A DNA stretch of 31,530 nucleotides. It comes from Anaerolineae bacterium. GTDB lineage: Bacteria; Chloroflexota; Anaerolineae; Anaerolineales; Villigracilaceae. Location of the stretch: the NCBI GenBank assembly GCA_041480885.1, contig JBGPAT010000001.1, positions 1 through 31,530 on the forward strand, given 5' to 3'. The notes under the pieces were generated by a model, which saw only the letters and a list, made by a program, of their open reading frames with translations, did no database searches and had not been told where the DNA came from. Shown piece after piece: positions 1 through 31,530 of the stretch. The number at the start of each line of letters is the position of its first letter. Position 1 is the first letter of the stretch. Position numbers and translations under genes: made by a program.

Positions 1-2
1 AA

Positions 3-1571
3 GACGGGTTGGCTCGCGCCATGGATACGACGCGGTTGACCCCGTTACGCAGGCGCAACCCGAAAGTTGCGCGTCGTGTGGCGGCGGCCATCGAAAAGGC
101 AATGGCGGTAGACCCGGCAGACCGCTTCCAGACTGCCGAGGACTTCAAGACGTCTCTCCTGAGCGCAATCTCCCGCACGGAGCGCCCCCCCGGCGAGTTC
201 ACCGTTACTCCTCCGCCGGATGTCCCCTATCCTCCCGAGCAACTTCTTACAGGGACTGGTGGCCCGAGTCGCAAGGCTGCCATGGCCAACCTGCCAGAGC
301 TCGCCGTCGACACCGGCAAGCCCTTCGTGCCGGCCAGGCGCCGGAGTCGCAGTCCGGCATGGCTGCTGCTCCTCTTCATCTTGATAGTTGCCTCGGCTGA
401 CATGATCGTGTTGTTTCCGGAGGACGTGCCATCTAACGTCCGTGAATCGTTGCCATTCCTATTCCCGGCTCCAGCGTCGACGCCGACTGCCACGGTCCAC
501 GCCACTGCCTCCGAGTTTCCTACGGTTACTGCGCTGGCGCCGGCCGGCATCGTGGTTCGCACTGCTACTCTTGCGGCGACACCTACTTCTAAAGCGTCCC
601 CCACTTCCGCAGCGACAGCCTCGACGCGGGCCCTGAGCGCGCCTACCGCGACCGCAGGACCTTTGCGGCCTGCACCGGGAGGTGGTGCGGGCCAAATGGC
701 GTTTGCATCTGATCGGTCAGGAATTCCCCAGATCTACTTGGTCGATCTGAATGGAGGCACCGCTCTCCCCATCACCAACATGCCGAATGGCGCGTGCCAG
801 CCCTCGTGGTCGCCAGACGGGCGGCGCTTGGTTTTTGTGTCGCCGTGCCGGGTATCGCCAATGGGACGGCCGCCAGATATCTCCGAGGTTCCTTCGAAGA
901 ACACGGCACTGTACACCATGAATGCCGATGGCTCCGACCTGGTGGCTTTGCCGACCGTGCCCGGCGGAGATTCTGAGCCTGCCTGGTCACCGGACGGGAC
1001 ACGCATCGCCTTCACATCGATACGTGATGGGCCCGCCCTCATCTTTGTGCTCAACCTCGCAGATCAATCGGTGACGCGATTGACGGATCCGTCGCCTGAT
1101 TACGCCGCGGCTCGTCAATCGGCATGGTCGCCATTCTCGAATCAAATCGCGTTCTGCAAGAAGCGCGTCGATACCTACCAAATCTGGACTATGACCGATA
1201 ATGGCCAGGGTCAGCAACAAATCGCCGGGAACGGCCAGCTATTCTGGGACTACTCCCCCGCGTGGTCGCCGGACGGCAAATCCATTTCCTTTACTGAGCG
1301 CAACGCCTCGGGACCCGTGCTTCCCTGGGAAATGAACATCGCCTATGAAAAGCGCGACACGGCGAGCGCTTCCAGATTGAAACTCGGTCCGCTGCCCGTT
1401 GAAGATGCTCGCTTCTCACCGGACGGACTGTGGGTGGCATTTGAAAGCAAGAGCCCCGGGGAAAATCGCGACATATTCTACGCGACGATCACCGGGGACC
1501 AGCGGACGCGGGTCACCGCGGATCCAGGCATAGACTTCGACCCTGCTTGGCGGCCCGCAATAACGCCTTGA
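3..1571 (+). CDS. Ser/Thr protein kinase C-terminus + TM helix + Pro/Thr linker + TolB-like PD40 beta-propeller (5'-truncated by window edge)
   Basis: Frame is open from base 3. The N-terminal AIEKAMAVDPADRFQTAEDF resembles kinase subdomain XI, followed by the TM helix WLLLLFILIVASADMIVLF and repeated PSWSPDG/PAWSPDG/ARFSPDG PD40 motifs. Confidence 0.8.
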   Translation, partial: DGLARAMDTTRLTPLRRRNPKVARRVAAAIEKAMAVDPADRFQTAEDFKTSLLSAISRTERPPGEFTVTPPPDVPYPPEQLLTGTGGPSRKAAMANLPELAVDTGKPFVPARRRSRSPAWLLLLFILIVASADMIVLFPEDVPSNVRESLPFLFPAPASTPTATVHATASEFPTVTALAPAGIVVRTATLAATPTSKASPTSAATASTRALSAPTATAGPLRPAPGGGAGQMAFASDRSGIPQIYLVDLNGGTALPITNMPNGACQPSWSPDGRRLVFVSPCRVSPMGRPPDISEVPSKNTALYTMNADGSDLVALPTVPGGDSEPAWSPDGTRIAFTSIRDGPALIFVLNLADQSVTRLTDPSPDYAAARQSAWSPFSNQIAFCKKRVDTYQIWTMTDNGQGQQQIAGNGQLFWDYSPAWSPDGKSISFTERNASGPVLPWEMNIAYEKRDTASASRLKLGPLPVEDARFSPDGLWVAFESKSPGENRDIFYATITGDQRTRVTADPGIDFDPAWRPAITP

Positions 1572-1696
1572 AGTGGGCAATTCGCCGGGAAGGCGGGGGA
1601 AAGTCTTCTCCAAGGGACTCTAGCCAGACTTCACAGGAAGATGAGATCCATCGCGGCTCGCACGGCGAGCACGTGGCGTTTCTTACATTCCTCTTA

Positions 1697-1726
1697 TTGA
1701 CGCTCCCGTTCTCCGCATGATATTAT
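1697..1726 (+). promoter_or_regulatory. Sigma70-type promoter of hrcA operon
   Basis: TTGACG (1697-1702), N18, then TATTAT (1721-1726) with an extended -10 TG at 1718-1719, directly upstream of CIRCE. Confidence 0.7.
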
Positions 1727-1740
1727 TCAAATTGGGTGGA

Positions 1741-1765
1741 TGGCACTCTCATATTGAGAGTGCCA
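1741..1765. promoter_or_regulatory. CIRCE element (HrcA operator)
   Basis: TGGCACTC-TCATATTGA-GAGTGCCA matches TTAGCACTC-N9-GAGTGCTAA and lies 14 nt upstream of hrcA. Confidence 0.95.
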
Positions 1766-1779
1766 CGTTATGAAATGCC

Positions 1780-2817
1780 ATGACTGAACTCACCGAACGC
1801 CAAAAAGCGCTCTTGCTCGTCATCATACGGGAATACATTGACGCGGCACAGCCGGTCGGGTCTCAGAGGCTCGCGAATCGGTATCACCTTGATCTTTCGT
1901 CGGCCACCATTCGTCACGAGATGGCCGTGCTGACGGAAATGGGATATCTCAGCCAGCCATACACATCTGCTGGACGCGTGCCGACCGAAGAGGGTTATCG
2001 CTGCTTTGTGAGTTCAATGATGGATCAGGCAGAACTGCCCGAGTCGATCCAAAAGGGCATTTCACGCCAGTTCCAACAGGCGCGCCGCGGCGTGGACGAA
2101 TGGATGCATCTTGCAGCATCCGTGCTCGCCCATCAATCGCAGGGGGCTTCCATGATCACGGCACCCCGCTCAGACCGGCCCCACTACCAACATGTTGAAC
2201 TGATCTCGACGCAGGGCCGCCAGATACTGATGGTGCTGGTTCTTGTGGGAGGCGAAGTGTCTCAGCAGCTCTTGACCCTGGCAGACCCTGTAACTCAAGA
2301 GAGGCTCAGCCAGACTGCCTCGCGACTCAATGCGGTCCTCATGGGACGGACAGTCGACGACATCGGAGCCATGGAGACACGCACGGAGGCCCTCGAACAG
2401 GACGTCCTCATGCTCATCCTTGGTGAATTGCGTCGCGCCGGCGAAAGTAGCGCCGGCGAGATCTACACGGACGGCCTCACCAACGTCTTGGCGGAGCCCG
2501 AATTTGCCGAATCCGATACGGCACGTCGTGCCTTAAGAGTATTTGAGGAGCGGTCAACGCTGCAGGATTGGCTGGCCCGCACGACGCTGAACAGCGCTAT
2601 CGGCGGACTCCAAGTTCTCATCGGCGGCGAGGGGGGCTGGGAAGAGCTCAGCCAGTGCTCCATGGTGGTGGCGCGCTACGGCGTGCCTGGTTTGGCCACC
2701 GGGACTCTGGGCGTGCTTGGTCCCATGCGCATGCCATATGCCCGAACGATCCCGACGGTTCGTTTTGTGGCAGGTCTACTCAGCCATCTGGTCAATGAAC
2801 GAATTGCCGGCGCATAG
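1780..2817 (+). CDS. hrcA: Heat-inducible transcription repressor HrcA
   Basis: LTERQKALL..IIREYI..QPVGS and SSATIRHEMAVL..MGYL.QP.TSAGRVPT..GYR motifs, C-terminal GVLGPMRMPY, CIRCE upstream. Confidence 0.97.
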   Translation: MTELTERQKALLLVIIREYIDAAQPVGSQRLANRYHLDLSSATIRHEMAVLTEMGYLSQPYTSAGRVPTEEGYRCFVSSMMDQAELPESIQKGISRQFQQARRGVDEWMHLAASVLAHQSQGASMITAPRSDRPHYQHVELISTQGRQILMVLVLVGGEVSQQLLTLADPVTQERLSQTASRLNAVLMGRTVDDIGAMETRTEALEQDVLMLILGELRRAGESSAGEIYTDGLTNVLAEPEFAESDTARRALRVFEERSTLQDWLARTTLNSAIGGLQVLIGGEGGWEELSQCSMVVARYGVPGLATGTLGVLGPMRMPYARTIPTVRFVAGLLSHLVNERIAGA

Positions 2818-2854
2818 GCGCGACAATTCATTCCAGTACTTCGGGACCCCGTCC

Positions 2855-3433
2855 ATGACAGACAAGAAGCATCACAGACATTACGAGCATGCCGACGACG
2901 CTGTACCTGGAGCGGCGGAGACCACTGGCGACATCGCGCATCCGGATCAGGCCCAGCCGTCCGGGCCAAGCGAAGACCAACTCGACTCATTGAAGCAGAG
3001 TCTGGCAGAAGTCCAAGCCACCGCCGCCCAGAACTTGGACGGCTGGCAGCGCTCCGTAGCCGAATTCCAGAACTATAAGAAGCGCATCGAGCGCGATCGT
3101 GAGCTTGACCAGGCTGCGATGAAAGGGGATTTGATCAAGAAGGTGTTGCCTGTGCTGGATGATCTTGAACGCGCCCTGCAAAATCGCCCCACTGAAGACG
3201 CTTGGACCAACGGCATCGACCTAATTCAACGGAAGTTGCAGTCGATCCTGGAGGCCGAAGGAGCAAGACGCATTGAGGCGCAAGGCGAGGCTTTCGATCC
3301 GAGATTCCACGAGGCGATCTCGTACGAACCGGTGGACGGCGTCGAGAGCGGGCACGTGCTCGAAGTCGTCCAGAACGGCTATATGATCGGGGAACGCGTA
3401 ATCCGCCCAGCCATGGTCAGGGTGGCCAGATAG
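2855..3433 (+). CDS. grpE: Nucleotide exchange factor GrpE
   Basis: [31 protein letters not shown] and [16 protein letters not shown] motifs. Start moved to ATG 2855 because the ORF-track start overlaps hrcA. Confidence 0.96.
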
Positions 3434-3518
3434 TTCTAGGCGGTGGCAGCACCGCCGCTCACGTATCGATTGTCATATATCCGATGCTGCCAGGCGATAT
3501 CCTGCAGGCGAGGCATTC

Positions 3519-5402
3519 ATGGGCAAGATAATTGGGATAGATTTGGGCACGACCAACTCCGTCGTGGCGGTGATGCAGGGCGGTGAACCCCTCGTAATCC
3601 CGTCCTCGGAGGGAGAGCGGCTGGTCCCCTCGGTGGTAGCGGTCAACAAGAATCACGAACGGCTCGTGGGGCGGGTGGCGCGCAACCAGGCGATCATCAA
3701 CGCGCAGAATACCATATTCTCCATCAAGCGTTTCATGGGCCGCAAGTCGGACGATCCGGAAGTGGAACGGACTAGACCACGCGTGCCCTATGAAGTCGAC
3801 CGAGCACCCAACGGTGACGTCCTGGTCAGGCTTGACGGCCGGGAGTTCAGCCCCCCGGAGGTCTCGGCAATGATCCTGGCCAAGATGAGGGCCGACGCCG
3901 AGGCCTTTCTTGGTGAGTCAGTCACGCAGGCGGTCATCACCGTGCCTGCCTATTTCAATGATGCACAGCGTAACGCGACCAAGGATGCCGGGAAGATCGC
4001 CGGCCTTGAAGTGCTGCGCATCATCAACGAGCCGACAGCATCGTCTCTTGCATACGGTCTTGACAAGAAGAAGAATGAAGTGATCGCGGTCTATGACCTG
4101 GGCGGCGGGACTTTCGATATTTCTGTGCTGGAGGTCGGCGATGGCGTGTTCCAGGTGCGTTCGACCAGCGGTGACACCTTCCTTGGCGGGGATGACTTTG
4201 ACCAGCGCATTATGGACCTTCTTGCCGACGAATTCCAAAAAGACAACGGCATCGATCTGCGAACTGACCGCCAAGCCTTGCAGCGCCTGAAGGAGGCGGC
4301 CGAAAAAGCGAAAATAGAGCTCTCGAGCATGATGCAGACCGAGATTAATCTGCCGTACATCACGGCGGATGCTAACGGACCGAAGCATCTCGTCACGACC
4401 TTGACACGCGCCAAGCTCGAGCAGCTCACCGGAGACCTCGTTGATCGTACGATCGCGCCGTTGAAACAAGCCCTGGGCGACGCCAGCTTGAAACCCGCCG
4501 ATATTGACGAAATTGTTATGGTCGGCGGCATGACGCGCATGCCGGCGGTGCAAGATCGCGTTCGAGCATTCTTTGGAAAGGAGCCCCACAAAGGCGTCAA
4601 CCCGGACGAAGTTGTTGCAGTCGGCGCGGCCATTCAGGCCGGCGTCCTGGGTGGCGAAGTAAAAGATATCCTGCTGCTCGACGTGACACCGCTTACCCTT
4701 GCGATCGAGACGTTGGGAGCGGTCGCCACACCCCAGATTGAACGCAACACCACCATACCCACGCGCCGCAGCCAGACCTTCTCGACCGCGAGTGACAGTC
4801 AGACGCAGGTCGGAATTCATGTGCTGCAGGGCGAGCGTCCAATGGCTGCGGACAACAAATCCCTCGGCAAGTTCAGTCTGGATGGAATCCCGCCTGCACC
4901 AAGAGGCGTTCCGCAAATTGAAGTGACATTTGATATCGATGCCAATGGCATCCTGAACGTCACTGCCAAGGACAAGGCGACCGGACGGAGCCAACACATT
5001 ACCATCACCGCATCCTCTGGCCTTTCCGACACCGAAGTGGAAAAGATGCGGCGGGACGCCGAGGCTCACTCGGAGGAAGACCGCAAGCGCAAGGAACTCA
5101 TCGAAACCCGTAATCATGCAGACAATACGATCTACGCTGCTGAAAAGGCGCTCAAGGATTTCGGTGAGAAAGTGCCCCCGGAGCTAAAATCTGAGATTGA
5201 GGCCAAAATTGCAGACGCCCGCAGCAAGACGGAAAGCGAAGACGTTGCAGCGATCAAGACTGCGAGCGAGGCCCTGGGGCAGGCGATCCAGACGATTGGT
5301 GCCAGTGTCTACCAGCAGCCCGATACTCCGGCTGGCGAGTCTGGTGAGTCAAAAGAAGCCAAACCTGGCCCGGATGTAGTAGATGGGGAAGTCAAGGAAT
5401 AG
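3519..5402 (+). CDS. dnaK: Molecular chaperone DnaK
   Basis: [27 protein letters not shown] and [16 protein letters not shown] motifs. Confidence 0.99.
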
Positions 5403-5490
5403 ATAGAAGCAAATAGAAACGGGGCAATCGGGAGTGGAAGCCGCTCGAGAGCGCACGGCGGCGGCCTCATCTCTCGCCTTTCTGTGAAGC

Positions 5491-6609
5491 ATGACTGACC
5501 GAGATTTCTACGATGTTCTGGGGGTGGGTCGGAACGCCAACGACGATGAGATCAAAGCAGCGTTCCGCAAGTTGGCGCGCCAGTACCACCCGGATGTGAA
5601 CAAAGCACCGGACGCCGAAGAGAATTTCAAGGAAATCAACGAGGCCTACGGTGTCCTCTCCGACGCCGATAAGCGCGTTCGGTATGACCGATTTGGTCGA
5701 GCCGGACTTGGCAACATGGGGGGCTTCCACGATTACACAATGGACTTCGCCGATATCTTCGACGAACTGTTCGGTCAATTCGGGTTCTCCACGGGTCGGA
5801 GCGCCCGGCGCGCACCGCGTCGCGGACGGGATCTCCAGCTGGGTGTGACCCTCACATTCAAGGAAGCCGTCTTCGGAGCCGACAAGGAGATCGACTTTGA
5901 GCGCGAAGAGCCTTGTTCTCGCTGCAAAGGATCTGGTGCGGAACCCGGCACGTCGCCCACGCGTTGCGCCACCTGCGGCGGACAGGGTGAAATCCGTCAG
6001 GTGCGCCAGACGATTCTTGGTCAGATGATGCAGACCACAACGTGCCCCACCTGTTCGGGACGTGGCGAGGTGATTTCTGAGCTGTGCCACACATGTCGCG
6101 GCGGGGGTTTGGAGCGCAAGACCGTCCACAAGAGAGTTGAAGTTCCGCCCGGAGTCGACTCGGGGACTCAAATCCGCTTGGCGGGCGAAGGTGGTCCGGG
6201 CTCTTTGGGAGGACCGAATGGGAATCTATTCCTCTTGCTGGATGTCCAACCCCATAAGTTCTTCAAGCGTCGCGAAAACGATATTCTGCTGAATCTCGAC
6301 ATTAACCTGGCGCAGGCCACTTTGGGGGCGGAGATTTCGGTACCGACACTGGACGGCGATGAGAAGCTGAAGATCCCGCCTGCCACTCAGCCGGGCAAGG
6401 TCTTCCACATAAGGGGCAAAGGCGTACCCCATCTGCGAAGAAAAGACCATCGCGGCGACCAACTCGTGATCGTAAATGTGGAAATCCCTTCGAAGCTGAC
6501 AAAGGAACAGCGCGAGCTATTCGAAAAGCTGGCGGCAACGCTGGGCAGTGCCGTGAAGCCAAAGGAGAAGGGTTTCCTGGACTGGTTGAACGAAGCGCTC
6601 GGCGGATGA
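5491..6609 (+). CDS. dnaJ: Molecular chaperone DnaJ
   Basis: J-domain with HPD, G/F region and four CxxCxGxG repeats. Confidence 0.98.
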   Translation: MTDRDFYDVLGVGRNANDDEIKAAFRKLARQYHPDVNKAPDAEENFKEINEAYGVLSDADKRVRYDRFGRAGLGNMGGFHDYTMDFADIFDELFGQFGFSTGRSARRAPRRGRDLQLGVTLTFKEAVFGADKEIDFEREEPCSRCKGSGAEPGTSPTRCATCGGQGEIRQVRQTILGQMMQTTTCPTCSGRGEVISELCHTCRGGGLERKTVHKRVEVPPGVDSGTQIRLAGEGGPGSLGGPNGNLFLLLDVQPHKFFKRRENDILLNLDINLAQATLGAEISVPTLDGDEKLKIPPATQPGKVFHIRGKGVPHLRRKDHRGDQLVIVNVEIPSKLTKEQRELFEKLAATLGSAVKPKEKGFLDWLNEALGG

Positions 6610-6637
6610 TTGCAGTTGTTCGCTCGTCCCAGTGGCG

Positions 6638-7576
6638 TCAGCCTGCTTGATCGTAGCGGATCGGCTCAACGTCGCGCGGACTCCCCTCTATGGCGTGTGT
6701 CCCATGGGGATAGTAGAAAGTCTGGCGCAATTGCGGCGTCATTGGGCTGGAATGCCGATAGCCCTGATACGTTCCCCAAAATTGCATGGTTCGGAACCAA
6801 AAGATTGAGACAGCGTTCTGCAGCAGCCGGCGCCGACGAACTGCATCCAACAAATCGCTGAGGACATTCGAGGCAGCCAGACGCACCAAGTCATAGACAC
6901 TGAAGTGAGACTCGGCAAAAATCCTCTTGAATGCCATGGCTTCCCGGCAGTAACGATCATAGACCCGGTGAGGCGTCTCGTTGTGGGTATGAATGACCTC
7001 GGCCCGGGCGGCGTAGGAGACATGGTAGCCTTGTTCAAGAGCCCACTTGGCCCAGGCAACGTCTTCCAAGCCTGTCAGGGTCTCATCGTATGAATGCTTC
7101 AGCCAGAGGCTCCGCCTGATGACGGCATTCGCGTTGTTGCAGAACGGGCTCGATTGGTGAGTCACGTCCGCCTCAGGAAACCATTGGTGAAAGATTCGCT
7201 GCTCGGAGAATTTGGATGCCCCCGGGCCGCGTTGCTTGCCGTACACCACGGCAATGCGATCGTCCTGCAGCGGACTCAGCAGGCAAGCGAGCCAATCTGG
7301 ATATACAGGGTGAACGTGTGCGCTGGCAATAACCACGTACTCGCGACTCGCGGCCTGCAAGCCCAGATTGAGAGAGCGCCCAAAGCTGAATTCGCTTGGC
7401 GGAATATGCACCGCGCTGGCGCCGTACTGTCGTGCGAGGTCGACAGTCGAATCGGTCGAACCCGAGTCTACGAGGATGACTTCTGCGTCCGGGATGGTTT
7501 GACGAGTGATGCCCTCCAACAGACGCCCAAGATGCTTTGATTCATTGTAGGCGCGGACAACAATCGAACACTGCAT
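6638..7576 (-). CDS. Glycosyltransferase family 2 (rhamnosyltransferase-like)
   Basis: SIVVRAYNE, VILVDSGSTD, GLEDVAW motifs. Start placed at MQCSIVV (7576). Confidence 0.88.
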   Translation of the reverse strand: MQCSIVVRAYNESKHLGRLLEGITRQTIPDAEVILVDSGSTDSTVDLARQYGASAVHIPPSEFSFGRSLNLGLQAASREYVVIASAHVHPVYPDWLACLLSPLQDDRIAVVYGKQRGPGASKFSEQRIFHQWFPEADVTHQSSPFCNNANAVIRRSLWLKHSYDETLTGLEDVAWAKWALEQGYHVSYAARAEVIHTHNETPHRVYDRYCREAMAFKRIFAESHFSVYDLVRLAASNVLSDLLDAVRRRRLLQNAVSIFWFRTMQFWGTYQGYRHSSPMTPQLRQTFYYPHGTHAIEGSPRDVEPIRYDQAG

Positions 7577-7831
7577 GATCGAGCAAGTATAGCGGGAGTT
7601 TTGCGGTTTGGCAGGCGAGCCTCTGGTGCCAAGTGACACGCGCTGCCTCGTGAGCGGCCCCGCCCCTTCACCCAATCAGGCTGCAAGTCGGGGGACACGG
7701 CTGAAAGCCAAGCATCCGATAAACAAATCTCTCATCTTACCTTTGCTGCGTGTCCCAAAGGCGCCTGTGCGGTGCAAGCACCAGTGCCGGACGAACTCCC
7801 GGCCTGCGCAGCTGGGTGGCACGGCGATGAG

Positions 7832-7858
7832 AACGAGTGACGTGGCACGTCACTCGTT
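7832..7858. repeat. Perfect inverted repeat, 13-bp arms, 1-nt spacer
   Basis: AACGAGTGACGTG-G-CACGTCACTCGTT between the methyltransferase and GT2 genes. Confidence 0.85.
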
Positions 7859-7888
7859 GTGCATATAGAGTCTTGTCCCACTTTCCCA

Positions 7889-8800
7889 CTACATCATGGG
7901 CTGTCGGAAGTCAAAGATACCACCCTGGAAACCCCACTTCCGCTCGCAGTTGCCGCATTGTAAACAACTCTGCATGGCATGGAGTGGTGAATGTCCACAT
8001 TCAGGGCATTTGAAGAATTCGACTATCTTCGTGGGGGGAGCCGCGGCTTCCCATCCCTCATTTCTGATCCCAGCGCGAACGAAGATGCTGGGCGTCAATT
8101 GCCAGACGGTGCCCAGCTGCTGAAGGAACGAATCCAACAGCACCAGAGCCGGGAGCGGAACAACGCGTTTCAAGATCCTCACACGGAAATATGACACTGC
8201 CAGTGTGCGTTCGATCCGGAAACCCAAGCTCGTCAGCCATTCCCGGACGGCCGCGGGATGAAAATCGAAATTCAGCTTGGCGAACTCCACGGGCTCGCGG
8301 GTGAACGGGCTCCACTTCTGCATTCCCATCGAATAGCGCAGGATCGCCTTGAGGTTGAGCTTGTTTGCAAATTCAAGTATGAGAACCGCGTCATACCCTA
8401 AGACGCTCCGCACCTGCCCCAGCACCTTTGGCGCGTCGGCCATATGGTGCAGGACACGGATCATCGTGGCGGCATCAAACAACCCCGCGACGAACGGCAG
8501 GCGGTACGCATCGGCGGCAACATATACGTATTTGTCCGATCCGCCAAGCCGGGCTTGCGCCTGCTGTAGCTGAGTGCGAGAGTAGTCCAGCAGCACGATC
8601 CTGTCAAAACTCGTGTAGCGCAGGGTGTTGCGTCCCGCGCCCGCGCCAATTTCCAGCAGGAGGCGGCCACTCTTGGGCAACAGGCGCTTCAACGCAATTG
8701 CTTCAACGCGATCTTCATACTCGCGTCCCCCTTGATCCCAAAACGATGACTGGTAGTCGGAGCCTTCGTAATCACAGACTGGGGGATTCGGCATGGACAC
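7889..8800 (-). CDS. Class I SAM-dependent methyltransferase with C-terminal Cys4 zinc-ribbon-like tail
   Basis: LLEIGAGAGR motif I, VLLDYS, ADAYRLPF, IRVLHH. The C-terminus carries CPECG...CGNC. Confidence 0.88.
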   Translation of the reverse strand: MSMPNPPVCDYEGSDYQSSFWDQGGREYEDRVEAIALKRLLPKSGRLLLEIGAGAGRNTLRYTSFDRIVLLDYSRTQLQQAQARLGGSDKYVYVAADAYRLPFVAGLFDAATMIRVLHHMADAPKVLGQVRSVLGYDAVLILEFANKLNLKAILRYSMGMQKWSPFTREPVEFAKLNFDFHPAAVREWLTSLGFRIERTLAVSYFRVRILKRVVPLPALVLLDSFLQQLGTVWQLTPSIFVRAGIRNEGWEAAAPPTKIVEFFKCPECGHSPLHAMQSCLQCGNCERKWGFQGGIFDFRQPMM

Positions 8801-10108
8801 TCAATGACCGTGTGAGCCGCGCCCAATCGCTCTATACGTGAAGCCTTTCTCCTCCATCAAACTCGGATCGTAGATATTGCGGCCATCGAAAATGACGGGC
8901 TTCTTGAGCACAGATTTGAGCCGGTCCAGGTCGAGTTGCTTGAACTCGTTCCACTCCGTCACGACCATCACGGCATCGCAACCCGCGGCCATTTCGTACG
9001 GATCTGTGTACATCTCTACGGCCGGCAACATCGGTCGCGCCACCTCAATTGCCACCGGGTCGTAGCCCCGGACGAGGGCGCCTGCCTTGAGCAGGTGTTC
9101 AACAATATCGATGGATGGAGCCTCGCGCATGTCATCGGTATTCGGTTTGAATGCCAGACCGAACAACCCAACGGTCTTCCCCTTCAACCCGCCGACCATT
9201 TCGTCGATGTGCCGGACAGCCTCAGTGCGACGATCGTAGTTGACAATCGTGGCCGACTCCAGTATGCGCGGAGTCAGGCCGTTTTCCCTGGCCATATACG
9301 CTAGGGCCTTTACGTCCTTGGGAAAGCAGGATCCTCCCCAACCGAGGCCGGCATCCAAAAAATGGCGGCCTATGCGCGCGTCGTAGCCCATGCCAGCCGC
9401 GACCTCTTTTATGTCGGCGCCCACACACTCGCACAGGTCGGCGAGTTCATTCATGAAAGAGATCTTCGTTGCCAGAAATGCGTTGGAAGCGTACTTGATC
9501 ATCTCTGCGGTGCGCAAGTCCGTGATAACGATTGGGGCCCGCAATGGCAGGTGCAATTGGGCCACCTGCTCTGCAGCCTCACGGTGCAGGGAACCGATCA
9601 CCGTGCGATGGGGACTCATGAAATCTCCAATGGCCGAACCTTCGCGCAAGAACTCGGGGCACGAGACAACGGAAAAAGCCACCTCACGCGGCTGGGCGCC
9701 TCTCACGATGTCGGCCACCCAGTCGCCGGTGCCTATCGGTACGGTCGACTTGTTAATGATGACGAGTGGTTGGTTCATGTTGATGGCAATGCTTTTTGCG
9801 GCCGCCGCCACATATTGCAGGTCGGCCTCACCGTTCACACCAGACGGCGTTCCCACCGCAATAAAGGCAAACTGAGCGCCCTTCAAGGCCTCTGCATAGG
9901 AGGTTGTGAATGATAGCCGGCCCGCCTTGACATTGCGCTTCACGAGCTCATCCAGACCCGGCTCGTAGATTGGGAGAATGCCTTTGTTCAAATTCTCAAT
10001 GCGTTTCGCGTCCACATCCAGCGCCACTACTTTATTACCCAAGTCTGCAAAACAAGCGCCGGTCACCAAGCCGACATAGCCCACTCCCACAACGCAGATC
10101 TGTTTCAT
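8801..10108 (-). CDS. ugd: UDP-glucose 6-dehydrogenase
   Basis: GVGYVG Rossmann motif, [15 protein letters not shown], catalytic [21 protein letters not shown]. Confidence 0.95.
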
Positions 10109-10234
10109 TTAGTACCTCTTCCGGCAACGCCGCATGCAAGGCCGGGCTGAGCGCGGCCTATCCCATCCCAGCAGCGAAGTTCACCAATGATACTACGACC
10201 AACTGGCACGGGCAACTTCTGGTATATTGACATC

Positions 10235-11383
10235 ATGCGCCTTCTCTTCGTGGCTGATGGACGTTCTCCAATTGCCAGAAACTGGATCATGCACTTTGTC
10301 GAACGCGGCGATGAAGTCTACCTTGCATCCACGTTTGACTGCTCCGTGGATTTCCCCCTGGCAGGACTCGAACTAACGCCGGTTGCTTACAGCGGGATGA
10401 GGAAACGCGGGCAGGGCTCTGCGACGACTGCCGACGCAATTGGTCTGCGAATGGCCATTCGGCATTTCCTGGGCCCCCTGACCATTCGGCGGGCGGCCGA
10501 GAGACTGCGTTCAGTAACAATGCGGGTTCGGCCCGATCTAGTGCACGCGCTGAGGATCCCATATGAGGGTATGCTGGCGGCGGACGCCTACGTGGGGGTG
10601 CCGCTGGTTGCCTCGGTTTGGGGCAATGACTTCACGCTCCACGCCTCGTCCAATTGGCTTATGCGTCACTACACCTCATGGACCCTCCAAGTGGCTCAGG
10701 GGCTTCACGCCGATTGCCAACGCGATATCCGCATGAGCAAAGAGTGGGGTTTTGACCCCGCCAAACCGACTCTGCTCATACCAGGTAATGGCGGCGTGAA
10801 GACGGAGGTTTTCTATGCACCCAGCCGCCCTGTGGATGCACCGATCGTAGTCAACCCTCGGGGGAATCGGGCCTACGTCCGCAACGACGTGTTCTTTCAG
10901 GCAATTCCGATGGTACTGGCGAAGCGGCCAGATGCAAAATTCGTCTGCGTTTCGCAGGAAGGCGAACGAGGAGCGTTGAGGTGGATTCAAAGACTCAATA
11001 TCGCTCATGCAACGGACCTCCTCCCGACGGTACCACATGTAGAAATGGCGAGAATCTTCCGCGGCGCCCAGGTCGTCGTATCGCCCACTGTGCATGATGG
11101 TACCCCCAACTCGTTGCTCGAAGGAATGGCTTGCGGCTGCCTGCCTATCGCGGGCGATCTGGAGTCGATCCGAGAGTGGATCACTCCTGGCCAGAACGGC
11201 TTGCTTGTGGATGCAACCGAGCCCCGGCATCTGGCACGGGCCATTGTTGAAGGATTGGAAAACGCAGACCTGCGGCACAAAGCCGCAGGTCTCAATCGAA
11301 GCATAATCACACAGCGCGCAGACTACGCGCACTGCATGGCTGAGGCCGCGCGGTTCTATCAGCGGGTTATTTCAAGGCAGTAA
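10235..11383 (+). CDS. Glycosyltransferase family 4 (GT-B)
   Basis: DGTPNSLLEGMACGCLPIAGD motif (E-x7-E-like region), ENGLLV-like QNGLLV. Likely start MRLLFVADG. Confidence 0.88.
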   Translation: MRLLFVADGRSPIARNWIMHFVERGDEVYLASTFDCSVDFPLAGLELTPVAYSGMRKRGQGSATTADAIGLRMAIRHFLGPLTIRRAAERLRSVTMRVRPDLVHALRIPYEGMLAADAYVGVPLVASVWGNDFTLHASSNWLMRHYTSWTLQVAQGLHADCQRDIRMSKEWGFDPAKPTLLIPGNGGVKTEVFYAPSRPVDAPIVVNPRGNRAYVRNDVFFQAIPMVLAKRPDAKFVCVSQEGERGALRWIQRLNIAHATDLLPTVPHVEMARIFRGAQVVVSPTVHDGTPNSLLEGMACGCLPIAGDLESIREWITPGQNGLLVDATEPRHLARAIVEGLENADLRHKAAGLNRSIITQRADYAHCMAEAARFYQRVISRQ

Positions 11384-11397
11384 GGCTGCAGGACCAG

Positions 11398-11613
11398 TCA
11401 AGCGCGCGGCGCGCGCAGGGAGTCGAGACGATCCGTCAACTCTATGCGACGGGCCTCGGCCGCGTGGCGCACGTCCGCCACCAGTTCGTCGGCGCGCAGC
11501 CGCAGTTCGCCGCGGAGCTTCTCTCCGGAGTCGGGCGCAAGCAGCAGTGCTACGGTCGAACCAACCAGAGCACCGACCACGATCCCAATCATGAATCCAA
11601 ACATTCGACGCAT
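11398..11613 (-). CDS. YtxH domain-containing protein
   Basis: GFMIGIVVGALVGSTVALLLAPDSGEKLR signature. AGGAG RBS precedes ATG 11613. Confidence 0.85.
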   Translation of the reverse strand: MRRMFGFMIGIVVGALVGSTVALLLAPDSGEKLRGELRLRADELVADVRHAAEARRIELTDRLDSLRAPRA

Positions 11614-11819
11614 AGCCCTCTCCTGAGTTCGAAGCCGTGAACGGGGGCGCGGCCGAAAGCTCACCCGACGCCCCGACATGCCAGACACGATCCTGAGGCA
11701 AAGTCATTATAGGCGAAAAGAGGGTTTTGTGGAATAATTGCAGTGCCGCGCGCCTCATACTTGCCAGCTCTCATGAACGCGACGGTGCATTGACCCATCA
11801 GGCTGTACAGGCGGCGACC

Positions 11820-11845
11820 GGGGGAGACCGCAATTAACGGCCCCT
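11820..11845 (+). promoter_or_regulatory. Bulged hairpin in panB leader (candidate pan-motif-like RNA)
   Basis: GGGG-AGA-CCG-CAATTAA-CGG-CCCC about 20 nt before the panB start. Identity as the pan motif is not verified. Confidence 0.3.
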
Positions 11846-11864
11846 ACCTTTGTTGGAGGGTACC

Positions 11865-12767
11865 ATGTCCACCACTGTTCCTGCGATTCAAACTGCCGCT
11901 GTCGGTTCCGCCGCGCCTCAACGCAAGAAAGTCACGGTCTCGACCCTTCGCCAGAAGAAAGAACGAGCGGAGCCGATCACGATGTTAACAGCCTATGACT
12001 ATCCCACCGCCATGGCCGAAGATTGGGCAGGCATTGATGCCATCCTCGTAGGCGATTCACTGGGGATGGTAGTGCTCGGCTACCAGAATACTCTGCCTGT
12101 CACCATGGAGGAGATGCTTCATCATTCGCGGGCCGTGGCTCGCGGTGCCAGGTATGCACTTCTCATCGGTGACCTGCCGTTCATGTCATACCAGGTCTCA
12201 ACCGAGTCAGCGGTTCGTAACGCCGGGCGATTTCTGCAGGAGGGCGGCATGGAGGCCGTAAAGCTTGAGGGTGGTCGCGAGCGCATCGACGCTGTTCGAG
12301 CCATCGTCGGAGCGGGGATTCCCGTGATGGGTCATCTAGGGCTGACACCCCAGTCCATAAATCAGCTCGGGGGGTTCCGCCCACAAGGCCGGACCGCCTC
12401 CAGTGCCAAGCGCCTATTTGAAGACGCGCTGCTACTGGAGCAAGCCGGATGCTTCTGCCTCGTCCTCGAATCCGTTCCGGCTCGCCTGGCGGAGCTTGTA
12501 TCTAAGAGACTGTCCATTCCCACCATTGGCATCGGCGCAGGCATTGGCTGTGACGGGCAAGTGCTGGTCACGCATGACCTGCTTGGCCTATTCGACCGCT
12601 TTACGCCTAGATTCGTCAAGAAGTATGCCGATTTCCATGGCGAGATGCAGCGTGCCTTTGGGGAATACGCTGCGGACGTCCGCAACCGTTCATTTCCTGC
12701 TCTGGAACATTCTGTGGAGATGGACGATACCGAGTGGGACGAATTGATGAAGCAATTGCCGGGGTAG
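11865..12767 (+). CDS. panB: 3-methyl-2-oxobutanoate hydroxymethyltransferase
   Basis: MLTAYDY, ILVGDSLGMV, GDLPF, VKLEGG, GHLGLTPQS and GQVLVTHDLLG motifs. GGAGG RBS precedes 11865. Confidence 0.97.
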   Translation: MSTTVPAIQTAAVGSAAPQRKKVTVSTLRQKKERAEPITMLTAYDYPTAMAEDWAGIDAILVGDSLGMVVLGYQNTLPVTMEEMLHHSRAVARGARYALLIGDLPFMSYQVSTESAVRNAGRFLQEGGMEAVKLEGGRERIDAVRAIVGAGIPVMGHLGLTPQSINQLGGFRPQGRTASSAKRLFEDALLLEQAGCFCLVLESVPARLAELVSKRLSIPTIGIGAGIGCDGQVLVTHDLLGLFDRFTPRFVKKYADFHGEMQRAFGEYAADVRNRSFPALEHSVEMDDTEWDELMKQLPG

Positions 12768-12793
12768 ATCGACACCCCGGGACCTCGACATAA

Positions 12794-13747
12794 ATGCACC
12801 CGCAAAGCGGTTCCCACTTCAGCAGCGTCCTCATTGCAGGCACGGGAGCAATGGCCACGCTCTTTGCGGCACGTCTGGCACGTGCCGGAATAACCGTTTC
12901 GATGCTTGGCGCCTGGCCGGGTGGCTTGAAAGCGCTGCGTGACAACGGCGCGCGACTCGTGGATTCGGCCGGTCATGAGCAGAGCTTTTCCGTGTTCGCG
13001 ACCAGCGATCCTCGTGCTTGCCAGGGAGCCAGACATGCTCTGGTGCTGGTCAAGTCGTGGCAGACGGACAGGGTCGCGCACCAGCTTGCGGATTGTCTGG
13101 CCGACGACGGACTGGTAGTTACCTTGCAGAATGGGCTCGGAAATCGCGAGACCCTTGCAGCCAGCGTGGGTGAGGCACGTGTTGTTTTGGGTTCCACCAC
13201 GACGGGCGCCACGCGGCTCGGGCCGGGACTCGTCAAAGCCGGGGGCGAAGGGATCATCTCGCTCGAACACCACGAAGGCCTTGGGCCTCTCAAAGAGGCG
13301 CTGGAGTCCGCGGGCTTCAGAGTGGAGCTGATCAAGGATGCGCGTTCGCTCCTCTGGAACAAGCTCCTGATCAGTTCCGCCATCAATCCATTGACGGCGC
13401 TCTTGCGGATCTCCAACGGGCAGCTCCTGGAGCGGCCGACGGCACGGGCACTGCTTCACGCCTTGGCTGAAGAGACGGCCGCGGTGGCCTTAGCGGAAAA
13501 GGCCACGCTGTCACCCGGTGCACCCGCAGCAATCGTCGAAGATATCGCCCTAAGGACAGCCGCCAATCATTCGTCCATGTTTCAGGATATTCAGCGCGGC
13601 GCCCCGACCGAGATCGATGCCATTTGCGGCGCCGTGGCCCGCGCTGGAGAACGCCACGGCATTCCCACGCCGATCAATCTGGCCTGCTGGCAATTGGTGT
13701 CGGCTCTTGCACCGACGCCGCGCGACAATGATGATCGCCGTCCATGA
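12794..13747 (+). CDS. panE: 2-dehydropantoate 2-reductase
   Basis: IAGTGAMA, LVKSWQ, TLQNGLGN, WNKL, SSMFQD and TEIDAICG motifs. Lies next to panB. Confidence 0.9.
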   Translation: MHPQSGSHFSSVLIAGTGAMATLFAARLARAGITVSMLGAWPGGLKALRDNGARLVDSAGHEQSFSVFATSDPRACQGARHALVLVKSWQTDRVAHQLADCLADDGLVVTLQNGLGNRETLAASVGEARVVLGSTTTGATRLGPGLVKAGGEGIISLEHHEGLGPLKEALESAGFRVELIKDARSLLWNKLLISSAINPLTALLRISNGQLLERPTARALLHALAEETAAVALAEKATLSPGAPAAIVEDIALRTAANHSSMFQDIQRGAPTEIDAICGAVARAGERHGIPTPINLACWQLVSALAPTPRDNDDRRP

Positions 13748-13873
13748 GCAGTACAACGTCCCGCACGGGCACCCAAGATGCCACGGGTGACATCGGATGG
13801 ACGGTTAGAGGGCCGCCGCGGGAGCCCATTTAGCGGCATGGTAAGATTCAACCCAGTCATGCGGGAGGGATCT

Positions 13874-14776
13874 ATGCACAGGTGGCTCTCACTGATTCTG
13901 CTCGGCGCTGCTTTCTTTTTTCCGCTGCAGGCCCGCGCCCAGAGCCCGACCACCCTGACCAGTCTCAAGGTAGAGTTATGGCCGGAGTACGACCAGCCAA
14001 GTATGCTGGTGATCTACGACTTTAAGCTACCGGATAGCCTCAAGCTGCCTGTGAACATCTCCGTACGGTTCCCCAAAGACGCGAACTTGATTGCCGTTGC
14101 CTCTCAGACGACGGATGGCTCCCTTCTCAACACGGACTACGTGGGACCATCCGTAGGCGATACTTGGCAAACCGTCACGGTCCAGATCCAAACACAGGCC
14201 ACGTATCACATGGAATACTATGAACCGCTGGCCAAGCAAGGGAAGGTGCGGCAGTTCTCATACTTGTGGCCGGGCGATTACGCGATCAATGACTTCAGCG
14301 TTAGCGTGCGCATTCCCATTGACACAAGCAATTTCACGACCAATCCGGTTTTGGAGGCAATCCAGAGCTCAGACGGTACGCCTTATCTCGCGAAAGATTT
14401 TGGGCCGCTACGGGCGGGGCAGCAATGGCCACTGCAACTCACATACACAAAGACCTCCGAGACTCTCGCGGCCTCCCAACAGCATCTCCAGCCGTCCCAG
14501 CCGCTCGGCGCCAACACGCCGGGACGAGTGATGTTGAGCAACTATCTACCCTATGTGCTCGGTGCCCTCGGTTTCGCATTGATCATCGGCGGATCTATTT
14601 ATTTCTGGCAGTCAAGCCGAGGGCGGAGGCTGCACGGCGGCGGTCGCCAGCGCCACGGTGGCCCCAAAGAAGAACCAATCGACGGCGAATTCTATTGTCA
14701 TCAGTGTGGCACGCGTGCGCAGATGACGGACCACTTCTGCCGCGTGTGTGGCGCCAAACTGAAGCTGCCAGAATAA
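13874..14776 (+). CDS. Single-pass membrane protein with exported domain and cytoplasmic zinc ribbon
   Basis: Signal peptide (MHRWLSLILLG..AQA), TM helix YVLGALGFALIIGGSIYFW, C-terminal CHQCG..CRVCG. GGAGG RBS. Confidence 0.75.
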   Translation: MHRWLSLILLGAAFFFPLQARAQSPTTLTSLKVELWPEYDQPSMLVIYDFKLPDSLKLPVNISVRFPKDANLIAVASQTTDGSLLNTDYVGPSVGDTWQTVTVQIQTQATYHMEYYEPLAKQGKVRQFSYLWPGDYAINDFSVSVRIPIDTSNFTTNPVLEAIQSSDGTPYLAKDFGPLRAGQQWPLQLTYTKTSETLAASQQHLQPSQPLGANTPGRVMLSNYLPYVLGALGFALIIGGSIYFWQSSRGRRLHGGGRQRHGGPKEEPIDGEFYCHQCGTRAQMTDHFCRVCGAKLKLPE

Positions 14777-14885
14777 TGTTTCGGCCGCATTTCGCTTGCG
14801 CATACTGGATCAGTTCGCGAAGGCCTATGTCCGACCGTTCGGGAGGGGGCACTGGCACTAACGGGCGGCCGCTGGGGAATAGATC

Positions 14886-16385
14886 GTGCAGATTCTGACC
14901 ATCATTAGCATCTATTTCTTCTATGGTTTGGCCTTTTTTAGCATGGGTTTGTTGGTTGCCATGGAAGGCGGCCGCTCATCGGACCAGCGCGTCCGCAAGG
15001 CATTGCGGCCCCTTGCAGGATTCGGTCTCGTGCACGCAACGCACGAGTGGATTGAGATGTTCAGATACATCAGCGTCCTCAGCGGGCAGGAGTTCCCCCC
15101 AGCCTTGCAGGTGCTGAGGCTTTCCACTTTGGCCTTCTCGTTCCTCTCACTCGCCGCCTTCGGCAGTTTCCTGTTGGCAAAGGACGAGATCGCCCAGCGC
15201 GTGAGCCTCATGGCACCGCTGGGCTTGGAGGCCATTTGGGTGTTTGGCCTGCTCAATCTTAAGGGCTCGGTCGCGCCGGCCTCTCTATCCAGCGTCGTGG
15301 ACGTGTGGACGCGCTATTCACTGGCCATTCCGGCGAACATTCTGGCGGCGGTCGGGCTGATTGCGCAGCAGCGGGCTTTTCGCCAGGTAGGTCTCGTCCG
15401 GTTTGGGCAAGACGCCCTGTGGGCTGCCGTCGCATTCCTTTGGTACGGCATTTTTGGGCAGGTGTTCGCCAACGTAAGTGTTCTGCCGCCATCAGATGTC
15501 ATCAATGAGGGCCTCTTCCTTCGCCTGTTCGGCTTCCCCGTGCAGTTGCTGCGCGCAATTTCCGCCGCCGTCGCCTCGTTCTATGTGATCCGCTTCTTGC
15601 ATGCATTTCAGGTGGAAACCGAGCAGAAGATTGCAGACTTGCAGGTCGACCGTCTCAAGGAATCGCAGCAGCGTGAGGCGTTACGAGGAGAATTGTTTCG
15701 ACGCGTGGTGGCGGCGCAGGAAGCCGAACGGCAGCGCATGGCACGCGATCTCCACGACGAGACCGGCCAAGCACTAACGGCCATTGGCCTGGGGCTGCGC
15801 GGCTTGGAGTCACGACTGGCGCAGAGTCCAAAGCAGGCGGCCGCTACGCTGCATGAGCTGCAATCACTCACCGCGGAATCCCTCAAGGAACTTCAGCGGT
15901 TGATGGCTGACCTGCGGCCCTCCCATCTCGACGACCTGGGCTTGTCGGCCGCGCTGCGCTGGTACGCAGGCAAGATGGAGGAACGATATCCGCTCAAGAT
16001 CAAGCTGGATATTTCGGGCCGCGAACAAGTCCTCGACGACGCCGCGAAAATTGCCAGCTTCCGGATCATCCAGGAGGCCCTTAACAACGTGGTGAGGCAT
16101 GCCGAGGCGAAGAGCGCAAGAATCACACTGGAGTTCGCCGACAAGGGCATGCATATGAGCATCAGCGATGACGGAACTGGATTTGACCTGGAACGCGTGC
16201 AGAAGCTGCGAACCTCCGGCAGGCCGTCGCTGGGGCTGGCAGGGATGCAGGAGCGCGCCGCCCTGCTGGGAGGCGCCGTGACGATACAGTCGAAGCCCGG
16301 CCAGGGGACTCTGATCGAGGGGTTTGTCCCGTACCATGCTGAAGTCGAGGAGGAAAATGGCCACACGCCTGCTGCTGGTGGATGA
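14886..16385 (+). CDS. Membrane sensor histidine kinase (HisKA_3, NarX/LiaS class)
   Basis: Multi-TM N-terminus, ERQRMARDLHDETGQ H-box, QEALNNVVRHA N-box, DDGTGFD and GLAGMQERA. Confidence 0.93.
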   Translation: MQILTIISIYFFYGLAFFSMGLLVAMEGGRSSDQRVRKALRPLAGFGLVHATHEWIEMFRYISVLSGQEFPPALQVLRLSTLAFSFLSLAAFGSFLLAKDEIAQRVSLMAPLGLEAIWVFGLLNLKGSVAPASLSSVVDVWTRYSLAIPANILAAVGLIAQQRAFRQVGLVRFGQDALWAAVAFLWYGIFGQVFANVSVLPPSDVINEGLFLRLFGFPVQLLRAISAAVASFYVIRFLHAFQVETEQKIADLQVDRLKESQQREALRGELFRRVVAAQEAERQRMARDLHDETGQALTAIGLGLRGLESRLAQSPKQAAATLHELQSLTAESLKELQRLMADLRPSHLDDLGLSAALRWYAGKMEERYPLKIKLDISGREQVLDDAAKIASFRIIQEALNNVVRHAEAKSARITLEFADKGMHMSISDDGTGFDLERVQKLRTSGRPSLGLAGMQERAALLGGAVTIQSKPGQGTLIEGFVPYHAEVEEENGHTPAAGG

Positions 16386-17007
16386 CCACGCCGTGGTTCG
16401 TTCGGGGCTCAGGATGCTGCTCAGTTCGGAAAGCGACGTCGAGATTGTGGGTGAGGCCAGCACTGCGCGGGAGGCCATCGAGATTGCGGACGCGGTCAGG
16501 CCGGATGTAGTTCTGATGGACATCGGCTTGCCGGATCTTTCCGGGATCGACGCCACGCGGGAAATCAAGAAGCGCTTCCCCGACGTGGCCGTTGTTGCCC
16601 TGACTATTCACGAGGACGAGGAGTATTTTTTCAAGATGCTGGAAGCCGGCGCCTCCGGCTACGTGCCAAAACGCGCCGCGCCAGAAGAGCTCCTGACCGC
16701 CGTACGCGCTGCGGCTACTGGCGAGGTCTACCTCTATCCATCGCTGGCGAAGCTTCTGGTGACAGACTACTTGAATCAAGAGCACCCCGGAGAGGAAAAA
16801 ATCAACCTCGATGGGTTGACCGCTCGTGAACGTGAGGTGCTGACATATCTGGCAGAAGGCACCAGCAACGATGAGATAGCAGTCTCGCTGGTGATTAGTC
16901 CGAAGACGGTTGAGCGACACCGGGAAAACATCATGCGTAAGCTGAACCTGCACTCGAGGTCGGAATTGGTGCGATATGCGATCAGGAGGGGAATAATCCA
17001 AGCATAG
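16357..17007 (+). CDS. NarL/LuxR-family response regulator
   Basis: LLLVDDHAVVR, VLMDIGLP, and LTAREREVL..SPKTVERHRENIMRKL HTH. AGGAGG RBS precedes 16357. Overlaps the kinase 3' end. Confidence 0.94.
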   Translation: MATRLLLVDDHAVVRSGLRMLLSSESDVEIVGEASTAREAIEIADAVRPDVVLMDIGLPDLSGIDATREIKKRFPDVAVVALTIHEDEEYFFKMLEAGASGYVPKRAAPEELLTAVRAAATGEVYLYPSLAKLLVTDYLNQEHPGEEKINLDGLTAREREVLTYLAEGTSNDEIAVSLVISPKTVERHRENIMRKLNLHSRSELVRYAIRRGIIQA

Positions 17008-17219
17008 AAGAACGGGAGACGGTGATCGGAGGCGAGCGGGTGCCCGGTTGACGCGCGCTCCATGCTTGAAGGGCTGCGCGGCATCCTGCCGACTAGCTAG
17101 CTGGGGGGCATCAACCAGAACCGGCAGAACCGTTGACCCGGTCGAGCTGCCTGGGCCAAGATCCTGTCGGTGGCCGTTGGCCTCACTCCGTCCAGATTCC
17201 ATAGTGCGCTTCGCAGTTG

Positions 17220-17273
17220 ACAAGCGCGAGAGCCTCCCGTCGCCTGCAGGCGACGGGAGGCTCTCGCGCTTGT
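17220..17273. repeat. Perfect 54-bp palindrome with no spacer
   Basis: ACAAGCGCGAGAGCCTCCCGTCGCCTG|CAGGCGACGGGAGGCTCTCGCGCTTGT. Confidence 0.9.
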
Positions 17274-17477
17274 GGGGCAAATCCCCCATCCATGAGCAGT
17301 TTGTGTGGGGGCAAAGCAGCAGAGGAGTTATCTGAAACCACCGCACAAAGCCATCTAATAGTTGGGGGATCCTACGAATTTACGGCGCAGGCCTATCCAC
17401 GTACACTGTAGTCAAGAAGATTCCCAGTCCTTCCGCTTTCACAGGAAATGGAATGCGGCAGGGAAAAGGAGAATGTC

Positions 17478-17600
17478 ATGGACGCCCTTCAGGTACTCCT
17501 CACGCTCATCTTTGTGCGGGTGATCCTCCCGATTTGCCTGCTGCTCACGATCGGCGAATGGGCTAAGAGTCGCGGCCGCCAAGCTCATTATCGAATGTGA
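17478..17600 (+). CDS. 40-aa small membrane protein (not in ORF track)
   Basis: AAGGAG RBS, then MDALQVLLTLIFVRVILPICLLLTIGEWAKSRGRQAHYRM*. One TM helix, first gene of the + strand cytochrome run. Confidence 0.65.
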   Translation: MDALQVLLTLIFVRVILPICLLLTIGEWAKSRGRQAHYRM

Positions 17601-17608
17601 GGTGGATC

Positions 17609-17935
17609 ATGAATGACGCCGCTGGTTTGCTCGCCGTTCTGGCCGGCTTTGTGGTGCGCCTCTCCATACCGATTCTGGTAACAGCGCTGGCCGTTCACTT
17701 CCTGCGCAAGCTGGACGCGTACTGGCAAACCGAGGCAACAGCTGGGCCACTGAATGTTGAGAAGCCGCAGTGTTGGAAAGTGCAAGGCTGCTCGCCTGCG
17801 AAACGAAAGGGCTGCCTCGGCTTCAAATCACCCTTGCCGTGTTGGCAGGCCCTTCGCCAGCCGAATGGCTACCTCACTCCGCAGTGCCTGGCCTGCAGAG
17901 TCTTTCTTCAGGCGCCGTTGCCGGCGCACGCATAG
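17609..17935 (+). CDS. Membrane-anchored Cys-rich protein (two-CW-like)
   Basis: GAGGTG RBS, N-terminal TM helix, then CW-x4-C-x7-C-x8-CW-x13-C-x2-C (6 Cys). Confidence 0.7.
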   Translation: MNDAAGLLAVLAGFVVRLSIPILVTALAVHFLRKLDAYWQTEATAGPLNVEKPQCWKVQGCSPAKRKGCLGFKSPLPCWQALRQPNGYLTPQCLACRVFLQAPLPAHA

Positions 17936-17960
17936 TTGAATCGTTTGAGGAGGTGCAAGG

Positions 17961-18935
17961 ATGTCTTCTCGTGTCTACCGCCTTTTGATTGCGCTGATGT
18001 TTGCTCTGTTCGCGGCAGGCGCAACGTTACTGCTGGCGCGAGCGCAGGAGGGAACACCCGTCTCCCCCACGCAACCAGCCGCGCACGCGCCCGCCTGCGT
18101 CGCGTGCCACACCGAGTTCGCCACCGAATGGCAGAAAGGCCCGCACGGCCAAGCAGTGAGCGATCCAAAATTCGTCGATGAGTGGACTAAGCAGGGCAAG
18201 CCCGGTGCCTGTCTGGTTTGTCACGTCACAAACTATGATCCGGCAACGGGTACCTGGCTGGAGGATGGGGTCGCCTGCGAGGCGTGCCATGGGCCGCTGA
18301 AGGACGGCCATCCAAAGACCCCAATGCCCGTGGACCGCTCGCCCGAGCTTTGCGGCCGCTGTCACAGCGATGCGCGCTTCGGCTGGCAGGCATGGCAGGC
18401 AAGCGCGCACTTCCAGCGCGGTATGAACTGCACCACTTGTCATGATCCGCACAGTGCATCGCTGAAGGTCGTCGCCCCGCGGGACGGGAGTGCACAATAC
18501 AGCGACGCCTCGCAGTTGTGTGTCAACTGCCATAAAGACGTGAGCATGAACTTCCCTTACTCACAGCACCACCAGCGCGGTGTCTCATGCATAGACTGCC
18601 ACGTAACCCATACCGTGACGACCTCAGCCACGGCGCACACGATTCCGGGTCATTCCTTCAAGGCAAACCTTGATAGTTGCAACAAATGCCACTCTGATCA
18701 AATGCACACTGCCGCTTCGGCGTCATCCGCAAGCCAGCCGCAGACCTCCACGACTTCTGTCCCCGTGCAAATTGAGCAAGCCGGATTGGCAGCCCAGCCC
18801 AGCCCTGTTAGTCCCATCGGCTTCGCGGGTCTGGCTGCCCTAATCGGCCTTGCCGGTGGCATGGTGATGGCCCCTTGGCTTGAGAAGTGGTACGCTCGCC
18901 TGGTGAAGCACAATCGCGGAGGCGGGGATGACTAA
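17961..18935 (+). CDS. Octaheme cytochrome c, signal peptide and C-terminal membrane anchor
   Basis: 8 CXXCH motifs (CVACH, CLVCH, CEACH, CGRCH, CTTCH, CVNCH, CIDCH, CNKCH) and a C-terminal hydrophobic helix. Confidence 0.92.
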   Translation: MSSRVYRLLIALMFALFAAGATLLLARAQEGTPVSPTQPAAHAPACVACHTEFATEWQKGPHGQAVSDPKFVDEWTKQGKPGACLVCHVTNYDPATGTWLEDGVACEACHGPLKDGHPKTPMPVDRSPELCGRCHSDARFGWQAWQASAHFQRGMNCTTCHDPHSASLKVVAPRDGSAQYSDASQLCVNCHKDVSMNFPYSQHHQRGVSCIDCHVTHTVTTSATAHTIPGHSFKANLDSCNKCHSDQMHTAASASSASQPQTSTTSVPVQIEQAGLAAQPSPVSPIGFAGLAALIGLAGGMVMAPWLEKWYARLVKHNRGGGDD

Positions 18936-19698
18936 GACCGTGAGCCGTCGCGATTTTCTTAAGATCAGCGCCGCTGGAGCGACCGCCGCAGCCGCGGCGC
19001 AGGTCCTGAAGCAGGGCGCGGCGTCCGAAACCGCTGCGGAGGGTCCTCGTCAGTGGGTCATGGTCATCGATCAATCAAAGTGCATCGGGTGCGGCTACTG
19101 CACCCTCGCCTGCCAAGCTCACAATGATGTCAATCCCACCATAGAATGGAACCGCGTGACGCCGCTCGGGCAGCTGCAGGGAAAAGATATCTTCTTGCCG
19201 CGGCCCTGCATGCAATGCGCGAAGGCCCCTTGCGTTGATGTCTGCCCGGTCAAGGCATCTTATTACAGACCGGATGGCATCGTGATGATGGACTATGACC
19301 GGTGCATCGGCTGCAGGTATTGCGAAGTGGCCTGCCCGTATCAAGCCCGATCCTTCAACTGGAAAGCCTTCGATGGTCCGAACCCGGTTGTCCCTAAATG
19401 GGGACAACCTGAGGTAGCGCGCCGCCCGCGCGGCGTCGTGGAAAAATGTGCGTTCTGCTACCAGCGCATTGACCGCGGTCTCGCACAAGGTTTGCAGCCG
19501 GGTGTCGACCCGGATGCGACGCCGGCTTGTGTGGTTGCGTGCCCGACCGGTGCCCGCGTTTTCGGGGACATCAATGACCCGCAGTCCGATGTATCAACCA
19601 TGCTGAAGGACAACTTCAACTATCGTCTGCGCGACAATTTGGGCACGGGTGCGCGAGTCTACTACTTGCCTGCCGATGCAGCGGAGATGGAGGGATAA
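18928..19698 (+). CDS. Tat-exported 4x[4Fe-4S] protein (NrfC/DsrO/HybA/QrcC family)
   Basis: SRRDFLK Tat motif; CIGCGYC..C, CMQC..PC..VCP, CIGCRYC..ACP, CAFC..CVVACP. Confidence 0.93.
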   Translation: MTKTVSRRDFLKISAAGATAAAAAQVLKQGAASETAAEGPRQWVMVIDQSKCIGCGYCTLACQAHNDVNPTIEWNRVTPLGQLQGKDIFLPRPCMQCAKAPCVDVCPVKASYYRPDGIVMMDYDRCIGCRYCEVACPYQARSFNWKAFDGPNPVVPKWGQPEVARRPRGVVEKCAFCYQRIDRGLAQGLQPGVDPDATPACVVACPTGARVFGDINDPQSDVSTMLKDNFNYRLRDNLGTGARVYYLPADAAEMEG

Positions 19699-20963
19699 TG
19701 TTGAAGCGCCTGCGAGTCCAACTTCCTCCTCTAAAGGTTACACCGTGGGGCGTGTGGCTGGGGATTCTCGGCCTGGTGCTGTTGGCGGCCTCGACTGCCG
19801 GGGTCCTGGTCTTCTGGACCGGCCTGTGGATCACGAATCTCACCGATCTCGTGCCTTGGGGCCTGTGGATTACGATTGATCTCTCATCCATCGCATTGAG
19901 CGCGGGTGCGTTCACCCTCTGCGCAGCCGTATATTTGATCGGCCTTGAGCGCTACCAGCCCATCGCTCGCACTGCCACGTTTGTCGGCTTGATCGGATAC
20001 ACCATGGCAATGCTGTCGTTGCTGCTCGATATCGGCCGCCCGGATCGCTTTTGGCATGCGCTGGTCTACTGGAATGACCGCTCACTCCTTTGGGAAGTGA
20101 CCATGTGCGTCATGCTCTACCTGACGGTCTTAGTGTTCGAGTCACTCCCCATCTTCGCCGGGCTCGAGTGGTTCAAACAGCGCTTGCCAAAGTTGGCCAG
20201 GAAGATGAGCGGCACGCACCACTATGCGCCCTATCTTGCAATTGCGGGCCTCGCTCTTTCCTCCCTGCACCAGTCTTCGCTGGGAGCAATATACGGCGTG
20301 ATCAAAGCACGTCCCCTGTGGTACAAGCCTGAGATGGCCATCCTGTTCATGTTCTCGGCCATCGTTGGTGGCATTTCGCTGACCCTGTTCGCCTCCATGC
20401 TCTCAGCGCGCCTCACTCCCAAGGCGAAGATCAACGATGCCCTGATTGAGAGGGTGGCACACTTTGTCGCCTGGGCGCTGGTCGGGTACTTCTACTTCAG
20501 GTTTTGGGATGCGCTGGCTCAGCATTACACCTATGAGCCCGGGCGCACCGAGGGAATGGAATTGCTCACTGGAGGTCCGCTCTCGTTCAACTTTTGGGTG
20601 CTTGAAATGCTCCTTGGCACCCTCATTCCCATGATCATGCTTCTGACGCCATATACCCGCCGCCATCCATTCTGGCGCATGGTCGCCCTCGGCCTGGTTG
20701 TGGTGGGCGTGGTTGCCTACCGTTGGGACACGAATCTCTCGGGGCTCATGGTGGTTCTGTCGTATCTTCCGGGCGAGCAAGCGATCGCCTATGCTTCATA
20801 TTGGCCATCACTCGTAGAGCTGGTGGCGGGATCAGGCATCATCGCCTACGGGATGCTTGCCTTCTCGCTCGGCGTCCGTTACCTCAGGGTGGTGGATCAC
20901 CGCTACCTTGCAGACGAAGCTGAGGCCGTCAAGATCGAGTCGCCTGCCGCCGTGCGCGCCTAG
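19698..20963 (+). CDS. NrfD/PsrC-family integral membrane quinone-interacting subunit (HybB/QrcD/DsrP-like)
   Basis: PWGLWI..DL..IALSAGAF, LLLDIGRPDRFW, SLLWEV and LHQSSLG motifs; about 10 TM helices. Confidence 0.92.
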   Translation: MLKRLRVQLPPLKVTPWGVWLGILGLVLLAASTAGVLVFWTGLWITNLTDLVPWGLWITIDLSSIALSAGAFTLCAAVYLIGLERYQPIARTATFVGLIGYTMAMLSLLLDIGRPDRFWHALVYWNDRSLLWEVTMCVMLYLTVLVFESLPIFAGLEWFKQRLPKLARKMSGTHHYAPYLAIAGLALSSLHQSSLGAIYGVIKARPLWYKPEMAILFMFSAIVGGISLTLFASMLSARLTPKAKINDALIERVAHFVAWALVGYFYFRFWDALAQHYTYEPGRTEGMELLTGGPLSFNFWVLEMLLGTLIPMIMLLTPYTRRHPFWRMVALGLVVVGVVAYRWDTNLSGLMVVLSYLPGEQAIAYASYWPSLVELVAGSGIIAYGMLAFSLGVRYLRVVDHRYLADEAEAVKIESPAAVRA

Positions 20964-20977
20964 ATTAGGCCTGCCAG

Positions 20978-21016
20978 AAAAGATGAGCCGGTCCTTACTG
21001 GACCGGCTCATCTTTT
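20978..21016. terminator. Bidirectional intrinsic terminator between convergent cytochrome operons
   Basis: AAAAGATGAGCCGGTCC-TTACT-GGACCGGCTCATCTTTT, with A/T tracts on both sides. Confidence 0.88.
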
Positions 21017-21072
21017 GATTTGAGTACGTCTATGTCGGGTTCAGATCCAATGGATAGCCTGGGCTTGCTACC

Positions 21073-22770
21073 TCACTTCTCGGGCGCGCCAGCCGTTATC
21101 CATTGTCCAACCAGGTCAAGCTCTGCCGCCGAGAGATTCGCAAAGTGCTGAGAACTCTGGATCCTGATCAGTAAACTGTTCGTCGCGTCACCAGGCGCGA
21201 TCACGGCGCGGTCCTTGCCACCTTTCATCGTGCCCGCATAGGTGGTCAGGTCCATGCCCCCGGCGAGCGTGGTGGGATTGTGGCACATGGTGCACTTGGC
21301 GGCGAAAACCGGCCCAATGTTCGCGTCATATGTCGGATTGCCCACCACGGCGGCCGGCGTCGGCAGGGGAGCCGGCGTGGGAACCTGTGCCTGCAGAATG
21401 GACCGCAGAACAGGCGCATCAAATCCCGCATATGTAAAGACACTTCCATGACATGCGCTGTTTGAGCAGAATGACGTGTTGCTGGTTCCGCCAGCATCGG
21501 CCATGGTGTGGCAGGCGGAGCAGGTGGCGTCGATGCTCTTGTTATGCAGGCTGATCCAATTGGCGTTGCGATGAGACTCGGGCTCAGGCCCGCGGCTGAT
21601 TTCGATCTTGGTCACAAAGTCCTGGGAGCCGGCCACCACAGGCACCGAATGACATAGATTGCATTCGAGGCGAATCGCCTGCTGGCTCGCGTCGAGATGC
21701 TTTCCGTCGTGGCAGCGGAAGCAGCCCGCGGAATTGATATGGCCGACATTCGAAGGATGTGTGTTCCAATTGTCCTTCTGGTCCAGGAATGCGGAGTCGG
21801 AATAGATCTGCTGTAGCGCAGCAATGGCCTGCGTGATCTTGGCGGTATTTGCGCCGTAGAAGCCCGAATAGTGAGTCTGATAATAGTTGTCCAAACTCGC
21901 GATACCCGCCTGGGCCTCAGCCTGAGTGCTGTAATCACGCCTCAGCGCTTCGACTCCCAGCTTTCGGATGTCCGGAATATCCTTTGAGATGCCTCCCAGG
22001 GATAGTGCTTCATCCACCGACTCCTCAGGCGTGTAGATGTGGTGCGTAATGCGGTTGTGACAAGTAATGCAGTCCATCTCCTTAAGCTTGGCTGGATCTA
22101 CCTTGGCAGGATCGAAACCAGACTGGACATCCACGTAGTCTGTCTTGGAACCATCATCGTTGACCACCTGCACAAAGGGAATGGTCTGTTCCAGAGTATC
22201 GGTGGGATAGTAGTAGACCTGGTTGACGATGTGCCAGTGGATGCCGAGGCCCAGCCCTGGCCGCTTGGCGCCTCCGCCCGTCTTCAGCACAAGGTAGGTA
22301 CTGTAGGGTGTGTTCTGCTGATCAGGCTGGAAATGGGAGATCACTCGCAGACTGTCGTCTGAGAATTTCTCGGGCGAATGGCATTTCTCGCAGGTCTCAC
22401 GCGCCGGACGCATGTTCTGGATATATATCGGATACTCGTACGTGCTGAAGGCTGTCGCCAGGATGTGCCTCACATCACCAGCCTTGCGGAAGATCTGGTT
22501 ACCAATGAACTCACGTCCAATGTGGCAGTCCACACAAGCTATGCGCGAGTGGGGCGAGACTTGATAGGCTGCAAACTCCGGCGGCATCGTATGGCATGTC
22601 GTGCCGCAGAATGACGGGGAGTTGGTGTAGTCCCACGCATACGCGCCGCCCACCAGAAGTGACAGGGTCAGAAGCCCCAGCACCGCATACGGCAGGATCA
22701 GGAGCCACCGAGGAGAACTGCGAGGCGGAAAGAAGAAGTGGCGGATGGCAGATCGGACTCGTGCTAGCAT
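21073..22770 (-). CDS. NapC/NirT-type membrane multiheme cytochrome c (ImcH-like) with tethered C-terminal monoheme domain
   Basis: N-terminal TM helix, NSPSFCGTTCHTM..Y..SPH..CVDCH, 7 CXXCH plus one CX3CH and one CX4CH, PTPAP linker before the last heme. Confidence 0.88.
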   Translation of the reverse strand: MLARVRSAIRHFFFPPRSSPRWLLILPYAVLGLLTLSLLVGGAYAWDYTNSPSFCGTTCHTMPPEFAAYQVSPHSRIACVDCHIGREFIGNQIFRKAGDVRHILATAFSTYEYPIYIQNMRPARETCEKCHSPEKFSDDSLRVISHFQPDQQNTPYSTYLVLKTGGGAKRPGLGLGIHWHIVNQVYYYPTDTLEQTIPFVQVVNDDGSKTDYVDVQSGFDPAKVDPAKLKEMDCITCHNRITHHIYTPEESVDEALSLGGISKDIPDIRKLGVEALRRDYSTQAEAQAGIASLDNYYQTHYSGFYGANTAKITQAIAALQQIYSDSAFLDQKDNWNTHPSNVGHINSAGCFRCHDGKHLDASQQAIRLECNLCHSVPVVAGSQDFVTKIEISRGPEPESHRNANWISLHNKSIDATCSACHTMADAGGTSNTSFCSNSACHGSVFTYAGFDAPVLRSILQAQVPTPAPLPTPAAVVGNPTYDANIGPVFAAKCTMCHNPTTLAGGMDLTTYAGTMKGGKDRAVIAPGDATNSLLIRIQSSQHFANLSAAELDLVGQWITAGAPEK

Positions 22771-22784
22771 CGATATTCACCTCA

Positions 22785-24914
22785 TTAGTTGTCTTGCGCG
22801 CCGGAAGCAATCCAGTTCAGAATCACCTGGAGATCCGCTTGAGGCAGACTACCCTGGGGTGGCATGGTCTGGCCGTTCGTTCCCTGAAGCATCTGGGCCA
22901 ACGGACTCTTTTCTACGTTCCCGGCAATGACCACGGGGCCGCCCTTTCCGCCGGCCATCACCGTGCTGTAAGAAGAGGCATCCCAGCCACCCAGCTTCGT
23001 GCCGGAGTTGTGGCACACTTGGCAGTTTGCCTTAAGAATCGGGAGCACCTGACCAGAAAAACTTGATGCAGAGGGTGTAGCAGCGGGAGTCGCAGTGCCC
23101 TCCGGCGCGCTCGCGATTGGTTTCAGTGTTCGAATGTACTGCACTAGTTGTTGAAGCTGGCCGGCACTTAGGAGGTCCCCCCACGCAATCATGGGAGTCG
23201 CTTCCCGGCCTTTGTCAATGACATTGAGCAGAGACTGATCGTCATAGCGATTCTGAAAATCCGCCGTGTTGAAGGCGGGACCAATACCACCTTCGCCGTT
23301 GGCGCCATGGCACCTGGCACACACATTTGCAAAAACCTGGGAACCGCTGAGTGCTGCACGACCAGCTGCCACCTCGGCTGGCAGATTGACCGGCGGATTG
23401 GCTTCCCAACTTCGGATAAAGGCCACCAGAGCATCAATCTGGTCATCGCTCAGAGGTCCGCCATTGGCCGAGCCAAAGGGCGACATCCCAAAATTGGGCT
23501 GGCCTTGTGAAATGATACTCCGCAAAGTAAGGTCATCTCGCGTCTTGAGAAACTCAGCCGAACTGATCGGAACGATCGTCTGGCTCGGATTGGCCGGATT
23601 GGGACCGCCTTCGCCAAATTGCCCATGGCAAACCGCGCAATTGCTCACAAATAGCTGAGCACCCTCTTCCGCACTCTGCCCTTTGCTCGCTGTTAGAGTG
23701 TAGTTCACTAGTGCATCCAGCTGCTCGGGCGTCAGTATTTTTCCCCACACCGGCATCGTCACATGGGCGCCGCCGCTCGCGATGATCTTGCGGGCACTCT
23801 CGAGATCAGGAGCGGTTGGCACCGTATTGCCGTGACAGACGCTGCAGCGCTGTCCAAACAGGGTCTTGCCGGCTGGATTGGAGGCGGGATCGGTCACATA
23901 GGCGGCCAGAGTATCGAGGTCAGCCTGGCTCAAGGTACCCTGCCACGCCGGCATTGAAAGGTGCTGTCCGCCTTTGCTGATGATGTCACGCAGCTGACTT
24001 TCGGTGCCGGTGAACGTGACGCCAAACCCGTGGCAACCCGAGCAGTTGACCTCGAACAGCCGCTGACCGTCGGGTGCGGCGAGGAAATTCAGCACCGCAT
24101 TGCGCTGTGCGTCCGTCAGAGTCTGTTTCCAAGCAGGCGTGCTCTGTTTCTGATGCGGGGGGTAATTTGGCCCTTCCTCAAATACCCGTTGCAGCTCCTG
24201 CGGATTCCCAGAGGCCTGTACGAGCGTCTTATGGCACGCTCCACACTCCTGGGTGTAGACCGCACTACCATTTGGTGACGTAATGAAGCCAGCCAGGGCA
24301 TCAATTTCGTCGGTGCTGAGATCGCCTCCCCAAGCAGGCATGCCTTCGTGTTTGCCCTGAGCGATGAGTTGATGGAGATCGGTGCCAGCTGGCACGACAA
24401 TTCCGGGTCCGTGGCAATTGGCGCAGTTCTTGGCGTAGAGGGCAGCGGCTTGATCAACGGGCGCTGCCACTTGAGGCGGCGGCGACTCTCGCACGGAGAG
24501 TATGGTCAATGTGGCGATTCCCCCCACGACCAATAAAGCCAACACGCTCGCAATGGGCCGGTCGAGGAAATGGCGCCTTGTACTTCTATCGATGAACGGC
24601 AGGGCGAACAGCAGGAGAATCAACAATCCAGGAATTACCATGACGCCGACAACTTCCAGCTTGCCGGGGAAGTACTTCAGAAGCTGAAATAGGAAGAGGA
24701 AGTACCATTCCGGGCGAGGAGTGTACGTCGCGTCATTTGGATCTGCCCTTGCCTCCGTCGGGACACCCAGGAAGTACGCCAGTGCCACTAGGACCAGGAA
24801 GATCACCAGCGACACAACCACGTCCTTGAAGATGATGTCGGGAAAGAACGGGACTCCTTTTTCCTTGGCTTTCTTGTAGCGTTCGAGATATTCCTTCTTC
24901 TCTTTCTCGTTCAT
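22785..24914 (-). CDS. Cytochrome b6 subunit IV (PetD/QcrC-like) fused to seven monoheme c domains
   Basis: PFFPD..KD, PEWYFLF Qo motif, 3 TM helices, then CANCH, CGACH, CSGCH, CSVCH, CAVCH, CARCH, CQVCH. Confidence 0.92.
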   Translation of the reverse strand: MNEKEKKEYLERYKKAKEKGVPFFPDIIFKDVVVSLVIFLVLVALAYFLGVPTEARADPNDATYTPRPEWYFLFLFQLLKYFPGKLEVVGVMVIPGLLILLLFALPFIDRSTRRHFLDRPIASVLALLVVGGIATLTILSVRESPPPQVAAPVDQAAALYAKNCANCHGPGIVVPAGTDLHQLIAQGKHEGMPAWGGDLSTDEIDALAGFITSPNGSAVYTQECGACHKTLVQASGNPQELQRVFEEGPNYPPHQKQSTPAWKQTLTDAQRNAVLNFLAAPDGQRLFEVNCSGCHGFGVTFTGTESQLRDIISKGGQHLSMPAWQGTLSQADLDTLAAYVTDPASNPAGKTLFGQRCSVCHGNTVPTAPDLESARKIIASGGAHVTMPVWGKILTPEQLDALVNYTLTASKGQSAEEGAQLFVSNCAVCHGQFGEGGPNPANPSQTIVPISSAEFLKTRDDLTLRSIISQGQPNFGMSPFGSANGGPLSDDQIDALVAFIRSWEANPPVNLPAEVAAGRAALSGSQVFANVCARCHGANGEGGIGPAFNTADFQNRYDDQSLLNVIDKGREATPMIAWGDLLSAGQLQQLVQYIRTLKPIASAPEGTATPAATPSASSFSGQVLPILKANCQVCHNSGTKLGGWDASSYSTVMAGGKGGPVVIAGNVEKSPLAQMLQGTNGQTMPPQGSLPQADLQVILNWIASGAQDN

Positions 24915-25576
24915 CGCTGCTCATTCCTCTCCGGCAGAGCCGAAATGCCAATACGGATCACCAGGTAGAGGTGCGTCCCCACGAGGGCCGCCAGAGCTGC
25001 GGGCAATACCCAAACGTGCGTGCCAAAAAAGCGAGCCAGCGTCACCGCGGACAGATCAGTGCCGCCACGGGCGATCCGCAGGAGCCAATCACCTACCAGC
25101 GGAGCCACGCCAGCAATTCGAGTGCCAACGGTCGTAGCCCAGTACGCTTTCTGATCCCACGGCAGCAAATAGCCGGTAAAACCGAAACCAATCACTACCA
25201 GGAACAGCAGCACGCCCGTGATCCATGTGGCCTCGCGCGGATATTTGTACGCGCCATAAAAAAAGACTCGCAGAAGATGCAGAACCACCAACACGATCAA
25301 TGCGCTCGCACCCCAGTGGTGCAGGCCTCGGATGAGCCAGCCCGCCGGCAGTTGGGTCGTGATGTAGACGACGCTGTCATAGGCATGGTCAGGTGTCGGC
25401 ACGTAGTAAAGTGTGAGCAAGATTCCGGTCACCGCCTGAATGGTGGCGACGAAGAGCGTGGCGCTGCCCAACGTGTATAGCCAGTTTACGTGAGGCACCT
25501 TGCGCAGGAATATGGCCTCCCACACGCTGCGCCAGCTAAAGCGCTCTTCCATCCAATCGGCGAATTTTGCCAGCAT
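24911..25576 (-). CDS. qcrB: Cytochrome b6 (N-terminal, 4-TM) subunit of Rieske/cyt b complex
   Basis: QAVTGILL.LYYVP, His pairs H-x13-H and H-x14-H, GFTGYLLPWDQKAYWA. Confidence 0.94.
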   Translation of the reverse strand: MLAKFADWMEERFSWRSVWEAIFLRKVPHVNWLYTLGSATLFVATIQAVTGILLTLYYVPTPDHAYDSVVYITTQLPAGWLIRGLHHWGASALIVLVVLHLLRVFFYGAYKYPREATWITGVLLFLVVIGFGFTGYLLPWDQKAYWATTVGTRIAGVAPLVGDWLLRIARGGTDLSAVTLARFFGTHVWVLPAALAALVGTHLYLVIRIGISALPERNEQR

Positions 25577-25577
25577 A

Positions 25578-26057
25578 TCAACCTCGCTTTATGTAGAGAA
25601 TCCCGGCCGTCACTTTGCTCTGGAACCGGTCAAGAGGTCGAGGCGGTGGCCCAGATACGACGGTCCCATCCTTCGCAAACACGCCGTTATGACAAGGACA
25701 ATGGTACTTGCCATCGTCGGCGATCCAGCGCACTCTGCATCCCAGGTGGGTGCAAATGTTCGAAATGACCACAAAATCCTGTCCGTTGTCAGTCAAGACG
25801 TAAGCCGACACTTCCTCTTCGGTCTTGATCCAGCCCGTCTGTGTCTGAACCGTGGTCTTGAAAAGCGTGGGATTCCCCATCTCAACCTTGCTGATTGCTC
25901 CCAGCCGGATCCATGCATCAGTAGCCTGCGTCAGGGCCGGGCCGATAACGTATGCAATCGCTGGCAGCCCGATCGCGGCGCCGATGAGCCCGCCGATGCT
26001 GAAGATCGCCGCTTTCATGAAGTCCCGACGGCCAAGCGGCGGCGTTTTGTCTTTCAT
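25578..26057 (-). CDS. qcrA: Rieske [2Fe-2S] protein, Tat signal-anchor
   Basis: GRRDFMK, CTHLGC and CPCHNG boxes, GPPPRPL. GGAGG RBS precedes ATG 26057. Confidence 0.94.
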   Translation of the reverse strand: MKDKTPPLGRRDFMKAAIFSIGGLIGAAIGLPAIAYVIGPALTQATDAWIRLGAISKVEMGNPTLFKTTVQTQTGWIKTEEEVSAYVLTDNGQDFVVISNICTHLGCRVRWIADDGKYHCPCHNGVFAKDGTVVSGPPPRPLDRFQSKVTAGILYIKRG

Positions 26058-26082
26058 GGTTGACCTCCAGTGTTCAGTACCT

Positions 26083-27300
26083 TCACTTTTCGAGAGCTCC
26101 CGCATCGATCCAGGCTTTGACCAGCGCAAGCTCTTCAGGGGACAACTGGCCGGGATGACCGCCGCTGGTCTGGACCTGGAATAGTTTGCTGTTAGCCGCA
26201 TCACTTGGGACAATGACGGGGCCATCCGTTGCGCCTTTCAGGGCGTCTGCATAGCTGCTCAGGTTCAGCCCGTTGGTTGCTAGAGTTGTGCCATGACACA
26301 TCCCGCACCTCGACGCGAAGATCGGAGCCACCTCTCCCCAAGAGATGGGCGAGCTGGTTCCGGCCGCAGCCTGCGCCGTGGGCACCGACGTCGCAGCAGG
26401 TACCGCCGTCGGCGTCGGCGGCAGCGCAGTGGGTGTCTGCGGAACATAGATGGGAACAGTCGTGGCAATCTCCGGCGGGACTGTTGTGATGGCGGTCTGC
26501 TCGCCGTTCACGAATCCATAGACGGCAAAGAGCAGGACCAGCGCGACTATGGCCGCAATTGGGTAATAGACATGCTGGCGTTTTCGAAGCGCGGCCGGCT
26601 CTGGCAGGCGGTCCGCAAAGCCCGCTTTGATGTCTGCCAGCTCCAGCGGATGCTCATGGAGCATTTCTTCTTCGCTCGCGCGGCCTGTCCACATGGCCTT
26701 GTTGAATCGCCTGAGATGAACCCCATACATGTGCCAGACGATGATGGCCAGGACGGCCAAAACTGCTTCCGCGCCATGGGCCGTCTTGGCGGCCGGGATG
26801 ATGTCGCCTGGCAGGAGCCGGACAGTGGTAAGAGGGTTCCACATCATGAATCCCGTTAGACCCATGATCAGGATGCCCCAAACCAGGGCCCAGTATTCCG
26901 CCTTCTCTTCGAAACCATAACGTCCCAGCTGTGGACGGGATTTGACGAGACCGATGTTGTATCTGAAGGCGGACCACGCATCAAGGACGTCCTGCACGCC
27001 TGGCAACATCGCCAGCGGCCGGCGCAGGACAAAGATCTTGTATCCAAGATTCACGATGTGATAGACGGCCACCAGCATGAGCAGGATAGCCGCGACATGA
27101 TGGGTGGTCCGGACGCGCTCAATCCCACCAAAGGAACGAACCATGAATACCGAAACGGAACTCAGCGCGTATTTCTGCACCAGACCGGTAAGCGCCAGGG
27201 TTGTGAAGGACAGCAGCATCACGAGATGCTGAATGCGATCTGACAGAGTGAATCGAACGTAGTTCCGCCGCGGCGCGGGAGCAGCCGTCTTCTTTGCCAT
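26083..27300 (-). CDS. FdnI/HydC-type diheme cytochrome b with tethered C-terminal monoheme c domain
   Basis: RF..SDRIQH, RTTHH, GRYGFEEKAEYWAL.WG, AHG.EA..A...WH; PTPT linker, then CGMCH. Confidence 0.9.
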   Translation of the reverse strand: MAKKTAAPAPRRNYVRFTLSDRIQHLVMLLSFTTLALTGLVQKYALSSVSVFMVRSFGGIERVRTTHHVAAILLMLVAVYHIVNLGYKIFVLRRPLAMLPGVQDVLDAWSAFRYNIGLVKSRPQLGRYGFEEKAEYWALVWGILIMGLTGFMMWNPLTTVRLLPGDIIPAAKTAHGAEAVLAVLAIIVWHMYGVHLRRFNKAMWTGRASEEEMLHEHPLELADIKAGFADRLPEPAALRKRQHVYYPIAAIVALVLLFAVYGFVNGEQTAITTVPPEIATTVPIYVPQTPTALPPTPTAVPAATSVPTAQAAAGTSSPISWGEVAPIFASRCGMCHGTTLATNGLNLSSYADALKGATDGPVIVPSDAANSKLFQVQTSGGHPGQLSPEELALVKAWIDAGALEK

Positions 27301-28463
27301 TAGTGCTGCGCTCCCTTCCGCGCCTGGATCATGCGTCTGATAATGTCGGATACAACGAAGATCAGCATGCCGCCGATGACAGTCGGGATGAAGATCTTGT
27401 AGAACAGGCCAACGTAGTACACCAGCGGAGACCTCGTGGGGCTAGCGATGTAGTGGCTCATCCATGCGTCGGTGAAGCTCGTGGTGGTCACGTCGGGATG
27501 GCAGCGTTGGCATTTCGTCAGCAGATTCTGCTTGATGGCGATGCCAGTGGCAGGATTATCCACCTTGGAAATGTTGTGGACACCATGACAATCGGTACAC
27601 ACCGGCTTGTTAGTCGGCGTGTCCGGCGAGACCTGCTCAAAAAGCGTGACCGTGGTGCCGTGGAAGTCGGCCACGTAGGTGTTGAGGACCTGCGTTGTGA
27701 TGCCATACTTGCCCATGATCTGCGGATTGGTATGGCACTTTGCGCACAACAGAGGTGTGTCATTACGGAAGCGAGCCGTGGTCGGGTTCTGGATATTATG
27801 AACGCCGTGGCAGTCAATGCAGGTCGGCACATCCAGGTTGCCCTCGGTGGTGAGCGCCGCGCCATGGACGCTGTTCTTGTAGGTATTGTAGATCGTGCTG
27901 TGACAGCGCGCACACGTGAGTGGAATTTGCAGGCGCGCCTGGGGCAGGAGCTCCCCAGTCTGTTTATCGGTCATGCGGATCTGTTGGTGCGGGTTATGAC
28001 AATCGGTGCAGACCGCGGCGTTGTTGTTCCCGCCTGCCAGCGCCGTCTGGTGAACGCTGTCCAACACCTTGCTGTACTGTTCCGCATGGCAGTTCTTGCA
28101 GCTGGTGTAGAGCTGAAGCGTCACCTGTCGAAGGGAATCAGCTTTGAAATCGGTGTGCGGAAACGTAGTGATGTTCGTATGGCAGTCGGCACACGCGATG
28201 TTCTCCTGATCGTGCACGCTGTGGCCGAATAGACCAGGATCAATATACAGTGAGAGTATTTCGCCGCTGGGAAGGGTTTTCGTCAGGCCCTGCTGACTAT
28301 GACAACCCAGGCAAAAGTCATTGGAAGGTTTGTCCTGAACGCGTGTTGCGAACCCCCCCACGGCGCTTGCGGGCGTCGCGATGACGATCGCGGCAAGCAG
28401 AAGCAAGCCCAACGCCGAGACAAGCAAGACTGCTCTTAGTCGGTTGTTCGGCCGTGCGGTCAT
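27300..28463 (-). CDS. Nonaheme cytochrome c with signal peptide and C-terminal TM helix
   Basis: 9 CXXCH motifs. The stop overlaps the start of the cytochrome b gene (TAATG). AGGAG RBS. Confidence 0.92.
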   Translation of the reverse strand: MTARPNNRLRAVLLVSALGLLLLAAIVIATPASAVGGFATRVQDKPSNDFCLGCHSQQGLTKTLPSGEILSLYIDPGLFGHSVHDQENIACADCHTNITTFPHTDFKADSLRQVTLQLYTSCKNCHAEQYSKVLDSVHQTALAGGNNNAAVCTDCHNPHQQIRMTDKQTGELLPQARLQIPLTCARCHSTIYNTYKNSVHGAALTTEGNLDVPTCIDCHGVHNIQNPTTARFRNDTPLLCAKCHTNPQIMGKYGITTQVLNTYVADFHGTTVTLFEQVSPDTPTNKPVCTDCHGVHNISKVDNPATGIAIKQNLLTKCQRCHPDVTTTSFTDAWMSHYIASPTRSPLVYYVGLFYKIFIPTVIGGMLIFVVSDIIRRMIQARKGAQH

Positions 28464-28609
28464 TGCCTTCTCCTGCGGATGACGGGCATGTCTTGAATAG
28501 GACGCAAAATGCGGGCAGTGGTTGATGGCACGTTGCCTACAAGTCTAATCTGCATGTTAGGGCACAAATAGTGCGGAATATCACGAAATTGATATGATTA
28601 GTCTTCAGA

Positions 28610-28656
28610 GAATGAATGAGATGGCGGGCGCGTTGCGCCCGCCATCTCATACATTC
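28610..28656. terminator. Long GC-rich hairpin downstream of decaheme gene (terminator or mRNA-stabilising stem)
   Basis: ATGAGATGGCGGGCGC-GTT-GCGCCCGCCATCTCAT, extendable by GAATG/CATTC across one mismatch. No clean U-tract. Confidence 0.65.
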
Positions 28657-28672
28657 CCCGATCTAGGTTCGT

Positions 28673-30901
28673 CTATGGCCTCTTGAGCTTCGAAACATCC
28701 CCGCCGAGATCCTTGATCGAGTCATACAGGAACTGCATGACATATTGCGGATTGTGGGCAAAGGCGCCTGGGTCCTTGATGGAGTACTGGTAGTTATAGG
28801 CCGCCTCCAGCAGGCGAGGCGTCCAGGCGTTGTAGCCGATGTTGCCCGTGTCATTCGTATCTGGCTTGCCATCCTTGTTAGCATCCACAAAGAAGTACGG
28901 ATAGGTCGCGGCGTCGTACACAATTGCCGTGCCTGCCTTCTTCTCTGCATAGGCTTGGACAGCTGCATACAGCGCCGTGCGATAGCTGTCGATCTCTGCA
29001 TAGATGCCTTCGGTGACGTCGCCGTTGCCGTTCCAGTCCGTGGTATCGGTGGTCGCACGGATCTTATCCAGGTCAGCGGTGCCGGTGACATTGGTGTGGC
29101 AAGCCTTGCAGGCATCAACTTTCACCGTAAGCTGATGGACATCATGGCAGTCCGTGCACTTGTTAAGCGGATGCACCGTGTTCTGGCCGAGATACTTCTG
29201 ATTGGCGTATTGATAGGCACCCTTTGCCGCATCCCCAAACAGTGTCGCACCGGCGGCAAAGTAGTGGACGTTCTTGAAGCTGATCTTCGGATCAGCCGTG
29301 TCGAGGGGCTTGCCAGCCAGATAGTTATTCACGGTGACTGTGGACTCGCGGCCCTGGTGGCACTCGATGCACAGGTTCGCATCCACGGGCTTGAGCGTGC
29401 CGTCCGCGTTCTTCTCGGTGCTGAAAGTCAGCGAAACGCCTGAGGGGAACGGGACGCTCGTGACCGCATAGCGATTCGGCCAGTTGGCTTCGTCATGGCA
29501 GGTCGAGCACATGAAACCATTGGCAGCGGGCTGCCCAACCACCCCGGTGATCTGAACCCCGGACTTGGTCACGACCTCGGTGCCGCTATTCGCAATATAC
29601 TGCGGCAGACCGGTGGCGCTGTGGCACTTGGCGCATGCTGCATCAACGGTGCCAGTGGAATCCCAGTGGCGGAACGGTTCAGTGTCGCCCGCGAAGTGAC
29701 CCGCATCGTCCCGAGCCAGCTTGCTCATATCGACCGGCTTGGAAATCTTGCCGTTGAGGTCATCAATAGAGTCGTGGAGCAACTCAATGATGTACTTCGC
29801 GTTGTGAGCGAATGCGCCCGGATCCTTGGCAGACACCTGATAGTTGTAGGCAGCCTTCAGCAGACGCGCGGTCCACTTGCCGTAGGGGACAGGATTACCC
29901 TTGGCATCCTTGGCCACGGTCCCGTCGCTGGCTGCAGAAAGGAAGTAGGGATAGGTCGCCCCATCATAGACGACGGGTGCGCCCCCAACTTCAGTGGCAT
30001 ACGCCTGAATGGACGAATACAGGATATCCTGCAGGCCCTTCAGCTCGTAGTAGATGCCTTCCTTGGTGTCGCCATTGCCGTTGTAATCCGCAAGCGAACC
30101 GTTTTCGCGGTTGTTTTTCAGATCATCAACGGTTTTGACGCCCTGGTGGCACTGCGCGCACTGGTCCACGCGCACCTTGGTGGCGTGCTGGTCATGGCAG
30201 GCGATGCAGGTATCGAACTCCGGTACATGCCGGAACTTGGGATCGTAGGACTTGCCATCGTACTCATACCCCATTTGAGCCTGCGATCCGTACAGAGTCG
30301 CACCGGCCGCAAAGTAGTGGACATTGCGGAAGCCGAAGTTCACGGGCTTGCCGCTGGAATCCGTCATCGGCGCCACCACGGCATCGACGTCAGTGACCTT
30401 GAAGTCGCTGATCTGCTTGTCAACACTGACCTTGGACTCACGCCCCTGATGACAGCTCATGCAGCGCGCCTCACCTTCCTCGGAAGTCTGCACGACTTTT
30501 CCCGAGGGGAAGGTGACCGAGTTCAAAGCGATTGCGGCCGGGTTGTGGCAGGTGTCGCAGTTGAAGGTGCCGGCGGGAGCTTTCACGTCCGTGCTGGTCT
30601 TCCCGGTCGAGGCAAATTCCTGAAAGCCAGCCGAGGTATGGCATTTGGCGCAAGTCGCCGGAACTACGGCAGGCGTATCGCCATTCCAATGCGTGAAAGG
30701 CACAGCATTGGCATCCGCATGGCCGGAAGCCAGGAAGGCGTCCTTGAACGGGACGACGAGCGTCAGCGCGGGGGCCGCGGTGGTGGGGGCCGTCGTGGTG
30801 CCGCTGGTCGCCGGCGTAGCAGCGGTTCCCCCGCAGGCTGCCAGCGCGACAGCAGCTACGAGCATCACTCCTAGAAGAACGAGTACTTTCCTAAGGGACA
30901 T
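28673..30901 (-). CDS. Decaheme cytochrome c lipoprotein built from two tandem pentaheme modules
   Basis: Lipobox LAA-C after a hydrophobic signal (AAGGAG RBS precedes ATG 30901), 10 CXXCH motifs, duplicated NVHYFAAGATL and AAYNY..DPGAFAHN motifs. Confidence 0.92.
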   Translation of the reverse strand: MSLRKVLVLLGVMLVAAVALAACGGTAATPATSGTTTAPTTAAPALTLVVPFKDAFLASGHADANAVPFTHWNGDTPAVVPATCAKCHTSAGFQEFASTGKTSTDVKAPAGTFNCDTCHNPAAIALNSVTFPSGKVVQTSEEGEARCMSCHQGRESKVSVDKQISDFKVTDVDAVVAPMTDSSGKPVNFGFRNVHYFAAGATLYGSQAQMGYEYDGKSYDPKFRHVPEFDTCIACHDQHATKVRVDQCAQCHQGVKTVDDLKNNRENGSLADYNGNGDTKEGIYYELKGLQDILYSSIQAYATEVGGAPVVYDGATYPYFLSAASDGTVAKDAKGNPVPYGKWTARLLKAAYNYQVSAKDPGAFAHNAKYIIELLHDSIDDLNGKISKPVDMSKLARDDAGHFAGDTEPFRHWDSTGTVDAACAKCHSATGLPQYIANSGTEVVTKSGVQITGVVGQPAANGFMCSTCHDEANWPNRYAVTSVPFPSGVSLTFSTEKNADGTLKPVDANLCIECHQGRESTVTVNNYLAGKPLDTADPKISFKNVHYFAAGATLFGDAAKGAYQYANQKYLGQNTVHPLNKCTDCHDVHQLTVKVDACKACHTNVTGTADLDKIRATTDTTDWNGNGDVTEGIYAEIDSYRTALYAAVQAYAEKKAGTAIVYDAATYPYFFVDANKDGKPDTNDTGNIGYNAWTPRLLEAAYNYQYSIKDPGAFAHNPQYVMQFLYDSIKDLGGDVSKLKRP

Positions 30902-31018
30902 AGTTGCATTCTCCTTTCGGGCCGTTCGATGAAGATGGTTGTGCTGCATAAAGGCGACGATAGACGAACCTCTAAGGTCGACGCACAATACGCGCCTTTT
31001 TTGGGCCATATCTAGCCC

Positions 31019-31047
31019 ATTCTACATAAATGTATGATTAATCACAA
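31019..31047 (-). promoter_or_regulatory. Candidate sigma70 promoter for the decaheme operon
   Basis: On the - strand, TTGTGA-N17-TAGAAT (plus-strand coordinates 31042-31047 and 31019-31024). Confidence 0.5.
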
Positions 31048-31069
31048 GTTAGGTTGGGGTGAAAAACAC

Positions 31070-31165
31070 GTGACAAATGTCACATGTCTCAACCCGTTGG
31101 GGCATTTTCGGGCAGAAATTGGCGAGATTCGGCTATTTCTTTGAGGTGCAAGATGACTAAAGTCA
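31070..31165. promoter_or_regulatory. Two TGAC-N4-GTCA palindromes, candidate operators in divergent promoter region
   Basis: GTGACAAATGTCAC (31070-31083) and TGACTAAAGTCA (31154-31165). Confidence 0.45.
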
Positions 31166-31239
31166 CCCCATGCCGGTGACTAGGCTCATGGCAGGAATGC
31201 TGAACGATTGGGATAAAATACACAAGAAGGGGCCTGCAG

Positions 31240-31530
31240 GTGAGCGAATCTCTGTTTCTCGTGTACTTCCTTTACGGCCTGTCGTTCTTTGCCATGGGAT
31301 TGGCTGTTCTGCTGGAGACAGCCCGCTCTCCTTCCATCGCGGCTGTCCCGAGCCTGCGATTCCTCGCCGCCTTTGGCCTGATCCACGGTACCCACGAGTG
31401 GCTTGAGTCCTATGTGATGCAGGCGCAGTCCTTGGGAACCCAAATACCATTTTGGCTGCCGGGCTTGCGGCTGGTGTTCCTGTTCGTCTCCTTTGTGAGT
31501 CTATTCCTATATGGGTACTCTGCCGTGCGG
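31240..31530 (+). CDS. N-terminal membrane sensor domain paralogous to the 14886 kinase (3'-truncated, not in ORF track)
   Basis: GTG start, MSESLFLVYFLYGLSFFAMGLAVLLETARS..LRFLAAFGLIHGTHEWLE; aligns with YFFYGLAFFSMGLLVAMEGGRS..LRPLAGFGLVHATHEWIE. Confidence 0.85.
   Translation, partial: MSESLFLVYFLYGLSFFAMGLAVLLETARSPSIAAVPSLRFLAAFGLIHGTHEWLESYVMQAQSLGTQIPFWLPGLRLVFLFVSFVSLFLYGYSAVR

Follow-up and report, generated by a model that had tools for sequence, protein, structure and literature searches.

The 13.4-kb island at positions 17478–30901 encodes membrane-tethered multiheme cytochromes and four quinol-handling modules. With moderate confidence, we consider extracellular electron transfer (EET) to be its best reading. 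The island would constitute a modular, wholly membrane-tethered multiheme conduit between the menaquinone pool and redox partners beyond the cytoplasmic membrane. The likeliest partners would be extracellular acceptors or donors, such as iron or manganese minerals, humics, or partner cells. The original prediction of a complete and undescribed conduit of this kind is supported in part.

Composition and flanks of the heme island

The window (31,530 nucleotides, the whole stretch analyzed) makes up the entire contig C1 of a MAG from sediment metagenomes; therefore, its right edge is the contig end. The MAG was placed in the class Anaerolineae of the Chloroflexota. Neither Omp85 nor LpxC was found in it, and Omp85 was also missing from five family members with 99–100% complete genomes, a pattern consistent with a single-membrane cell. 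Judged from gene content, the envelope probably has one membrane, in agreement with the predicted taxon and monoderm organization.

A recount of the CXXCH motifs reproduced exactly the 42 motifs in six proteins (B, 8; E, 7; F, 7; I, 1; J, 9; and K, 10) and the two variants, CX3CH (residue 55) and CX4CH (residue 435), both of which are in E. The six-frame count was 44 within 17478–30901 versus one in the 17.4 kb to the left, and this enrichment is far beyond chance. CXXCK was not found in the island proteins. Module families were assigned by Pfam and NCBIfam searches, which confirmed the NrfD-type, ImcH/NapC-type, Rieske/b6, and FdnI-type cytochrome b modules that had been proposed. Because the same searches gave no molybdopterin, NiFe, heme-copper, or porin family match inside the island and CXXCK is absent, the claim that it holds neither a catalytic reductase nor a porin stands. 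The predicted boundaries are also exact: 17478 is the start of a conserved 40-residue small ORF, and 30901 is the start codon of K. Genes J-I-H-G-F-E are tightly packed, with gaps of ≤25 nt or overlaps, as are the small ORF, A, B, C, and D.

The flanks of the island contain a Ccm operon and two paralogous pairs, each consisting of a sensor kinase and a regulator. On the left, on the forward strand, HK1 (14886..16385) is a membrane sensor histidine kinase with HisKA_3 and HATPase_c domains (Pfam, NCBIfam) and an H-x-T-H-E-W motif in its N-terminal membrane domain; in relatives, it is likewise conserved next to the island. RR1 (16324..17007, forward) is a NarL/LuxR-type response regulator with Response_reg and GerE domains, and its identity is 72–82% in relatives having the A-B-C-D module. 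On the right, HK2 (31240..31530, forward) is the N-terminus of a second membrane sensor kinase, a paralog of HK1 (44% identity to the HK1 N-terminus, E-value 2e-19) that is cut by the contig end. The rest lies on contig C87, which starts with HK2 residues 226–525, followed by RR2 and Ccm genes. A terminal reductase past the right edge, which had been named as evidence that would count against the original prediction, was not found; C87, L001, L002, and L024 all carry a sensor kinase, a response regulator, and Ccm genes there.

The K-J-I core

K (28673..30901, reverse strand; 10 CXXCH) was analyzed as the 742-residue lipoprotein, the form that database annotations give. Its features are a lipobox Cys23, a Thr/Ala/Pro linker (residues 23–46), and two tandem NrfA-fold pentaheme modules. 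The AlphaFold model had a pLDDT of 88.9 and a pTM of 0.82, with the linker disordered. The best PDB match found by Foldseek was OcwA (6i5b, probability 0.99), although the E-value of 0.046 is weak. In structural alignments with VIA-align, K matched NrfA with a Z-score of 12.6 (248 residues, rmsd 4.2) and OcwA with a Z-score of 11.9 (225 residues, 22% identity), and it gave no match to OmcA. OcwA thus ties with the periplasmic NrfA enzymes by Z-score. The five heme motifs of E. coli NrfA correspond one to one with those of K. However, Lys126 of E. coli NrfA is replaced by His, the Arg106 segment is missing, QGRES stands in place of Glu215/Tyr216, and His264 is not conserved; both modules of K lack equivalents of Arg106, Tyr216, and His264. 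Ten candidate distal His residues are available for the ten hemes. The lipobox, the NrfA/OcwA fold, and the missing catalytic residues agree with the lipid-anchored decaheme cytochrome that had been proposed. K would be the distal end of the conduit, held by its lipid anchor and flexible linker, with two NrfA/OcwA-fold modules whose catalytic pocket appears to be lost. A possible surface exposure of K is suggested by the 24-residue linker and by analogy. In the homologs P0122, P0131, and P0166, Ig-like Big_1/Big_2 stalk domains precede the K modules, and P0125 is a direct fusion of an FdnI-type cytochrome b with a K-type decaheme.

A substrate-binding heme is conceivable in the K family, because the distal His577 of the second module is conserved in only 32% of the aligned homologs and because the hemes of OcwA, a Thermincola surface reductase, are open and this protein, which has no CXXCK, reduces nitrite in vitro. 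In this regard, the island could instead serve an Nrf/Mcc-like respiration of a soluble nitrogen or sulfur compound (nitrite, NO, hydroxylamine, sulfite, or tetrathionate), in which K is a catalytic NrfA-superfamily reductase or oxidase fed by E as an NrfH-like quinol dehydrogenase and by B-C-D as an NrfBCD-like module. We regard this as unlikely. The NrfA fold of each K module (Z-score 12.6), the match of profile A1 to NrfA chains (E-value 1e-5), the activity of OcwA, the variability of His577, and the naming of the K homolog P0015 as a nitrite reductase subunit in one source are all in its favor, but K has no CXXCK, lacks the three NrfA residues in both modules, has a candidate distal His for every heme, and is not matched by PF02335. 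The fusions seen in the K family, some with Ig-like stalks and one with a quinol-oxidase cytochrome b, also argue against such an enzyme. Moreover, three to four parallel quinol modules would serve one enzyme, for which we know of no precedent in Nrf and Mcc systems.

J (27300..28463, reverse) is a nonaheme cytochrome c (9 CXXCH, Pfam) with a signal peptide and a C-terminal transmembrane helix (residues 353–379), and its stop codon overlaps the start of I. I (26083..27300, reverse) is an FdnI/HydC-type dihaem cytochrome b, assigned from PF01292, PF07635, transmembrane helices, and His positions; a Pro/Thr linker connects its five transmembrane helices to a tethered PSCyt1 monoheme domain. Complex prediction for J and I gave a score of 0.77, versus 0.00 for the best control, and placed the interface at J residues 345–377. 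Of 78 solved complexes, 51 reached the mark used, as did two of 108 mismatched pairs, and the test can be passed through likeness to solved FdnI-type complexes. Together, J and I have nine c-hemes, an FdnI-type cytochrome b, and 1 + 5 transmembrane helices, compared with nine hemes and six helices in CbcL. The heme spacing of J differs from that of CbcL, and the likeness is one of composition. This match and the predicted binding support a split CbcL-like unit, as expected from the CbcL analog originally placed in the island. J would dock onto I through its C-terminal helix to form a split CbcL/CbcBA-like unit, in which I, the dihaem cytochrome b, would exchange electrons with menaquinol.

Additional quinol modules and the tethering of the cytochromes

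E (21073..22770, reverse) is an ImcH-like NapC/NirT-type cytochrome, assigned from motif count, Pfam, NCBIfam, and motif spacing. It has one N-terminal transmembrane helix, a NapC/NirT region (PF03264), and CX3CH plus six CXXCH; its C-terminal part contains CX4CH and then a tethered PSCyt1 monoheme domain. The spacing was set against that of GSU3259 and ANT_RS10945 (PMC6295460, Table S3). The motifs of E at residues 55, 79, 127, 234, 350, 370, and 417 reproduce the ImcH spacing: those of GSU3259 are at 132, 156, 205, 311, 428, 448, and 486 (PMC6295460, Table S3), and those of the Anaerolinea thermophila ImcH homolog, which has one transmembrane helix, are at 52, 75, 124, 231, 347, and 367 (PMC6295460). 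An ImcH analog, which had also been predicted, is thus recognizable by its heme-motif pattern, and E would usually be a second entry point of the conduit. The E N-terminus also resembles NrfH (solved NrfH 2j7a_C, E-value 2e-8), as an Nrf-like respiration would require, but its score of 70.8 bits on the NrfH model is below the cut-off of 134 bits and its spacing is that of ImcH.

Two further entry points would have been added in this genome. The first is an NrfD-type operon on the forward strand, headed by the small ORF (17478..17600), a single helix; in at least 10 relatives, its full-length tblastn matches (38–52% identity) lie immediately upstream of gene A. A (17597..17935) is a membrane-anchored protein of 112 residues with six Cys and one transmembrane helix; it has no Pfam or NCBIfam match, and in relatives (35–57% identity) it is always upstream of B. 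B (17961..18935) is an octaheme cytochrome c (8 CXXCH; Pfam matches to c7, c554, and NrfB-like families) with a signal peptide and a C-terminal anchor (transmembrane helices 8–26 and 286–304). C (18928..19698) is a TAT-exported ferredoxin of the NrfC/DsrO/QrcC type with four [4Fe-4S] clusters (TAT signal, Fer4_11, 16 Cys), scoring 212 bits on DsrO (cut-off 200) and 186 bits on QrcC in NCBIfam. D (19698..20963) is the NrfD-family quinone-interacting membrane subunit (PF03916, 115.7 bits). The composition of B, C, and D is that of NrfB, NrfC, and NrfD, which would suit an Nrf system; however, the closest NCBIfam models of D, both below their cut-offs, are QrcD (198.8 bits) and HmcC (152.4 bits) rather than NrfD (42.8 bits, cut-off 347).

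The second is the Rieske/b6 complex on the reverse strand. H (25578..26057) is a TAT-exported Rieske [2Fe-2S] protein (PF00355; CTHLGC ... CPCH), the start of which was set from 160-residue orthologs in L001 and L002. G (24911..25576) is a cytochrome b6-type subunit (PF00033, 170.6 bits) with NCBIfam scores of 240 bits on the b6 model and 217.6 bits on ExtP, both below cut-off; four His are candidate b-heme ligands, and the absence of Cys means that there is no covalent heme ci site. F (22785..24914) is a fusion of a PetD-like subunit IV, which has three transmembrane helices, with six class-I cytochrome c domains and, at the end, PSCyt1 (PF00032, PF13442 in seven stretches, PF07635, 7 CXXCH). 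Rieske/b6 complexes and class-I cytochromes are typical of high-potential oxidase chains, an observation that runs against an EET role.

In the whole MAG, PSCyt1 was found only in E, F, and I, each of which ends in this tethered monoheme domain, and the three copies are mutually 32–46% identical. We read the shared domain as a putative common plug into a shared cytochrome chain. We also infer the electron path through the island, and the different entry modules may serve different acceptor potentials.

Each of the six cytochromes has a tether (a transmembrane helix, a lipobox, or a fusion), as would be expected for a cell that lacks an outer membrane. No wall-spanning or secreted component was found in the island, and K itself is anchored to the cytoplasmic membrane; the word "complete" therefore overstated the conduit. 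Such tethering, which is common for cytochrome c in single-membrane bacteria, would also suit an electron hub or heme capacitor internal to the envelope that passes electrons from the quinol pool to membrane oxidases or reductases whose genes lie elsewhere and that has no partner outside the cell. Two heme-copper oxidases, the normal recipients of Rieske/b complexes, and eight molybdopterin enzymes are encoded elsewhere in the genome and need donors. However, the island is not the sole respiratory chain of the genome, in which two additional cytochrome b genes (one accompanied by a Rieske protein of its own) and an ACIII-like pair are also present, and PSCyt1 is confined to the island and was not found on any oxidase or reductase subunit in the rest of the MAG. 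Close relatives dispense with the Rieske/b6 module, and no F-type protein was found elsewhere in them; Thermanaerothrix solaris has K-J-I alone, without an oxidase; and some K homologs carry Ig-like stalks. A purely internal hub consequently seems quite improbable.

Conservation, direction of flow, and implications

K was found in 96 of 301 sampled genomes of the class and in 61 of 174 genera, that is, in about a third of Anaerolineae genomes, including the isolate T. solaris. Among 42 relatives with 10 kb of sequence on both sides, I was present in 30, J in 29, E in 24, C/D in approximately 20, and G/H/F in 7–9. The conserved core is K-J-I, usually with E, and the Rieske/b6 and NrfD modules are optional add-ons. 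In T. solaris, K-J-I lies between glmS and a regulator with nuo genes. The four-module layout is thus not conserved as a unit, since Rieske/b6 is limited to 7–9 of the 42 relatives and the NrfD module to about half.

The direction of electron flow is not fixed by anything in the sequence, and the same machine could work mainly inwards, taking up electrons that reduced humics, Fe(II) outside the cell, a cathode, or a syntrophic partner supplies. They would run downhill via the class-I cytochromes to the oxidases, uphill to the quinone pool via the Rieske/b6, NrfD-type, or cytochrome b modules, or both. NrfD-type modules such as Qrc are quinone reductases, the two heme-copper oxidases could act as sinks, and the six class-I domains of F are of a usually high-potential type. 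Ardenticatena maritima, a Chloroflexota isolate, performs both anodic and cathodic EET (PMC5808234). We nevertheless consider inward flow unlikely: the closest characterized analogs (ImcH, CbcL/CbcBA, and OcwA) are all outward, the core is shared by Thermanaerothrix, whose genus name refers to anaerobic growth, and neither a Cyc2-like protein nor any other known iron oxidase was seen within the window.

The description of the proposed EET conduit as undescribed holds only in part, because an ImcH homolog in A. thermophila and CbcBA-like fusions in Chloroflexi are already published, and an EET role of Anaerolineae multiheme cytochromes has been suspected in the literature. The K-J-I core looks like a single-membrane version of the outward-electron machinery of Geobacter and Thermincola.

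Organization and genomic setting of the island

The island (positions 17478–30901) consists of two convergent operons with tightly packed genes. The plus-strand operon is headed by a small ORF of 40 aa with a single helix (17478–17600), followed by A (a 112-aa membrane-anchored protein with six Cys residues, 17597–17935), the octaheme cytochrome B, the TAT-exported ferredoxin C with four clusters, and the NrfD-family membrane subunit D. On the minus strand, the transcription order is K (lipoprotein decaheme cytochrome, 28673–30901), J (nonaheme cytochrome), I (FdnI-type cytochrome b), H (Rieske protein), G (cytochrome b6, 24911–25576), F (subunit IV fused to cytochromes c), and E (NapC/NirT-type cytochrome). 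J starts 209 nt downstream of K, and the genes from J to E overlap or are separated by no more than 25 nt. Our recount of the CXXCH motifs (8 in B, 7 in E, 7 in F, 1 in I, 9 in J, and 10 in K) gave exactly the 42 motifs in six proteins of the original prediction. The two variants that it reported were also recovered, and the additional motifs of E are CX3CH at residue 55 and CX4CH at residue 435. A six-frame count found 44 CXXCH motifs in the island and one in the 17.4 kb to its left, and a motif count found no CXXCK in the island proteins. All four of the predicted quinone-interacting modules were matched by Pfam and NCBIfam, and neither database places a molybdopterin, NiFe, heme-copper, or porin family in the island, as had been stated.

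At least 10 relatives have the small ORF immediately 5' of A, conserved over its full length (38–52% identity). Annotation has probably missed a genuine small membrane protein of the NrfD-type operon here. Protein A has no known family; in relatives, it always occurs with B-C-D (35–57% identity), and its possible roles are those of a sensor or of a subunit that binds a metal or a cluster.

The MAG is fragmented (2.97 Mb in 447 contigs, 59% G+C) and 84.5% complete, and its contig C1 (31,530 bp) is the window in full. No 16S rRNA gene is present in the MAG. The taxonomy is based on the names of close relatives, and the MAGs that encode the close homologs of K (66–85% identity) bear the names Anaerolineales, Anaerolineae, or Chloroflexi. 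Neither Omp85 nor LpxC was detected in the MAG, and Omp85 was not detected in five genomes of the same family either, each of which is 99–100% complete. These absences match the published view, as it is cited in PMC7399161, that these bacteria have no Gram-negative envelope. DNA of the window occurs in sediment metagenomes of many studies, and there is no RNA run among the runs listed. A scan for promoters and terminators gave a number of sites that was not above that of shuffled sequences; a promoter-like site at 31047–31019 is compatible with a shorter start of K.

The left flank encodes a PD40 protein, hrcA-grpE-dnaK-dnaJ, glycosyltransferases, panB, and panE. A HisKA_3 sensor kinase (HK1, 14886–16385, plus strand) and a NarL-type regulator directly adjoin the island on this side. 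The last ORF of the window (31240–31530, plus strand), which is 44% identical to the N-terminus of HK1, belongs to a second kinase, HK2, which is cut by the contig end and has its apparent continuation at C87:5-904. Contig C87 (1–9012) opens with residues 226–525 of the orthologous kinase, and the following genes encode a regulator, CcmE, CcmF, CcmH, a thiol-disulfide oxidoreductase, a zinc-ribbon protein, a cytochrome c of ~610 aa, and CcmA; CcmC opens contig C208 (2–397). The order of kinase, regulator, and Ccm genes is common to the related loci L001, L002, and L024, and C87 appears to continue the window. A reductase just past the right edge, which the original prediction had named as an observation that would speak against it, is not there; C87 and the three related loci show the kinase, the regulator, and the Ccm genes.

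Two paralogous membrane sensor kinases, each with its own NarL-type regulator, bracket the island, and both contain H-x-T-H-E-W in the membrane helix region. The large cytochrome c and the zinc-ribbon protein embedded in the Ccm operon are unusual.

Fold and family of the decaheme cytochrome K

The database form of K begins with MSLRK at 30901, and its lipobox Cys23 is kept in 79% of the aligned homologs. In the AlphaFold model (34 sequences; pLDDT 88.9, pTM 0.82), a disordered Thr/Ala/Pro linker (residues 23–46) is followed by two similar modules. OcwA from Thermincola (6I5B) was the top match of K in the PDB by Foldseek, with a probability of 0.99 and an E-value of only 0.046, and NrfA chains came next. 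VIA-align superimposed K on NrfA (2rdz_A) with a Z-score of 12.6 (248 residues, rmsd 4.2) and on the NrfA-like C-terminal module of OcwA (6i5b_B, residues 264–525) with a Z-score of 11.9 (225 residues, 22% identity). The Z-scores were 11 for octaheme nitrite reductase and about 6 for HAO. Based on these fold comparisons, K is a tandem of two NrfA-fold pentaheme modules. Its N-terminal half is a further NrfA-like module, the repeat invariants are duplicated, and the five heme motifs of both modules pair one to one with those of NrfA from E. coli K-12. At the sequence level, neither whole K nor module 1 alone had a significant match among the PDB chains, and only the K family profile reached NrfA.

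A fold of the MtrC/OmcA type was rejected. This type is defined by a staggered-cross heme core with flanking beta-barrel domains; OmcA (4lmh) had a TM-score of 0.06 and an E-value of 4.2 in Foldseek, and it is absent among the VIA-align matches of K with Z ≥2. Pfam gave weak matches of K to Mtrc-MtrF_II-IV despite the exclusion of this fold.

The one-to-one heme motifs of the pentaheme NrfA fold, together with quinol dehydrogenases of the NrfH/NapC and NrfC/NrfD types, are common to the island and the NrfHA and NrfABCD systems, as would be expected if the island encoded an Nrf/Mcc-like enzyme system. However, the catalytic residues are missing, and we regard such a system as unlikely. The residues were compared in a MAFFT alignment of about 20% identity that was anchored by the heme motifs. 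In both modules, the position of the catalytic Lys126 of NrfA is His in place of the CXXCK lysine, the segment with the catalytic Arg106 is missing, a conserved QGRES occupies the place of Glu215/Tyr216, and no counterpart of His264 is kept. A canonical NrfA is thereby ruled out for K. The tandem duplication of K also differs from the Nrf systems; moreover, QrcD and HmcC are the nearer relatives of D, and the motif pattern of E is that of ImcH. Module 1 of K has five conserved His residues besides the five proximal ones, and module 2 has four invariant extra His residues and His577, the latter found in only 32% of the aligned homologs. This K therefore has ten candidate distal His residues for its ten hemes, an arrangement that would fit an electron-transfer protein rather than an enzyme.

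An invariant D-x-x-G-x-G-D-x-x-E-G loop follows the fifth heme in each module (residues 272–282 and 622–631). Its sequence resembles a calcium-binding loop, and NrfA enzymes bind calcium.

K has in common with OcwA of Thermincola potens and OmhA of Carboxydothermus ferrireducens, whose hosts are also single-membrane cells, an NrfA-superfamily heme scaffold and an NrfA-like C-terminal module with a three-helix bundle. However, the hemes of K are arranged 5+5 in two NrfA-like modules, whereas OcwA combines a c554-like tetraheme with one NrfA-like module. K has neither this tetraheme nor an HH motif like the His-His that caps each of the two open hemes of OcwA, and it is lipid-anchored via the linker. 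Shewanella MtrCAB/OmcA resembles the island in that its distal element is a decaheme lipoprotein, preceded by a NapC/NirT-class quinol dehydrogenase. The fold of K is different, and a porin, a periplasmic MtrA, and an outer membrane are missing here. ARMA_0580 of Ardenticatena maritima, possibly of the F type, is a surface protein with 7 hemes and a mass of 74 kDa (PMC5808234).

The K family comprises 355 clusters at 50% identity (E up to 1e-30), and at least 592 species genomes contain a K relative. In an even sample of the class (301 genomes, 174 genera), 96 genomes and 61 genera had a relative, as did all eight sampled genomes of the organism's own family. Ig-like Big_1/Big_2 stalk domains precede the K modules in three family members (P0122, P0131, and P0166) and in one AlphaFold DB match. 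These stalks in relatives, the lipobox, and the disordered linker are the only indications of a surface location of K. In P0125, an FdnI-type cytochrome b is directly fused to a K-type decaheme, which links K-type modules to a quinol-oxidizing cytochrome b. K-type modules are also fused to a Ser/Thr protein kinase (P0124) and to a chemoreceptor MCP (P0221), suggesting a second use of the K module, as a domain for extracytoplasmic redox sensing.

Quinol modules and their tethers

ImcH is needed for respiring acceptors above about −0.1 V. In E, a CX3CH adjoins the only transmembrane helix (residues 23–41) and is followed by CXXCH motifs at residues 79, 127, 234, 350, 370, and 417 and by a C-terminal extension that contains CX4CH and ends with a PSCyt1 domain. 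The motifs of G. sulfurreducens ImcH (GSU3259) are at 132, 156, 205, 311, 428, 448, and 486, and those of the Anaerolinea thermophila homolog ANT_RS10945, which has a single helix, are at 52, 75, 124, 231, 347, and 367 (PMC6295460 Table S3, Zhong and Shi 2018). The resulting spacings are nearly equal (24, 48, 107, 116, 20, and 47 in E; 24, 49, 106, 117, 20, and 38 in GSU3259; 23, 49, 107, 116, and 20 in ANT_RS10945). Therefore, E is a member of the ImcH family, with the signature of a CX3CH by the membrane domain and six spaced CXXCH motifs. E differs from Geobacter ImcH in having extra hemes and one N-terminal transmembrane helix, not three; a single helix has also been published for the A. 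thermophila homolog (PMC6295460).

J contains nine CXXCH motifs and one C-terminal transmembrane helix. I matches PF01292 (49.1 bits) and contains five hydrophobic helices; its His25, His67/68, His175, and His190 are patterned as in FdnI, and the fifth helix places the C-terminal linker and PSCyt1 outside. CbcL consists of nine c-hemes followed by six helices (PMC6295460 Table S3). By composition, J and I are therefore equivalent to a CbcL that is cut after the first helix, with the same nine c-hemes, FdnI/HydC-type dihaem b, and six helices as in Geobacter CbcL but split over two genes. The heme spacing is 25–49 in J and 23–43 in CbcL. In Geobacter CbcBA, the c subunit is likewise separate and held by a C-terminal helix. 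The predicted J-I complex, in which residues 345–377 of J lie against the helices of I, scored 0.77 versus 0.00 for the best control; 51 of 78 solved complexes attained this mark, as did 2 of 108 mismatched pairs. The two genes overlap at 27300. The predicted complex supports the binding of J and I as one unit, and its score may partly reflect the likeness to solved complexes of the FdnI type. Several quinol modules in parallel are found both here and in Geobacter (ImcH, CbcL, and CbcBA). In contrast to Geobacter, the genes E, J, and I are in one operon of a single-membrane cell with no porin-cytochrome partner, and E, F, and I carry a PSCyt1 tether, which is unknown there.

H, G, and F form a Rieske/cytochrome b complex with cluster motifs, a four-His b6, and a subunit IV. 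H has the Rieske motifs CTHLGC and CPCH and matches PF00355. G matches PF00033, has His86/87, His100, His187, and His202, and scored 217.6 bits on the ExtP model. F matches subunit IV (PF00032), and six class-I cytochrome c domains and a PSCyt1 domain replace cytochrome c1 or f. The covalent heme ci occurs in b6f and Bacillus-type complexes; G contains no Cys at all and therefore offers no site for it. A split b6 and subunit IV, a TAT-exported Rieske protein, and a cytochrome c fused to subunit IV are common to H-G-F and the Bacillus QcrABC, actinobacterial QcrCAB, and Geobacter Cbc6/ExtMNOPQ complexes. H-G-F differs in being an optional insertion in a multiheme operon, in the missing heme ci Cys of G, and in the six class-I domains plus PSCyt1 of F, where one or two hemes are usual. 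In L001 (15299–18082), b6 and subunit IV/cytochrome c are called as one 927-aa protein, which is either a full-length cytochrome b fused to a cytochrome c chain or the product of a sequencing frameshift.

In the NrfD-type module, C scored above the DsrO cut-off, and the nearest NCBIfam families of D are QrcD and HmcC. A multiheme cytochrome, a TAT-exported four-cluster ferredoxin, and an NrfD-like subunit are shared with Qrc, Hmc/Nhc, Dsr(J)OP, alternative complex III, and the Geobacter Cbc4-type complex. Unlike in these complexes, the octaheme has a C-terminal anchor, two conserved small membrane proteins head the operon, and neither a QrcB/ActB1-like subunit nor cytoplasmic subunits accompany B-C-D. 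The molybdopterin family PF00384 has no match in the window and eight matches in the MAG, all on other contigs. Since a molybdopterin-like subunit is missing, B-C-D is neither Qrc nor alternative complex III.

Every one of the six island cytochromes has a tether (helix, lipid anchor, or fusion). E, F, and I are the only proteins of the MAG with a PSCyt1 domain, in each case C-terminal, and the three copies are 32–46% identical to each other. This shows that one tethered monoheme domain is joined to three unrelated quinol oxidoreductases.

Conservation, proposed role, and significance

We compared 42 related loci with 10 kb on either side of K. I was present in 30 of these loci, J in 29, E in 24, C and D in about 20, and the kinase/regulator pair in 18–25; G, H, and F were found in only 7–9. 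The close relatives L023–L028 have K-J-I-E and D-C-B-A, and the Rieske module is missing as a rule; their genomes encode no F-type protein elsewhere, and the only other subunit IV is 47–53% identical. The full layout of the window is also found in L001, L002, and L026. The isolate Thermanaerothrix solaris has K-J-I by itself, flanked by glmS on one side and by a regulator and nuo genes on the other. Therefore, K-J-I, usually accompanied by E, is the conserved unit; the Rieske/b6 and NrfD modules are accessory to it, and the four-module state is one maximal configuration.

Elsewhere, the MAG encodes two heme-copper oxidases, eight molybdopterin enzymes, two more NrfD proteins, and two more cytochrome b genes, one on C416 with a Rieske protein and one on C35. 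The latter (C35:2-2273, L017), a third cytochrome b gene, is truncated at the contig start (342 aa remain) and is directly followed on its 3' side by a 416-aa octaheme, so that a cytochrome b and a multiheme cytochrome are also paired outside the island. On C170, a pentaheme ORF adjoins a weak molybdopterin-family match (798-aa frame), and the pair looks like ActA/ActB of alternative complex III. These genes indicate that the island is not the sole respiratory chain and count against its being a housekeeping complex III. We consider it quite unlikely that the island is a hub inside the envelope that feeds oxidases.

A nine-heme cytochrome (C251:3118-4647, L019) starts 1 nt from the end of its contig. 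Its C-terminal part matches cytochrome c552 (PF02335, 66 bits), and there is one TGA inside the genome-search match.

With moderate confidence, we interpret the island as an electron conduit of a single-membrane cell with a partner outside the cytoplasmic membrane. Electrons from menaquinol would enter through parallel modules, pass along the tethered heme chain, and end at K. K would reach past the wall, and the entry modules may be used at different potentials. The flow would presumably be outward, as the nearest characterized analogues (ImcH, CbcL/CbcBA, and OcwA) are all involved in outward extracellular electron transfer (EET); the same machine could serve for inward electron uptake, which we consider improbable. 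The original prediction described a candidate complete island; the term "complete" goes too far, as no component that spans the wall or is secreted was found. A broader and more tentative proposal is that Anaerolineae possess a modular EET system of their own with a K-J-I core. Up to four quinol oxidoreductases of unlike energy yield (the Q-cycle Rieske/b6, ImcH-like, split CbcL-like, and NrfD-type modules) might plug into a shared NrfA-fold decaheme wire via tethered PSCyt1 monohemes of the same type. If this is true, a single-membrane cell could match its energy conservation to the potential of minerals, humics, and syntrophic partners, and the system would be the long-sought molecular basis of the suspected direct interspecies electron transfer of Anaerolineae in sediments and digesters.

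It has already been published that Anaerolineae are rich in multiheme cytochromes with a suspected role in EET, that A. thermophila has an ImcH homolog (PMC6295460), and that cbcB-cbcA fusions occur in Chloroflexi. The K-J-I(-E) cluster, the tandem NrfA-fold decaheme, the shared PSCyt1 tether, and the modular insertions have no description in the open-access literature searched. K adds a new architecture to the NrfA superfamily, in which two pentaheme modules are in tandem and the catalytic residues are gone.

Anaerolineae are among the most abundant bacteria of sediments, aquifers, activated sludge, and anaerobic digesters. To our knowledge, their electron exchange with minerals, electrodes, and methanogens has long been suspected from multiheme cytochrome counts only. 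A concrete conserved gene set, K-J-I and usually the ImcH-like E, now stands behind this suspicion, and the K family is present in about one third of the class genomes sampled. Current marker sets (Mtr, Omc, and porin-cytochrome genes) miss this cluster, as far as we know. If its function is confirmed, the cluster would be a metagenome marker for electron exchange by single-membrane bacteria. Because the cultured T. solaris has the minimal K-J-I, the question is directly testable, and the main value of the finding is that a long-standing ecological question can be addressed in a cultured strain.

Follow-up and report, generated by a model that had tools for sequence, protein, structure and literature searches.

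The locus described here raises the question of what is served by a small cytochrome domain that stands at the C-terminal end of three different quinol-linked proteins of one organism. The window (the whole stretch of DNA that was analysed, 31,530 nucleotides) comes from a 2.97-Mb metagenome-assembled genome, 84.5% complete, of an uncultured member of the Anaerolineales (Chloroflexota). In it, a monohaem domain of the PSCyt1 family (PF07635) forms the C-terminus of a NapC/ImcH-type cytochrome, of a fusion protein containing subunit IV of a bc complex and of an FdnI/CbcL-type cytochrome b. Our results suggest that each of these tails is an electron carrier integral to its own branch, as opposed to a plug common to all three; judged from their sequences, they come in two conserved chemical types that are split by host. 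The features on which the argument draws are the following:

21073..22770, minus strand: NapC/NirT (ImcH-like) membrane multihaem cytochrome, 565 aa (PF03264, E 7.4e-12, plus PSCyt1)
21076..21339, minus strand: tail 1 (NapC), His-type PSCyt1 domain; CxxCH at 21280-21294, candidate distal residue His542
21340..21384, minus strand: Pro-rich linker before tail 1, 15 aa (orthologue median 12 aa)
22785..24914, minus strand: bc-complex subunit IV fusion, 709 aa (PF00032, PF13442 in seven stretches, PSCyt1)
22788..23069, minus strand: tail 2 (subunit IV), Met-type (canonical) PSCyt1 domain; CxxCH at 23010-23024, candidate distal residue Met684 in Met-Pro-Pro
24911..25576, minus strand: cytochrome b6-type subunit of the same bc complex (PF00033, E 4.3e-50)
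25578..26057, minus strand: Rieske Fe-S subunit (PF00355), with the start placed, in our reading, from the twin-arginine motif
26083..27300, minus strand: FdnI/HydC-type dihaem cytochrome b, 405 aa (PF01292, E 7.5e-13, plus PSCyt1)
26086..26349, minus strand: tail 3 (FdnI), His-type PSCyt1 domain; CxxCH at 26293-26307, candidate distal residue His382
26350..26508, minus strand: Pro/Thr/Ala-rich linker before tail 3, 53 aa, following the fifth TM helix
27300..28463, minus strand: nonahaem cytochrome c (C-terminal TM helix), one part of a split CbcL-like module, with a gene that overlaps that of the FdnI type
28673..31009, minus strand: decahaem lipoprotein, the acceptor named in the first-pass annotation

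The three hosts differ considerably in what precedes the tail. The NapC/NirT protein carries nine haem motifs, CX3CH and CX4CH among them. In the subunit IV fusion, which has three TM helices, the PF00032 match (residues 60-147) is followed by seven CxxCH motifs for seven haems, six of them in class I cytochrome c domains with Met-Pro, Met-Ser or Pro-Met motifs and the last in tail 2. The fifth TM helix of the FdnI-type cytochrome b lies at 26509-26568, directly before its linker; the longest open reading frame of the Rieske gene extends to 26225, inside the FdnI tail. Tails and linkers all lie outside the cytoplasm. The Pro/Thr/Ala linkers, which had been proposed to act as swinging arms, are real, but they are of unequal length: the linker of the FdnI type has 53 aa (its orthologues reach 63 aa, Pro and Thr each making up 25%), as against about 15 aa for NapC and about 20 aa for subunit IV. 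The FdnI type alone has a long arm, and only there is the swinging arm convincing; on linkers of about 15-20 aa, the other two tails may be end domains held in place instead of arms that move.

The homology of the three C-terminal domains, each about 90 aa long and with a single CxxCH, had first been proposed from the sequence and was borne out when the tails were aligned (E values between 1e-13 and 6e-26). By BLASTP, the NapC and FdnI tails share 45% identity (E 6e-26), and the subunit IV tail shares 30% identity with the NapC tail (E 2e-15) and with the FdnI tail (E 1e-13). At the level of profiles, hhalign joined the His-type (33 sequences) and the Met-type (16 sequences) with a probability of 99.9% (E 9.5e-32). 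The haem motifs of the tails read CTMCH, CQVCH and CGMCH, and CxxCH, placed after the first helix, is invariant in the 33 + 16 aligned relatives; a C-terminal W-I-x-x-G-A helix is also common to the tails. Their proposed similarity to a planctomycete cytochrome c domain is equally sound, as all three exceed the Pfam gathering cut-off of PSCyt1 (22 bits) with 28.8 bits (NapC tail), 30.0 bits (subunit IV tail) and 28.3 bits (FdnI tail). A PSCyt1 scan of the whole genome gave 33.9, 36 and 31.8 bits for the same three tails and found no fourth copy in the 2.97 Mb, 84.5% complete. Only the subunit IV tail covers the profile from end to end (1-59 of 59). The NapC and FdnI tails match positions 1-44 only, without the C-terminal third that covers the Met-Pro region, and therefore represent a divergent subtype of PSCyt1.

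This difference in coverage concerns the very region in which the sixth haem ligand would be expected to lie. The first-pass annotation had assigned a Met to one tail and a His to the other two, and this stands with exact coordinates (His542 at 21145-21147, Met684 at 22863-22865 and His382 at 26155-26157) and with a type that is conserved across about 80 related species-level Anaerolineales genomes. Among these, His is present in 83/83 domains of the FdnI type and in 40 of the 42 tails of the NapC type; Met-Pro-Pro is found in all 19 of the 19 subunit IV-type orthologues scanned and is invariant in the 16 aligned. Besides the His of CxxCH, the candidate is the only invariant His or Met within each subfamily, and it is likely to be the sixth ligand of the tail haem, the NapC and FdnI tails being probably of the two-histidine type. 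Both residues sit in one loop that precedes the last helix, but they occupy different alignment columns, so that this part of the original comparison does not hold: the Met loop is 4-6 residues longer than the His loop, and hhalign sets the two residues two columns apart. A point substitution of Met to His can be rejected on these grounds; the loop has been remodelled.

The fold of the tails leads to relatives of solved structure. In haem-free AF2 models, the His-type domain reached a pLDDT of 96.2 and the Met-type domain a moderate pLDDT of 75, with the same four-helix order in both. Hydrazine synthase alpha was the top Foldseek match of the His-type model (TMq 0.68); as no match in the search against the PDB reached E <= 0.001 (best E 0.011), the structural link leans on VIA Z-scores and on HMMER profile matches. 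VIA gave its best score to FoxE (Z 11.7 over 90 aa, rmsd 2.3 A), followed by hydrazine synthase alpha (Z 7.3 over 87 aa) and PccH (Z 7.1), and FoxE was also the best PDB match by sequence (E 4e-12). HMMER aligned the invariant His of the His tails with SEQRES His745 of hydrazine synthase alpha (5c2v_A). The CxxCH His of that chain, SEQRES 662, is His689 in the published numbering; by this offset of 27, SEQRES His745 becomes His772, which serves the bis-His haem alphaII as its distal ligand (PMC12758564). This haem titrates near -330 mV and is without an assigned electron-transfer role (PMC12607021), and homology to it is for that reason silent on the function of the tails. The haems of FoxE are His/Met. 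At the place of the Met-Pro-Pro of the subunit IV tail, FoxE aligns an Arg-Met-Pro-Pro. FoxE potentials lie at about +200 to +270 mV. PccH, likewise His/Met, lies at about -24 mV, so that the potential ranges of the ligand types can overlap, and potential is not fixed by ligand type alone.

The tails are a stable property of their hosts. Roughly 450 genomes hold the FdnI-type protein. Among the orthologues examined, the tails are kept in 78/80 FdnI-type, 39/43 NapC-type and 18/18 subunit IV-type orthologues, and those tail-less cases that were traced (two of the four NapC, both FdnI) are contig ends or frameshifts. In the tree, the Met tails form a clade separate from the His tails with 99/94 support and in 100% of bootstrap trees, and they lie no nearer to the His tails than do Met-type domains from unrelated proteins. 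For the Met tail, an origin by recent shuffling of one module onto three hosts is consequently rejected. The NapC tail, on the other hand, is nested within the diversity of FdnI tails and is, as read from this tree, a copy of the FdnI tail. Furthermore, the His-type domain occurs in arrays: all ten of the top array proteins tested (10/10) are FdnI-type b proteins with 2-6 His-type beads, and in one of these a multihaem gene overlaps from upstream, just as in the locus studied here. The wider PSCyt1-type family has tens of thousands of metagenome members, and the source names consulted for a few of them read 'formate dehydrogenase gamma subunit' or give a generic cytochrome c.

It is against this background that we consider the proposal that the three tails represent a single standardised swinging-arm plug, adjusted to different potentials and docking on a single acceptor such as the decahaem lipoprotein. 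The proposal accounts for the presence of one Pfam family in one island with a decahaem alongside, for the extramembrane position of every tail on a Pro/Thr/Ala linker, and for the decahaem being tethered too, by a lipobox and a Thr/Ala/Pro linker. We nevertheless consider it improbable. The tails are not standardised, as they fall into two subfamilies at 30% identity, one of them the well-supported Met clade, and the modules are not passed on together: across the 41 related islands whose flanks are complete, with the decahaem counted within 10 kb, the nonahaem and tailed FdnI pair is present in 41/41, the NapC type in 28, the decahaem in only 15 and the bc complex in only 13. In solved relatives, bis-His and His/Met haems lie several hundred mV apart, FoxE being counted at its reported values, and haems of these two kinds are not natural donors to one acceptor. 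In addition, the ligand type of each tail follows the chain of its host, with Met in the bc complex, after class I Met domains, versus His on the multihaem modules (NapC, FdnI).

The explanation that we favour, and hold to be somewhat more probable than all others together, is that each module has its own tethered monohaem tail, bis-His on the NapC and FdnI types and His/Met on the bc complex, and that these tails serve different branches. We infer the ligation, the potentials, the partners and the direction of electron flow in what follows. Each quinol-linked module would end, outside the cytoplasm, in its own tethered PSCyt1-class monohaem as its last and mobile haem. The NapC and FdnI tails, of the bis-His subtype homologous to haem alphaII, would be of low potential and would extend bis-His multihaem chains (the nonahaem and others) toward low-potential extracytoplasmic acceptors; in relatives, the 2 to 6 His tails could form a wire of 'haems on a string'. 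A complex prediction of the His-type tail with the soluble part of the nonahaem (residues 40-345) scored 0.01, the mark being 0.32, which speaks neither for binding nor against it. The bc tail, of the canonical, FoxE-like His/Met subtype, would be of higher potential and would end the chain of six His/Met class I domains, most likely as donor to a high-potential acceptor. A candidate for this acceptor is a caa3-type oxidase encoded elsewhere in the genome, where there are two COX1 genes, one of which lies beside a frame of 341 aa that contains a cytochrome c domain, an arrangement like that of caa3 oxidases.

Two further readings assign the tails other roles. They could be terminal reactive sites that act directly, with no docking, on soluble or mineral substrates such as Fe chelates, humics or electrodes. 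The nearest folds include those of FoxE, which oxidises Fe(II), and of PccH, which has been linked to electron uptake from electrodes; the domains of PgcA, which makes use of Pro/Thr stretches, reduce their acceptors without an intermediary (PMC10570954), and relatives carry strings of 2-6 beads. We regard this as unlikely, although less so than the shared plug: the large multihaem proteins of the island would make better terminal reductases, the bc tail comes after a His/Met class I chain, usually of higher potential, and fits metal reduction poorly, and no feature for binding a substrate was identified. Alternatively, the tails could stand outside through-electron transfer altogether, as structural, assembly or redox-sensing appendages, in the manner of haem alphaII of hydrazine synthase, which is placed at too great a distance from the other haems. 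No function is assigned to that haem (PMC12607021). Such a role is very improbable in our view, given that all three hosts, across about 80 genomes, strictly retain the CxxCH, the distal ligand and the tail as such, that the number of beads expands to 6, and that a terminal position in haem chains is in keeping with electron transfer.

Tethering of carriers is an old principle for monoderm bacteria. The suggestion that tethered tails suit a cell without a closed periplasm is plausible here, as the genome, 84.5% complete, yielded no Omp85 and Anaerolineales have been described as lacking an outer membrane (PMC7399161). From the per-module tails one can go a step further and suppose that, in monoderm Chloroflexota, the His-type bead is the unit of a general redox string of adjustable length (1 to 6 beads), carried on Pro/Thr tethers and extending straight from membrane quinol oxidoreductases, with the tails of neighbouring modules exchanging electrons promiscuously at the membrane surface. 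We think this rather unlikely, if a little less so than direct action on substrates. If it were true, the string would be a protein-tethered substitute for the periplasmic cytochrome pool and would allow the cell to direct quinol electrons either to its low-potential, extracellular branches or to its high-potential oxidase branches; it could also reach across the cell wall. Irrespective of this, the locus presents a natural and conserved switch between His and Met in one small cytochrome fold, on three quinol oxidoreductases of one organism, and the tuning of potential by the axial ligand can be tested directly with three short constructs. The tails also suggest that uncultured Anaerolineales, which are widespread in soil and sediment, may connect their quinones with extracellular as well as oxygen-linked acceptors and need no diffusible cytochromes for it.

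With regard to known systems, PSCyt1 classically heads large proteins of unknown function in Planctomycetota. In the present locus it is instead the C-terminal tail of quinol-linked respiratory subunits, and in the literature on PSCyt1 we found no respiratory fusions. In hydrazine synthase alpha (Kuenenia stuttgartiensis, PDB 5C2V), a soluble anammox enzyme, the counterpart is the C-terminal domain of haem alphaII, where His772 corresponds to the invariant His of the His tails at about 20-29% identity. FoxE of Rhodobacter ferrooxidans SW2 (PDB 5MAB) has His/Met haems and a Met-Pro motif as in the subunit IV tail, but is a soluble periplasmic dihaem Fe(II) oxidoreductase; its matching fold unit uses parts of both repeats, with an alignment that spans residues 35-259, and the Met that follows one CxxCH ligates the other haem.

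The hosts themselves have counterparts in Geobacter sulfurreducens. CbcL combines an FdnI/HydC dihaem b with nine c haems in one polypeptide, whereas the same parts are encoded here by two overlapping genes (27300-28463 and 26083-27300), which are the pair found in all 41 islands and whose nonahaem orthologues are 52-79% identical to one another. ImcH is resembled by the NapC/NirT multihaem host. A published survey counts 0 CbcL and 1 ImcH in Chloroflexi. A PSCyt1 tail was not found described in the literature on CbcL and ImcH, nor was an earlier description of these tails found in that on Anaerolineae with a bc complex and multihaem cytochromes. For the bc complex, the comparison is with Rhodobacter cytochrome cy, Chlorobium cytochrome cz and the QcrC of Bacillus and Actinobacteria, in which an anchored or fused class I-like cytochrome c, held at the membrane, likewise replaces the diffusible carrier; cytochrome cz and QcrC chains were among our weak structural and sequence matches. 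The likeness to QcrC is one of architecture, with PetD/subunit IV followed by cytochrome c domains and with the b6 and Rieske genes upstream. The differences are that the subunit IV fusion has seven haems versus one or two in proteins of the cy/cz/QcrC type, that its tail comes from another cytochrome c subfamily, and that such tails are also found on quinol oxidoreductases other than the bc complex.

The closest concept is that of the 'microbial heme-tethered redox strings' of PgcA from G. sulfurreducens, in which homologous monohaem domains are tethered by Pro/Thr linkers and have measured potentials that differ by His-Met versus His-His ligation (PMC10570954). Monohaem domains linked in this way are clearly seen in the FdnI tail and less so in the NapC and subunit IV tails. 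The PgcA domains (about 65 aa) are OmcF-like and the tails described here (about 90 aa) have the PSCyt1 fold, which places them in another fold family; OmcF ranks only 29th in Foldseek (TMq 0.25). Moreover, PgcA is released from the cell, whereas the strings of the Anaerolineales are fused to integral membrane subunits. The tails therefore work like the PgcA class but are not members of it by descent, and with them the 'haems on a string' design, so far that of a secreted Geobacter protein, is extended to strings that are anchored on enzymes and made of domains from another family.

The three hosts compared here, a NapC/NirT-type multihaem cytochrome (P0001, ImcH-like), a subunit IV-cytochrome c fusion (P0002) and an FdnI-type cytochrome b (P0003, CbcL-like), are encoded in a respiratory island of a 2.97 Mb MAG (completeness 84.5%), with the following features:

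28673-31009, minus strand, decahaem lipoprotein
27300-28463, minus strand, nonahaem cytochrome c with a C-terminal TM helix
26083-27300, minus strand, FdnI/HydC-type dihaem cytochrome b (P0003), overlapping the nonahaem gene
same island, minus strand, Rieske protein and cytochrome b6 genes
22785-24914, minus strand, subunit IV fused to cytochrome c domains (P0002)
21073-22770, minus strand, NapC/NirT-type multihaem cytochrome (P0001)
22591-22608 and 21448-21468, minus strand, non-standard haem motifs of the NapC type (CX3CH and CX4CH, respectively)
17961-20963, multihaem/NrfC/NrfD triad, transcribed divergently from the island

Read by eye from the sequence, the tail follows TM helix no. 5 in the FdnI-type protein, subunit IV has three TM helices and the NapC type one N-terminal helix, a topology compatible with c-type haem attachment outside the membrane in all three hosts. 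The longest Rieske ORF (25578-26225, minus strand) shares ~140 nt with the end of the FdnI-type gene; a twin-arginine motif suggests a true start near 26057, with no overlap. The NapC-type protein carries seven CxxCH motifs plus the non-standard CX3CH (Cys55-His60) and CX4CH (Cys435-His441).

Our results agree with the first-pass annotation that each host ends in a homologous domain of ~90 amino acids with one CxxCH, similar to the planctomycete cytochrome c domain. All three tails score above the curated Pfam cut-off of PSCyt1 (PF07635), and a six-frame scan of the 84.5%-complete MAG found exactly these three copies. By BLASTP, the NapC and FdnI tails share 45% identity (E 6e-26) and the subunit IV tail shares 30% with each of them (E 2e-15 and 1e-13, respectively), while profile-profile comparison of the His type (33 domains) with the Met type (16 domains) gave a probability of 99.9% (E 9.5e-32). 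Gly-Ala-(Pro/Leu)-Glu-Lys closes both His-type tails exactly (21076-21090 and 26086-26100, minus strand), and most orthologues of these tails are conserved up to the last residue.

The candidate distal ligands are His542 (NapC tail), Met684 (subunit IV tail) and His382 (FdnI tail), whose codon positions (21145, 22863 and 26155) proved exact on manual count. Using a domain profile, we scanned the six-frame ORFs of 80 related loci, whose MAGs are labelled Anaerolineales, Anaerolineae or Chloroflexota. The FdnI-type tails have His in 83/83 domains (typically Gly-Gly-His-Pro-Gly-Gln-Leu), the NapC-type tails in 40/42 (His-Phe-x-Asn-Leu; both exceptions are truncated hits), and all 19 subunit IV tails have Met-Pro-Pro. 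Apart from the CxxCH His, this His or Met is the one invariant residue in curated alignments that could ligate the haem. The tail itself is present on 78/80 FdnI, 39/43 NapC and 18/18 subunit IV orthologues, and both tail-less FdnI cases and two of the four NapC cases are contig ends or frameshifts. The proposed His/Met difference is real and conserved by host. Both residues lie in the loop that precedes the last helix, but they occupy different alignment columns, the Met loop being 4-6 residues longer.

AF2 modelled the His-type domain with pLDDT 96.2 and the Met-type domain with a moderate pLDDT of 75, with four helices in the same order. The top Foldseek match was the C-terminal domain of hydrazine synthase alpha (5C2V; TMq 0.68; VIA Z 7.3, 87 residues); FoxE (5MAB) gave VIA Z 11.7 (90 residues, 2.3 A), and PccH VIA Z 7.1. 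In the HMMER alignment, the invariant His of the His-type profile falls on SEQRES His745 of 5c2v_A. As the CxxCH His of that domain (SEQRES 662) is named His689 (PMC12607021), the offset is 27 and the aligned residue is His772, which coordinates the iron of the bis-His haem alphaII on its distal side (PMC12758564). The hemes of FoxE are His/Met (PMC10654088), and its Met lies within Arg-Met-Pro-Pro, aligned with Met-Pro-Pro of the subunit IV tail. Solved relatives of the fold provide documented examples of both ligations, and the matching residue is present in each tail; for the window's three domains, we infer the ligation and the potentials. The single-domain model aligns with FoxE residues 35-259, i.e. 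across both repeats, and in FoxE the Met following one CxxCH ligates the other haem (PMC10654088). FoxE fold units seem to be built from swapped halves, and tandem PSCyt1 arrays may be too.

The suggestion that the three tails form one standardised plug for a shared acceptor, such as the decahaem, was not supported. In a maximum-likelihood tree of 174 domains, in which many forks are unresolved because it rests on 92 columns, the subunit IV tails form their own clade apart from the His types (99/94 support; 100% of bootstrap trees). The NapC tails also form one clade (96/92), which groups with only 18/83 FdnI tails (99/90); with the root among the Met types, the NapC tail would have been copied from that of the neighbouring FdnI gene. 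Gene content in the 41 loci with full 10-kb flanks (from L004-L083) shows that the modules of the island are not inherited as a set: the nonahaem-FdnI pair is invariant (41/41), followed by the NrfCD triad (32-34), the NapC type (28), the decahaem (15) and the bc complex (13), whose genes form an optional insert before or after the NapC gene. The linkers are also unequal, with 53 Pro/Thr/Ala-rich residues for the FdnI tail (up to 63 in orthologues), and ~15 (NapC) and ~20 (subunit IV) by eye; automatically measured medians in orthologues are 12 and 6, respectively.

Beyond these loci, the domain profile matched 33,848 of 1.84 billion representative proteins at E <= 0.001. The best 150 contain 213 His-type and 191 Met-type domains, frequently in arrays (e.g. 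HHH, MM, MHH). Tandem His-type domains (2 to 6) occur in the FdnI-type genes of related loci L025, L030 and L071 and in related proteins P0004-P0007, P0012, P0014 and P0016. The few source annotations consulted are "formate dehydrogenase gamma subunit" or "mono/diheme cytochrome c family protein". Since each of the ten top His-array proteins tested is an FdnI-type cytochrome b with 2-6 PSCyt1 domains after it, and overlap with an upstream multihaem gene (377 aa) recurs in the six-bead P0005 (L087 7001-9745), the His-type bead is a frequent add-on, of variable length, to split CbcL-like modules.

Tethered cytochromes c are an established principle in cells without a closed periplasm (Bacillus QcrC, actinobacterial QcrC, cytochrome cy). 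The idea that the tails replace diffusible cytochromes in such a cell stands in part: the search of the 84.5%-complete genome yielded no Omp85 gene, and Anaerolineales probably lack a Gram-negative envelope (PMC7399161), but the genome has a few further class I cytochrome c frames (175-292 aa), so that absence of diffusible cytochromes cannot be claimed. Our literature search found no description of bc, CbcL-like or ImcH-like modules that end in a PSCyt1 tail. Both the parts and the principle are known, and the arrangement is widespread in Anaerolineales; it overturns nothing, and is a clear-cut example on which ligand-based tuning and enzyme-anchored haem strings can be tested.

In the most likely model, each tail is the terminal haem of its own module, mobile to a varying degree, and its ligand type follows the host chain. 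In the bc subunit, six class I domains with Met motifs precede the Met tail, and the genome encodes two COX1 genes and one cytochrome bd-like gene. One COX1 lies on another contig:

C115:2279-4193, minus strand, COX1 (E 7e-146), then a 341-aa frame with a class I cytochrome c domain (cf. caa3 oxidases)

This cytochrome c frame is a candidate acceptor for the Met tail, and with these domains and genes, electrons could plausibly take a high-potential path from the bc complex to an oxidase. Both the CbcL-like and the ImcH-like module are multihaem chains. Hemes in chains of this kind are mostly of the bis-His type with low potential, and a tail of that type would extend the chains towards extracytoplasmic acceptors. 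In Geobacter, PgcA carries structurally homologous monohaem domains on Pro/Thr linkers, with measured potentials that differ because two domains are His-Met and one is His-His, and its authors defined "heme-tethered redox strings" (PMC10570954). The window's tails would work in the same way as this class; unlike PgcA, they are built from a different domain family and form fusions with membrane enzymes.

Follow-up and report, generated by a model that had tools for sequence, protein, structure and literature searches.

A seven-haem subunit IV in a Rieske/cytochrome b6-type operon within a multihaem cytochrome island of Anaerolineae

We analysed a window of 31,530 nucleotides, the whole stretch of DNA considered here, from the metagenome-assembled genome (MAG; 84% complete) of an uncultured sediment Anaerolineae bacterium. 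We found three tightly packed genes, all on the minus strand, encoding a Tat-Rieske protein (25578-26057), a cytochrome b6-type subunit (24911-25576) and a subunit IV (22785-24914), the first two lying directly upstream of the third, with a 1-nt gap between the Rieske and b6 genes and a 4-nt overlap between the b6 and subunit IV genes. The Rieske [2Fe-2S] subunit (PF00355, E 4.8e-11) has 159 aa when read from Met57 of a long ORF, at 26057, a start that fits its 160-aa homologues, and it carries an RRDF Tat motif ahead of a membrane helix and the boxes CTHLGC and CPCHNGVF, in which CTHLGC and CPCH provide the CxH and CxxH patterns. The cytochrome b6-type subunit (221 aa) matches PF00033 over 180 residues (E 4.3e-50) and has four helices, B and D of which carry His pairs, its score against the NCBIfam cytochrome b6 model being 240 bits, below the cut-off of 325. 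It reads YTLGS where b6f and Bacillus proteins have YCxGG, so that the cysteine of the CxGG motif, which binds haem ci as defined in PMC4122944, is absent.

The subunit IV ORF is open throughout and encodes 709 aa. Its first 145 residues (24480-24914, minus strand) form the subunit IV module, with three membrane helices in the predicted model (24-50, 86-108 and 120-142) and the PEWY Qo motif at residue 68, unchanged in all homologues compared. Residues 60-147 match Cytochrom_B_C (PF00032, E 3e-11), seven stretches match Cytochrome_CBB3 (E 2.8e-69), and CxxCH occurs at residues 164, 224, 291, 357, 426, 532 and 631. ORF, Pfam matches and motifs thus confirm the initial annotation in its main point, that in a Rieske/b6 operon the place of cytochrome c1/f is taken by a PEWY subunit IV with seven fused c-haem domains. 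The Tat-Rieske protein, four-helix b and three-helix PEWY subunit IV of a split b6-type Rieske/cytochrome b complex are all present, and from these gene features the three genes are predicted to encode a Rieske/cytochrome b6-type quinol:cytochrome c oxidoreductase.

We then examined the haem-bearing tail, which comprises the four short class-I domains D1-D4, the longer, c6-like D5 and D6 and, at the end, the PSCyt1-type D7, all on the minus strand. The short domains are D1 (24276-24467; CxxCH at 164, Met192), D2 (24075-24275; CxxCH at 224, His254, no Met), D3 (23877-24074; CxxCH at 291, Met321) and D4 (23673-23876; CxxCH at 357, Met387); they are followed by the c6/c551-like D5 (23400-23672; CxxCH at 426, Met477), D6 (23121-23354; CxxCH at 532, Met575) and D7 (22788-23063; CxxCH at 631, Met684 in an MPP motif). 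The seven candidate ligands, Met192, His254, Met321, Met387, Met477, Met575 and Met684, are invariant in 120 seven-haem homologues, and since D2 lacks a Met and has the invariant His254, its haem is probably bis-His. D7 matches PSCyt1 (PF07635) with 30 bits against a gathering cut-off of 22, at residues 631-688 and over the full model length, as confirmed on DNA. The description of seven class-I-like monohaem domains therefore holds for the seven CxxCH motifs, each in its own domain, and needs amending for the PSCyt1-type D7 and the Met-less D2. D1-D5 abut directly, without linkers, whereas a variable Pro-rich linker (23355-23399) precedes D6 and a hypervariable Pro/Ala/Thr linker (23064-23120) precedes D7, both on the minus strand. 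Among the domains, conservation is highest in D1, some 20 residues past the last of subunit IV's three helices, with 53% invariant positions as against 13-16% in D6 and D7 and 0-13% in the linkers; six-haem forms of subunit IV lack D6. The domains are at most about 50% identical to one another in protein, and a tandem duplication of domains 1-2 as 3-4, proposed earlier, finds no special support in the profile-profile scores, of which the highest are D5-D6 (110) and D3-D4 (103), followed by D1-D3 (85), D2-D3 (68) and D2-D4 (62).

Upon modelling with AF2, in haem-free models, the low-confidence stretches of subunit IV coincided with the linkers; D1-D5 alone reached pLDDT 82.8 and pTM 0.63, the whole protein pTM 0.43. 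Fold searches with the full and the D1-D5 models (PDB Foldseek, VIA wide, AFDB clusters) returned single class-I domains only, with no solved multi-domain counterpart among the matches listed, and a PDB sequence search gave matches only to cytochrome b, subunit IV, CcoP and c6-type proteins. D5 superposes on one domain of actinobacterial QcrC (Z 10.9, rmsd 1.8 Å over 81 residues). The inter-domain arrangement disagrees with the one modelled in AFDB for a 54%-identical homologue (superposition TM only 0.30). The initial annotation suggested that the arm could form a long wire away from the membrane; by its anatomy it looks more like five abutting and two tethered domains than a uniform rigid wire.

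The operon lies within an island of cytochrome genes. On the minus strand it is flanked by an NrfH/NapC-like membrane multihaem cytochrome with a C-terminal PSCyt1 domain (21073-22770), an FdnI/b561-type dihaem cytochrome b fused to a PSCyt1 domain (26083-27300), a membrane-anchored nonahaem cytochrome c (27300-28463) and a lipoprotein-like decahaem protein (28673-31009), whose hydrophobic N-terminal stretch ends in LAAC, whose real start is probably internal to the ORF, and whose 75%-identical homologue in the congener G408 has ten CxxCH by count. An octahaem cytochrome, a Tat 4Fe-4S protein and an NrfD-like membrane protein, encoded on the plus strand (17961-20963), make up the island's second quinone-linked module. 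Across 80 loci, cytochrome b6 was found in 78, Rieske in 76, the NrfH-like protein, the most constant neighbour, in 66, b561-PSCyt1 in 50, the nonahaem protein in 48, NrfD in 35 and the decahaem protein in 27; HisKA_3 kinases (50), LuxR-type regulators (47) and ccmE (22) recurred as well. The conserved neighbours comprise multihaem cytochromes and membrane proteins that bind quinol, along with a two-component system and ccm genes. In none of the 80 loci did a CoxA match lie within 9 kb, and a flavoprotein NAD(P) oxidoreductase was absent from the operon and from the gene families common to at least 9 of the 80. Promoter and terminator counts in a scan of 20900-31300 did not exceed those of shuffled sequences, the single promoter-like site lying upstream of the decahaem gene; no RNA data are listed for the subunit IV gene.

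Next, we investigated the distribution of the architecture, using samples of incomplete and mutually related genomes. A relative is encoded in at least 564 species genomes, nearly all of them Anaerolineae MAGs, a Bellilinea sp. MAG (L075) being one carrier of the gene, and 4093 clusters among those scored match subunit IV (length at least 389 aa). The initial annotation had allowed that the architecture might already be common and characterised with a conventional oxidase partner; the former is the case, the latter is not borne out at the loci surveyed. Seven haems are unusually many when set against the characterised Bacillus (one haem) and dihaem complexes, whereas within the large Anaerolineae family the seven-haem form is the commonest in the sequence data. 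An apparent five-haem variant (L006, 450 aa) proved to be a six-haem form broken by frameshifts, and we do not count five-haem forms as established. Mis-binning of the contig was rejected, given that PanB on the same contig is 78-80% identical to that of eight congeners and that the congener G405 has the same island at the same place. Full-text literature searches found no description of a heptahaem subunit IV; the seven-haem surface protein ARMA_0580 of Ardenticatena has 430 aa and one helix and is not a subunit IV fusion. The architecture is thus common in metagenomes, and we found no study of it.

When comparing congeners, we observe that G405 has the whole island, with a subunit IV arm 80% identical over residues 1-505, that G408 has the island without exactly the Rieske, b6 and subunit IV genes, its b561 and NrfH-like genes being 60 bp apart, and that the syntenic site of G411 lacks the island. 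A search of five congeners at a permissive threshold gave, in every one of them, a second subunit IV, 471-489 aa long; the one in G411, the only congener whose operon we inspected, is dihaem with 481 aa and belongs to a Rieske/b6 operon adjoining sdhCAB. The study genome likewise has a dihaem Rieske/b6 operon, on another contig (C416). Because the island occurs with the three genes, without them or not at all, and because congeners also have the separate short subunit IV, the three-gene set is an optional accessory cassette, an extra copy of the Rieske/b6 complex. In a family sample of 60 genomes, the cassette was present in 6 and b561-PSCyt1 in 38, including all 6 cassette carriers.

Among characterised complexes, Bacillus/Geobacillus QcrABC, a menaquinol:cytochrome c reductase of the b6c type (PMC4122944 and established knowledge), shares with the operon the split b6 and subunit IV, the c-type cytochrome on the C-terminus of subunit IV at the outer face, the gene order Rieske, b6, subunit IV-c, and a Rieske box II without the Ser and Tyr of high-potential forms. 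However, Bacillus QcrC has one class-I haem domain instead of seven c haems each in its own domain, the Bacillus complex retains the haem ci cysteine, and the present operon is an accessory copy inside a multihaem cytochrome island. Kao and Hunte (2014) described PEWY-cyt c as well as PDWY-cyt c clades and an Ignavibacterium cytochrome b with a trihaem c7 domain (PMC4122944), which similarly place a c-type domain on the C-terminal end of cytochrome b or subunit IV and occur in organisms with several cytochrome b copies; these fusions have only one class-I domain or one c7 trihaem, and that paper mentions neither a seven-domain chain nor Anaerolineae. In the anammox bacterium Kuenenia stuttgartiensis, which has several Rieske/b complexes, cytochrome f is replaced by hexa- or octahaem proteins in the b6-type complexes Kustd1480-1485 and Kuste4569-4574 (PMC12954380), so that multihaem partners as such are known and further limit the claim that seven are unusual. 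In those complexes the multihaem proteins form subunits of their own, alongside a five-helix subunit IV and an NAD(P) oxidoreductase subunit, whereas here a three-helix subunit IV is itself fused to a class-I monohaem chain and the conserved neighbours include no flavoprotein. The actinobacterial dihaem QcrC of the CIII2CIV2 supercomplex (for example PDB 6HWH, 7RH5, 7Q21) also has tandem class-I domains that lead from Rieske onward without a soluble carrier, but its two haems lie in a separate subunit that is hard-wired to an aa3 oxidase, and no oxidase linkage is seen here. The NCBIfam QcrC model NF050122 scores 97.3 bits against our subunit IV, below the cut-off of 200.

The Geobacter complexes ImcH, CbcL and CbcBA are potential-specific inner-membrane quinol oxidases that feed one extracytoplasmic cytochrome network, and to our knowledge none of them is a Rieske/b complex. 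The island neighbours resemble the NapC/NrfH type and the b561-plus-nonahaem type, as in these alternative quinol-oxidising modules. The NCBIfam models of Geobacter ExtP/ExtQ, a Rieske-less pair resembling b6 and subunit IV, reached 217.6 against a cut-off of 290 (ExtP) and 22.9 against 150 (ExtQ), and unlike that pair our operon includes a Rieske gene.

Taken together, we consider it reasonably probable that the seven-haem subunit IV is the c-type arm of an accessory Rieske/b6-type quinol oxidoreductase that feeds an extracytoplasmic multihaem cytochrome network and not a dedicated oxidase. The order and direction of electron flow that we infer are as follows. Quinol, presumably menaquinol (MqnA/D were not found in the 84%-complete MAG), would be oxidised at a Qo site to which cytochrome b6 and the PEWY loop of subunit IV both contribute. 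One of the electrons would return through the two b haems to the quinone pool in a proton-motive Q cycle, while the other would pass via the Rieske cluster to the haem chain fused to the third helix, at the membrane's outer face. D1 is the likely entry haem, proposed to lie beside the Rieske head, given its closeness to that helix and its conservation, and D6 and D7, on flexible linkers, would probably act as tethered shuttles. From there electrons would most likely reach the extracytoplasmic multihaem cytochromes encoded around subunit IV. With the b561/nonahaem and NrfH-like modules as the other two, the cassette would be a third inlet for quinol, optional and energy-conserving.

This reading has to be weighed against others, one being that the seven-domain ORF is a pseudogene or an assembly artefact, a collapsed or expanded repeat of the kind the initial annotation had named as a possible refutation. 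Repeated domains can mislead assemblers, and L006 did turn out to be frameshifted, but the ORF contains no long DNA repeats, its domains share at most about 50% protein identity, the CxxCH positions are identical across 148 independently assembled homologues, seven motifs occur in 78 of the 80 best-matching species genomes, and near-identical DNA is present in at least five separate sediment metagenome runs; these results refute it, with a negligible residual probability. A weightier reading, which we nevertheless hold to be unlikely, is a second complex III that feeds an aerobic caa3 oxidase or a general outer-face cytochrome and reductase pool, the multihaem neighbours being co-located and functionally independent and the extra five haems serving as an electron buffer or extending reach across the wall zone. 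The study genome has a caa3-like oxidase on another contig (C115), with a CxxCH c domain in subunit II, and COX1 is found in four of the six cassette carriers of the family sample; against this reading, the other two, each at least 96% complete, gave no COX1 match, and CoxA is missing within 9 kb at all 80 loci surveyed. A class-I plus PSCyt1 pair also closes the housekeeping dihaem subunit IV and aligns with D6-D7 (29% over 213 aa), so the end module is not island-specific and could dock to an oxidase, and G408 retains the remaining island genes, which therefore work without the cassette. Also against this reading stand the separate Rieske/b6 complex with short subunit IV that the congeners examined already own, and the presence of the island marker b561-PSCyt1 in every cassette carrier of the family sample.

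Alternatively, electrons might flow inward, entering D7 from an outside donor such as Fe(II), a cathode or a partner cell and then being driven uphill by the proton-motive force, via the Rieske/b complex, into the quinone pool. Uphill transfer of this kind has been proposed for Acidithiobacillus ferrooxidans, with its petI bc1 complex. The hardware needed would be the same as for the outward route, and mixed His/Met and probable bis-His ligation leaves the direction unfixed. Both anodic and cathodic electron exchange have been shown for the Chloroflexota isolate Ardenticatena maritima, in a study that does not concern this protein (PMC5808234). However, the island's two other quinol-type modules belong to kinds usually read as quinol oxidases and nothing in our data points to uptake; we regard inward flow as improbable.

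Overall, hundreds of Anaerolineae species encode, inside a cytochrome island, a predicted Q-cycle complex that has a seven-haem arm of its own. This extends the range of complex III c-type arms known so far by a seven-domain chain, a class-I monohaem chain of such length having no solved structural counterpart in the PDB Foldseek, VIA wide and AFDB cluster searches made here. Anaerolineae are abundant in sediments, soils and sludge, and energy conservation at the cytoplasmic membrane of mineral- or electrode-respiring bacteria is still poorly understood; the inner-membrane quinol oxidases known to us from such respiration are not Rieske/b complexes. Nature provides close relatives of both kinds, carrying or lacking the cassette, and with them a testable system, in growth yield and in the range of acceptor potentials. 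We tentatively suggest, as a possibility well short of the probability of the proposal above, that the complex is dedicated to the respiration of extracellular acceptors, an optional "high-yield gear" of single-membrane Anaerolineae with a haem arm reaching into or across the wall zone. If true, a Rieske/cytochrome b complex would take part directly in extracellular electron transfer, as a cassette added to a cytochrome network that already has two simpler quinol oxidases.

We found that the minus strand of the window carries a three-gene operon, in which a Rieske gene (25578-26057; Tat motif, both cluster boxes), a cytochrome b6 gene (24911-25576; PF00033, E 4e-50) and a 709-codon subunit IV gene (22785-24914; product P0001) follow one another with near-zero spacing. 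At the N-terminus of P0001 lies a subunit IV module (Pfam Cytochrom_B_C, E 3e-11; three helices in the model) bearing the Qo motif PEWY at residue 68, and behind it come seven CxxCH motifs, at residues 164, 224, 291, 357, 426, 532 and 631, and seven Cytochrome_CBB3-type stretches (Pfam, E 2.8e-69). The PEWY subunit IV fused to seven c-haem domains (D1-D7) proposed in the initial annotation is borne out by these matches; of its description of all seven as class-I-like, the count stands and the label fails for D7, which better fits PSCyt1 (30 bits, cut-off 22). Cytochrome c1 or f has no gene of its own here. Since subunit IV of b6-type complexes terminates on the outer face of the membrane, the haem tail is placed wholly outside the cytoplasm, as in Bacillus QcrC. 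We also observed that cytochrome b6 reads YTLGS at the YCxGG site of b6f and Bacillus complexes, so that the haem ci cysteine is missing, and that box II of the Rieske protein, CPCHNGVF, lacks the Ser and Tyr seen in high-potential Rieske proteins although the Qo motif is PEWY.

Upon aligning 120 seven-haem homologues, we find every CxxCH to be invariant, together with one downstream Met in each of D1, D3, D4, D5, D6 and D7. D2 lacks Met altogether and an invariant His254 takes its place, for which reason its haem is probably bis-His. Profile comparisons place D1, D3 and D4 in a short group of about 65 aa, with D2 as a divergent short domain, D5 and D6 as c6-like domains of 80-90 aa and D7 as PSCyt1-type. 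Because the strongest profile-profile pairs are D5-D6 (110), D3-D4 (103) and D1-D3 (85), a tandem duplication of the pairs 1-2 and 3-4, as first suggested, is not the best description. Invariant positions make up 53% of D1, the peak of the whole protein, versus 37% of the membrane module, and conservation is lowest in D6, D7 and both linkers. These linkers (residues ~506-520 and 599-617) are Pro/Ala/Thr-rich and coincide with low-confidence stretches of the AlphaFold2 model; D1-D5 modelled alone reach a pLDDT of 82.8 and a pTM of 0.63, and the full protein a pTM of 0.43. The tail may be read as five directly abutting domains followed by two tethered ones. Models disagree on the exact arrangement, with a TM of only 0.30 between that of P0001 and the AFDB model of a homologue 54% identical to it. 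In structure searches all matches are to single class-I domains, examples being Kuenenia c-type cytochromes, actinobacterial QcrC and cytochrome c6. PSCyt1-type ends terminate four quinol-linked proteins of the lineage, namely the seven-haem subunit IV, a housekeeping dihaem subunit IV, a b561 protein and an NrfH-like protein (window 21073-22770, 22788-23063 and 26083-26350; 8680-9063 of locus L095); their MPP Met is kept in both subunit IV forms and is a His in the b561 and NrfH-like proteins. PF07635 matches in this genome comprise only three copies, all within the window.

The subunit IV gene is genuine and conserved, and very common among sequenced genomes and metagenomes. An assembly artefact, including the misassembled repeat that the initial annotation had envisaged, is ruled out: the reading frame contains no long DNA repeats, its domains share at most about 50% pairwise protein identity, the first five CxxCH positions are identical across 148 independently assembled homologues, and at least five sediment metagenome runs contain near-identical DNA. 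A scan with one genome per species recovered a relative in at least 564 genomes, and a search restricted to the subunit IV part gave 4093 clusters with proteins of at least 389 aa among the 8000 best candidates scored. The 80 genomes kept are, by taxon name, nearly all Anaerolineales, Anaerolineae or Chloroflexota MAGs, and 78 of them encode seven motifs. Variants have six haems (about 625 aa, without D6), eight (about 820 aa) or ten (1056 aa); a five-haem form is only apparent, being a six-haem gene with frameshifts. The broken arm is that of a long-read MAG (locus L006, 5969-6442 and 9277-9908), where the b561 and PSCyt1 parts are also annotated apart, probably through frameshifts as well. 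Short "variants" in protein databases need checking at the DNA level. Among 150 representatives of 50%-identity clusters of subunit IV at large, zero (43), one (43) or two (40) haems dominate, with five or more in nine.

When comparing congeners, we observe that the trio is an accessory cassette. The source MAG measures 2.97 Mb and is 84.5% complete, and its contig belongs to the genus, since PanB on it is 78-80% identical to that of eight congeners. One congener (G405) has the same cluster of multihaem cytochrome genes, or island, in the same place, with a subunit IV arm 80% identical over residues 1-505. Another (G408) retains the island's decahaem, nonahaem, b561-PSCyt1, NrfH-like and NrfD-triad genes and lacks the trio, its b561 and NrfH-like genes being separated by 60 bp. 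In G411 the island is absent and the flanking Zn-ribbon gene directly adjoins ccmE/ccmF, and two near-complete congeners (G280, G410) give no arm match at E 1e-40. Counted over related, partly incomplete genomes, and hence as counts rather than statistics, the cassette occurs in 6 of 60 family genomes and 8 of 400 others in the class-wide sample, and the b561-PSCyt1 marker in 38 of the 60, including all six carriers. COX1 is found in 50 of the 60, with no match in two carriers at least 96% complete.

Across the 80 loci, the trio is accompanied by an NrfH/NapC-like multihaem cytochrome ending in PSCyt1 (66 loci), an FdnI/b561-type cytochrome b-PSCyt1 fusion (50), a nonahaem cytochrome (48), an NrfD, FeS and octahaem triad (25-35) and a decahaem lipoprotein (27). 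An unbiased clustering that took in every ORF of the loci added a HisKA_3 kinase (50/80), a LuxR-type regulator (47/80) and ccmE/ccmF; the kinase-regulator pair, at 14886-16385 in the window and in homologous loci, may be a regulator dedicated to the island. The conserved neighbours of the 80 loci include no catalytic oxidase or reductase family, and none of the loci has a CoxA match within 9 kb. The initial annotation had allowed that the architecture might be already common and characterised with a conventional oxidase partner; common it is, and we found neither a characterisation of a seven-haem subunit IV nor an oxidase linkage. The cassette stands before or after the NrfH-like gene depending on lineage. 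In a Bellilinea sp. MAG (L075, 5446-7743) it is without its usual partners, the NrfH-like and b561 genes, and is preceded instead by two other multihaem cytochrome genes (437 and 216 aa) and a two-component system of the same type.

A permissive-threshold search revealed a second, different subunit IV of 471-489 aa in 5 of 5 congeners. In G411 it has 481 aa and two haems, in one class-I and one PSCyt1 domain, and comes from a Rieske/b6 operon of its own adjoining sdhCAB; in the source genome this operon is truncated by the end of contig C416. Since cassette b6 is 55% identical to housekeeping b6 versus 69-88% to cassette b6 of other species, the two are old paralogues. Contig C35 (1-2700) carries a further Rieske/cytochrome b locus, with one in-frame TAG reported in the cytochrome b frame, a 416-aa octahaem cytochrome and a 157-aa Tat-Rieske, and the MAG thus holds three different Rieske/b gene sets. 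On contig C6 (16280-18724), an 815-aa COX1-family open frame that lacks CxxCH and is much extended at the N-terminus could encode a quinol-dependent NO reductase rather than an oxygen reductase.

Bacillus-type b6c (QcrABC) resembles the cassette in core function and in its subunit IV-cytochrome c fusion, whereas neither the single c haem nor the haem ci feature typical of that group is seen here. Documented fusions to cytochrome b carry one class-I domain or a trihaem c7 domain (PMC4122944), and anammox complexes have hexa- and octahaem partners (PMC12954380), which, unlike the cassette's arm, are separate subunits accompanied by an NAD(P) oxidoreductase that the cassette lacks. In the literature we found no account of a subunit IV that carries seven chained monohaem domains, and database entries go no further than the labels 'c-type cytochrome' and 'mono/diheme cytochrome c family protein'. 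New here are the domain-level anatomy, with a probable bis-His D2, five abutting domains and two tethered ends, and a natural presence/absence series within one genus, alongside a parallel housekeeping complex and the absence of oxidase linkage. Extracellular electron transfer is widely suspected in Anaerolineae owing to their many multihaem cytochromes (PMC7399161; bioRxiv 10.1101/2021.08.23.457424), and neither source describes a seven-haem subunit IV.

All the components that a Q cycle requires are encoded in the operon, and the haem arm lies on the outer side of the membrane. Electrons would pass from quinol through the Rieske protein to D1, along D2-D5 and on to the tethered D6 and D7, which may deliver them to partner cytochromes. 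High- and low-potential haems alternate in the tetrahaem subunit of the Blastochloris reaction centre, and by analogy a probable bis-His haem within a His/Met chain would be no obstacle. The housekeeping complex shares a D6-D7-like end module, and a caa3-like oxidase is encoded in this genome; both caution against the reading in which the island's extracytoplasmic cytochrome network receives the arm's electrons. We nonetheless consider this destination the most likely, because the neighbourhood is conserved, the cassette is nested within the island, the housekeeping complex is separate and in some carriers no haem-copper oxidase was found. The cassette would then constitute a third quinol inlet to the network, and a proton-motive one.

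Follow-up and report, generated by a model that had tools for sequence, protein, structure and literature searches.

A probable two-gene member of the CbcL superfamily of cytochrome bc complexes in an uncultured Anaerolineales

The question raised by this locus is whether two overlapping cytochrome genes in a bacterium of the Chloroflexota encode, as separate polypeptides, what Geobacter makes as a single protein. CbcL (GSU0274, Cbc1) of Geobacter sulfurreducens carries nine c haems fused to a HydC/FdnI dihaem b domain. Extracellular electron transfer in Geobacter has three inner-membrane gateways, and CbcL is one of them; CbcL proper is required for reducing acceptors below about -0.1 V, and the role of a menaquinol:cytochrome c oxidoreductase has been proposed for it. 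An earlier note on the window (the whole 31,530-nucleotide stretch of DNA that was analysed) had described a nine-haem protein ending in a membrane helix, followed by an FdnI-type cytochrome b, and had read the two as a CbcL-like module split into two genes. We find that the pair is very probably a split bc complex of the CbcL superfamily, and the fuller proposal, that it is an unfused member of the CbcL/MtoC/MtrH family working most likely as a menaquinol:cytochrome c oxidoreductase, is given a probability of roughly 0.7.

Table 1. Features of the gene pair and its downstream neighbours (positions in the window)
Feature	Position	Strand	Remarks
Nonahaem cytochrome c gene, P0001	27300..28463	-	387 aa, nine CXXCH
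P0001 signal peptide, ~residues 1-34	28362..28463	-	Ala-x-Ala-type site at end; read from sequence
P0001 C-terminal membrane helix, residues 345-377 (approximate)	27333..27431	-	Corresponds to first of six helices in fused CbcL
TAATG junction	27298..27302	-	c-gene stop and b-gene start share base 27300
Cytochrome b gene with tethered c haem, P0002	26083..27300	-	405 aa
FdnI/HydC-type four-helix dihaem b core, residues 14-228	26617..27261	-	
P0002 fifth membrane helix, residues 246-264	26509..26565	-	Corresponds to sixth helix of CbcL
P0002 Pro/Thr/Ala-rich linker, ~residues 265-325	26326..26508	-	Read from sequence
PSCyt1-type monohaem c domain	26086..26325	-	CXXCH at residues 332-336; tenth c haem
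Downstream genes	21073..26057	-	Rieske, cytochrome b6, subunit IV fused to c-type domains, NrfH-like cytochrome with PSCyt1 domain

The two genes and their products

The gene order on the minus strand is cytochrome c, then cytochrome b (Table 1). Positions 27298-27302 read CATTA on the plus strand and hence TAATG on the minus strand, so that the TAA of the first gene and the ATG of the second overlap by one base, as the earlier note had it. A scan of positions 25950-28750 found no promoter-like site, with terminator-like sites lying within genes only, and no RNA data set is listed as holding the stretch.

The cytochrome c (P0001) has an N-terminal hydrophobic signal at residues 11-29, and its signal peptide implies that the haem domain lies outside the cytoplasmic membrane. 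CXXCH motifs are found at residues 51, 91, 122, 152, 184, 215, 240, 289 and 318, and nine further conserved histidines (84, 103, 138, 159, 200, 222, 268, 296 and 337) would suffice for every one of the nine haems to be bis-His ligated; no histidine is found in the anchor helix that follows. Searching the PDB with P0001 yielded nothing beyond local matches to haem-packing segments of the NrfA and NrfB types.

Residues 16-205 of the cytochrome b (P0002) match PF01292, scoring 49.1 bits where the cut-off is 30.1. In the alignment with E. coli FdnI (PDB 1kqf_C; E 1e-6 for the single sequence and 5e-19 for the family profile) the four haem ligands of FdnI fall opposite His25, His67, His175 and His190, which are invariant across split, fused and CbcL-clade sequences. 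The third helix of the core falls below the hydropathy threshold and was placed by eye and by the FdnI alignment. A fifth helix implies that the C-terminus is carried to the outer face. The extra c haem claimed for this terminus is indeed present, as a CXXCH at residue 332 within a PSCyt1 domain (match at residues 332-375) that shares 45% identity with the domain at the C-terminus of the operon's own NrfH-like protein. Motifs, helices and the PF01292 match therefore bear out the composition that had been described for the pair.

Homology to CbcL-clade proteins and the predicted complex

The CbcL clade was represented by seven Desulfobacterota proteins recognised by haem-motif spacing and length only, GSU0274 itself standing outside the comparison; the spacing published for GSU0274 is 23,25,23,24,29,28,43,28 (Table S2, PMC6295460). 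With the database size set to 1e8, BLAST E-values against these stand-ins run from 1e-21 to 7e-29 across ~300-370 residues for P0001 and from 1e-11 to 5e-19 across the four-helix core for P0002, so that both halves pass the similarity threshold of the CbcL/MtoC/MtrH survey (BLAST E < 0.01), and profile E-values reach 1e-35 to 1e-43. Identity to the stand-ins is low, at 24-31%. The window's other multihaem cytochromes, used as negative controls, gave a BLAST E of 0.45 or no match to the stand-ins. When the pair is aligned by MAFFT with CbcL-clade proteins and fused relatives, the CXXCH motifs coincide in all nine columns, as do the histidines of the b haems at all four positions, and the single helix of the c subunit plus the five of the b subunit give, with similar spacing, the six listed for GSU0274. 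A fused protein of 689 aa from an Anaerolineae MAG ties the halves together, with the cytochrome c aligning to residues 2-373 (44% identity, E 4e-113) and the cytochrome b to residues 396-689 (51% identity, E 7e-99). The alignment to CbcL that the earlier note had called for is therefore collinear for both proteins, against stand-ins with the GSU0274 haem-motif spacing, and the CbcL-like order and count of nine c haems, encoded here by two genes, stand as described; homology of both proteins to CbcL-clade proteins is shown by these sequence comparisons. When a CbcL-clade protein served as the query of a word-based search, the relatives returned were all of Syntrophaceae or Deferrisoma type. 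Where gain-of-function positions of CbcL are concerned, the residue equivalent to F525 would seem to be Ile187 in the b subunit, its numbering carried over by a fingerprint offset, and V205 could not be placed to within one residue.

The pair thus resembles CbcL and its Desulfuromonadia orthologues, as seen through the stand-ins, in c haem motifs that correspond one to one, in an FdnI/HydC-type dihaem b with the same four histidines, in six membrane helices in the order c domain, anchor helix, b core, last helix, and in the absence of an FeS, flavin, Mo or NiFe partner. It differs from CbcL in being two polypeptides rather than one fused protein, in an identity of only ~24-31%, in its branch of the tree and in its host, which belongs to the Chloroflexota and not to the diderm Desulfobacterota. 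Furthermore the anchor helix lacks the histidine that the CbcL clade has in its first helix, and the b subunit adds a Pro/Thr linker and the PSCyt1 monohaem domain past the last helix, which the aligned CbcL-clade proteins do not; in the published table for GSU0274 the last helix lies 8 residues from the C-terminus. In a quick tree of b domains the window falls in an Anaerolineae clade with support of 99 and the CbcL-clade proteins in another major clade, the outgroup (two other PF01292 proteins of the same genome, with branches of length 10 that do not fall on one side of a branch) not rooting it cleanly. Orthology within the CbcL clade was not found, and on this tree the window's clade appears as a separate branch of the superfamily and not as the nearest kin of CbcL.

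A second comparison is offered by formate dehydrogenase-N of E. coli (FdnH-FdnI, PDB 1KQF), with which the window shares the cytochrome b fold and four haem-ligand histidines (profile E 5e-19). FdnH in 1KQF is a separate periplasmic partner held by its own C-terminal membrane helix beside FdnI, and the predicted model gives the window's nonahaem protein much the same standing, as a separate periplasmic electron-transfer partner with its own C-terminal anchor beside the cytochrome b; the small subunit of NiFe hydrogenase with its cytochrome b can be likened to the pair by analogy. Unlike FdnH, the partner in the window is a nine-haem cytochrome c and not an FeS protein with a catalytic subunit, and unlike FdnI, the b subunit scores below the equivalog cut-off and carries two additions, a fifth helix and a c-haem domain.

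Contact between the two subunits is supported by complex prediction, in which P0001 and P0002 gave an ipSAE of 0.77 against 0.00 for the best control; this mark was reached by 58 out of 80 complexes of solved structure and by 2 out of 110 mismatched pairs. Three runs share at least 80% of contacts with a partner pLDDT of at least 81, and the predicted interface sets residues 345-377 of the c subunit on residues 164-197 of the b subunit, also taking in residues 264-279 and 322-335 on outer loops. The structure of Fdn-N has been solved with the anchor helix beside FdnI, and the pass may therefore be owed in part to the likeness with Fdn-N. The PDB searches returned no structure of a CbcL complex.

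Direction of electron flow and competing assignments

In the arrangement that we propose, the two genes would encode two subunits of one membrane bc-type cytochrome in uncultured sediment Anaerolineales. The b subunit would be an FdnI-type four-helix bundle with one b haem (His25 and His190) towards the cytoplasmic side and another (His67 and His175) towards the outer side, and the exported nonahaem subunit would sit on its outer face, held by its own C-terminal helix packing on helix 4, much as FdnH is held beside FdnI. Quinol would be oxidised near the cytoplasmic-side b haem, and electrons would traverse the membrane via the pair of b haems, join the chain of nine c haems in the region of haems 8-9 and exit to the tethered PSCyt1 haem, to the neighbouring decahaem lipoprotein, or to both. 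We infer here what the substrate and the partners are and which way electrons flow, and on balance we favour a quinol oxidase that feeds extracytoplasmic cytochromes.

The same complex could run in reverse, as a quinone reductase through which electrons from outside (from Fe(II), reduced humics or a syntrophic partner) pass by way of decahaem and nonahaem cytochromes to menaquinone at the cytoplasmic side; this would be electrogenic as in Fdn-N, and a co-transcribed Rieske/b6 complex would re-oxidise the quinol at the outer side and pass its electrons to an oxidase, closing a redox loop. The FdnI fold acts as a quinone reductase in Fdn-N, and the MtoC members of the CbcL/MtoC/MtrH family are present in Fe(II) oxidisers and have been proposed to be quinone reductases (PMC6295460), two points that weigh against the favoured direction of flow. 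The FdnI-type ligand set is conserved, and hence probably the inner-side quinone site as well. Furthermore the Rieske gene, with a likely start at 26057 and GGAGG just before it, begins 25 nt past the cytochrome b stop, and the genome holds two matches to haem-copper oxidases, so the electron chain need not end outside the cell. However, nothing in the sequence fixes the direction, and the Rieske/b6 cassette is optional, being absent in 8 of the 10 other genus genomes sampled and in Anaerolineaceae, where an NrfH/ImcH-like quinol dehydrogenase stands beside the pair instead. It would seem unlikely, therefore, that the reverse direction and its redox loop describe the complex.

The Rieske/b6/heptahaem cassette lies directly behind the pair in the window and in four other lineages (L087, G005, G015 and G041). 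It is a rather improbable idea that wherever it does so the two form one menaquinone redox loop driven by outside electrons, with the CbcL-type complex reducing and Rieske/b6 oxidising towards an oxidase; if true, this loop would be an electron-uptake respiratory chain in Anaerolineales. The downstream genes from Rieske to NrfH-like are operon context and lie outside the module proper, and in many Anaerolineae genomes the pair adjoins a decahaem lipoprotein and an NrfH/ImcH-like cytochrome.

Two other assignments are very improbable. The cytochrome b could serve as membrane anchor to an enzyme whose genes lie elsewhere (a formate dehydrogenase, a hydrogenase or a thiosulfate reductase), with the nonahaem protein an unrelated neighbour, and indeed source annotations name its homologues "formate dehydrogenase subunit gamma" and its best NCBIfam match is TIGR01583; however the score is 47 bits against an equivalog cut-off of 115.85. 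The c and b genes are moreover always adjacent in relatives, overlapping or a few bases apart, and fused in many of them, the predicted interface between the subunits is specific, and in the syntenic contig there is neither a molybdopterin or NiFe subunit within 10 kb of the pair nor a molybdopterin or FeS partner adjoining it.

The second of these would make the module one of the CbcBA (Cbc5, GSU0593-0594) type rather than of the CbcL type, as CbcBA, a bc-type quinol oxidoreductase, likewise consists of a separate cytochrome b and a separate multihaem cytochrome c with a C-terminal anchor (bioRxiv 10.1101/2021.04.15.440034). The published description of CbcBA sets it apart, since CbcB is reported to have four helices and no sequence homology to the CbcL b domain, and the histidine that makes the fourth b-haem ligand seems to be located in CbcA, within its C-terminal domain (same preprint), whereas the b subunit of the window has five helices, is homologous to CbcL-clade b domains and holds all four ligand histidines itself. 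The nine c haems all align to CbcL-clade proteins, the anchor helix lacks histidine and the gene order is c then b, all of which argue against a CbcBA-type module.

A genuine split and its distribution

The split into two genes is genuine. Contigs from four sediment metagenome runs (four studies are listed) bridge the junction at 27300 without indels, and the same one-base overlap recurs in a syntenic contig of 562 kb. The 120 best homologues of the cytochrome c are all separate proteins, of ~323-415 aa, as are the 120 best of the cytochrome b (401-437 or ~553-589 aa), and in all genus relatives searched the open frames have the size of the split genes. A frameshift introduced into one fused gene by sequencing or assembly, which the existence of fused relatives might suggest, one of them keeping a methionine where the b subunit starts, is refuted by these contigs and by hundreds of orthologues that remain two genes; the contigs, and the orthologues proposed as a check, thus confirm the split.

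The split form is common across phyla, accounting for 60 of the 112 b domains sampled, so that the pair is one variant of a module already known. On the tree the two states, split and fused, are intermixed, with at least nine changes between them, and fused relatives are present within Anaerolineae. The two-gene state may be the older one and CbcL a derived fusion, a view suggested by the way in which the split mirrors the FdnH-FdnI arrangement; as the state is common and perhaps older, "split CbcL" names an architecture and not a derived event.

The survey of Zhong and Shi 2018 (PMC6295460) treats CbcL/MtoC/MtrH as single polypeptides of 416-1034 aa with 3 to 23 haem motifs and has no member from Chloroflexi; the module of the window belongs to the same superfamily, and split forms are absent from that survey. 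Marker-gene surveys of electron-exporting bacteria therefore undercount the CbcL family, since they have sought a single fused protein, and the two-gene unit is found in Anaerolineales and many other phyla. The unit adjoins ImcH-like and OcwA-like cytochromes, and Anaerolineae, which are abundant in sediment, may have a chain from quinol to the cell surface like that of Geobacter. Separate purification of the two subunits could also ease study of the b/c interface.

A DNA search with the fused relatives recovered MAGs labelled Planctomycetota, Verrucomicrobiota, Bacteroidota, Ignavibacteriota, Lentisphaerota, Gemmatimonadota, Nitrospirota and Acidobacteriota, phyla in which the 2018 survey likewise reports the family (PMC6295460), and in these recovered relatives the number of haems before the b domain ranges from 6 to 25.

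The two genes and their junction

The earlier note had described a nine-haem protein ending in a transmembrane helix, followed by an FdnI-type cytochrome b whose start overlaps the preceding stop (TAATG at 27300) and which adds a further c haem at its end; this description is correct in every detail. The nonahaem protein (P0001) has a hydrophobic signal at its N-terminus, nine CXXCH motifs at residues 51, 91, 122, 152, 184, 215, 240, 289 and 318, and a single C-terminal membrane helix (residues 345-377). Across 41 aligned relatives a further nine histidines, none of them part of a motif (84, 103, 138, 159, 200, 222, 268, 296 and 337), are invariant or nearly so, enough to give every one of the nine haems bis-His ligation.

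Residues 16-205 of the cytochrome b (P0002) match PF01292 over the cut-off; its top NCBIfam match is the formate dehydrogenase gamma subunit, but far under that model's cut-off. Beyond the four-helix core P0002 continues with a fifth helix (246-264) and a linker rich in Pro and Thr, and it ends in a PSCyt1 monohaem domain whose CXXCH is at residue 332. With an odd number of helices and an N-terminus inside, this domain would lie outside the membrane, on the side where haems of the c type become attached. Positions 27298-27302 read CATTA on the plus strand, so that the minus-strand stop TAA and start ATG have one base in common.

Coordinates of the gene pair and of neighbouring features in the window
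Feature	Position	Strand
Nonahaem cytochrome c gene, 387 residues (P0001)	28463 to 27300	minus
Membrane helix of P0001	27333-27431	
Cytochrome b gene, 405 residues (P0002)	27300 to 26083	minus
PSCyt1 domain of P0002	26086-26325	
C-terminal domain of subunit IV	22785-23110	
C-terminal domain of NrfH-like protein	21073-21340	
Rieske/cytochrome b6/subunit IV-heptahaem cassette	22785-26057	
Longest Rieske ORF (start 26225)	25578-26225	
Inverted repeat	28618-28648	

The PSCyt1 domain resembles two other C-terminal domains, that of the NrfH-like protein (45% identity) and that of subunit IV (31%), and the same tethered haem domain thus appears on three quinone-linked membrane proteins of one operon; the family profile weakly matches the Fe(II) oxidase FoxE (5mab_A, E 0.005). 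Relatives (P0003-P0024, P0307 and L018) show the last b-subunit helix to be a platform for tails of various kinds. In the window the tail is one PSCyt1 haem; class I cytochrome c domains are added in the 580-aa homologues and four CXXCH motifs in a fused form from Acidobacteriota, and the 1333-aa protein L018 has 27 CXXCH with 25 of them ahead of the b domain.

The split into two genes is real, and the suspicion that it might be a frameshift error can be dismissed. The best 120 homologues of each protein, those that are named being from Anaerolineales or Chloroflexota MAGs, are separate proteins of similar sizes to P0001 and P0002 (those of the cytochrome c are 65-79% identical, those of the cytochrome b 55-75%), and the island recurs on a 562-kb metagenome contig with the same gene order and one-base overlap. 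Furthermore, Logan contigs from four sediment metagenome runs, under four studies, span 27300 with few substitutions and zero indels. A search of 60 relatives found the module in 20 of 34 species within the genus and 8 of 25 genera within the order, and every open frame had the split size.

Relationship to CbcL and to fused forms

The Geobacter sulfurreducens protein CbcL (GSU0274) has 619 aa, six helices and haem motifs at residues 34, 57, 82, 105, 129, 158, 186, 229 and 257 (Table S2, Zhong and Shi 2018, PMC6295460). The comparison was made with stand-ins of 615-621 aa whose motif spacing is exactly that of GSU0274, taken from 401 genomes of the phylum of one CbcL-clade MAG. P0001 matched these in single BLAST alignments of about 300-370 residues (E 1e-21 to 7e-29), the b core of P0002 matched with E 1e-11 to 5e-19, and window-family profiles reached E 1e-35 to 1e-43, whilst the window's other multihaem cytochromes, as controls, gave a BLAST E of 0.45 or none and only fragmentary profile matches. 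A MAFFT alignment that includes fused relatives and other CbcL-clade proteins brings all nine haem-motif columns into register, and His25, His67, His175 and His190 of P0002 are invariant in it. The family profile matches E. coli FdnI (1kqf_C, E 5e-19), with these four histidines on its ligand positions, which in the 1KQF structure are His18, 57, 155 and 169, the quinone site lying at the cytoplasmic haem. One helix in P0001 and five in P0002 give the six of CbcL, with similar spacing. These collinear matches, haem columns, histidines and helix count together support homology of the pair with CbcL, and the expected alignment is borne out against spacing-matched proteins in place of GSU0274 itself. 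The CbcL clade has a histidine in the helix after the haem domain, a possible b-haem ligand according to discussion in the Geobacter literature, whereas the anchor helix of P0001 and of its closest fused relatives has none.

Exhaustive searching with the b core yielded 1964 relatives, of which some have a multihaem domain ahead of it, including one Anaerolineae and one Dehalococcoidia MAG protein. P0001 aligns with residues 2-373 of a 689-aa fused protein of the Anaerolineae protein's cluster (44% identity, E 4e-113) and P0002 with residues 396-689 (51%, E 7e-99); since a methionine is retained where P0002 starts, the two states differ by essentially one stop codon in a cytoplasmic loop.

Searching species-representative genomes at the DNA level gave 80 loci, in MAGs assigned by label to many phyla, and both states proved abundant in their reading frames. 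Split pairs are found in Rokubacteria, Nitrospirota, Acidobacteriota, Myxococcota, Binatia, Chloroflexota and Acidimicrobiia, and fusions with 6 to 25 haem motifs ahead of the b domain in Planctomycetota, Verrucomicrobiota, Bacteroidota, Ignavibacteriota, Gemmatimonadota and others. For 112 b domains, 52 of them fused and 60 split, a quick maximum-likelihood tree places the window within an Anaerolineae clade of split forms, nested in a starred group with fused Anaerolineae and Acidobacteriota proteins, and the CbcL clade in a different major clade, with at least nine changes of state. The outgroup rooted this tree uncleanly, so it does not tell which state is older; in the FdnI family the partner is normally separate and anchored by its own C-terminal helix, and the split state may therefore be the older.

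Dihaem cytochrome b genes paired with multihaem cytochrome genes, 'reminiscent' of CbcL, have been noted in Geobacter genomes; the survey of Zhong and Shi (2018, PMC6295460) lists single polypeptides only and reports none in Chloroflexi. Literature searches found no published description of this Anaerolineales pair, and the module is a common, unstudied variant of a known CbcL-type unit.

Predicted complex and proposed function

A complex was predicted from residues 30-387 of P0001 and 1-270 of P0002, with a separate alignment for each. It scored 0.77 against 0.00 for the best control, a level that 58 of 80 solved complexes attained, as did 2 of 110 mismatched pairs, and the three runs had at least 80% of contacts in common with a partner pLDDT of at least 81. 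In the model the anchor helix of P0001 packs along helix 4 of P0002 (164-197), which bears two haem ligands, and residues 264-279 and 322-335, around haems 8 and 9, rest on the outer loops. The prediction supports binding between the two proteins, although part of its success may be due to likeness to the solved formate dehydrogenase-N.

The best-supported reading is that the pair would form a two-subunit menaquinol:cytochrome c oxidoreductase that works in the way put forward for CbcL. Quinol would be oxidised near the inner b haem, the two b haems would carry electrons across the membrane, and the nine c haems would then lead them either to the tethered PSCyt1 haem or to the decahaem lipoprotein. 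As discussed for CbcL (bioRxiv 10.1101/2022.08.31.506072), proton release at a site of this type is to the cytoplasm and would build no proton motive force. Less probably, the pair may run in reverse, reducing quinone with external electrons, which is the more interesting option where the Rieske/b6 cassette is attached.

Gene neighbourhood

The pair is invariably adjacent across Anaerolineaceae and the window's own order, in the company of a decahaem lipoprotein and an NrfH/ImcH-like cytochrome, with an NrfD-FeS-octahaem triad on the opposite strand. In the window the Rieske/b6/subunit IV cassette follows, between the cytochrome b and NrfH-like genes, the Rieske start being 25 nt past the b stop. 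The cassette is also present in the syntenic contig L087, in genomes G005 and G015, and in G041 of another family. Comparison of the window with L138-L153 and L087 shows it to be absent, with the rest of the island kept, from eight of ten other genomes sampled in the genus, and it is thus an optional insertion. The longest Rieske ORF shares 143 bp with the cytochrome b gene; the true start is likely the ATG at 26057, which has GGAGG ahead of it and a twin-arginine signal behind, and fits the 160-aa Rieske gene called in L087.

The genome has two haem-copper oxidase family matches (G000 contigs C115:2279-3598 and C6:17294-18553) and a weak cytochrome bd match (C389); the bacterium is unlikely to be a strict anaerobe. 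Finally, the 209-bp gap between the decahaem lipoprotein and nonahaem genes contains a perfect inverted repeat of 14 bp with a 3-nt loop; its tail is not T-rich and a consensus scan therefore did not call it, but it may be a terminator or attenuator parting two transcription units.
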